Of a stretch of 64,000 nt of DNA, positions 1 through 64,000 are shown one piece after another. The DNA lies in NCBI RefSeq assembly GCF_964204645.1, contig NC_134026.1:30910150-30974149 (forward strand), in the 5' to 3' direction. The position numbers and the translations under genes are program-made. Position 1 is the first letter of the stretch. The number at the start of each line of letters is the position of its first letter. Source of the DNA: Tubulanus polymorphus (Eukaryota > Animalia > Nemertea). Below the pieces are notes generated by a model. The model saw nothing but the letters and a program-made list of their open reading frames with translations. It searched no databases and had not been told where the DNA came from.

Positions 1-75
1 ATAAAACCAGAAATTCGCAAATTTTGATTTCAGATTTTCTCTCGATGAATAAAGATCTCGATTGCGACGATGATT

Positions 76-8284
<8,209 letters not shown>

Positions 8285-8555
8285 AATTTCATTCACCGGT
8301 TAGAAAACATCTGAAATACACAATATTATAACTCTTCAGATCAGGACACGGTGAGAAAATCTGTGATAACTGAGAATTGACTTTTTCTTTATTACGCTTT
8401 AGGCCAGCAGGCAAAGCAGTTATCATATTGTCAGTTATCACAGTAGAACAATATGAATGTTATAATCATAGAAAGTAAATGCAGCCTTTCTTTTATTGGA
8501 AACATATTCCTCAATTGATTGACCCCATTTACATCGGCGCTATTCACCCCACCTG

Positions 8556-8663
8556 CACAGGGACTAGTCACAATCTGATGGATAATACCAGTATCCCTAT
8601 TTCTTTTTTACATAGGGATACTGGTATCATCTATCCTCCATCAAATTGTGACAAGCCCCTGTG
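8556..8663. mobile_element. Palindromic mini-MITE (about 108 bp hairpin)
   Basis: cacagggactagtcacaatctgatgg...ataccagtatccctat pairs with atagggatactggtat...ccatcaaattgtgacaagcccctgtg. Confidence 0.65.
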
Positions 8664-9229
8664 ACCACCTGGGTTTAGTGGGGAGCTGAATCAAGGTGGG
8701 GGGTCGAAACTCCCGCTTCTTAAATACAATGCTTCTTAAATACAATATGGTTACATTGAACTTCGGTTTTAGATTTATTCCTTTAGATTTAGAAGGTCAT
8801 TTTTTGTTTTTTTTTCTTCAATACATGATATTTTCTAGTAATTTCATTTCTTATCATGGATATTCGGGGATTATATTCATATTAAGGGTTATTTTAACCA
8901 GGGATGACATATTGAAGTATTTACAAGTTTGACAACGAGCGTTACGATGGTTGATCTACAAGCAAATTGCTTCATTACAAATACAAGTTTGTTGTAATAT
9001 TATATGGTGGATGGGTGTGGGGTACTGAATCGGTGTGGAGCCGGAGATTTTGACGGTTTTTAGTTCATAAGAATTAACTTAACGATGAACCAGAAAATTC
9101 AAACTACTCAAAAAAACGATATTGAAATAAATCCTTACTTTTAACATCAACAAAAATACAACAATAAATAGTGACTCATCTCACGAGTAGGAAACTTGTT
9201 ATTTACCAGCGTCACCCATTATTTCAATG

Positions 9230-9243
9230 GCGCCATCTGGTGG
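9230..9243 (-). promoter_or_regulatory. CTCF-like motif between divergent genes
   Basis: Minus strand reads CCACCAGATGGCGC, matching the CTCF core consensus; next to a CpG-rich patch at 9300-9640. Confidence 0.4.
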
Positions 9244-9804
9244 TTGTATCGAGTAAACAGTAAAATGCGGATTAAAAATGTAAAATACGAGACAAGGTAT
9301 CGGAATGCGTCGCGGACAACCTGCCACTATGATGCTCGGACCACGCCCGCGGCGCCGTGACAGGGGACTGTAAGGATTGGTAGTCCATCTCGTTAACGGG
9401 GATGGTGAAAGGCCGCCCGAGAAGGACAGAATGACGGGCATCGGATGCTCCACGATCCAGGCTTTACTGGACCCGGGGCCTGGAGTCATGACTTCTCGGT
9501 GGAACGGGCGGCATTTACTCCTCAATATCTTTTTTATCATCAACATTGAAACAAGTCCAAACCATCAATTCCGTCGCATGCCACGATGTGTGGGTTCCAC
9601 AAAGTGACCATCCCGATGTTGCTACGCCATCGACACAATACAATGCCAAAAATAAAAAAAATTGAAATCTAATAAGTGAAATTTCAAAGTATTTGCGCAT
9701 GAAAGGAACTCACACGCGGGATTGCCGGATAATTATCCGCAAATGAGGAAGTGATTTCAATGTTCAATGTTTTAAACTTTTGTTTCTGATCAAACTGTGC
9801 AATC

Positions 9805-10803
9805 ATGGCCTGGACTTATGTCAACAGAACTTCGCTCAGCGGCGAAACCTTCTTATCTCTGTCGACGCTACACGAGGTATTATTCGGTATTTGCACTTTA
9901 TTCGGAATTTTCGGCAACTGTTTATTGTTAATCGCTTACATCATCGACAGAAAACTTCGCACCACATCAAACACGTTTATTTTCTACGTGAGCATATCGG
10001 ACTTTCTCTTCAGCGCGTTACTGAGTCCTATCGTTCTTGCGTCTTCGATAGCGAAACGAAATGTAGTGAACGAAGGAACCTGTTTCGCTATCGGGATGGT
10101 ATCGACGTTCTCATTCGGCGTATCGATGTACGGTCAAGGTCTGATCGCTTTCAATCGCTATATCAGAGTCTGCCATCATTTCTTATACCCGAAAATATTC
10201 ACGAGAAGAAACGTGGTATTTATGTCGGTAGGGTTACTCGTGTCTCAGATCGTTGTTATCTACGGTTCGGTGCTCGTTGGTTGGTGCGCCTATGATTTCG
10301 ATGATCGGATGTTTACCTGTATGTTTGACTGGAAGTCCCCTAAACCGTGCACGTACATACTCCTGACAACCGCGTTCATTCCCGCTAATTCTATCATCTT
10401 TCTTTACATGCAAATATTTCTGTTCATTCGACGCGCAAACTCTAGTCGCAGGAACACGGTTAACAGAGAAACACGGAACAGTAGGACCCGCGTAATTAAG
10501 GCTCTTTTCACGGCGTTCGTTCTGCTTCTGATGATGTTTACTCCGTTCGCTATCGTGACTATCATCGATAATAACATGAGTTTAGTTGGTATCGATATAC
10601 AACTGCGGTTTATAACATTCTCAGTGTTTTTCATCCCCTGTATAAATCCGGTCGTCTACGGACTGATGAACGCTCGTTATAAACGAAGTTACGGCAAAGT
10701 TTTTAATCTGGCGAAATATTGTTTGAGTTGTAAAACTCAAGTCGAGCCGCCGCCATCTTCGTCAGAGCAAGTCACTTCGACAACAGAAAGTAATCAATTC
10801 TAA
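9805..10803 (+). CDS. Intronless class A GPCR, melatonin-receptor-like (332 aa)
   Basis: Seven hydrophobic segments; GN in TM1; SISD in TM2; IAFNRYIRVCH (NRY in place of DRY, as in melatonin-receptor-like GPCRs); CINPVVYGLMNARYKRSY; downstream AATAAA signals. Confidence 0.9.
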   Translation: MAWTYVNRTSLSGETFLSLSTLHEVLFGICTLFGIFGNCLLLIAYIIDRKLRTTSNTFIFYVSISDFLFSALLSPIVLASSIAKRNVVNEGTCFAIGMVSTFSFGVSMYGQGLIAFNRYIRVCHHFLYPKIFTRRNVVFMSVGLLVSQIVVIYGSVLVGWCAYDFDDRMFTCMFDWKSPKPCTYILLTTAFIPANSIIFLYMQIFLFIRRANSSRRNTVNRETRNSRTRVIKALFTAFVLLLMMFTPFAIVTIIDNNMSLVGIDIQLRFITFSVFFIPCINPVVYGLMNARYKRSYGKVFNLAKYCLSCKTQVEPPPSSSEQVTSTTESNQF

Positions 10804-11640
10804 CCGATTAAAACTTCCATCAACTCCGCTTTATTCGGTAGCGTTGAGACTGAGTTGAGAATCAGGGAACTCGGTAGCGTGTTGGGACTGCTGTAATAAA
10901 TTGAGAATGTGCAAATCAATAAAGATAAGGAAATGAACAAAAAATTCTGATTCTAAAAATATAATTTGTCATATAATTTTAACATCCATAATTTTAACAT
11001 TTATAATTTTACTTCCTTGTACACTGCATTCACCTGTAGATAATGTAATCATGTTACATCTATTCATTACTTGTTCGATCACATACAATGTATAGAAAAA
11101 TAGAAACAAACCCAAATTGCAGCTGACCTCGTTATTGTTCGCTGGATGAGTCGTCAGTGTTGTATCCATTTATTTACTGTTGTTGTTTTTTTTTTTTATA
11201 GTTTGTTTGACCATTAATCATATAACGACTATAAGACAAACTGACAGAAATAGTTATATCATTCACTAAGATTTATATAATTCGCTTGTTGAGAATGCAT
11301 GAAATTCTAGTTAATATATTTGTAATTGGTTGGAATAAAAGAATAAAATGCATTGGTAAAATATCCCGTTTATTTCTACATTCAATATAAATTTATAAAG
11401 GAACCAATGGACAGTTCCACAGTTGCTGACAGTTAATTCATTGAACTCGGAGTTAACTCTAACTCACAAGTGTGGAACTGGATCCTGTTAAATTAATGAT
11501 ACGAACTCTTGACCTTCATGGATGACTCGATCTTCGATTTTGAAGTGAAAGTTTTCATTGTTTTGAACGAGGTCAAATGTGATAGAACGAACAACAACTG
11601 TCCCGGCTATAACAGATTGTTACAATAAACAATTTGAGAG

Positions 11641-12280
11641 CAGAACCTCGTTACAACGAACTTCAGGAGACCAGAAAATCTGTCCGTTATAACCGATAGT
11701 TCTATAGCGGAACCTCGTTACAACGAACTTCAGGAGACCAGAAAATCTGTTCGTTATAACCGATAGTTCTATATACAGCGGAACCTCGTTACAACGAACT
11801 TCAGGGCCGCAGAAAATCTGTTCGTTATAACCGATAGTTCTATATACAGCGGAACCTCGTTACAACGAACTTCAGGAGACCAGAAAATCTGTTTGTTATA
11901 AGTAACTGGTAGTTCTATATACAGCGGAACCTCGTTACAACGAACTTCAGGAGACCAGAAAATCTGTTCGTTATAACCGATAGTTCTATATACAGCGGAA
12001 CCTCGTTACAACGAACTTCAGGGCCGCAGAAAATCTGTTCGTTATAACCGATAGTTCTATATACAGCGGAACCTCGTAACAACGAACTTCAGGAGACCAG
12101 AAAATCTGTTTGTTATAAGTAACTGGTAGTTCTATATACAGCGGAACCTCGTTACAACGAACTTCAGGAGACCAGAAAATCTGTTCGTTATAACCGATAG
12201 TTCTATATACAGCGGAACCTGGTTAGAGCGAACTTCAGGAGACCAGAAAAAAATGTTTTGTTTGTTGACCGATAGTTGTG
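11641..12280. repeat. Tandem array of about 71-bp units (9 copies), each a tiny hairpin MITE-like unit
   Basis: aacctcgttacaacgaac (or close variant) recurs at 11644, 11711, 11782, 11853, 11928, 11999, 12070, 12145, 12216. Each unit has an internal inverted repeat ttacaacgaac / gttcgttataa. Confidence 0.95.
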
Positions 12281-12699
12281 TAACCTATTACTAACTGTGT
12301 TGTGATTTTCATGAAAACAAACTAGGAAGATGATTAACATTGAAATAGTCTTCATCAGGGCCCGGTATCATCATAATGCCACCTCAAAATACATAAATAA
12401 CGTGATCTATTGCGGCATACTTGTTGTACAAACCAACGACATCTTAGCCTGATTGAATTTATGTAAACCACAGTTAACGTACACCATTGCTCCACAGCGC
12501 GTCTTATCTGTAACCAAGTACAATTGACGAACAAGAACTGGTAGCAAATTTCCGCAAGAAAACGCAATAACGTGTATTTTATGTTGGTCATATCCCCTCG
12601 TATTCGCCATCAAGTAGTCTTACGCTAGAAATGCAATTACTAGCTCAAGCATCGGGAGGATTGTAGCGATCGGCATTCTAACTGAGAACCCAGAATCCA

Positions 12700-12975
12700 G
12701 TCCTTGTTGTGAGTTAGAGTTGACTCTGAACTCAGGATCCAGTTCCACAGTTGTGAATTAGAGTTAACTCTGAACTCAGGATCCAGTTCCACAGTTGTTA
12801 GTTTGAGTTAACTCTGAACTCAGGATCCAGTTCCACAGTTGTTAGTTTGAGTTAACTCTGAACTCAGGATCCAGTTCCATAGTTGTAACTTGGAATTAAC
12901 TCATCGAGTCAACCAATTCATTTCCAATAACTTGATTTTGTGTCAGTTTTAACTCACAACTGCGGAACTTTTGTC
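12700..12975. repeat. 44-bp tandem repeat (about 4.5 copies) derived from the end of a caggatccagttccacagtt MITE family
   Basis: ctcaggatccagttcc at 12731, 12775, 12819, 12863; the same terminal motif occurs at 8078, 11465-11488 (inverted) and 38062. Confidence 0.85.
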
Positions 12976-13807
12976 CAGATTTGTATTGAAACTAGTAATT
13001 TCTCTAAAATAGTCAGCATTTCAAGTCAATCTGCGTCACAGATATGTACGCTACTCCCGGGTGACCACTGAAAGACGAATGATGTATTGTAAATCAGGTC
13101 GACTATTTACTTTAGTTTTATGAACAATGTACGAGATTGACGGTATGTCGTATAGAGCTGTTAGCCGGTGATGGATCGGCCTGCGAATACTGTCAATGTC
13201 TGGAGTAGTGTTAGAATCTGAAAGTGACAGAGAGAGAGAGAGAGAGGGAGAGAGCGGGCAGCAGACATGTATCTGATGTATAAATGTATATACATAGGTC
13301 TTCGTGTGTATTCAAAACGCTGCTTTGTAGTTTGAAAATTTGACTGAAAATTAAAACGTTTTTCTCTTCGACTATTTCTGTTTTGACTTCATCGCACACG
13401 ACATAGCAAAACACATCGAACACGTTTTTTTTGTGCGCACCGTGTGCGCTTGGTTTTAAAGTGCTTCAAAGGAAAATGTCGCAATTTTATCGCAAAGAAA
13501 ATTCATATTAAACGTTGTCAATGACAGCTGTTTTTATTGTTAGGAGTCGCGCTACTAAATGTATACATATTCTCTTTCATGAACTGAAATAATATTTTTC
13601 TTAAAAAAGACATAATTATTTTATGTTATGGCGTCATGTGGTGTCTTTAACAAAGCCTACTATACAATCTATGTCATGTAGCTTTTGTTTATAATTTCAC
13701 TTTACCAACATAGTATTCGTAGTGAAATCTGGCAAACTGTCGATTCTATTTTACAAATCTGAAATGAGTTCGTGTCTGGCCTTATGGACCCAGACTCTAA
13801 AAAAGAA

Positions 13808-13965
13808 GCCAAAACTGTAAAACTGGGTCCGTAGTAAAAATAAACCTACACAACAGCGGAACAGGCCCACAAAACTGTGGAATTGGATCCATTGTAAAAT
13901 TAAACCCACATAATTGTGGAGCTGGGCTCGGAATGAAATTAAACCCACGCAAAAGTGGAACTGGG
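13808..13965. repeat. Degenerate tandem repeat of the same MITE terminal motif (aactgtggaactgggtcc)
   Basis: Five diverged copies of aaactgtggaa(c/t)tgg(g/a)tcc...aaacccac. Confidence 0.6.
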
Positions 13966-14461
13966 TTAAGACTTTGAGTAATAATTTGACAACTGATTAC
14001 CCAAAAGTTCAGAGTCCAATCTAGATTAAGCCTTCACGAAAACTCTGTGAACATCAAAGAAAACCTCCTGATCTTGAATTAAACCCAACTGAAATAGTCT
14101 GCGTGCGATGTTTATTTCGTGCTCGAACTGAATAAACTATAGCGGGTTAGTTTGTAAATTTCAAGTGCGCGCGAGGCTGACTTCACCAAGTTGCCTTCAG
14201 GCTGATTTTAGATATGAATCTCTTATCGGGAACTGAATGGTAGCAGCAACAGCAGCAGCAGCAGCAGTGAACACACGCGACCACACCGTCGTAAGATTGG
14301 ATTTATACTATGTAACGAATAAATCGGATTATATTTTACAGTTCGAATGCTATTTTCTATTTATTTGAAGTGGATTAAAAACGTATTGCATCTAGTCCTC
14401 TCGCGATAAAAGGTGAAATGTCGTTCGAAGATGATCTCACAATATGAGGAAAAACTAAAAA

Positions 14462-14506
14462 AGTTGTGACGTTTCGACTCAATTTTATGAGCCATTTTCA
14501 AAAACT
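14462..14506 (-). ncRNA. Minimal type I hammerhead ribozyme motif, U3:A8 core variant (family 2)
   Basis: Minus strand AGTTT-TTGAAAA-T-GGCTCA-taaaat-TGAGTC-GAAAC-GTC-A(c)AACT: 6-bp stem II, palindromic ACGT stem III, GUC triplet. Confidence 0.55.
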
Positions 14507-16133
14507 AAGCGAGTAGTGACGGAGTGACATTTTTAATTCTATGCGCCATCCTCAAAACAGTTTCAAAAATATAAATTTGAAAATGGGGGTCATATAAAAT
14601 TGAGTGGAAATTGAGTCAAATGCTCTTTTAGTTTTTCTTCATAATTCATGGGGTTTTTCTTCGATTGAATTCGACAGTCACTTGTTGTCTATATGGAAAC
14701 GAGACGTCATCCCTGATAGTCGCCGCGCACCACCACCACGTTCCGCCAGTATCGACTCGCTCTAGTTCTATATCGGCTGTGTTCTAGTAAACCGCGTCGC
14801 CTCCACGTCAAACTTTATCAAACAAAAACCAAACGTATTCTCATCCTCATTATCATTATCATCATCAATCGATGGATGTTATGAATGAACTGAAGTGAGA
14901 AGATTTCTCTTTCGCATTTCTGACAAATGAAATTCTGTATAGAGTTATGTACTGATCAATTTGTTGTCAGTGTTGTGGATAAGTAGATTTGACAGTTGCG
15001 TTGTTCTAAACAAGCTGATACGGCGAGATATCGGCGGCACTTGTTGTGAATCATCCCCAATGTCATATTTACATCTTTTCTATGGATACTAATAATCGAT
15101 TCAAGAGTTTGGCTAAACCTCGAATTAGTGACTCGGTAAGTTTTGTTAGAGATGTTTCACCAAGTCTTTAACCAACAATGATTTATTTATATCTTGTATT
15201 TTTACTTCGTTCTGTTCTGTTTATTTATACTGATGCTTTTTTCTTGGATGTTTAACCTTTCATCGTCAACATCGCGTCATTTATTTTGTTATGTAGTTTT
15301 CGAATTAATCAATTTTGTAAAGGACTGGTTAAACGATTTTGAAAACTATTTGTGATGTGTGTTTTATTATATTTCAGCGGTTATTTTCCATGGATTTCGA
15401 AAACATCCCAAACATTCAAACCATGCGAATTTCTAGTTTTCAATTCTCAAATTTGCAACATTGCGACTATGAGTCGAGAGCGATATAAATAAATGACCAT
15501 TGGTCTTGTAGTTCGCTTGCACTCACCAGAACAGTTAAAAATGTATTGGTAATCTGTAATTTAGGCGTAATCCGCGATATATCAGGCATTCAGTGTCCAC
15601 AGCGAACTTTGTTCTTCGTAGCATGTAACATTAGCAAATAATTGATCAAAATGGACTTGATTTTGGTCAGTGTCAACTTTTAATGAAACTGTCCTTAACG
15701 ATAGTTCTAGAATGATATATCTTCGAAAGATTGATCAGCTTTATTTGTCAGTAGGAGTTAAATCTGGAGACACACGTTAAGTTACGTTTTGACACGAATG
15801 CTTTAGCAGTTGATGACGTTGATGACGTCATTAAGTCGACGACCGCGGATAAGCTCGAGTTAGACATGAGCAAAAAACTGTTGCCAATCTTGACACACGC
15901 CTCAACGAAATCTTATAAATATTATATTGATAAGAAATATTTTTATACATAAATCATTATTTAGAATCATCGATGATGTATTAACTGATTCTCAGTGAAC
16001 AGGATTATGAACGATCCCTTCTAAGGCAAGAGTGCATGATCCCTAGAAGACGGCCAAAGTCTGTTATAGCCCACTTTTTTATCGACAGCTCTCCGTCAAC
16101 GACCATCGTGCCAAATATCATTCCAAATCAATG

Positions 16134-16237
16134 TATATCCCAATTGCAATAACGCCAAATTCGGTATAGCACAAAATTCGTAATAGAGCCAAGTTGTTCT
16201 TGGTCCAAATCGTGGCGTTATGGGGTATTCATATACA
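16134..16237. mobile_element. Degenerate Tc1/mariner-type MITE
   Basis: gtatatcccaattgcaataacgcc ... ggcgttatggggtattcatataca imperfect TIRs with internal aaattcg repeats. Confidence 0.4.
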
Positions 16238-18192
16238 CTTTAACAAAGTCTTGTATCCGAGAGTGCGGAATATGGGAATTTCTGGTTCAAAAACTGTGAA
16301 CTGGAAAAACTGGAGTGACGAGTGAGAGTTTAGTTCAGTTCCATGCGCGATAGGAACGGAAACTAATTGAAAGAGCGTCGTCTCAGGTGCGAGTGAGCGT
16401 GAATTTTAAACGATCATTAATTAGAGATAGTGCAGTTCAGGCAGTCAGTCGACGTTAAAATCACTCGCGTGACCTGAGTTTTAAATTTCTCAGATTTTAA
16501 AATCAAGTTAGTGCACACGTAACTCATCCGTTGAAAATTGGGTCGAGAACATAGTCTTTTTATCTGTGCCCGATTATCTTTTATTCCAAAGGTTAGAAAA
16601 CCCAGTTTGTATGTCAAAGGTATCTTCAACAGAATTAAGCTTTTAGCTTTGGCTTTTTGACAAGCGGGTAACTCCCTATCCGTGGAAAAACGGTAGATTT
16701 TCATCGAAAATCTAATATCTAAAATCTTAAATTGTCATGCGGTGGATTTTATCGAATAAATTCTTATATATTGAACAAGTTTCTGACGCGTAATTAAATC
16801 TTATGCGAGGATAAATGATTTCACAAATATAATCAATTCTGATGGGCACAAAACAAACAAATAAATGACATAGGGACAACACGTATACGAGCTTATTGGA
16901 TGTCATCAAATAATCCACCATCTGTTAACCATAACATCCGTGTGTGGTCAGTGTCTGGTCAGCTAGCTGGACTTAAACTGGAGTGTCAGGTCAGCTAGGC
17001 TTTCACTATTGGGTCAGCTAAGGCTATCTATTTACCAGATATTCGTATCCAAAATCATCCCAGAAAATTGATTTGATTTTTTTAGTATCATTTCCGGGAT
17101 CATTAAAAGATGTTCAACCGAGACACCAAGGTTCCGGATCATAAGTTCTTGAACTGTATACAATCATCACTGACAAATATATGAAATGAATCGATTTATA
17201 GTCCATGATGAAACCGAGTTCTAGTTTGATTCGTATTTTCTCGTTCAACACCAAACTGAGTCTGAAATCCGCAAATAAACTGAATTATCACCAGTGATGA
17301 TGATAACAATAATATTTCATTTATCATATAGTATATAATATGTAGTATATGATATGTAATACGTAAATTTGCCAATTTGACAACATAATTGAAAGGACAT
17401 CCCCGAGCGTACAGACTGTTCCATTAATATAAACTAAGGTGGATGCCCTGTATAGGAGGAAAACGATACAATAAACAACGCAGTTAGAAATAATGACACA
17501 AATAAAGCAGAAAAACCCGCAGATACAATGAAGTTATAATCAATGTCTCATACGAAATATCAGCACGAAGAAATCTTAATGTATTCATTTCAGTTATTCA
17601 AGAATAAGTGTTAATTCCTCAGCCTCTCGGCTTTTATCACCTCTATGTCGATATTTTTGCTCGCGTTTATCTATTTTTCGACTCTCCCCGGAGAAACGCG
17701 GGATAAACTCATATCGTCGTATCTGATAGACTCCTGCCGGCGGGAATATAATAAGTGTCTGATTGGTTAGTGTAATCCCGCAGTTAAGCACTTTTGTCTT
17801 GATGATTTGGGTTTTATAATAAACGCAATGTCGATATAAGACCCTTACTGAGACATAACTATTAAACAATACGCATAGAAATGAGTGTTTTATAAGTTAT
17901 TTACAGCACTATTCGTCGATATCATATTAGATATACGCACTAGAGAATGTGATGGGTACATATTAATCATTGCTGGTTGTAAACCCTGGACAAATACCAG
18001 ACAGGGAGAGACACAGATTTCCGCTGATTTTCTGACGATTTGTTTGACCACATTTCGAAGCAAAGAACAAGCGGTTTATGTCGTTAACTTTATTTACTAT
18101 CATTGGAAAATATGCATCGTTTCTCTATTTCCTGAGGTCAGTTACACAGAGAAGGCATTGCAGGCATAGAACAAACAGCCTTAGTCCATAAT

Positions 18193-18450
18193 GGTTCCAA
18201 CCAATATAACAACTTGAGACCAGTCTAAGCTCATTTTGGTTCTATAACCAATCTAACAACTTAAGACCAGTCTAAACTCATGTTGGTTCTATAACCAATC
18301 TAACAACTTAAGACCAGTCTAAGCTCATTTTGGATCTATAAACAATCTAATAAGACTAAGACCAGTTTAAGCTCATTTTGGCTCTATAACCAATCTAACA
18401 ACTTAAGACCAGTCTAAGCTCATTTGAATTCTGCAGCTAATCTAACTTAT
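18193..18450 (+). repeat. 47-bp tandem repeat, about 5.5 copies
   Basis: Unit ttaagaccagtctaagctcattttggttctataaccaatctaacaac. Confidence 0.93.
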
Positions 18451-21400
18451 GAATTTTGGACTCGAGTAACTTGACCCATTTACATGAGCACAATATATAC
18501 AGGGATATATTGTATAGGCATTTATACGTGTGACGTCACACCCCCCGGGCGTCTAGTGAGCCAGGCGCAGGTGAACAATACATCGTGACGTCATAACAAG
18601 ATCCAACTATGAAAATATTTGATTTTCGAGCGAAAATATGTTTGACACTCGAAGGGGGAAAAATCTCAGTGAAGCATATTATATTTCATGTTTCATGATT
18701 AACACATCATGTCAATTCTACGTGAACAACTCTGTTTACGCAAATTAAATCTTTAATGGAATTTCCGGCAAAATGCAGCTCACAAAATAACAGAATGTTT
18801 TAGAACAAGCTACAACGAACCAGATATTAACGATCTGAATAATCGACACTGTTTGTAGGCAAGGAAACACCGAGCTGGCAAATGTTTTTGTGGCTCCTAA
18901 AAAACGAAACTGATGTTCACGTGGCACTGACTATCACAATAGAAGGTGTTGCTTTTAGTTGCTTTTACGTTTGTTGTTCGCAGAAATGTTTTCTCCGGGA
19001 TCAAAAATCGAATTGTGTAATTTCACTGCGCGCCTCCATGAATAAATATAGTTATAATAAATTAGCTGCTATCGTCAGTTCGGATATCTGCTCTTCGTAC
19101 AAAGCATATTTCAGTGAAGGTACAATTCTTCGTGGTTTTGCGTTGAAGTGCAACAGCGATAAGAAAAAAGAAGCTTTTCGTCGAGGTTCCTGATTAAAAA
19201 ATACCCATAGCCTATAGATAATCGAGATATTTGGCCGACAACCTGCAGTGTTTCTCTCTCAAACAGTTTACGAGTTGATGTTGCCTCATCAAACAGTGGT
19301 TTACGAATTAAAACAATAATTCAAGCCTGAAACACACAGTTACAATAAACATTACAAACCCGCTGGCACTTTATGTGCAATTACTCAACGCTTCCGATAT
19401 TTTCTACGTAGTAAATTTAAAGGAAAAAGTTGTATTTTGTTTCTCCACCGCGGAAATTACTTCACAAAAGTGCGCGTCTTAAATTACGCACAACGACAAG
19501 TGACACCTGTCGACCGTGTCTCAAAACTGACTGGCCAGACACAGTTCAAGGTCAATCCGTTATAATGAGCTAACAAAAAATATTATTGTTGAAGTATTTG
19601 ATCAGATGAAAGAAGATTCGATTTGGCCCTAGATGACACAGACGCAACAAACCGTAAAATGACAGAAATGTATCGTACCCGCTGTAACAAATTATCGAAA
19701 TAGCCGAATGTGATCGATCCCGTAATTATGAACAAAAATAATCATAAATATTTATCAAATTCTTAAATTAAATTCAAAAAACGATCATTCTGATAGTAGC
19801 CTTAACCAAACTTAAACCCAGTATTGTATATAGTGTACTGTTTCAATATACGTAGAAATTTGTCTTGAAAAAGTTTCACCCTGAAGTCGTTTGACTAAAC
19901 GATAGTAGAAAAATTACACCGTTTGTTTATCTTATGGTTATTAAAAAATTCTATAAACGTATATATGATATGTCTATATATATTCATATTGAATGTACTG
20001 TAATAATAGGCTACATCAGTTGAATAAAGCGAGGTTCCGGTATCCGTTACCCTGCGTGAACTTGTTCGTAAGAATTCACAGTTGCTGCTTCGGAAAACAT
20101 TTTGTTTAAAGGCAAAATTCATCAAACTGTTAACCGCAATTATCGCGATACTAATAGTTCTTCTCACACATCGGCTGCCAGGTGCTTGAACCTAAATGTC
20201 AGTTCGTGCTGCTTTATGTTTCTCGTGTTTTGAGATTACACGTATTGCATCTACCGAGAGATTTTGTTGGAATTATCAAACATTCTCCATTTTCTGAGAG
20301 AAGTTTATTCAACTGTCTGCTAGCGGAGGATTTTGATGTAAGTAAATCAGTTATAGTCGTTGAAAGATAATTCTGGGAATTGAACTTGAAAACAATGACA
20401 CATGGATATATGAAATAGACCCTATAGTATATAGGGATATTGGTCATCGATATCGGGTCAAGATTACATGCAATATCAAATTCACGTAGGCTCCAAGCAT
20501 CGATCCACAGTGCATTAGAAACAAGAAGATTACGAAATCTGCGCTCGACAAAGTTGTTTAAAAGATTATCGATATTCGTAGACATGAATTTGAAATATAA
20601 AACCAGTGTCTGTCTCTACTGTAATATTGACGTATTCAAGAATTATCAAAGCAACGAACGACATCGTGTTTACAGTTTTACAGTTTGAGAATTAATTAAT
20701 GGGTAACGTTAATGGTTTGTAGCTATATAGGATGATAGAGCGATAGTAAGATCGCATGTGAGATCACGTTTGACGCAGTCGTGATACGGTTTTTTTATCA
20801 GCATCATTAATGATGATGGTCTCTCATTTTGTTGCTGTGTGAACCTCGTTTATTATCATGTCGTTGTCAGTATGATCCGTCTCTACTCGACTTTGTCAAA
20901 ACATTCTAACCCGTTTCAAATGTCACCATCAGATCACCTTTATAGTTTACACACCCCATCAACATTACTACGAACTGACCTATCTATCATCTATCATACG
21001 CGAGGGTAATCTATGAAATTGAAGTAACACTTAGTGGTCAGGCGTCTACGTCGTGATAAGGAACCATAATTACTTGCATGTCAGCTCAGTATCAATAGCT
21101 ATGATGAGACGTGTCAATGGTAATTAACAGCAATTGGTCACGAGATGCAGAGGACGCGGCTGCTACATTACTTACCTTCATCATACCAATCTACAGATGT
21201 AAAAATCTGTTCACCATCCGAAATGTCGGTTAGTTCGGGATTAGGGCGATCGGGTCACGACTATGTGCTTCACTGAGACACTGGGACCCTATAGAGCAAT
21301 GCAAACACGGATACAACCACTTCTAGGACCGGCCAAATGGCTGTGCACGGTCCAATTCAATGAACCCTGACAAGGCGACTGTGCAAAAAGGCTCAACAAT

Positions 21401-23156
21401 AATATGTGCCTTTTTGCAAAGAGGAATAAAGCATGTAGTACTGTAGGTGTCTGGATTCTGATGTACCCCTGGACCCGACCCTACTGAGCCATCTTTCACA
21501 TATACTCAATTGATGTTTCTTTTTGTAGATTTAACTGTGTAAATGTTTTAAGGAGTTCATGTAGGTTAAATTGAGCAATTCTAGAGACATCGAGGAGAGT
21601 CGAATACAATATATTTCATTAGTTTGTCGCCGCTGATTGGGCACGGGATGGGGCGGGCAACAGCACCATCTTGTGATTTAAGTAAGTTTCGATTGAGTTT
21701 TATTTCGGGACGAATCGATGACAGGAAATACTTGACAACATTTAGTCGAAGTCCCTGACTGGGAAATAGCAGCGTCTCGCGTCATACCCAGTCAAGTTTA
21801 TATCAATTATTAGAAGATCTTCCATTTTCCTTTTAATATCACAAAAATGGCATTTTAATTGCGCAAAGTTCCATCCATATCATTAAACACAAGTCATCAA
21901 TGATTTTTTCTCTACCCCTGCGGTGGTGATTCGATCGGATAGTTATTATCAAAATCTTCCGCGTTTTATAAGAAATACAATTAAGAGCTATCTTTCTTTC
22001 GTTCGCTAATGGATGAATGTCTATGATTAGATAAATCACATTTTCTGCCCTAAGCGTTTTCTTAACTTCGCATCATTGAACACGAGAGCTTTTTCATTGT
22101 CTGTTTTATTATAAATGAATGATTTATAAAATAGAAATCTACGTAGATGAATCGATGGTCTATGAATAGGTCGACAGTGGTTTAAGCCATTCCAGGGTTC
22201 AGTGTTTGAATCCTGGTGGTAGCCGAAGTTTATTGGTCGAAGATTCTTCTCTTGCCGTTTTTGTTTTTTATTCGACTGGTTTATCACAGGCCCCGATACT
22301 TGAACTATCTATATCCTCAAGAAGCGATCGATGTTTCTTTCAGATCAGACAGCGGTTAATAGGATGTCTCTTCTCGTTTATACATCTTCAAATGGGGACG
22401 ATTTGCCTCTCATTTTTAAACCTGATTGATTTGATGTGTTGGTGTCCTTTACAAATCCACCGCACCTGCCGTGAACGAAACAGAATCGGGTCTCTAGTTT
22501 CTAACGCGCTGTTGCTCGATTCTAACAAATTTCAAGTCGCATGTTTGAAGTTATCAGGACCAATAGACATTTATATCTGTTTTTCTACGCTTTTTACAAT
22601 TTTCAATTATATCTATTAGTTTTTGTGTAAAAGTTAGTTTTTTTTCTTTATTGCATTTCTCTTTTTTTTTCTTCACTTTTCTCTTTTGATGGACCTGTTT
22701 TATATAAACTATTCCTTAGTTTCTACAGACCCCTCCAGGTCTAATTTACTGTATTTTGTATTATGCTTTGTACACTATGCTGTAAATTATATTCGAAAAA
22801 TAAACTGTTCAAAATTCAAAAAATTCAAAAACGTCGCTGAAAATTGCGCGGATATGTCTTGTTGATATTATGATGATGGCAATCCGCTCATCATACGGTC
22901 GGTTACTCGAACAGACAAACACGGTTAGGTAAACTCCATCGCTGATAATACGGTAATACAGGATGAAACCATACAGCAGTCAACGATCGTGTGGTATATA
23001 TATATACTTCAGCAATCTTTTTATGGATTGAGAGTCGTCGGTAAATCCAGCCATGAATAAATGATTTGGCTCATCGCGTCACAGCCTAACTACTGTATGG
23101 ACTATACAGATTCAACTACCACCAGTTTTCTATTTCTAGCCGATATAATCTTATAA

Positions 23157-23310
23157 AAACCATCGATGAAACACTCTGAGTCCGTGTGTGATAAAGATGA
23201 TATTGAAAATCCCTGCACACTAAGAACGAAAAACTAACGAAATGTTTTCTTGAGCTTGTGTAGTTTATTTGACGTTCCGACCTTACCGTAAAAGTCATCT
23301 ACAGGAATAT
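23157..23310 (-). mobile_element. Dispersed copy of the HHR family-1 element (degenerate core)
   Basis: Minus strand tattcCTGTAGAtgact...gtcGGAACGTCaaataaactacacaagctcaag plus the shared 3' tail ...ggactcagagtgtttcatcgatgg. Confidence 0.7.
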
Positions 23311-24074
23311 TTGTCTACAATTCAGAGCAAAGAAATTAATCAATAGTGATAAATTGTGAAAACAGCTACAAAAATAAACTGAGCGCATAAAGCAGGGAAC
23401 TAACTATAAGAGGTAGTTACAGTTTCCCTTATACAGGGAATAGTTATGATACAATTTTCATTCGTGCCACAAAACGTAATCAATTACATATCTAAAAACC
23501 TGGTTGATGATTTTCATCTGTGAAATGAATAATTAATTTTTCGTGTCGCGGTATATGATATGTCTCTGAAGTTGATTCTCGAGGACTATTCTGTTTCGGG
23601 TATATTTGATTATTTCGCACTAATTTGTTCAACCAGTGACAATTCTTTCCGCTGACTCTATTTCGAGTAGCCGATGTTGCCGTCATTTGCAAACCTATTT
23701 AGGATTGAGTTACATTTGATGTCCCGCGTTTTTGTCGATTCGCAGCCGCCGTTCCGAAGCCCGAGGAAATCAAAATAAACATTGGTTTGTTGAGTAATTG
23801 GCAATAGGAAGTTGAATGGGCTGATGTTTCCCTCAGGGGGGTTCAAGGCCATCCATTTCAATTTACCTTAAATACCCTTAAAGCTGTTGTCATGGTAATT
23901 GTGTATAAGAAATATGGACGTGAATTTGTAAGATTTCCTCTAGAGATGTGCTTTTTGCAAATGTAGAAAATGAAATTTTGTAATTTCACAAGTTAACAAT
24001 TCGTCGCGGAACTTTCATCGTGCATCGCTGTTCCACTGCATCGCTTGAAGCGCAGTTCTGAAATATGCTATTTT

Positions 24075-24650
24075 AAGTTGTGAGATCGCTTATAGAACCA
24101 AATGAGTTTAGACTGGTCTTAAGTTGTTAGATTGACTATAGAACCGAAATGAGCTTAGACTTGTCTTAAGTTGTTAGATTGGTTATAGAACCGAAATGAG
24201 CTTAGACTTGTCTTAAGTTGTTAGATCGCTTATAGAACCAAATGAGTTTAGACTGGTCTTAAGTTGTTAGATTGACTATAGAACCGAAATGAGCTTAGAC
24301 TTGTCTTAAGTTGTTAGATTGGTTATAGAACCGAAATGAGCTTAGACTTGTCTTAAGTTGTTAGATTGGTTATAGAACCGAAATGAGCTTAGACTGGTCT
24401 TAATTTGTTAGATTGACTATAGAAACCGAAATGAGCTTAAACTGGTCTTAAGTTGTTAGATTGACTATAGAAACCGAAATGAGCTTAGACTTGTCTTAAG
24501 TTGTTAGATTGGTTAAAGAACCAACATGAGCTTAGACTGGTCTTAAGTTGTTAGATTGACTATAGAAACCGAAATGAATTCAGACTGGTCTTAAGTAGTT
24601 AGATTGACTATAGAAACCGAAATGAATTCAGACTGGTCTTAAGTTGTTAT
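24075..24650 (-). repeat. 47-48-bp tandem repeat, about 13 copies, reverse complement of the 18.2-kb array
   Basis: Unit ttaagttgttagattggttatagaaccgaaatgagcttagactggtc; an approximately 140-bp trimer is duplicated (atcgct variant at 24085 and 24225). Confidence 0.95.
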
Positions 24651-25774
24651 ATATTTGTTAAAGAACATAGCTTAAACCAAATTTAAATTTAAAACCAGTC
24701 TTAATATTTGAGAGAGCGTTTCGATTTAAGTCTCGACTATGGACGTCTCGGCTCTCGAAAAAACTGTATAAAGTTGGTCTTATACTTGAGTCTTGGTTTC
24801 AGATTATCCATCTGTCGCTCAGAATTAAGTCTCGACTGCAAAACCTTGATTTAAACCAAAGCAATACCAGGAATTTCACATCGAGATAAAAATAATTCGT
24901 CGCAATATTTGATTAGTAAGATAATAAATCATAGCATTTCTCTACATTTCAACGGACGAACTGAAAAGACATAAGGAACATAAGGAGAATTTATTGTTGC
25001 ACTTGTCGGCGACATTGTACAATAAATTACATTCGTCCTCTCTGATTCTGTTACATATAAATTCAATTCGATGGTTTAAAGCTAACCTGATTTCAATAGA
25101 AGAAGAACTAATGGACCATCTTTCATTGGCCTCAGTTCAACGCGGGTCTTCCTTGATTTTACCAACCAAAACATCCATTTTACAGCAAACGATCACCGAT
25201 GTCTAGACTGAAGGATGGGAAGAGCAATCTTTGTAAAACGTCTTCGTGGAAATGATTAACTGTCTGTAGTATGATTGGGTCATGTTCGACAATTCACCAT
25301 CTCTGATTAGGCATTTGAAAAGGGAGTCAAATTTTTCGAATCTATCTCTAAATCGAGTGAGGCCTCCGGTATCATCTGCGACAATTTCAACGCATTAAAT
25401 AATGATTTACATTCTGCGTTCAATGGATCAAGACTGGAGGCGAATTGTTACAAATGCCAAACAGATCTGGAATTATTTCTTATGTCGCGTTCGCAGCTTA
25501 ACATCTTGCAGCCACATTTTCTGACATCGCTCAACGAATCAATAACGCATCAAAATAATCAAAAATAACATCGGCTTCGACAAAATATCATTCAGAAATC
25601 GTATGAATCCAATGTGAATGAATGATTTCAGCAAAAAACCAAAATAGCGTTTTATTTAGCGCGGTAACATTTTGATCTAAGTGTGATCTGTTTTTATCGC
25701 TAATTTTCGTTTCTGTTTCGTGTCTGGAGTCGGAACCAGCGCGCACAGTTTGTGGTCGTTACCTTCAAACACTC

Positions 25775-25900
25775 ATTATCTCTCCCTCTCTCTTCTCCCT
25801 CTCTCTTCTCTCCTCTCTCTCTCTCTCTCACTCTCTTTTCTCTCTCCCACTCCCCCTGTCTCTCTACTCTCCTCTCTCTCTTCCTCGATTTCTCTCTATT
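25775..25900. repeat. CT-rich low-complexity tract
   Basis: Imperfect (CT)n run. Confidence 0.85.
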
Positions 25901-26159
25901 ACCACGTAATGGCCTCGGAAACTGTCCTTTATTTTTGCTACGGTGTCACCTTGAACGATTGACATTGAACGTTCACCGTTTTGTGACATCAATTTGTTTC
26001 ACGTTAAATACACATGTACTACGAAATCAAATTTATTAATAACTTCCCTCGACTTATCGATAATTAAACAGCATCGACGACATGACACACTGATTTTCAA
26101 GATCAAAGCTGAAATATAAACGTATTAACTGGAGCTATTGAATTCAATACAATCAATTG

Positions 26160-26350
26160 TTGTTCTGTTCTGGATGAAAAGTTGCGGGACATACGTGAGG
26201 AGATTCCCATTCAAATGAATAATGACGTCACTGGAGATTCCATTCTATTAATTCCAGTCGAGCATGTCAGTAATCAGACCGGTCAGTGTGGCCGAGGGGT
26301 TCGGACGATCGCCTTCGACACCGGAGGTTAGAGATCGAATCCTTGCAAGG
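26160..26350 (+). mobile_element. tRNA-derived SINE-like repeat, copy 1
   Basis: A-box-like TGGCCGAGGGG and B-box-like GATCGAATCC in 26281-26345; highly similar to 46810-46990, including about 120 bp upstream. Confidence 0.6.
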
Positions 26351-27980
26351 ATTTTCTGGATTTCGCGTACACGCTCACCCCAAGTTGCAAATTTTTTTGT
26401 TAGTTTTGATATAATCGTTTCATACATTCATTAAGAAAATCTCATTCGAAATCACAAAAGTCTTTTTAGTAACGAGGTTTTCTATTCCTCAGCCGAGGAT
26501 GAGAGACCACGAGAAGAACTTCGATCAATGAATCCCGGATTGTGACGAGGGATCACGTCAATGGTGGACACCACGATGAACTGATATCTCAAACTTAAAA
26601 ACAGACTGAAATGTACAAAAGTAATCATTCGATCGTCGATCGGAGCTAACTGGACGTTCGGTCGTGATGCTTTCACAGTGTCGACCATCTCGAAACTAGG
26701 TGCTAACTACAGCTACCACGCTCAATCCCGTAGTCGATCGGCCATGTCCGGACCATAGTTCTGACTAACTGACATTCGATTTCACTTTTGTAGTTCGCGA
26801 ATAATCGCTGACTCTGATAACCGAGGTTCTCCCAGGTGTAGACTGATGTCATCACATCACATCGTACAACCATCACAATAGTCTGAGTCTGTCTAACTCT
26901 TATTTCACGAACACGAGAAACGTTTCAGGACTTTTTTCAATTAATGTCATGATAACTTGTCCGCGCACTTCACACGAGCTAGTCGATACTCTGCTTACAT
27001 CCCGTACCACAATGTTTTGATTTACATTTTTCTCACACAGGTTCAGATGGTGAAAACCTGCCCTGCTCTGACTGGACTCAGCATTCATTCATTATCCACC
27101 GATCGAGATCGCACGACCGCCTACGGTCAGAATCTGGACTGAATTAACTCTATAAAGATGTTATCAATCCTTTTTAGATCGGCTTTAGAACAAAGATTGT
27201 TGAATGCGCTCTGGGCCCTGTGAGCATTGCAATGACCACCCCTAAAGTTCTCTCTACGTCATGTCCTGTTCTTTATGGACTGCTTAAAGCCACTAGCAGT
27301 ATTATACAATGCGATGTGAAAACGATGCCGGTTAATGTCCCGTTCCCGGCATCCCTCTCCATCATATGATAAAGTTGTGGAGCAGCTGCGTGTGAGCCTA
27401 ATTAGAAACAAAGTAGGAAGAAATGGTACATTGAAGGAGGTAAACTTTGCTGTTAGCGCATAGTAGCTTACTTTAGATAGATGACACATATTGACGCCAC
27501 TATTGGTATAGCGGAAGCTCAATGCTCCCAGTCACCTAGTTAACATTCAAAGTACTACTTGTCTTAACGCTAACTGATTCTGATAAGATATTTTCCGTGA
27601 CAGGTGAAACCGCATGGGAGCTGTCCACAATATTGATATTCAACGCCCCCTGGTCGATTACGGGAACCACTGATGACATTGAAACTCACCACAATCATAG
27701 AGCATGTCATAGCTTCAGCTTTTGAGGTTAAACGTGGTTACAAAATATGCATAGGTACCAATATCTATCTGTAGCATTAATCTATATTCGATAATGATTA
27801 GTAGAGAGATTAGCACGTGAAAATTTGAATTAGAAACAAGATCGTATCCCGACAGTGCGCCGGCTATCAATCTCCTCAATTAGGCAACAATTTTAGTTTC
27901 ATTTCACACGCAAATAGCTCACGTGAAAATCACCACGACTAAACCCGTTTCGACAAAACACGGTTGATCTAGCGAACATT

Positions 27981-28989
27981 ATGCCGGTCAGAACGTTGTT
28001 GAACGTCTCCTCCGCGGATTGCAAGGTTTACGAGACGGTCCGATGGCTGATGAACGCCTACATTCTCCCACCGGTAATCCTTTGTTGGCTTCACGTTCAG
28101 CTCAATGGTCGTCATCGTTTTCGTACGTTTAAAATACAACAACCATCGTTCTGCATGTTTGCTCACCGCTCTCGCCGTGGTCGACAATCTCTTCCTAATC
28201 GTGCAGTCCACACTCGAGCCGCTGCGCTATTTCTTACTATTCGGCGAACGCGGGATGGCACGATGTTTTCCGTGGCCCGTGAAACCGATAATTTACATTT
28301 TCGGTGATATTCTATAAAGCGTTTTTACTTATGAGAAACTGGTTCATCGTTCTGATACAAGTCGAGCGACTGATCACGATTATTAAGCCGCTAAAGGCCG
28401 GTTTGCCGGAGGGGTATGTTCGTGGCTGCATTTGTATCGGTATGTTTTGGTATGTCTGCCACACTGACTACTATAGAACACCCGGGCCCGGATGTATGCA
28501 TTGGCGGAGAGGTCGTCTTCAGGTGGGTGGCTCTACGAAAAATCTTCGAAAGTATCAACTTTCTGGTCGATCCACTTCTGCGATCGATTCTGCCGACATT
28601 GTTCGTGTTTGTTTCCAACATCATGCTGTTGGTCGTGCTCTACGGGAAGTTGTAGCAAAGCAAGGCAATCACGACTGGTACCAAGGAGAGGGGGAGCAGG
28701 GCTCGAAGCTGGTACCAAGGGGAGCAGGGCTCTTCCGACATGAAGTCGACGAAAATGGTTATTACGATCGATGAGCGTCGTTTTTCTGTTTTCTGGAAAT
28801 TCCGGGTTCGACTTCGAAAATGAGCGAATTGTTTTTTGATAAACCGATAGAGGTCGCCAATGTTTGACGCTCTATCCAATCCATATGACTTCATCAGTTT
28901 TAAACTCACGCGTCAATTTCATTCTATATTTCATCGCCAACGTCAATTTCAGATCGATGACACACGAAATAGTGACTTGTAAGAAATAG
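27981..28989 (+). pseudogene. Frameshifted class A neuropeptide GPCR (FMRFamide/myosuppressin-receptor-like)
   Basis: Successive frames give AYILPPVILC (TM1), LLTALAVVDNLFL (TM2), NWFIVLIQVERLITIIKPLKA (TM3), LLRSILPTLFVFVSNIMLL (TM5), an in-frame TAG at 28653, KSTKMVITI (TM6) and VNFILYFIANVNFR...KK* (TM7). At least four frameshifts. Confidence 0.8.
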
Positions 28990-29998
28990 AAATTTTGATT
29001 GGAAGAATTGTGATAAGTTCCGATTCACTGCGAGTTATTCAGCACTTATTTCAATTCGAAAAGTTCAATTTTATTTCTCATCTTATCATATTAACAAACT
29101 CCTGAGCGACCACGCCCTCAGATTCACCGCGGATATTCTAATCTTTACTTATTCAAATCACATTCAGATTTATTGTTCTATGCAGTGTGTACAAAAAGTT
29201 ACGTTTCGCCAAAAACATTTTGATTTTCTCACGTTTCCTAGAAGCGGGGATAAGATGGATAAGCGACAAACCCGCACTTATTTTCACAGCTGTTTTTGTG
29301 AATCCCGTAGCGTCAAACAAAAGCTGAATTTCCGAGTAAATGTCCACATAAAACAGAGTCGGTTTTTATAGTGTCCTCTCGTCGGGAACTGCGCCTTAAT
29401 TAACACGTTAAGCGGCGTCACTGAGTAAAGGATTATTTACGCCGCTGTTATCGCGGTTAAATCCGTCAACACGATTCTATTCTACTATCATAATCTGGAT
29501 ATCAACATCGTTCTGACAGCCGAATTTTCAACGATTAGCTGCTGCGTAGAGAAGGACATTCATGCAGCCGATCCTTCGCCTATATATAATATCCCATTGA
29601 CACCTACCCAATGCTCAATCTGTCATCAACGCGCACTGTTTTATTGACCGAATTCAAACATCAACTATAATTGGGTGATTAGTGCTGGTACTGGATATAG
29701 GTGATATTTTTAGTCGTAGTCATAAATAGTTTGAATATTCGTAGTGGGAATAAACTGGTCAGTTCAGTGCACATCTAAAACATCATTCATATATACTATA
29801 TTCATCTATAGAGCTGCTGCCGAACCCAGTTGCACAATTCCACAATTCCACAGTTCCACAGTTCCACAGTTCCCGGTTAAAACGTGTCTAAGTACGTTTA
29901 AATGAAATGTTTGTGACGCATGTTCTGTAAGGTGACCCAAATGTAACAACTTGCTTCATTGGATACCTTCAATTAAATTCATATTCTGTAAATCTGGA

Positions 29999-30135
29999 GG
30001 GCCAGTTCCATAGACAGGGCTTAGACTTAAGACCAGTCTACGACAATCTTGGTTATATAGCCTATCTAACAAATAAGACCAGACTTAAGATTTAAGACCA
30101 CTTTTGGTCGTAAGTCTCGACTATGGAACTGGCCC
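29999..30135. mobile_element. MITE with GGGCCAGTT-type TIRs (PIF/Harbinger-like) containing one 47-bp satellite unit
   Basis: gggccagttccatag ... ctatggaactggccc TIRs; internal ttaagaccagtcta...ttggttatatagcctatctaacaa. Confidence 0.7.
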
Positions 30136-30339
30136 CAGGACTATTTATTATCAAACCAATCTCTGCATGTTCATCATGTTTATTATCAACTTCCATTTAT
30201 ATGTAACATATTGCATTTATATCATTGTTCTGGCAGAAATGTTCTTTCGTAGAACAATAAATCTAAATGTGAATTCATTATTATCTGACTATACTTCATG
30301 ATAACCTGCAGTGTAGATTCATTGTGAAATACAGATTGA

Positions 30340-30630
30340 CACATACAATACAATATAAAATCCTACACTGAATATCAATAACAAGAGTCCGAATTTTTTC
30401 TTGAACTCATATTTCTTCAACATTTCGATCATATCCTTTTTAATAGTCTTCAGGAAACGTGAAGATGACTATCAGTATTCCTGAAGATGCTATAAGATTT
30501 AAGATAAAGTCGAAACGTCGAATGACCTACTCATGTTAGTTAGTCAAAGGAAACATTTCAGACTCTTTTTATTCTTAGAGAGTGGATTTTATACCATCTT
30601 TAAAACACGGACTTTAAGTGTTTCACCTGT
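30340..30630. mobile_element. Head-to-head inverted pair of HHR family-1 elements
   Basis: Degenerate minus-strand copy (to about 30456), then plus-strand copy from 30476 tattcCTGAAGAtg...agtcGAAACGTCgaat with the shared 3' tail. Confidence 0.65.
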
Positions 30631-33600
30631 TGCAGTATTTGGCTTCGTGTAAATATCATTAATATAAAAAGTTTGAAATTTGCTTAAATTTTGCATGATT
30701 TTGTTCTCCACAAAAAAAGTGTTGTTTAATGATATTCGAGGTGAATTCGGTTCACTGTATACAGAACCGGTTTCTGCGGTTTTTAATTTACATTCCACGT
30801 CACTACAAATAATTCGATTTCCTTAAAATCAGCTTCAGCTTTTTTCAGAAGTTCGGAACGTTTTCTTTCATCTTCTAAATACTTCATCGGTAAAAATATT
30901 TGGAACAGGAATTTCACTGATGTAGGGAGAATTGAGTGCATTTAAAAGATGTTTCGGATGTAAGGATGTAATTTCAGCATTCTTCTCAGAAGTATATTGT
31001 AAAACCCGACGCTAGGACAAAGGACAACTCCGACTGTGGCCTTTAAATGAAGATTCTTCAGTAATTCTCCTCTTTCTCCTCTCTTTTTCTTCTCTCTCAC
31101 TCCCCTTTCTGCCACTTCCTCCTCGGCATTCAGCCTTCTTCTTAGAAGTATAAATATATACATCGTAAGATAATAGACTCTTGTAAACCGATGCTCGGAC
31201 CAAGGACATCCCACCCGGCAGCGACTGAGAGCAATTGTCATAAATAAGATTGCTGTTTGAGATTGGATGAAATGTGAGTAAAATTTGTCTTGATTGTTTA
31301 TGATTTTTAAGACGAATATGTGTTGTGTGAATTTGTTGTGTTGTGTGAATCTGTACTTGAATCTCACAGGGGTTGATGCCATTAGTGAGTTCACTTACAA
31401 CGGATCCGGTAACAAATCTTCAACTCATGGGTTTTTATAACAAGCATTAACAATCTCACTGCTCCACGAGTAATACGTATTAACGGAATAATATTTACAA
31501 AGAATTCTACTTGTTTTTGCTGAATCGGGCCATAACCTAAAATTCGGCGAAACACAAAAAAAGGATTTTCTAAAGGAAATTCGAGGGTTTTTATTCGTTC
31601 TGGCGTTCTGTCGCCCTCATTTGCATACCAGGAATGTTACGTTGTGGCCCAAATTAGCCACCAGTTTCACATTCAATGAGAAGTATAAACCGTTTTGGAA
31701 GTTTTGAAGTCTGACGATTTCAAATTGATATATTACCATAAACTTCAAAATAAAGCACAAGACAGTGTGAAACGGACAATAGCAAAACATAAATCATTTT
31801 TACCTATATATGATTTTACACTGTGAAAGTTATTAATCATTCTTTTGAATAAAGCATTTGAAATGTGGATTGACGCCAGAACGGTCAAACTACTTATTGT
31901 AAATATGAAAAACCGAAAGAGTTCATAGGAAATGTTATGAAGTTCACAACAAAGGAACACACTATATGTGGGCTTACTTGTGCACAATTGACTCTTTTGA
32001 ATTTTATCTAACCGTTTACTCCACGGTGGGCCATTTTTTCTTCTCAAACTCGTATTCAATTCGGGATCCGTTTTCAGGACATTCGAAACCGTGTCTAATA
32101 AGTCCTTACAATATGAACAAAACAACAGGGTGCATATCAGGCCAATTATTGTAATCATATATAGTGAACCCGGGAATATATTTAACACTTTTAATTCGAT
32201 AAGGTTACGTGGGAAAATTCTAGATTTTACAACGTAGATGTTAAGAGAATGAGGAGGACGGAGGTGGATGAATTTAGCTGCGGGTATGTATGCTATTGAA
32301 TCATAGTTTTATCTGTCTCATTCAATTCTATCCAACTCGACAGTCTACTTGCCGTAGGATTTGCCTTTCCACTATTTCCGTAGATTTACCAAACGAACAC
32401 TTATTTACGCGCGGCACTCTTCTATCCGTTCAGCCACCGGGAGATCATACTTTTTTTGTCCGTAGATTTTTTTTCTTTAAGCTATTAACATTCAAGCAAC
32501 GTTCGTTACCGTTAATAGATGAAATACTAATTCATAAATGTCAGAAAATTGCCCAGTCTTTATCTAGTTTCTAAAGATAACATACATTATTTTCCACTGT
32601 TGTGTGATGTTTCCCTCGGGGCGAACATGAATACCGTATTAACATCACTAAATATCTGCAAGGTGTTTCAATAAGCGACATCTCGCATACAAAAAGTTAA
32701 TGACTCGCATACAAAGTAACGCGATACATGAAATGCTTAAAGGCAGTCGTTTTTACCAGATTAGATTCATGTTCTGAAATTAATAGATTCTTTTCTTGTC
32801 GGTAAAAAGTGATACGTAATCATCTAGATTATTCTGTAGTCGTTTCAACGATCGCATCAAAACGCACATACGCACATAGGTGCAAAACCTTCCAGAATAT
32901 CTCCCAACGAAAACTGCAGGGTCTGGATATAAACTGGTTTCAGTAATATCGATCCTGAATATTGAGTAGATTAGAATAACCTTATATATAATAACTGAGA
33001 CATGTCTTCATCTGACCCTGTAATGCTTCAGCGAGTATAGGTTCGATTACCGACAAATCTAGTTTTGTCAACGACGGCCCAAGAGATATAAAGCATAATC
33101 ATTTAATCACGTGGAAATTACCGTGTATATATACACATTTCACGAGTCTGATGACATAAGGTCAGATAGATGATAGATTCATTTTCATCCTCAGTTTCCT
33201 CTATGTCCTTTACGCGCACTTTCCACACTCTGAATCCATCTTGTTTCGTCTGATAGCATCATCATCCCGACTCCATCGTCTAATTTCCGTTTATCATTCC
33301 AAACTCCGAATACGAGTTCTTCACTTCTTCATCGATTGCGAGGACACACGTGATTACTACGGAGCTAAAATAAAAGCCCAGCTCTACCTGTTGAGGCATA
33401 ATCACTACTCGTTAGAGGCTGAACAGTGACCGCTTTCAAGGATGCTTCACCTTCCTTTTATTGGATTAGATCTAATCAACTAAATGTAATTGGCTGAACT
33501 CCCCCACTTCAGCGCTACCGACCACAAACAATCTTCAATTTAAGAGTCGCTCGCTACAATAATTATATACATTTGGTTCCATCAACAACTACTGGAGTGT

Positions 33601-33767
33601 AGGTTCACTGGTAATTTCTGTTTACGGGATTTATCGTCGTGGAGCTAATACAGGTATCAATCTACCTGAAACCACGCCCCTTTCCGGTAATCACACTGTC
33701 CAATATCTGGAGTGAAGTCCAGGGCCCAGTTTCACGGAGAAGTTTAAGTTTAACTATCTGGAGTAAA

Positions 33768-33998
33768 GTCCTGAACACACGTGAAGTGTGGACGATCAGT
33801 TTTTGGAAGTGTGCTGTTAAAATGTCTAATGCCTGGTGTTTGTAGTTCATTTTCAAATAGAAATGTCTTAGGTGAAGCACTGAACACATGTGAAGTGTGG
33901 ATGATCAGTTTGTGAAAGTGAGCTGATTAAATATCTAAAGTCTGGTGTTCGTAGTTCATTTTTGATTTAAAATGTTACGGATGTGAAATGTGGACGAT
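33768..33998. repeat. About 110-bp tandem duplication (about 2.1 copies)
   Basis: ctgaacaca(c/t)gtgaagtgtgga at 33771 and 33880; related fragment at 44515-44590. Confidence 0.75.
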
Positions 33999-34788
33999 CG
34001 ACAATTGGAAGAATGGTGATAAAGCGACTAATGTCTGAGGAGTCCAAGCTGAAAAAACCGAATGTTCAGTTGCAGGGTTCGGGCAACAGATTGATACTTT
34101 GCTACACCATTTTCTGCATGCGAGATGACCTTTTGCTAAAATACATTACTGGAAACAGGGATCAGATTTACAGCTTTTATCTTCAGTATAACGATAAGGA
34201 TTGGTTGGGGATATATATCTTATAGAATGCAACCCGATAGAAGGCCAGGATAACAGGTCTTAACCGGGTCCCGGGTGTATACATTTAGAACACACCGTGT
34301 TTGAAGATCTTCAGAAGACGTTACTCTTACCCCAGATAAATCTCTCAAAGATCGTCGTCGATATCTCGTAAAGGTCTTATTCGTATAGATATCTTTAGAT
34401 CGACTATACTTATCAACACGTTTGACCTTGTGCTCGCGAACCCGTGAATAATCTATACACACGACCCGCGACAAAATATAGACGTGCGAACATTGATTAT
34501 AACATTACGGGTGACAACACTCGTCTCAACTTACATTTTCCGCTATTGATTCCTATCCTGATCATGATTAGATAATTAATTGAACAGATATAATTGAATA
34601 GATCGAGTCTCGTTTTCTGTTATATTGATGGTTGTTACGGCGTTATGAGATTTATTCACACAGAAACCGTGATTTCAGGCACCAACATCCAGTTGCACAG
34701 TGACCAGTAAAGTTTGACAATATCATAAAAGTTGTTATACTGAAATACACGAAAAGTCAGATAAACTACATTAGCTCAAGGAATACAG

Positions 34789-34895
34789 TATTCCTGAAGA
34801 TGACTATTATGATACAGTCTAAACCTCGAATAAACTACACTAGCTCAAGGAAACATTTCAGACCTTTTTATTTTCAGTGTGCTGGGATTTTATAT
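34789..34895 (+). mobile_element. Dispersed HHR family-1 copy (degenerate core)
   Basis: tattcCTGAAGAtgact...agtcTAAACCTCgaataaactacactagctcaagg plus tail. Confidence 0.7.
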
Positions 34896-35056
34896 TGGGT
34901 TCGAATGTACGGCATTTGCCTTTGTAATTGAAATCTTATGAATTTAATATTCAAAATCTCATCAATTGAAATTTACATCGCAGAACGAAAAGACTGATTC
35001 AGATATAATATCTGATAGAAACTCTACTGGGTAATATAAAACATGAAAATAATTAG

Positions 35057-35100
35057 TATTCCTGAAGATGACTACTAGAATAAAGTCGAAACGTTGAATA
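35057..35100 (+). ncRNA. Minimal type I hammerhead ribozyme motif (family 1), intact core; second copy with broken stem II at 35126-35169
   Basis: TATTC-CTGAAGA-T-GACT-actagaataa-AGTC-GAAAC-GTT-GAATA. Confidence 0.7.
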
Positions 35101-35167
35101 AACTACACTAGCTCAAGGAATACAGTATTCCTGAAGATCACCATCATGATTAAGTCGAAACGTTGAA

Positions 35168-35250
35168 CAAATAAAAGGAAACTTGAGTAAATTACAAATA
35201 AAAGGAAACTTGAGTAAATTACAAATAGAAGGAAACTTGAGTAAATTACT
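35168..35250. repeat. 27-bp tandem repeat x3
   Basis: caaataaaaggaaacttgagtaaatta repeated three times. Confidence 0.85.
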
Positions 35251-36124
35251 TAAGGAATGATTTCGGATTAACTTCTATTTTCAGTGTTTGATTTTATATA
35301 TTTATTACTGTCCACATTGACGATGATTTCTTCCGGTGTTTAAAAGTTTAATTTTGTGATTTTTGAGGAATAGATTCAGGGGCTGCAGTTGCTCAAAAGT
35401 TGGTTAGAGGTCACCAGTGGATAGCTGACATAGTGACAAATAAAGGTCCATTATTACTATGGTATTTATGGTATTTATGCTATGAGCGATCATCTCTTGA
35501 GTTGCTCATAAACTGTAGCCCGTGCTTTTAATCTTAAATTTGTACATAATGGGTTTAAATCATTATTATACTGTCTGCTAATTTTCCTTGCTGAATCGTG
35601 TCTGCCTTTATTTTCGTTTCATCTTAAAAACACCCTTTCAATCATCTCACCTTCTCATCATCACTGATGACGTCATTTAAAGCCTTGTAAAGTACGACTA
35701 AAGTCTAATTGGTCCTGCGGATATTTTGAAAGATCTCTGATTTTGCTCGACACGCGGTTGCGGCGTTGCGAGCAGACTGTACGCGTCTGGAATGTCGCCA
35801 TGCAACGTTATCTAGCAGCGGTAGACTTTCACCGTGAAACCGCCTGATCGCCATTTCATTCAAACTGTCACTGATTCTAATGGAATATTAAGACTAGGAT
35901 TACAACGAGTTAAAAGTACAAAAGCCTTCACATAGGATTCATTCAAATTCATTGCATTTTCATCTTTGTTGCTGGCTGTCAAATAAGGTATAGGATCGCG
36001 CTTACCCACTCGGAAATATGATAAGATAATTTCAACTGACAGGTAAGTGTGAGGGTGGTTGGTGTTTTGACAGATTGTTCAGTTTAATCCAAATATTATA
36101 GAAATATAGAAATAATATAAAATG

Positions 36125-36483
36125 TCTGCGCACTAAGAACGAAAACATTCTAAAATATTTCCATGAGTTAATTACTTAGTTCAACGTTTCGACTTTATCT
36201 TGATAGTCATCTTCAAGAATAAGTGTTATCACAAAAACTATGAGATATATATCACAATCCAGAACGAAGAGACTAATTTAGATATAAGATCTGATATACA
36301 AACTATTAGGGGTAGTATATAAAACACAAAAATACTTTGTATTCCTGAAGATGAGTATCGGGATAAAGTCGAAACGTTGAATAAACTACGCATTAGCTCG
36401 AGGAAACATTTCGGACTCTTGTTTAGTGAGGGATATTCTATATTATCTTGACGGCACGGATTCAGAGTGTTTCATCAATGGTT
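36125..36483. mobile_element. Head-to-head inverted pair of HHR family-1 elements with a spacer of about 120 bp
   Basis: Minus HHR about 36178-36221 (TTGAAGA core) and plus HHR 36340-36383 (CTGAAGA...GAAACGTTGAATA). The spacer resembles 34980-35056. Confidence 0.7.
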
Positions 36484-38061
36484 AAACATAAAAATATTTT
36501 AGTCCAAAGTGTTTTAGTGAGACCCATTATTCCCGTAGGAGAGTTTATTAGGATAGATCTCGAGGAAACATTTCTTACTAAATGTTTATTCTTAGCGGTG
36601 GATGTTAAATTATCTTTACAACGCGGACTCAAAGTGTTTCATCGATGTCTAAATATAGAAATATTTTGCTTCGATTAATTCATGACTGAAAAGCGATGAA
36701 TGACGATCTTTTACATCGTTAAAGGGCTCGCGTCGTAAAACATTGATTACTAACATCGTTTAAAATACACAATACAAAAATAGCACAATGCATGATTCCA
36801 AAATGAGTTGCCATAATAATTATCAACAAATAAAAAGAGTTTTCTTAAAATCCATATAAATCTATGGGGGATGGGATTTTCTAGCCCACAAATCAATATA
36901 ACACTGAAATAATTCTCAAATTCATTCCAACCTAACGTTTCCATACACACTCACCGGTGGCAGACTATACGGGGCGCAGATAACATTAATTGCAAAGACA
37001 AATATTTGATTTGGAACATTCCAAACATCCTTCAGTTATAATTGAATTTCTATCATCTATTTAAAAATCGTTCGGAAATTATGATGACTTTCGAATTTTG
37101 TATGAGTAACATATATTTCTACTTCGATCAGATATGTTTGGATCCTGTTCAACGGTTCTTGCATTTTTTTCAAAATTCTCAAGAGGGAGCATCCCCAAAT
37201 CCCAATTTGCGCTTACGGCACTCGCGGTCGCGTGCCTATTGTAAAACTAGGCCTCGGATGTTTTTGGCCCCACAATTCCTCGATGCGTCCCTGGAATGAA
37301 CAGATTTTTACATCGTAAATAAATGATATTTATTGTGTTTGATCCAGGCGTGAGTAATTTGTGGGTGAGCTCGTTTTGGTTTGGTTGGAACTGAACGGGG
37401 TGTGGGGCTCTGCGCGGTAAATGTTAGCGAATGTGATGCTCAGATAAAAATGGCCTCTAAATGATTCCCGTTGATCGAAGGTCTAAATAAATGGACAAAT
37501 TCGACCATGTATCATGTTGAGATAGCTTTGAGTTTTATGATTTTCATTTTTCATAACAAAACACGAGTGCAACAAAATAATTTTGGGGGATCCCGCCGAA
37601 CCCACCCCTTGATTAGATTCTAATTGCCATCTATAACCGTGTATGTTCAACTAGCATCATTCTGACTGTAAGCTCTAGTATTCTATATAAACCATGATCG
37701 CCTATATTCAGGATAAACATGGATTTTTCATGCCTTATCTTAGATATAAAACAGCGTCAAAAATTCACGAGCAGCCGCGAACGATAATAGATACTGATAA
37801 AATAATTCGATGCGACCGATTTCAATATCATCCACACACTGTCTCTATCGTTATTGGAAATATTCACAGACAGATGTTTAGTTGAATGTATGATCAACTG
37901 CTCGACCGTGTTCATTATTCTCACTTGCTTTTACGATTTAGAAATAAAGCGTTTAGCCGAACACCAGTTAATGTTCGCACAAACAATGCTGAATTATATT
38001 CATAACACGTTTTCTCTTTTATATTTGGGAATTAATTTCACATATTGACCATCGTTTTAAT

Positions 38062-38172
38062 CAGGATCCAGTTCTACAGTTCTGGACCCAGTTCTACTCT
38101 GTACCCGGTTCTACTCTGTGCCCAGTTCTACTCTGTGCCCAGTTCCACAGTGCTAAACCCAGTTCCACAGTT
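38062..38172. repeat. About 17-bp tandem repeat derived from MITE terminus (ccagttctactctgtgc)
   Basis: About six diverged copies; a similar 8-bp (ttccacag)n expansion lies at 29826-29875. Confidence 0.7.
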
Positions 38173-38876
38173 CTAAGTTAAGATTTGACTCAGTAATGAA
38201 ACACAGATACCCAAACGATATGATTACTGAAGTCAATCCAATAGTCTTAGATCAGTTGGGAATTCAAATTCATTCCCTTGCTGTATATATCATATCCACT
38301 GTTTTTGTAATAACATGTTGTTGAAACCTGGCAATCGATTTTCTACTGGCGATGATGAATTTAATATGAGGTTTAGAGTTATAAGTTAGTAGTGTCAGGG
38401 GTTAACCAGCATCGAATACTAAAACCTTTGACAACACGTGTTATGAATTACTCTGACAGAAATAACAGTCAAGCATACACAGCATTATGAAATAATGTTT
38501 GGTGTTTATTAGATTAATGCAAGTTTGAACAAAGCAATATGAAATCACACGTTTTGAATAAAAGGAGTTTGAATTGTTTATTCTGGGCTGTTATGAATCT
38601 TATTTACGCGTCATCTGATCAATTATAAGTCAGTCAGCCTTTACAGGCTATACGAAGACATAGAATTTAGAAAATAGGCTAAATAAACTACACTAGCTCA
38701 AGGAATAATACATTATTCCTGAAGACAACTATACGGATATAGTCTAAACGTTGAAGTGAACTACTAGTTCAAAAACATTTCAGACTCTTTTTATTCTCAG
38801 CGTGCAGGGATTTTGTATCGTAGGTTCAGGAATTACAGGTTACAACATTATTCCTGAAGATTACAGGTTACAACAT

Positions 38877-39265
38877 TATTCCTGAAGATGACTATTAGGA
38901 TAAAGTCGAAACGTTGAATAAACTACACTAGCTCAAGGAATACAGTATTCCTGAAGATGACTATTAGAATATAGTCGACACGTTGAATAAACTACACTAG
39001 CTCAAGGAATACAGTATTCCTGAAGATGACTATTAGAATATAGTCGACACGTTGAATAAACTACACTAGCTCAAGGAATACAGTATTCCTGAAGATGACT
39101 ATTAGAATATAGTCGACACGTTGAATAAACTACACTAGCTCAAGGAATACAGTATTCCTGAAGATGACTATTAGAATATAGTCGACACGTTGAATAAACT
39201 ACACTAGCTCAAGGAATACAGTATTCCTGAAGATGACTATTAGGATATAGTCGACACGTCGGATA
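38877..39265 (+). repeat. Tandem array A: six 69-bp units, each with a hammerhead ribozyme motif (1 intact core, 5 with GAAAC->GACAC)
   Basis: Units start (tattcctgaagatgac) at 38877, 38946, 39015, 39084, 39153, 39222. Confidence 0.9.
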
Positions 39266-41606
39266 CACTATTAGTGTTAGAAAAAAAATATTCTCAGAGT
39301 GTTTCATCAATGGTTATTGAAACAAGGCTTCAGCTGAAAGTCTTCGACTAATTAATCTATTTTTTCGTGCGATGAATTTGATTATTTATTTATGAGTAAT
39401 GAGAAAATACATATTGAGCAAGTTTTTATGCAAGTTTATATGAAGACAAATAGAGGAGAAATGCTATCAATTACGAGCGACCGTGGTATCAAGGGAGAGG
39501 GGAGAGGAGGGAGAGGGAGAGGCAGAGAGAGAGGGAAATATTATCAACAATATTAATGATGTTATCTCAGATAACAGGTGTAGATAAAAATGATGTTTTT
39601 CTTATTAATATGTTAAGAGGTCATTTGTAAAGTACGTAGGCTTTCTCAGGGATGTGAAGGGCTGATTATTAATCAGTTTTCTTCTGTGCTTCTAACAAGC
39701 ATCCATTTGCACAGTTTACATATCCATGACAGGAGAACGGGCCAAAAATTGGGAACAAACTGAATTCATCATAGATACATTTACTTTGATTTAAACATAT
39801 TCGGAAATTAGATTTTCTTAAAATGATTCTTGAAGACGAACGAGAGCTATTTTCGGAGTTCCGAAGTCTGGAACCTTTAAGTTTTATTATGAATTGTTTA
39901 TGAAATCATTCTCTTTGTGGCTATATTAATGCGTTATGTTTGAACAGAACATTCGCGTGTGGAATTTTTCTGAATTTATTCCTAAGACTCAAATTAAACA
40001 ACTCTGTGGTAATTTATAGTTTTTACTCTGTGTTTAATTGGATTTTTTCCCTACAAAACGCTGTTTAGTTTTAATTGCATCCTGGTAATTACAGATGAGC
40101 TAACGGTTTAAATCGTGTCAGGTCTCTGATGCTGATAACGCGGTAACTTTTTGAGATCTGGAACCAGTTTTCACGAATATAGTTTTACTAAAAATAATCG
40201 ATTTAATTTCATTTAAATCGATTTTTAGAGTTAACGATGTTTTTTTCTGTAACTAACCCAAGGGTCTATTTTCACGGAAAAGTTAAGATATAATCTTAGT
40301 TCTAATTGTTATTGTTGACCTCATAATTCCAACGAGGACAAAAAAAAACTTAAACTTAAGCATTTCAAGCTTGTGTTAAACATTTCCGCGAGGCTGGATG
40401 CAGGGAGCAGTCGCGCAGAGTTAATCTCAAATTTGTGGTTTATCTGCTATCGAATAATTCATCTAATCAATGTCGACAACCAATCCAAATGAAACCCAAC
40501 CCGACTCAATTCAGAAAAACAAGATTTCATTTAAATTTGCGCAACATGAAATCGAACATATGTCAATTTGATAAGACCAAATTGATATCAGAATCTTCGG
40601 CATCTGCAACAATTGTGAAAATTGCAGCTTCTATAAGCAAATATGAGTTCGGCGTCAGAGAGAAACCGGGATGGAAAGTAACGTATTTACACGGGTTCAC
40701 TTCCAGCCAACTAACGGTCATTATTTCTAGTTTGATTGCACGCGTCACGCAACTCGTCGCAGGCAATCACGTGACTCCATGTGCCGGCTTCTTACGGTAG
40801 CAAAATCACGAAGAAACATTTTAGTGTTTTCTAATCTAGAAAAAAAAAAACAATTAGATTAGAAACACTTCCCGAATTCTTCGAGGAGGGAAATATGCTT
40901 TTGATTTAAGATTATTTAATTATTGCCCCTTAAATTTCCGATCAACTACGATTGAAACACGTAGTATTGTACTTTTATTAGAAATATGATCGTTTTAATA
41001 TTATGAGTTCTGAAACTATTGTATTCATGGAATGGTAGGGTAATTGTTATTAGTGAATCACCACACGACTGACTGGTCACCAACACTGATCACTCGTCAT
41101 GTACAACACAAATCTCTAAGCTACGTCTGCCCAATCACTCAGTAAACATGTTTTTGGGTTCGAGTCCTGTTAGGGTGTTTATGCTTTGGTCTGATGATTT
41201 CTTGTTTTTTTGGTGGAATAATTTCCTGGAATATACGGCCGTGCATGTAATGCGCTTTCAGCAAAGTTATGATAAACTCCACTAGACTTTGTGTATCAGA
41301 TGTACTTATACAATTTGTATGTTTGGACGTAAATGTTTGTTTCAATTTTCGCCCAGTTTAACTTTGTTAATTCACCTCTTAATAATCGGGGTACACTTAC
41401 TCGTAATGTTTCCGATAATCAAAAGCAAACTGACGATTAACATGCATCGGTTTAAAGCAGCACCTGCTATCTTCAGTCGGTCTGTTCGGTTACGGTCTAA
41501 AGAGAATTACATCTTCATAAACATTGATGAAACACTCTCAGTCCATGCTGTAAGGATTATGTAGACAGTCCCAATAAGAAGGAACAAAAAATGCATACAT
41601 ATTTAT

Positions 41607-42271
41607 TATTACATGTTTCGTCTATATTCTAATAGTCATCTTCAGGAATACTGTATTCCTTGAGCTAGTGTAGTTTATTCAACGTTTCGACTTTATCCTA
41701 ATAGTCATCTTCAGGAATACTGTATTCCTTGAGTTAGTGTAGTTTATTCAACGTTTCGACTTTATCCTAATAGTCATCTTCAGGAATACTGTATTCCTTG
41801 AGCTAGTGTAGTTTATTCAACGTTTCGACTTTATCCTAATAGTCATCTTCAGGAATACTGTATTCCTTGAGCTAGTGTAGTTTATTCAACGTTTCGACTA
41901 TATCCTAATAGTCATCTTCAGGAATACTGTATTCCTTGAGCTAGTGTAGTTTATTCAACGTTTCGACTTTATTCTAATATTCATCTTCAGGAATACTGTA
42001 TTCCTTGAGCTAGTGTAGTTTATTCAACGTTTCGACTTTATCCTAATAGTCATCTTCAGGAATACTGTATTCCTTGAGCTAGTGTAGTTTATTCAACGTT
42101 TCGACTTTATTCTAATAGTCATCTTCAGGAATACTGTATTCCTTGAGCTAGTGTAGTTTATTCAACGTTTCGACTATATCCTAATAGTCATCTTCAGGAA
42201 TACTGTATTCCTTGAGCTAGTGTAGTTTATTCAACGATTCGACTACATTCTAATAGTCATCTTCAGCAATA
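41607..42271 (-). ncRNA. Tandem array B: ten 69-bp units, eight with intact minimal type I hammerhead cores
   Basis: Minus strand TATTC-CTGAAGA-T-GACT-loop-AGTC-GAAAC-GTT-GAATA with left ends at 41676, 41745, 41814, 41883, 41952 (stem II mismatch), 42021, 42090, 42159; both terminal units degenerate. Confidence 0.8.
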
Positions 42272-44596
42272 CTCAGAATTCCTTCTTCAGTATTTCTGTC
42301 GGTGATTATATCCATCATACATCCCAAGTTTTCTTGTAAATGAATATGCAAATATTCATCTTAATTACTGTAGATGACTATCGTAATATTCGGACTCTAT
42401 CATCTTTCTTATTGTGAGATTTCATATTAACTTCATCTTCATTCAACTAAAAACCTAACTGTGTTATTCACCTGTATTCCGTGAATAAAAACTGCTCTGT
42501 GAGAAATACTACACCACGCAATAACTACACGAACTGCAGCGAAAGACCCTCATTTTGTCGTAGTATCATTTGTATGGTTTTCCTGGAATTAGAATTGTCC
42601 ATCGAGTAGCTGACATTTCCTCGAGATTGAAAAATAGGAATCAGACCCGTTAATTAAGCGTGTAATTCCAAGCGTATCATCGCTCAGAGCTCTTTAGCAC
42701 CGCAGCCGCTCCAGCTCTTTAACACCGCTCAAACTTACATTTCAAACGTTGCGTTTGAAGTTTTGATATTATTGATAACGACAAGAACTTACAGTTCGGA
42801 TGAAGCGTATGGTATGAATTCTCTTTACCTGAGAGCTCACTCGCAGACAAACATCAATAAATGCAATGATGCGTCGACATCAAATAGTTACAACGTTTTC
42901 AATTTTGATAATTGTTTTTGCCCGAACTGAATTCTGTTAACATCAAGCACCTGCAGCTCAACAGGTTGTGCGTATACTCTAACTGCGCGGTCAGTCAGAA
43001 TAAGTTAGTTTTCAGGATCTAAATTTGGCTCTAGGTTTCCGAAAGGTGTGACCGGTGAGTTTACAAAGGGAGCAATCAAGTAAATAAAAGAGGTGATCAT
43101 TCCTATTCTAAGAAAAGAAAAATATTTTCAAATGAACTGGTTCTAACTTTATATTCAAACTTAATCTGAAAACCGTTGGTATTTTTCCCTGTTTAACCGT
43201 GTTGAATGGAAACCTAAAACTCGAGTGCTCTTATAGTGATAAACTCGGTTCTACATAGAGTGGGACCCAGGGGTTAACTCGTGTATCGGTTCTACAGAGA
43301 GTGGGACCCAGGGGTTAACTCGATTGACTTGAAGTTGAGTTAACCGCAGAGTTTGAGTCACCAGCTCTGTTAAAACCGGCCCCTGAAAACAGTAAAAGCT
43401 GGGTCCAGTTTTATAGACAGTAATTCGCTAACAAAAATAGAATCAGTCCAATATAATGTACAATACACGAAAGCTCTACTCGGCCGTCAGGTAATTGGAT
43501 ACATCGATTTGAAGTTGTATTCATCTTTGTGATCTTTTTGATGTCGGTTCTTCGTTCAAAACACACACAACTTCAGTGACTGAATTAAAGGTTCCACGAA
43601 TTGATTCAGATTAAAGAAAACAAAATTTATCCCTCTATTTTTTGCCGAAGTCAATTTTTTCTCTACGCGTCAGAAACTGATAGAAAGTCGCGCGGATGGT
43701 CATTGATTAAAAAGGATCGTCACTCGCACGATGCTCAAATGAATCAATTTTCTCAGTATTTTTTGAAATTGAAATTGAAATTGAAATTTTTTTCATTACG
43801 ACGTTACATTATTGGACGATATAATAAGTATGATTAAACGAAGAAAAATGAAACAGGATAATGAGGCTACACGGAGAGACTGAAACAGTCTATCTAATTC
43901 TATTTGTATTTTCGATCCGACCATCATCGGTATAGAATATGGAGCTATTTTTTCGAAGAAGTTTCGCTCTTAGAGATTTGTAAGATGAAAGGGGGAGCAC
44001 GAGGATGCATAGAGATGAATGTATTCTCGAGTTGTCTGTGTTCAGTGTAGTTTTTTTTGCTGCTGTTAATTACGGTCGCTGCCCTGCGGCGTTGTCTCAC
44101 TGACAATAACTGATCCGCAGGAAATTATGCCTAGCGTAAGAAAAAGCGTCCACGACAACAATCAATCCACGCGACAAAAAAAAACTGAAATATTTATCAC
44201 GTGTGTTTTTTTACGTTACTGTGGCAAGTAAGGATCAGTCAGGTTAAGTTATGCGTAATGAGGGAAAGCCTCATTTTATCTATCAGGATTTAAAAGTTAC
44301 CGATACGAAATGATGTTGTTATTCCCTTGATTGATGACATCTAGAATTAGTTTGCAACATAAATATTGCATTACGGTAATATCTTGTTTCGTAATACTAA
44401 ATTTCGGCATTTTCACAGTTAAATGGTTTATAAACTGACGGGTTTTGTCCCTTTATACTCGCAGGAATATGAAGCCCAAATTCTCTCTTCAGACACGCGG
44501 CCCAGGTTGTTGTAGTGTGAAGTGTGGACGATCAGTTTTTATTTTCAATTGAAAATGTATCAAGTGAAGTTCTGAACACATGTTAGGTGAAGATAA

Positions 44597-44861
44597 GGGG
44601 TTTGCAGGATTCAGGCTGAGGGTTTGCAGGATTCAGGCTGAGGGTTTGCAGGATTCAGGCTGAGGGGTTGCAGGATTCAGGCTGACGGGTTGCAGGATTC
44701 AGGCTGAGAGGGTTTGCAGGATTCAGGCTGGAGGGGGTCGCAGGATTCAGGCTGAGGGTTTGCAGGATTCAGGCTGAGGGTTTGCAGGATTCAGGCTGAG
44801 GGTTTGCAGGATTCAGGCTGGAGAGTTTGCAGGATTCAGGCTGAGGGTTTGCAGGATTCAG
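44597..44861. repeat. 22-bp minisatellite, 12 copies
   Basis: gggtttgcaggattcaggctga repeated. Confidence 0.95.
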
Positions 44862-46809
44862 ATCTCATCGCAGCAATCTCTACTCGCATTCAGATTTCAT
44901 CGCCATCATTTTTCTCTCATTAGTTGGGAAAGTATATTTATCTTGAAAGAAAAGCTTTCCAACACGTGGGGGAATAATGATTGTGAATTAAAAACCTCTC
45001 GACCAGCAGTGCCGTCTTTCATATCGACTCCGACAAATCATCGTGAATTTCATTAATAAAATCTAAAATGCTGTCTTAACGCCGACAGATAACGGCGGTT
45101 AAGGGGCGTTTTATCTGCGCATAGATAACCAACGCTTCGATAAGAAAACTTCCGTATAACAATCCGTTATTTACTTACCTAAATCTAAGTGCAATTATCT
45201 TGACGTAATTGCTGATTATAGCTTAAATCAACCGGTGTCAGGCTGTTTAAATTCTGCTATTTATTGTGAACAGTGATTGAACACTGCGTGTTATAAAGAT
45301 GATATTGAAGATCCCACCATTAGCTCAAGGAAACATTTCGAACTCTTATCGTTCTTAGTGTAGGATTTTATATCATCTTTACAACACAGATTCAGAGAAT
45401 GTTTCATCTGTCGAGACTTTTAGGATATAATCGAAAAAGCCATTAGCTCAAGGAACCATTTCTGACTTTTTAGTTATACGTGGTGTTAGATTGTATATAG
45501 ATCTTAGTGATAACCATTGACGAGACGCTATTCGTGTTGTGACGATATTATAACGAGAATCCCACAACATTGATCCTTTTTAATAATTTGCTTTTAGCTT
45601 GTAACTGTTTCTATGTTATTTCATTTTCTGACTTAATTTTTTTCGTCATTATTGTGAGATTCTCGTTGCATTTTTGAAAGATTATTAAGGGAAGTATTGT
45701 CATACATTCTCCTATACGATTGTCTCAGCATCCACTGTATTTTCAATCAGGAATATGACCACGGTTCGCGTCTGGGGCTCCTGTTGACAGAAAGAATAGT
45801 TACTCCGGCCGAATCAATCGCTGCCGTGATTGCCGTTCCATTTATTTCGTGGCATGGTAATTATATTTAGTGACGACGTGTGGAATCCCACTGAGGACTG
45901 GCGTATAAAAGAAATCTAAGTGACCACAAAAACAAACGTTCCCGCCGGAACACTGACCAAAATATCGTTAGACGCACGGATTTATGGACGAATATTGCTG
46001 CTGCTTTCCCTAAGAGACGCAAAATAGCAATTCGTATAAATGTAACGCTGTAATATATATAAGAAAGCTGAAGTAAACTCGGTTAACAGAAGACCTGTTT
46101 TTTACCCCGGACTCAGATTTACCGCACCTGGCAATATATACAACAAGTTTCCTGACTCCAATTTATGAACGATCCTTGTTCCGAGTGTCCGACTGGAATT
46201 CGGGTGTTACCTCGGACATAGTGTAATAGTCCCGTGAGATCCGAGGCAAGCGGAGTATAGTTCACGAGGATGTACCTGAATAACTTTATATTTCCAGTTA
46301 TGAATAATTCACAGTACTGAATAACTGTATCACATTGTAATATTTAAGTGGTACTTTAAAATCATTGATTTCAATGCGATAGAATAATACAATATTGATG
46401 CAATGCATCGGATGTCCGCACTGTGCTGAACCACTTTGCATATTGCATTTTTGACATGTTGTTTTGAATCTAAAATTTCTCGCATGATTTGCAACCGTTC
46501 TCCCCTCGGATAGTTAAATGATACCCCGAGGTTATTCTGAGATAATCCCCGATGAATTTTGTTTAATCTATCGTTGTGAAAATACTCGTCAAAAAGCGGT
46601 TTGAACGTTGTTACAGTTGGTGGCGTAATTAGCTTAGTTAGGTTGAATTTGATATGAAAAATACTAAAAATGTCCCCCTGGAAATGTCCATAAAGTGTCG
46701 AAGTTTCACACTGAGTTTTTATGATAATCAAATTAAGTAAAGATTTATGTAAGATGAACAAGAAACGCGAAATTTTTTAACTAGATAGAATTCTATAGAA
46801 TTGACTTGT

Positions 46810-46992
46810 GATTCTGTTCTGGATGAATAGTTGCGGGATTCCCATTCAAATGAATAATGACGTCACTGGAGATTCCACTCTATGAATTCCAGTCGAGCAT
46901 GTCAGTGATCATACCGGTCAGTGTGGCCGAAGGGTAGGTCGATCGCCTCAGAGACCGGAGGTTAGAGATCGAATCCTCGCTTGGGTGGCCGC
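46810..46992 (+). mobile_element. tRNA-derived SINE-like repeat, copy 2
   Basis: ggtcagtgtggccgaagggtagg...gatcgaatcctcgcttgggtggcc; 5' GGTCA and 3' TGGCC can form a partial acceptor stem. Confidence 0.6.
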
Positions 46993-48595
46993 TTTGAAAT
47001 ACGAAACACACACAAAACTTAAATAGATAGAATGATTAACTTTTTTCATTTTGTTCCAAAAAATCGAAATTTTCTGTTTCTATTTAGTTCCCGATAATAT
47101 TTAGTAATCGGCAGTAAATCTAGACACGGGTTTGATGGGTTCAGGTGTCCTTCAGAGTCGATACAATATACAAGAAATAAGTTTATCGTTTGGTAAGATT
47201 CGAATTTCTTTTTAGATTGTATAAAGATATATTTCGAAATTAAAAAATAAATCTTTTTTCACGCCCTAAAATAGAACCCGATATTCACGCATATTGTTTT
47301 CAAGGAGATTGAATTGAACATGCGCGAACTTTCTACAATAAATCACTCAATATTGCAGATAATGAATATTTCATTAATTGGTAACTAACGCGATGTTACT
47401 GAATCCGTCGTGAGTACTTTTTAAATCATTGATTTAAATGCAATGATGTCGATGGATTTAGAAGTATATTTTTAACGCCGTAAAAACTTGTCTAAGTGGT
47501 ACTGTAATATTCGATGGGCCTCGTAATGAACTTATTACAGAGGCCCCTCGTCAACATTTAGCCAGGAGTCCGGCGGTTTTTTTACGCTGTTAAAACATTT
47601 AGAAATGTTTTTTTACGCATTGATAACTACTATGAGTTACTTAAAGGGTACTTCATGAGTTAATGTGCACTTCGTCATCGATATTGGAGTTTAGAAATAA
47701 TAATAACGTTCATTTTTTTCATTTAACGTTCATCAATCAAATTTCATGACCGTTATTTTCGTACTTTCCTTTTAATTATGAATTACAAATTTCAAAGGCA
47801 GTTTTAATAGGGTGGTGTATGAGTTGATGTGCACTACGTCATCAATATTGGGGCTAGACCGGTTGCCGGTGAACTGAATTAAATTGAATTGAAATTGTCG
47901 ATACCACCAAATAGTGTCCATGGAGATGTAAATATCAGGCCAGCGATTTCAGTGGTACGTCATGTATTCTTTCAAAGCATCAATAAACTATAAAATTAGC
48001 TTCATTTTTAAATCATTGAATTCAATGCGAAGATGACGCTCGATTTAGAAACATATTTCTGTAGTTGCCGTTTTAACGATTGCAAACAGTCCTGGAATTC
48101 AAGTGTAGTACACAGCGATACGAATCTGAATGTTACAATGAAAGAAAATCGATAAAGATTAAAGACGTTTTCATTTGTTTTTATTTGCGAATCGTTGATG
48201 AAAGAAACATTTTAAATTGCGTCGTTTAACTGAAGACTCATTAAAACTCCTCTCTAATAGATCGGCACAGCTCATGAGATCGTATTTGTTAATTTTCGAT
48301 TCTGGCAACTGGAATCAAAATATCATGAATTCGTTCGTCATGAATAAAATGTCGCGATAAATCATCGCGTGCCAGAAATCGAGATATCAAACCATCAGTT
48401 TCATAAATCTAAATTCAAAAAACGGTGACTTCGCTTCAAAACGTTCAACATTCGCACACAGTCTGAAAGTCATTATCTAACTATTTAAGAAGCGGTGGTA
48501 TTTATCACCTTCAGCCAGTCTTCTAATCTTAGAGTTGTCATTTTCGTTTTGATTACTTTTCCCGATGTGTTTTTATAGCGCTCTGCACATTGAAT

Positions 48596-49300
48596 GGTAG
48601 GAGAGGGAGGCAGGGAGGAGAGGGAGAGAGGGAGAGATGGAGAGAGGGAGGCAGGGAGGAGAGGGAGGCAGGGAGGAGAGGGAGAGAGGGTGGAGAGGGA
48701 GGAGAGGGAGACAGGGAGGAAAGGAAAGCAGAGAGAGGGAGGCAGGGAGGAGAGGGAGAGAGGGTGGAGAGAGGCAGTGAGGGATGGAGAGGGAAGAGGG
48801 AAGAGAGAGGGAGAGAGGATAGGAGGCAGGGAGGAGAGGAAAGCAGAGAGAGGGAGGCAGAGAGAGGGAGGCAGGGAGGAGAGGGAGGGAGGGAGGGAGG
48901 AGAGGGAGGAAAGGGAGGCAGGGAGGAGAGGGAGAGAGGGTGGAGAGGGAGGCAGAGAGAGGGAGGCAGGGAGGAGAGGGAGGGAGGGAGGGAGGAGAGG
49001 GAGGAAAGGGAGGCAGGGAGGAGAGGGAGAGAGGGTGGAGAGGGAGGCAGAGAGAGGGAGGCAGGGAGGAGAGGGAGAGAGGGTGGAGAGGGAGGCAGAG
49101 AGAGGGAGGCAGGGAGGAGAGGGAGAGAGGGTGGAGAGAGGCAGTGAGGGATGGAGAGGGAAGAGGGAAGAGAGAAAGGGAGAGAGGCAGTGAGGGATGG
49201 AGAGGGAAGAGGGAAGAGAGAAAGGGAGAGAGGATAGGAGGCAGGGAGGAGAGTGGAATAAGAGAGAGAGAGAGAGTGCGAGGAGAGACAAGGAAAAGAG
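48596..49300. repeat. About 700-bp polypurine/polypyrimidine complex minisatellite
   Basis: Almost only G/A on the plus strand, built from gggaggcagggaggaga / gggagagagggtggaga modules. Confidence 0.95.
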
Positions 49301-50005
49301 ACTTCACTTGTTATTCTTAGAGCATACACGTCATCCAAGCTCAATTGAATTAAAAAGCTAAAAGCAATCCATCGGATTGGTAAAATTGCACACGCCTAAT
49401 AAGCCCCAAGCGGGCTATGTCAAGTCGGTATTGTCTTGTAAATGAACTTAAATAAATGCAAAAATTCGTCTCGTTTATTCAGTGAAACTTCATTAAGTCT
49501 ACTGCTTTATAAGTATGTTCTAACCGTGGTCTGCGCGTCGCTGCGACACAGAGAGAGCGAGAGAGAGAGTGAGAGACGACGGATCGAACATTCGATGAGC
49601 AATCATCAATTTCACCAAGCCGCGCTCCCTGGATAACCTATATTGCCATAATCCATCATTACATCAACGTTCTTTGACGTTTGCTGAAATCGGTTAAAGT
49701 CAATATTTGATTCGCTATACGTGTATATTGTCTGTATATATGTATAACTAGCTTGAGTATAATAGAATTAGGAATACATAAGACCCCTTTAATAACGTCA
49801 GTCAATTCTCTTCAAACAACAGACGAAGCCGTTGAAAACCATTAGTAAACGTTTGTTCGTAAATAATATTTAAATAGTTTTGACGTTTTCTAATTTCAGA
49901 TGATCTAAAGATTGCCGTCTAATCACCAGCCGATATCAGATTCGGCGTTCAGAAAATGTATGATAATCTTCCGGCGTCTTCGTTCGTTCGAACTGACAGC
50001 GACAG

Positions 50006-51107
50006 ATGAAGGCAGCAGGTGACAGTCATAACAAGTTATATATGGAAATACATACATTTAGTGAACGCTACGAACCGAATTCAAACTCGACGACATTTTC
50101 ACAAAATGCTTCATTCGACGTTTACATCGCCGAAAAAGAAACGGATTTATTCGCAAACGAAACCGCCTTGAACGTTACGTTGAATCTGACGTTAAACAAG
50201 GAGAATTTTCATTTACCGACGGCCGTTGTTTCCGGTATGTTCCTGTCGATTATAATCAGTATGACTATCGGAGGGAATGTTCTCGTCTTGTTGGCGGTGT
50301 TCGTCAACTCTCATCTCAGGAGTACCACTAATATATTCATAGTTAATCTAGCAGTCGCCGATCTCTTACTAGGCACTGCCGTCTTACCTTTTTCGGCCAG
50401 CAAAGAAGTTATAAATTATTGGGCATTTGGTCAGACTTTCTGTGATATTTGGGCCGCGGTTGATGTTTTGTGTTGTACGGCGTCCATTATGAGTTTATGC
50501 GTGATAAGTATCGATCGATATATCGGAGTTACTCGACCGTTACAACACTCGACGATAATGACAGAAAAAAGAGCAATAATTATAGTATTATGTGTATGGA
50601 TAGCATCTATAGCAATCTGTGTAGCACCCCTCGTCGGTTGGAAGGAACCTCCCGATCCTAACCCGTTGGTGTGTACGGTCACCGAACAATTAGGATATGT
50701 GATATTTTCAGTCTCGTGGTCGTTTTATATTCCCCTGATCATAATTCTGATCGTTTACTTCCGGATCTATCGCGAGGCCTTGAAACAATCGCGTTTCCTA
50801 GCAACCGGAATTAAAACGTCGAAAGGTGGCGCTAAAGACGATGCAGCTGCGACGATTACGTTACGAGTTCATACCGGTGGTACCCGCGGCGGTACCGGCG
50901 GTAACGCGGGTGCTAGGGATCAGCCCTATACCAGTTCAAGTTCCAGCGAGCATTCGGACAGTTCTGGTAGAAAGTATCACTCTAGACTGACCCTAGCCGG
51001 TAAAATGGCTAAGTTTAAAAGGGAGAAGAAAGCCGCACAAACGTTAGGAATAGTCGTCGGTGTTTTCATCCTGTGTTGGTTCCCGTTCTTTTTTATTCTA
51101 CCTTTAG
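50006..51107 (+). CDS. ADRA1: Alpha-1 adrenergic receptor-like GPCR, first coding exon (TM1-TM6)
   Basis: LAVADLLLGTAVLPFSA, FCDIWAAVDVLCCTASIMSLCVISIDRYIGV, TLRVH and KFKREKKAAQTLGIVVGVFILCWFPFFFILPLG closely follow alpha-1 adrenoceptor motifs. Donor G|GTGAGT at 51108; acceptor tttcag at 49894-49899 indicates an upstream UTR exon. Confidence 0.88.
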
Positions 51108-52176
51108 GTGAGTATAACACGTGAGATATTTGTGAAATTGGCACAAACCGCTTCAAACCTGATGAGCGTGCCCCGTTTGAACTGATCCGCATAAGACAAA
51201 TTACCACAAATACCAAAACCAGTAATTTCTCTCCAGCGCAGAAGCCAATTAGCCATCAGTAAGTCACGAATGATTTTTGTACCATTTTTCTGCCGGGAAG
51301 AAATTCTATATCGGTCGCGAGGGATTAGATGTAACCCTCCCGGACCGAACGCAAAATGGTGTCATGATTCCCAAACTCTTTGCGGCGATTACTTTGTTTC
51401 TCTTAATTCCTATCACGCAGTTGGCAAATTGACCAGATCGTCGTAATTGAGCTACATTTCGCCGTCGAAATGGTCTCATTCTATATCGCGGCCCCTTTAA
51501 CCGCTACTTTCTTAGTTTCCCCCCTCCCAATATCACCATTAAGTACAGTAATGCGGAATTCAGTATTTCAAAAAATGTGACTAATTATAGAATGATTTAA
51601 AAAACGACAGGACAAAAGTACTGGCTGGCAAACCATTTCGTTAGGGTTCTTTTTGTCGCCAAAATGAGCCTTTAGTTTTTACCTTTCGAACGGATAAGAT
51701 TTTGTAGACTTTAATCGTCGGGATGTCACCCGGGTGCCTTGTTATTGCTTCGATTTGCTTCACAAGCTTTGAAAAAAGGACATAAAAGAAAAAATGAAAT
51801 TAGTCTGGGATGCTAGTATTCTATCGACCAGCGAACCGCTCTCTCTCTCGAGTGTGAATAATTGGTTTAACTTAACGTCAGAAATCTGTTTGTCAATCTA
51901 ATATACAAATTCAATCGAAAACACAGGAATATCTGCAGGGCGATGTTTGCCAACTAATATTGTCTGTACAGTGATTTGTAGTGGGTTTTACCGCGACAAC
52001 AACAATATATGGACATAAACTAACAAACCATAATTATATTTCATTATACACTGTATATATTTATGCGTTCAAATCACATACGTCTAGACGCTGGGCCGCG
52101 TGTTCTGTTTGTTTGCTGTTTTATTAAGTGAATCTCCCTAGATTCGATTGATGTTGCATCCAAAATCATCGAGCTA

Positions 52177-52322
52177 CCCTCTCTTCCTCCCTCCCCTCTC
52201 TCTCTGTCCCCCATCTCTCATCTCCCGCTCTCCACCTCTCCCTCTTTCCCTCTCCCTCTCTCTCTCTCATCTTCACCCTCTATCCCTCTGTCTCATCTCG
52301 CATTATTTCTCTCTCTCTCCCA
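52177..52322. repeat. CT-rich low-complexity tract
   Basis: Imperfect (CT)n/(CCT)n. Confidence 0.8.
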
Positions 52323-52807
52323 TCTTGTTACTAGAATGCTAACCCGACTACCCGGGAAAGAGTGCGTTTACGTGTCACAGATTATCTCAGATGTAAAGGG
52401 CTTCAGTTGTTGATATTTCAATCGTCAGTTTGAGTTGATTTGATCGAAGTCCTCGCGTAGCCGTGCGGTGTCTACCTCAAAACTTTGTAAATCGGGAATT
52501 CGATGGATTTATGGAAGTTTTCCCGTCGCGATCTGAATTTAACGAATTGATATTTTCTGTTGAGTTGGTCTTTACAAAAATCTACAAACAAGAGCGGAGT
52601 TTATATTCAAAAGCAGAACGTTCGGTTTCTGAGTAAAGACCCGCTTCATTAGGTGTGGAGAAAGTCTAAATAATGTATGAATTATTTATAGCGGGTTTTC
52701 ATATATCTATGGTATGGTTGTTCTACAATTCAGGCAACAGTCCAGCTCATTCCCTAGTATTGTAGATACCAGTGGGAGGAGGCCATAAAACTTAAAACTT
52801 TGAAAAC

Positions 52808-52940
52808 CAATTGATGAAACACTCCAAGTCGTAGAGATAATATAAATCCCGTGTTAGGAATAAAAACAGTTCGAAATGTTTCCTTGGGCTGAAATTCACT
52901 CGATGTTTTGACTTTATCCAAATAGTCATCTTCAGGAATA
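52808..52940 (-). mobile_element. Dispersed HHR family-1 copy (degenerate core) in the ADRA1 intron
   Basis: Minus strand tattcCTGAAGAtgactatttggataaagtcAAAACATC plus shared tail ...gagtgtttcatcaattgg. Confidence 0.7.
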
Positions 52941-53533
52941 CAGGACTATAATAGGATACAGGAAATCATTGATAAAACACTGATGATGAGTCAGTCAGTT
53001 AGTATAGAAAAATTGAAAATATACCAAGAAAACATTTTCGGTATCAATTTCGCTTCCCGAGTGTGGGATTTTTCTATTATTTCTATATAAAATCAAAGCT
53101 TCAGGCCGTACAATCGTTTCGCAATTTGTGAATCCTTAAAGATACATACAAAAATAGTTTGTAAAGGTGTTGAGCAGTATTTCATCCTAGCCGCAGAACC
53201 GAGTTGGCGTTATAACTGTCGCATTGACCTCGGGGAACCAAGGTCTCCTGATGTAATTCCTGATTAGCATTGCTCTTCACACTCAGTAGCTGTGTAAATA
53301 TCGGCCAGGATGTGCATATGAGCCACATCTGTGCCGCGTCCTTTCATGGGAACTAGAAATATTGAATATTTCTGTAAAAGGCTTCCATTATAGATTTACA
53401 TTAATTCAGCGACAAGGTAAATTTATATTTACCTTTTAGCAGGAAGGGATTAATCGCCTTATAAACACATTGAATATAAACCTCGCTTGCCGCATACAGT
53501 TTACACGGTCCGAGAGCTGGCTGTCTCGCTGTA

Positions 53534-53853
53534 CCGTACAGTGCTGCCGCTATGCTCATCGTTAGCGGATTTTTCGTACACTAACAGGAACTAACTCTGG
53601 CAATCGACGGGTGGCGCCATCGATTACCAAAATTCAAGTTTTTTAATTCACAATTTACCTTGTTCCTAAACATCGAAATATGTGTTTATACTACCAGAGC
53701 CCTTTCATGCTAATGTTTGAACATTCTGCTAATGTTTGAGAATAGCGGCAGCACTTTACGGTATAGTTCAACAGGACCCACGACTGCCACAGTCGGCTCG
53801 TATTAGTGTATGAAAAGTCCGCTAACGTTGAGCATAGCGGCAGCACTATACGG
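53534..53853. mobile_element. MITE with about 52-bp TIRs starting CCGTA (Tc2/pogo-like)
   Basis: ccgtacagtgctgccgctatgctcatcgttagcggatttttcgtacactaa pairs with ttagtgtatgaaaagtccgctaacgttgagcatagcggcagcactatacgg; TA on the left flank; extra partial TIR at about 53743-53764. Confidence 0.7.
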
Positions 53854-56819
53854 TTTAATGAGGATCGCCTAAAAAACTTTCCTCCGTAACAAATATTGAG
53901 TCCTTTATTTCAGGCATACCTAAAACGAACAAATGAAAGTCCTAGGGCCCCATTTTGGGAATCAGTGTTTTGAATTACTTCAAACATTATTGTCGTTAAC
54001 TGATTTGGAATGCAGGTGTGTAAGGCGGTATAAAAATGAAAATTATTTAATCAATAGATAAAGACATATAGAAGCAAAAGAGTTCATTATTCAACTATCC
54101 CTATATATAGAATCTGCTGAAGATAGAGATAGTTCATACAGTTTTCCAAAAGTAGACCAGACAACGATAGCTGGTTGAACTATAATTGAACAGATCGCTG
54201 TCACCAGTAGCAATAGTAATTGTACCCGACATTTCATCTCGCACCGTTCTCTTTTTCATACTCGACTCACATTTATTACGTTCTGGAATTAAATTTCACT
54301 GAGATTACTGATTGTATCGTGTACCACAGATTGTTCTCTACGTCTGTTCTTTAGAAGTCTTGGGTACCACGAAATTACAAGCAGAAAATGCTCCAGATAA
54401 GAAGCTTTAGCATTCTTTTGATGGCTTTATAAATGCCGGGAAGTCGCCTTCACAAAATCTTCGCGTAGAATAGAAATATCGTGAATATTCTATCCCCAGA
54501 TATGTGACACGATACACAGATATGTGAAAAATCAACGGATTACAAAGTATATATCTTGTCTTATGAATGTTAAATGTTTCAATCCATAGTCTACAACTAC
54601 ACGTACTTTACAATAATATGAGAAATCTGTGCAAGAATTTGAGAGAAACTCATGAAATCAGAATAATTTCGTCGTTACAAGAAGCCTTAGTGACATCACT
54701 CATTACCTCTTATACGTATTCGGTGTATCAGAATGGACTGGCGGGTAAACAATTGAGGGATTACTAAAAAGGACATTAAATTTGGAATTGAAACCATTCT
54801 TGAAAACACTTCAAAACGATTGTTCGTACGCGTGGTAACGTTTGTTAGAACTGATTTATCAATTTATATATTTGGAGAAATTAACTTCACAAGGTCACAA
54901 TAACACACTGCTCTTTACCCGGGCACTCTCTCGAGTGAGTATCCACCTCGAGGAGAATGCAATAAAAGTTGCGTCGAAAAGACATTTGATATCAATCTAT
55001 CTTTGTCGTGAATTTGTTCGTACCTTGGGGATTTAACTCGCTGTAAATTTTTGTCAGAAAAATGAATAGCCCCATCGGGTTGAGTTGATATTTGTGCTGA
55101 TTAACAACTGGTGCTGTTCGCCTGTTCTTACTGTGAACCAGTTCATAATGAATATTATCTAATCCACTGAACCCGGGTGAATAAATCAATCAGTGTTAGT
55201 CAGTCGAGATAATACATCGAATTTCACTCATTTCCAAGTCGAAACGCATCGGAAATACACGCGTTTTTAACAACGCCATCTATCAAACTCATATTTTGAA
55301 ATTTAAGCAGAAAATCGGTTAACACAAATCATTATACTGGTAGACATATGATAGGCCATCATGCGCAAGTCTGAGAGGCAAGAAAGCCGGCCATTCGACG
55401 TCCAGTGTGACGTATATAATCCAATCCAATTCCAATGCTTTGTGAACATTACGCCTGACAATAGACTATGTACTCATTTAAACGATTGAAAATCTACTTA
55501 TTAGATCAAATATCAAAGGACAAGACACTAGAATTAGGTTTAAATCTGACGCGTTCTCTATTGAGACTGAAATGTTCAGTCTCAATTTTTGATTCATTCG
55601 ATAAAGTTCGTTTTTATCTTGTCTAAACTCGTAGGCTATAATTCAGTTATCTATTCCTTGAGTCTGAGTGCGCGGGCTATTTCTCTTTGGTGTCTGACCT
55701 TCTCGTTATGATCTGAAGCCAAACCTGACGAATCCTGATCATTACTACTAATAAATCTTATGGCTTGAACGAAATTTCGAAAATAATCTGCTCCGTTTTT
55801 TCCGTGTTTGGAACTTCACGCGAGAAACCATCATAAACTGCATCGCACCGAGTAGACTGCAATTATTAATCTCTCGAGTAATGAGCTGTGTTAGTCTGAA
55901 TAACCCGACCCCATCAACAGTCTGTGACACGGAATCGACAACCTCACAAAAAAATCTGCCGCATGTTACCATGTCCTCCCTTGAGGCTTGTGCAATCAAA
56001 GTTTAATTCATTCCAAGATGGCGATATCGCACTGCTCGCTATCATCTCTCAAATATCGATAGAATGAATCAGATATTATGTTGATTTTAAAAATACGGTC
56101 ATTGCACAAATTCGTTTGCTTGTGCACTTTGAGAACGTATCTGAAAAATAGAAAGATATCCGATACAACTTGAGGAGTAATGAATATTTGCGCGGAAGAA
56201 TCTGATGCCAGAAGATGAAGGGTATAGAATTGATGCGTCAATCGTTAACATTGAGAAAGAGCTGGTTAATTATCTGAGCTTCAAGCGAAAAACTGATATT
56301 TCACAAACACTTTTACGATAGAAGAGTTGATAACGATATATCACGATATAGCTCGCTGAAATCTCAAACTGTATTATGATATCAGATTTAATGCTATATT
56401 TCCAATAACAGTTTTTATTCATTAAAAAGACACCTACTATATTTCGACAAATGTTCACCAAGAACCTTAGTGTCTGATGTTGGTTACACTAGGATCGTAG
56501 AGCGACGGAGATCACGTGGAGACAACCACTGCCAGGACTGGGTGAAGATAATTGAAGTAGGGCACTTTAAAGGTTGTTCGAAGTACGAATACTATACTTC
56601 AGTAGCTTGTAGTAATCAGACTGATGATACCTGTACACTATTACCTGTTTCATATTTTAGAGTTGACACTACTAATGTCTATTTATTAATGGATGAGACC
56701 TGTTTTTCTGGGATATTTTGCTTACTTTTTGGGGTACATACCTCATTTTTGTCTTAACAGAATGCCAAAAGTCGCGGACAACAACTGAATATCCGATATA
56801 TTTCCAGTTCTGTACCAAT

Positions 56820-57070
56820 TAGATGGATTGGCAAAAAGACTCCTTAAGTCCAGTGGAATGAGAGAGAAAATCCTCCATTTTGTGAAATTTCTTGAATTTT
56901 TACATTGTCACCATGCCTACGAAATGAAGTTATTTTTCTTGTGGGGTCTCAACAACTAATCAGGGTGGCGTAGGCATGGTAACAATGTTCAAATCCAAGA
57001 AATTTGACAAAATGGAGGATTTTCTCTCTCATTCAACTGGACTTAAGGAGTCTTTTTGCCAATCCATCTA
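56820..57070. mobile_element. Foldback element: about 102-bp near-perfect inverted arms with a spacer of about 47 bp
   Basis: tagatggattggcaaaaagactccttaagtccag...ccatgcctacg pairs with cgtaggcatgg...ctggacttaaggagtctttttgccaatccatcta. Confidence 0.85.
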
Positions 57071-57968
57071 TTAGGTTAATACGACTCCTCTTAAGATTGA
57101 ACCTAACACCTCTTGATAAAACTTTAGCAAGAACCTAAGTCTCTGATGTACCACAGTTGGGTAGACTAGGACCAGACACAGCCACACTGCACCCGCCAGG
57201 ACTGGGTGGAGATAAAACGAATCTACGTTTCTATCGGTATTGAACTTATTTCAAAGGTGGAATGATTCGTTCTCTTAAACTAACAATAGAAACAGTTAGA
57301 ATGCGCGCGCGTGCATTGGAATTTAGATTGGTTGAATGTTTTAAATCAGATCAGTTCCAGTTTGAATCTGTCAGTCACGTGTTCACGCCATGTTGACAGC
57401 TCGAAATCCGAGTTGATTTTCGCGCTGTGGACGAGAGACAAAATACATCGCTTAAAACAACAACAAGATTTTGCAATACTTCCTTGTTTTGCGCCACATG
57501 TTCGGTTCTCAGACACAGTATGAAACCGTTCCTTGGGAAGAAAGACGTTTCTTATACGAAAAGAAATTCTTGATTTTCAAGTCTGTATCATTCTGCGAAT
57601 TGCTAAAATGTAGTTACGAAATAATCTATAAATAATCAAAATAGTCAAACTTAATCGCCAACACTGTGTACTGGGTTTTTGTATTGGTTTTAGAGTCGTG
57701 AGTTTTGACTCGATATGAAACCCGTGACACAAGCAAAAACTGTTCTTTTCTTGTGGAAACGTTTTCGATGTGTTTTTGTTATTCTGTGAGCTTTGAAGTC
57801 AAAACAGGAAAATGCCGAACAGAAAAACGTTTTTGCAAAACAAGCACCTGTTTGATTCGCATAGAATCCCGTTATGCCGTTTGCGTTGGGAGTCAAGAGT
57901 CAGATTTAGCATAGATACCCCTGTTTCATTCGGTTCTGAGTCTATATTCTAATTGTGTAAAAATCCTG

Positions 57969-58095
57969 GGGCCAGTTGCACAGTCATGGCTTAGAAGACT
58001 TTTCAAAGACCATCTTAGTTCTAAAGCATATCTAACAACTTAAGACCAGTCTTAGACCAATTTTGGACTTAAGTCACGACTGTGCAACTTGAGCC
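57969..58095. mobile_element. MITE with GGGCCAGTT-type TIRs (PIF/Harbinger-like), same family as 29999-30135
   Basis: ctg|gggccagttgcacagtc ... gactgtgcaacttgagcc|ctg, a candidate 3-bp CTG TSD; internal tctaacaacttaagaccagtct satellite unit. Confidence 0.7.
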
Positions 58096-60274
58096 CTGAG
58101 GTACAATATTGACTTAAATAGTAATCAGTAGGATTTTGATCCTATAACCAATCTAATAAATTAGATTTAAAGCTGATTTTTGAATTCAAGTCACGCCTGA
58201 ACCGCTCCGAACACACCAGCGACGAGTTCTCAGCTGAGGCGTTCTGCTAGAATGGACTGTGAGATTCTATTGTTACTTTGTGATAAATTATTGTAAGCCG
58301 GAAGACAAACTACGACAGCAACGCGTAATAATTTTAAGCCGTTCTTATAATAATAACCGTGAAATGTTCAACGGATTAAATTAGAAGCATTTTGAAAAGA
58401 CATATATATAGAGCTATTGCAGCTGACGTCACACAACGCGTCATACTGGACGACAAGCACAAGTTGATAATTATGTGTGGGCCCCATGTGTAAAATTCAG
58501 TCGATTTTAGTTCCTGGGCCCAGTTTATGGACTGGAATCAACTTAGGCCCAATAACTCAATTCATTTTCAATTGAGTTGATACTTATCTATAAAACTACA
58601 GCTCCTGAGATGTCGAGTAGGCACACTATTATGTGGTCTCCGGACTGAAAAAAGTCTTCTGCTCAAGTGCAAAAAACTGCGAGTATCTGGTTATTCGGTT
58701 AGTCTCAGAGAATCTCAGCTGACAAATTCTGTTACGAGGATAATATAATCAACCGTTAAGTTGTTAACGTTGTTATCAAGATATTGGCATTGAGATTTAA
58801 TATCCCCGGATGAGAGGTAATCGCAAAATTATGGCGATACAAAACAAATTTATTGTGTTCGACCACTTGGGAAATTTCAGCGCTATTTCACGATTGTCGT
58901 GGAAAGAAAGTAAATTCTAGCAATTTCTGGCTAATTTCGAAATTCCGTGTTAGACGAAATCGAATAAAGAATTCTTCCCTTTGCGACGTGCGGAGGTGAG
59001 GCTTTTTGACTGGTAGCAAATAAGATTGATTTTTTTCGGATGGAATAAAAGCTCGCAAGCTTTCAAACTGGTTTATACGGACAGACAGATGAAAAAATGC
59101 ATTCATCGATTTTGTCATGAGAAAAAAAACTTACCGAAAGTTGTATATGGGTTTATTAATTAGGTGGTCGCCATTTCCTTATATGGAATGAGGAGTCACG
59201 TTCCAGACATGTTGGTAATCAGTATTGGTTACTGTTTAATGTATAGGCTCGTACTGTGTGCAACTAACCATCTTCTATCATGCTCAATCATTTTGTCAAC
59301 TTATGTTTAATGGACAGGACTCACGCTAATAGATTCACCAGACTACGACTCGGTTGCATTTTGCGACGCGAATCTTTTGCTCGGGCGGCTATGTGGCTTA
59401 ATAAGGCAGGTTTGAACGTATACCGGGCCTTGCGTTTATAGTCGTGTAATCGAGTAAAAAGTTGTTATTAGATCTCAAGATTGGTTAGATGAACCAGGGA
59501 AGTGAGATGGGTCTCATCACACTTCCCTGGATGAACTATAGAATCGATTATTGTGGGTTTCTTAGATCTTAGTCTTGATCGCTTCTATCAGGTTAACGGA
59601 ATAGGTAAGAGTATATTCTGGCCGAGACAAACGCATCAGAAGGGAATTACGGAATTGGTAAAGACCAACCCGCGAAAGCCTTAATTTTTGCACAAAATTT
59701 GGCTAGGTTTGTACCTCCATGCTACGGACCCGTAATTAAAACCTGCCTAACTCGTTTGAGATATCTTCTCGTGAAGAAAACTAAGTCACGTTTTCGTATT
59801 CTCGCTTCACTGGCCTTCATTTATCTTTAAACACTTGTTGGTTTGTAAACCACGCGCGTTGAGAGAGGATAGGAAAGTAGGAAAAAGTACACCGATAACG
59901 TGGTTCGTTCGATGTTTCAATATCTGCGATGATGTCGAACAGTTTTTCCAGCGGCGACGAATCTATTCATTAATCAGTGTTTTATAGAGATTATGCTTTA
60001 ATGAAATTTTAACGTTTCTATCCGGAAGTGACGCCGTTAGTAGAATAATGAGATATAAAGGCAGTAGATTAGCGGTAACTGCGCTTTATATCGGCTTCCT
60101 TCGTGTGTACCGATACCACGCAGTATAAAAGATGCGTGATAATTAGAAAGAGAAGAATTTTGGGCTTTCCTAAGTCTGTTATCCCCCTTTTTAACGTTTT
60201 GTCGGAAAGGATGATATTAAATCCCCGCACGATAAGGATGAAAGGAAAAGTGCGAAAAGTTTCCTTGAGTTCAG

Positions 60275-60390
60275 TATTCCTGAAAATGACTATGATTTTG
60301 ATAAAGTCGATTTTCGGACTATTTTTCCTGCTGACAGTGGGATTATCGATATTAATATTCCTCGCGGATAGAATGTTTCATCAATGGTTG
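60275..60390 (+). mobile_element. Truncated HHR family-1 copy
   Basis: tattcCTGAAAAtgact...aagtcga then the shared tail ending gtttcatcaatggtt. Confidence 0.6.
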
Positions 60391-60715
60391 TTAGAAAATG
60401 ATAGTAATCAGAGCTGAACCGTGAACTTTATAGTTTTTACCCCCGGGGGTTAACTCAATTAAAAATGAATTGTGTAGTAAACTCAATTAAAAATGAATCA
60501 AATTTACCCGTGGCGTTGTGTTTAGCCCCTTGGTCGAGTTTTATGGGATTGTTATACGTATTAACTTTAACCCGGGGGTTTAAACTGAATTCCACTTCCA
60601 GTCTATTAGAATAAAACCCCTGAAGTTTATGACTCGCCCTGAGTAGTCAAACATAACTATTGATACAAATACAAATGGTTGTTTTTGCTGCCGCGACTCA
60701 AAAACACCCGTAGGA

Positions 60716-61057
60716 CTGCGGCAAGCGAGTTGCCGGTGATGCTGTATGTGGGTGGGAGCTGCGGCGAGCGAGTTGCCGGTGATGCTGTATGTGGGTGGGA
60801 GCTGCGGTGAGCGAGTTGCCGGTGATGCTGTATGTGGGTGGGAGCTGCGGTGAGCGAGTTGCCGGTGATGCTGTATGTGGGTGGGAGCTGCGGCGAGCGA
60901 GTTGCCGGTGATGCTGTATGTGGGTGGGAGCTGCGGCGAGCGAGTTGACGGTGATGCTGTATGTGGGTGGGAGCTGCGGCGAGCGAGTTGCCGGTGATGC
61001 TGTTTGTGGGTGGGAGCTGCGGCGAGCGAGTTGCCGGTGATGCTGTTTGTGGGTGGA
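60716..61057. repeat. 43-bp GC-rich minisatellite, about 8 copies
   Basis: gagctgcggcgagcgagttgccggtgatgctgtatgtgggtgg repeated. Confidence 0.95.
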
Positions 61058-62418
61058 GATCGAATAAAGACATCTTGTCACTTTCCATATTTCCGTCAGG
61101 TTTACTCGTCGGTGATTCAATACGACACGAGTTTGTCGTCATCAGCGAATACACCGTGATGTGTCTCCGATGATTTAAGTGCCGGGTCCAGATCGGACGC
61201 CAGTTTTAGAGGAGGTGGTTTACAAGGGTTTATCCTCTACTCACAGTGATCAGATGTAAACTCGTGAGCCGAGGCTAATAGTGTAGAGACTATTAGGATG
61301 AACGCATGCCGCTGAAAGAGATCTGATCAACAGGGAATGATTGAATACATCTCATGGGTTTTACCGTCAAATAACGGTTGATGAATCGAGTTTTCTGAAG
61401 ACAGGTGCCTTAACGGCGTCTGTGCCTGCGATGGCAGGTGCTAGCATCGCCGCAAGATAAATGGACAGTCACGTGACCTGAATACCCGATCATTGGATGG
61501 TGGTTTTTCTGGCAGGTGATTTCAGGAAGTTCACTGATACATCATTAGGTTATATATGATTCATTATTAACTGCTTTCAAGCGATTCGTAACGACTATGG
61601 TTCCCTGCTTCATTGTCGATATATATCCGTCAATTATATTTTCATGTTCTCTGACTACTATATTGAGATAAGATTAAGAGACTGATTAAGTAATACTATA
61701 TCATACAAACCAGGGGTTGTATCTAAGATAAGAACACTACGAGCTAAATAATATGACCAACATGACATTTTTGGCGCCATAAATAGAAATTTAAAAGATT
61801 AGAAAATGAATTTATTTTCCAGCTCTACGGACTCTCTATATAGAGGCCATGTTAGAAAGTTACTTTTTGAACGAAAAAAAAATTTAAAAGAAACGACTTG
61901 TCGGACTCTCTTCAGAGACCACTGTCAGGTTCTATTTCGACGTCTGAGAATAGCTGTTCTGCTATTGCTTTGAACTGTTGATGAAACTTGATGCTAGTTG
62001 TATGAACTTATAAATATACCGCCGATAAAGCCACTCCGTAAAACAACAGACACTAATTGTAACTTCACTAATGATCAGACCAGACTGTTTTTTTTCCTGT
62101 TACGAAATTATTTCCTAGAAATAGTTTGAATGATCCGCGAAGATCTGATGAGGTAAGATTAGTGCCTTGATCGAGTGTGTACCCTCAGGATAGCTCTTAG
62201 ATAGCTCTACTATTCATCATGTCTCTGACAGATAGTTTGCAGCCAGTAATTCCTCTTCTCCAGACGACAGTGAAAAAGGTCTTCACGAACCTTCTTCCTT
62301 CTAGTTTAAGTTTACTTCGGAAAACTTTTCGTTCACGTAATAAGTAAAAAACCCACGCCGTGTTCAAAATGTACGAGATTAAAAGCAAATATCATTATTA
62401 AAGAAATTAAAACCAAAA

Positions 62419-62462
62419 CACACGATATTTCGAACTCTCTCTAGAGACCATCGTCAGGTGTG
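62419..62462 (-). ncRNA. Minimal type I hammerhead ribozyme motif (family 3); degenerate sister copy at about 61891-61933
   Basis: Minus strand CACAC-CTGACGA-T-GG(t)CTCT-agag-AGAG(t)TC-GAAAT-ATC-GTGTG: perfect 5-bp stem I, palindromic ATAT stem III, AUC triplet. Confidence 0.65.
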
Positions 62463-64000
62463 CTGCATTCCAACGAAAAATATTCCGTTCGAAGGAAATG
62501 CTTTTCGTTCCCACGAAAAGAATATATTTATTATGAAAATGAATATATCGTAGAAAAGGGCCAAGCTGAAGGGAAAATGTGAGGGTGAATGTTTGGGAAA
62601 ATGTGATCTGAAAAGATGCAATCTCCGGCAGGATTAGAGTAAAAACGTCCAGGTTTTAAAGGCTTTCGTCTTGACAAAAAGTGCAACGTCTATTGGGAAG
62701 GCAGGGATGCGTTCCACGTGTTGTTGTGAGTTTAGAATTAAACACTTACTCAGCTCAATAACTGTTGAACTGAATCTAAAGGTTCAGACCTCCGATAATA
62801 CCCTGCACAGAACATTCTAACGACACGATATCTAAAACTTCCCCTCTCTGCCCTCGTAACCGAAACAGTCCTCATCCGGTATTAGGCGTACTTTCATCAG
62901 AAACAACGCGCGATACAAAACAAAAAAAAGGAATTGGCCAATTTTGCGAGAACAACTGAACGACGTCGCAGAGAAATGAAATTGGCGCAGCGCAAGACGA
63001 TAATAATGTGATAATGAAAGGAAGCTGACGCGCAGATTGTGCTGTTGAGATCCGAAGAAAGATTTGTCTCTGAGGTAGAAATCCAGTAATTCAAAGGTAA
63101 CCTGTCATTGGCTCATGCGTGACAGATCATGCGTTTATACCAACACCGACATAACAACATACAACATACAACATGCAACATGCAACACCCCATACAGTTA
63201 CTGTAAATCGGATTACTATTAGGGACTGCGCCCAGATTTCTACAAATTAAGTAAAATCCGAATTACGAAGAATTGTTAACACGGTTCCAGGTTAATTGGA
63301 CCAAATATTTCATCCGAATTAAATGAAAATCCGGATTTTAAAATTCTAATTATTAAGCGAGTTCTACCATACATGGCTATAAACGGGAGAATTCATGAAT
63401 TCATATACAGACCTCTTAACCGTCGATAGTAATAACTGTAATAATTGTAGGCGCCAATAATGATGAAGAGCATCCGAAAAGATGCCACCACAGACTGTTT
63501 TCAAATATATAGTAAAATCTAAAATGGAAAAATTCTTCTGATAAAATGATTTAATCATTAATATTATTACAGTTATTACCGTGATTAAGTCGGAATTAAA
63601 TGCCCACCGGGCGATAAAAAAAACCATAAAATTCAATTTAGAAAATTGTATGGTTTATAAAGCATGATTTCAAGGTTTAGACAAAAATGTATTATTATAC
63701 ATGATTATGGAATTTCATATAAAACGGATTATAAATATTCTATCAATGAAATATTGTCCAGAGTTCAACTTTCAAATTAGATCATCCATGATCAACAACT
63801 ATTTAATCAAACGTGAACAATATGAGGGCAACAAACTACGGACTTAAACACTGGCAATGACGTCACTACAATCAAGTTCAAAAGGGTCAATGCTTCAGCT
63901 CTGACATAGATAATAGAAGAAGGACGCTGCAAAGATGAATAAAAGCGACAATAGGACAATGCGAAGATCTACAAAATAAAAATACTGGCAATTTGACTCG

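Follow-up and report, generated by a model that had tools for sequence, protein, structure and literature searches.

The tandem array at 41607-42271, on the minus strand of the 64,000-nt (64-kb) stretch of Tubulanus polymorphus DNA analysed here (the window), has the layout of a hammerhead ribozyme. This layout occupies the 5′ end of a dispersed family of ~165 nt; the arrays end in the tail of this family, and their interior units are young and their end units older. We consider it probable that the array arose by tandem expansion, with a 69-bp period, of a minimal type I hammerhead likely derived from the end of a Penelope-like element (PLE), that it has grown and been homogenised mainly as DNA, and that it cuts poorly.

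A minimal hammerhead in a 69-nt register

TRF reported a repeat at 41615-42273 with a period of 69, 9.6 copies and 96% matches. Split on the minus strand, the array consists of nine full 69-nt periods and a tenth unit that diverges after GAAACA. Its main features are:

41607-42271, minus strand: main array, ten minimal type I hammerhead cores in a 69-nt register
42271, 42202 ... 41650, minus strand: unit starts of the main array
42164, 42095, 42026, 41957, 41888, 41819, 41750 and 41681, minus strand: predicted cuts after position 17
41640-41664, minus strand: one of nine identical unit junctions, quasi-palindrome GGAAUA-CAG-UAUUCC

Core letters (CUGAAGA-U...GAAA-CG-UU) are intact in units 2-9, that is, in eight of the ten units. 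In unit 1, A15.1>U is accompanied by a mismatch in helix I, unit 10 combines G at position 17 with a broken helix II, and unit 5 keeps its core with a mismatched helix II; the full structural descriptor was passed by 7/10 units. Helix I is TATTC/GAATA and helix II is GACT/AGTC, the latter reaching 6 bp in units 2 and 6. In addition, the units contain an extra U between A9 and G10.1 and an ACGT palindrome. A preliminary description, made from the letters of the window, had claimed ten 69-bp units with eight intact cores, and the TRF result, the unit split and the comparison of the descriptor with shuffles bear this out; the stems (with the longer stem II in some units), the extra nucleotide and the palindrome were also as it had claimed. 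A core of the form CUGANGA...GAAA with a site obeying the NUH cleavage rule (PMC3884650) was present in eight of the ten units.

In the accessible text of Cervera and de la Pena 2014 (PMC4209133), the minimal hammerheads of PLEs are characterized by a helix I of 4-5 bp, a helix II opening with G10.1-C11.1, an extra nucleotide after A9 and palindromic positions 15.2-16.2. The main array agrees with every feature listed there, sharing the core, a 5-bp helix I, the extra nucleotide between 9 and 10.1, the G10.1-C11.1 pair and the 15.2-16.2 palindrome. Its helix II of 4-6 bp differs from that of the schistosome families in the same source (7-8 bp).

The preliminary description had put forward a motif-model search as a check. 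Rfam detected no hammerhead in the window at the gathering threshold or at E<=10, and its sole match within 38500-42600 was a chance miRNA (E 7.5); a generic minimal-hammerhead descriptor matched the window nine times (three loci, with seven matches in the main array) and had no match in 60 dinucleotide shuffles. An array-derived pattern also gave nine window matches and none in 100 shuffles.

The same core pattern with other stems was found in metagenomes, from which 105 loci were fetched (~570 estimated). These loci represent other families and were used only for motif covariation. Among 95 distinct metagenome motifs, the two helix II pairs that the pattern leaves unspecified, 4 and 5, were present in 72 and 67 motifs, compared with shuffle means of 53 and 38 (relatedness uncontrolled). 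Because the helix I register of these loci was partly picked by fit, we relied on the helix II test alone; the 12 loci in the main array's own register showed a weak helix I excess (29, against a mean of 23.2 and a maximum of 30). No RT or GIY-YIG match was detected in the 120 of 336 long metagenome frames that were scanned, and viral contigs gave no matches. Since the layout matches and helix II covaries across unrelated metagenome loci, the sequences support assignment of the main-array motif to a real hammerhead type, the PLE-type minimal type I, and the tie to Penelope-like elements made in the preliminary description gains support from the same layout and covarying stems.

A dispersed family with Penelope-like anatomy

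The array had been described as a satellite. It is indeed tandem, but it does not stand alone, being one of ten window loci of an abundant family (36 profile matches at these loci, with a profile built from those same copies). A second array, eight further loci and a common 3′ tail had been overlooked. Single copies start at helix I and continue for ~120 nt to a common end motif. The family is represented in the window as follows:

41510-41606, minus strand: degenerate host-element 3′ tail of the main array, 66-79% identical to other tails, ending in the conserved family end motif
38873- or 38877-39270, plus strand: second array, 5.8 units, 96.6% identical to the main array
39271-39322, plus strand: shortened tail of the second array, carrying the family end motif
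38682-38822, plus strand: older degenerate copy upstream of the second array, variant junction with 8-nt palindrome arms
35051-35182, plus strand: two-unit array, a young first unit (97% to the main array) and a diverged second unit
34745-34904, plus strand: partial unit, junction, degenerate C17 core and part of the tail
36107-36652: head-to-head pair, with a copy on the minus strand (36107-36231), a full hammerhead and tail on the plus strand (36333-36489) and a second tail piece (36522-36652)
30293-30633: head-to-head pair, with a copy on the minus strand (30293-30465) and a copy on the plus strand (30467-30633) with intact core letters and GUC
23148-23316, minus strand: old single copy, hammerhead and full tail, GUC, stem II AUG frame open
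52797-52954, minus strand: old single copy, hammerhead and tail, C17
60170-60399: internally deleted copy on the plus strand (60267-60399), with an inverted tail piece (60170-60276) joined at its 5′ end
45306-45505, plus strand: two family tail pieces without a hammerhead core

In the second array, five GACAC (A14C) cores come after a single intact one, and the final unit carries C17. Both arrays end in a remnant of the family tail. Local duplications, which show slippage, lie right at family copies (28 bp twice at 38832-38889 and 27 bp three times at 35167-35249).

Several anatomical features point to a PLE. The tail ends 117-137 nt past the AUG formed by A9-U-G10.1 in four near-complete copies (in two deleted copies, 100 and 79 nt past it), this AUG precedes the predicted cut site by 28 nt, and its frame is open for at least 43 codons in three old copies. 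In the Poseidon PLE of Anolis carolinensis, PAc (Frangieh et al. 2024, PMC11167929, available text), the ORF starts with an AUG at the beginning of stem II, the cut falls 26 nt past it and reverse transcription starts 111-118 nt in; its flanks are AT-rich and its insertion 3′ ends lie slightly more than 110 nt downstream, as in our family. PAc is autonomous, whereas the ORF of the family spans at most ~45 codons in old copies and, in the array form, is closed by a stop before codon 10 is passed. In addition, inverted 5′-end pieces were clear at 3/10 family loci and weak at three more. An inverted 5′-truncated copy at the 5′ end is a hallmark of PLEs (PMC8557442), and PLE minimal hammerheads are likewise mostly dispersed and occur in opposite-strand pairs (PMC4209133).

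No Pfam match to RT or GIY-YIG was found in window frames (17 and 137 frames in overlapping sets, of at least 70 aa and with some simple-repeat frames set aside). A profile of the 46-aa stem II frame, a weak test, retrieved none of 51 candidates at E<=10. Neither a convincing target-site duplication nor terminal inverted repeats were seen at the five family copies examined. The family likely derives from the terminal segment of a Penelope-like retroelement; as no PLE ORF is linked to it, this parentage is read from its anatomy. Our literature search returned no Penelope report for Tubulanus polymorphus, and for nemertean hammerhead ribozymes it turned up PMC10886601.

Many copies begin with YAG right before helix I (e.g., 38874-38877), and the same YAG forms the loop of the junction hairpin. 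This is the position at which the Penelope intron of Drosophila virilis ends (PMC4209133), and the YAG could be a relic 3′ splice site.

The origin of the 69-nt unit can be traced to some extent from its junction, in which the quasi-palindrome is predicted to engage C3 and the 5′ strand of helix I in the following unit (pairing probability 1.0 in folding). An identical junction occurs at four loci in both orientations. The window contains two versions, the 38932 type at four loci and the 38697 type, each with an insertion that perfects the palindrome with the helix I strand. AACATT is common to the tail and to the 5′ flank of the long form, suggesting that joining at these microhomologies gave the short unit, and the junction insertions look like the product of a template switch. 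A coding unit, considered because 69 nt equals 23 codons, was rejected, the stem II AUG frame being stopped in every array unit.

GUU is a weaker cleavage triplet than GUC, and A14 is essential for the hammerhead. Position 17 is C in 5/26 cores and U in 20/26, and all five C17 cores sit in diverged copies or in an array's final unit. C17-G1.1 forms a CpG, which makes GUC the likely ancestral triplet and GUU its probable product by CpG decay. The change C17>U closes the stem II AUG frame within 10 codons in 19/20 U17 cores and lengthens the palindrome, which makes an A14-U17 pair possible. Measured rates for GUU versus GUC were not found in the available parts of PMC3884650 and PMC7151607.

Sequencing contigs extended these observations beyond the window. 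In the DNA-like run X1, summed contig depth was 19956-54325 over the main array and 26-37 in unique flanks, and 1730 contigs lay on one 181-bp stretch containing one unit; summed depth is a sign of high abundance and not a copy number. The unit is present at hundreds of loci or more, and there are probably thousands of units. Among the X1 contig ends listed, 176 and 51 contigs begin at the base of helix I, mostly after CAG and with unrelated flanks (agreement 0.41-0.42), and 115, 66 and 46 contigs exit the unit into tail-like sequence; none of the 18 groups of loose ends listed lies at the cut site. Joins from the tail end to a next hammerhead were found in eight X2 contigs and seven X3 contigs, together with one joint seen in X1-X3. 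A tandem form of ~160 nt therefore exists, near the known retrozyme size. The majority form in X1 has the 6-bp helix II (83% of depth). Genome-wide, only four variants reach about 2% or more, two of them CpG changes at C11.1 and G12 (1.6-3%); given so few variants, we take the family to be young, with core and linker equally uniform.

Cleavage, amplification and competing explanations

The compact half of a double hammerhead needs 13 pairs, all of which are present in 6/8 neighbour pairs examined. The active half-dimer fold was predicted to lie 8.9-9.3 kcal/mol above the ensemble, a cost that stems from the junction hairpin, which occupies C3 and the 5′ strand of helix I. With shuffled linkers the median cost was 6.1 kcal/mol (15/300 were as costly as the natural linker), and removal of the arm and U17 in silico reduced it to 2.7-5.5 kcal/mol. 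In whole-array folding, helix I probability was at most 0.014 even without the junction arm; since these controls fail to restore helix I, the hairpin argument carries limited weight. The folding model discriminates poorly and omits core contacts and protein help. An isolated motif with a 6-bp helix II folded into helices I and II (-7.6 kcal/mol), a second isolated motif folded otherwise (-5.2 kcal/mol), and motif folding z-scores were near -1. The circular 69-nt monomer was predicted to be barely structured (MFE only -3.5 kcal/mol), and the junction hairpin, which forms 3 nt from its partner, was predicted in linear multimers too.

In the accessible literature, PLE hammerheads can be protein-assisted and that of the anole PLE cuts only with protein (PMC11167929), PLE minimal hammerheads have low activity as dimers or trimers (PMC4209133), one of nine Xenopus dimers was cleaved in vitro (bioRxiv 2026.07.22.740005), and self-blocking sequence is known in functional plant retrozyme and viroid circles (PMC7229834). 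The array is predicted to cut poorly, and in these models folding lowers the chance of cleavage without removing it. Efficient cutting into 69-nt monomers that circularise, as the preliminary description had imagined, finds no support in any of the results; the predicted junction hairpin, a GUU that looks like decayed GUC, the A14C units, the missing covariation and the -3.5 kcal/mol circle speak against it but do not refute it.

No covariation of stems was detected within the family. Across 14 distinct copies, 85.0% of pairs formed, compared with 84.8% after shuffling, and there was one double change. In addition, five adjacent units of the second array have A14C in common. At this position A accounts for 9187/9478 of the depth, which makes A14C a local variant; its presence in five neighbouring units indicates that dead cores amplify in place.

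Variation among units follows a pattern. Blocks of adjacent units have private variants in common. Interior units differ by 0-1 letters from the majority (derived from 13 interior units) outside three polymorphic sites, and single copies differ from it by 3-8 letters. The 3′-most unit is the most diverged in 3/3 multi-unit loci, and the 5′-most unit of the main array also departs from the majority, by three letters. Units across loci are 96-98% identical, while between the main-array tail and other tails the identity is 66-79%. Arrays that are young in the middle and old at the ends agree with unequal exchange and gene conversion; the 3′ bias of divergence would also fit reverse transcription adding young units to old copies.

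The course of events that we favor would run as follows. Single copies would have been pasted by a PLE reverse transcriptase/endonuclease acting in trans on uncut RNA, starting ~120 nt past the hammerhead. A short-cut between the two AACATT microhomologies, in the tail and in the helix I flank, may then have produced the short unit, and a template-switch insertion may have perfected the junction palindrome. The junction hairpin and C17>U at the CpG (with A14 paired to U17) would disfavor the active double hammerhead. Finally, unequal exchange and gene conversion, perhaps with re-mobilised uncut RNA of unit plus tail, would have multiplied the unit until it occupied hundreds of loci, with a copy number probably in the thousands. 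Against this explanation stands the observation that the unit is very uniform genome-wide, core-intact and, in its majority form, provided with the stronger 6-bp helix II. The lack of a linked PLE ORF, the low helix I probability in whole-array folding even without the arm, the self-blocking of functional plant circles and the diverged 3′-most units also count against it.

The intact cores also speak for an active 69-nt retrozyme, which we regard as unlikely. Here read-through RNA would be cut, probably with help from a PLE protein, monomers would be joined into circles that the junction hairpin locks, and resident family copies would gain young units upstream of their old tails through rolling-circle reverse transcription. 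Intact core letters in 8/10 units and in nearly all contig depth, the 6-bp helix II of the majority, near-identical units in front of a much less conserved tail and the diverged 3′-most units at all three multi-unit loci are what it would predict, and the anole PLE, whose hammerhead needs protein, nicks at ATT and can target its own pLTR (PMC11167929); ATT is present in the helix I 5′ strand. However, linear multimers, too, are predicted to form the hairpin, whose strand lies 3 nt from its partner, GUU is likely derived, five dead A14C units have been amplified, the family lacks covariation, and the predicted circle contrasts with the highly self-paired circles known (PMC7229834, available text). 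The 5′-most unit of the main array is also diverged, as unequal exchange predicts, and no 5′ ends occur at the cut site among those listed. A specific version, in which the junction hairpin locks a 69-nt hammerhead circle, a Penelope protein opens it and the circle homes into older copies of its parent element, we hold to be more doubtful still. If true, it would account for the thousands of near-identical units that keep their cores intact upstream of tails long decayed, and the circle would be among the smallest natural retrozymes.

Slightly less credible again is a linear, non-autonomous PLE RNA, (69-nt unit)n plus tail, copied uncut, with array length set mostly at reverse transcription by template jumps at the junction hairpin. 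The identical junction at four loci in both orientations, the pile-up of 5′ ends at CAG, the hairpin loop (among those listed), the 3′ exits into tail, and the fact that PLE insertion in vitro needs no cleavage, anole hammerhead mutants transposing normally (PMC11167929), all agree with such an RNA. Old, deleted tails behind young units are not expected from a single recent insertion, however, and neighbouring blocks of units carry private variants.

We see very little prospect for a DNA element (Helitron-type, or a MITE with internal tandem repeats) with the hammerhead as a captured passenger and the inverted arrays as terminal repeats. The two arrays are inverted, 2.4 kb apart, and no PLE protein was found; yet the 2.3 kb between them is at single-copy depth (28-37, versus ~20000 and more), so it is not a mobile interior, and we rejected the idea that the arrays are the terminal repeats of one element. 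Moreover, each array has its own tail, the family also occurs as single and head-to-head copies, and terminal inverted repeats and target duplications were lacking at five copies. Lastly, a chance resemblance in an ordinary minisatellite, for which the lack of an Rfam match, the lack of covariation in the family and z-scores near -1 might be cited, is refuted by the absence of descriptor matches in 60 shuffles and by a layout with all five published minimal-motif features, and unrelated loci also have this core, with stems that covary.

Known systems and other features of the window

The status of the array depends on which definition of retrozyme is used. Animal non-LTR retrozymes as operationally defined by Li, Clavereau and Pollet (bioRxiv 10.64898/2026.07.22.740005) include tandem minimal motifs with units of 51-972 bp, for which an origin from PLE ends followed by local amplification is proposed; the definition asks for a complete canonical or minimal type I motif in at least two consecutive units and a motif MFE below -5 kcal/mol. 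Such motifs occupy consecutive units 2-4 and 6-9 of the main array, and the two that were folded gave -7.6 and -5.2 kcal/mol, which places the array within this class. The hosts in the available part of that source are 31 vertebrates, three insects and one coral, whereas ours is a nemertean, and here the ~160-nt parent form, the junction and the C17>U change are traceable.

The retrozymes of coral, mussel and axolotl (Cervera and de la Pena 2020, PMC7229834, available text) have canonical hammerheads, units of 150-450 nt and highly self-paired circles observed by northern blot. The main array resembles them in being tandem, non-coding and low in GC, in its type I hammerhead and in PLEs as the proposed helper. 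It differs in its minimal motif (no helix III in the monomer), its 69-nt unit and a predicted circle that is nearly unstructured, and it falls outside a class defined by a canonical motif with a 150-450 nt monomer and a highly self-paired circle. The unit had been called much smaller than usual; this holds against 150-450 nt but not against 51-972 bp. A 69-bp unit is short, yet precedented, as tandem hammerhead repeats of such size have already been described (bioRxiv 10.64898/2026.07.22.740005). Compared with the PLE minimal hammerheads in the accessible text of PMC4209133, the motif here also occurs head-to-tail at 69 nt, in a family without covariation.

A single window thus reads from a PLE end to a hammerhead satellite: a ~160-nt parent, a putative microhomology short-cut, a palindrome-perfecting junction, a likely GUC-to-GUU change and amplification of dead cores. 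This bears on whether hammerhead cleavage aids the spread of PLE-derived repeats or whether the motif rides along. The natural variants (C17 or U17, helix II of 4 or 6 bp, with or without the junction arm, A14C) form a ready test series, and a 69-nt circle, if found, would show how small a ribozyme circle encoded in a genome can be.

Another minimal-hammerhead-like motif, unrelated to that of the family, lies at 62410-62470 (minus strand), with a CUGACGA core, helix I CACAC/GUGUG, an AUAU palindrome and an AUC site; its helix II is imperfect and its folding z-score is 0.11. Possibly it represents another PLE family. Among the metagenome loci, one of another family (L038:718-927, minus strand) has two of the same minimal cores 180 nt apart, forming a retrozyme-sized tandem.

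Other repeats include minisatellites at 11639-12250 (71 bp), 12706-12902 (44 bp), 44598-44861 (22 bp) and 60716-61056 (43 bp), none of which passes the hammerhead descriptor. Two 47-bp tandem arrays (18199-18425 and 24073-24649) have consensus units that look reverse-complementary, so that this array family, too, occurs in either orientation. An interspersed repeat of another kind, very high in copy number and containing 17-bp subrepeats, is present at 38060-38193 and 35380-35470 (summed depth of X1 bins 14600-30500).

Host genes were also recognised. An alpha-1 adrenergic-like GPCR is encoded at 49997-51124 (plus strand); 82% of the length of its frame (49997-51121) matches a Tubulanus polymorphus protein at 100% identity, and the next named relative, from Lineus longissimus, is 77% identical. 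A second rhodopsin-family GPCR lies at 9790-10803 (plus strand), exons with CUB, MAM and LDLa domains at 1616-7677 (minus strand) and a frame weakly similar to CYYR1/WBP-1 at 76-1206 (minus strand).
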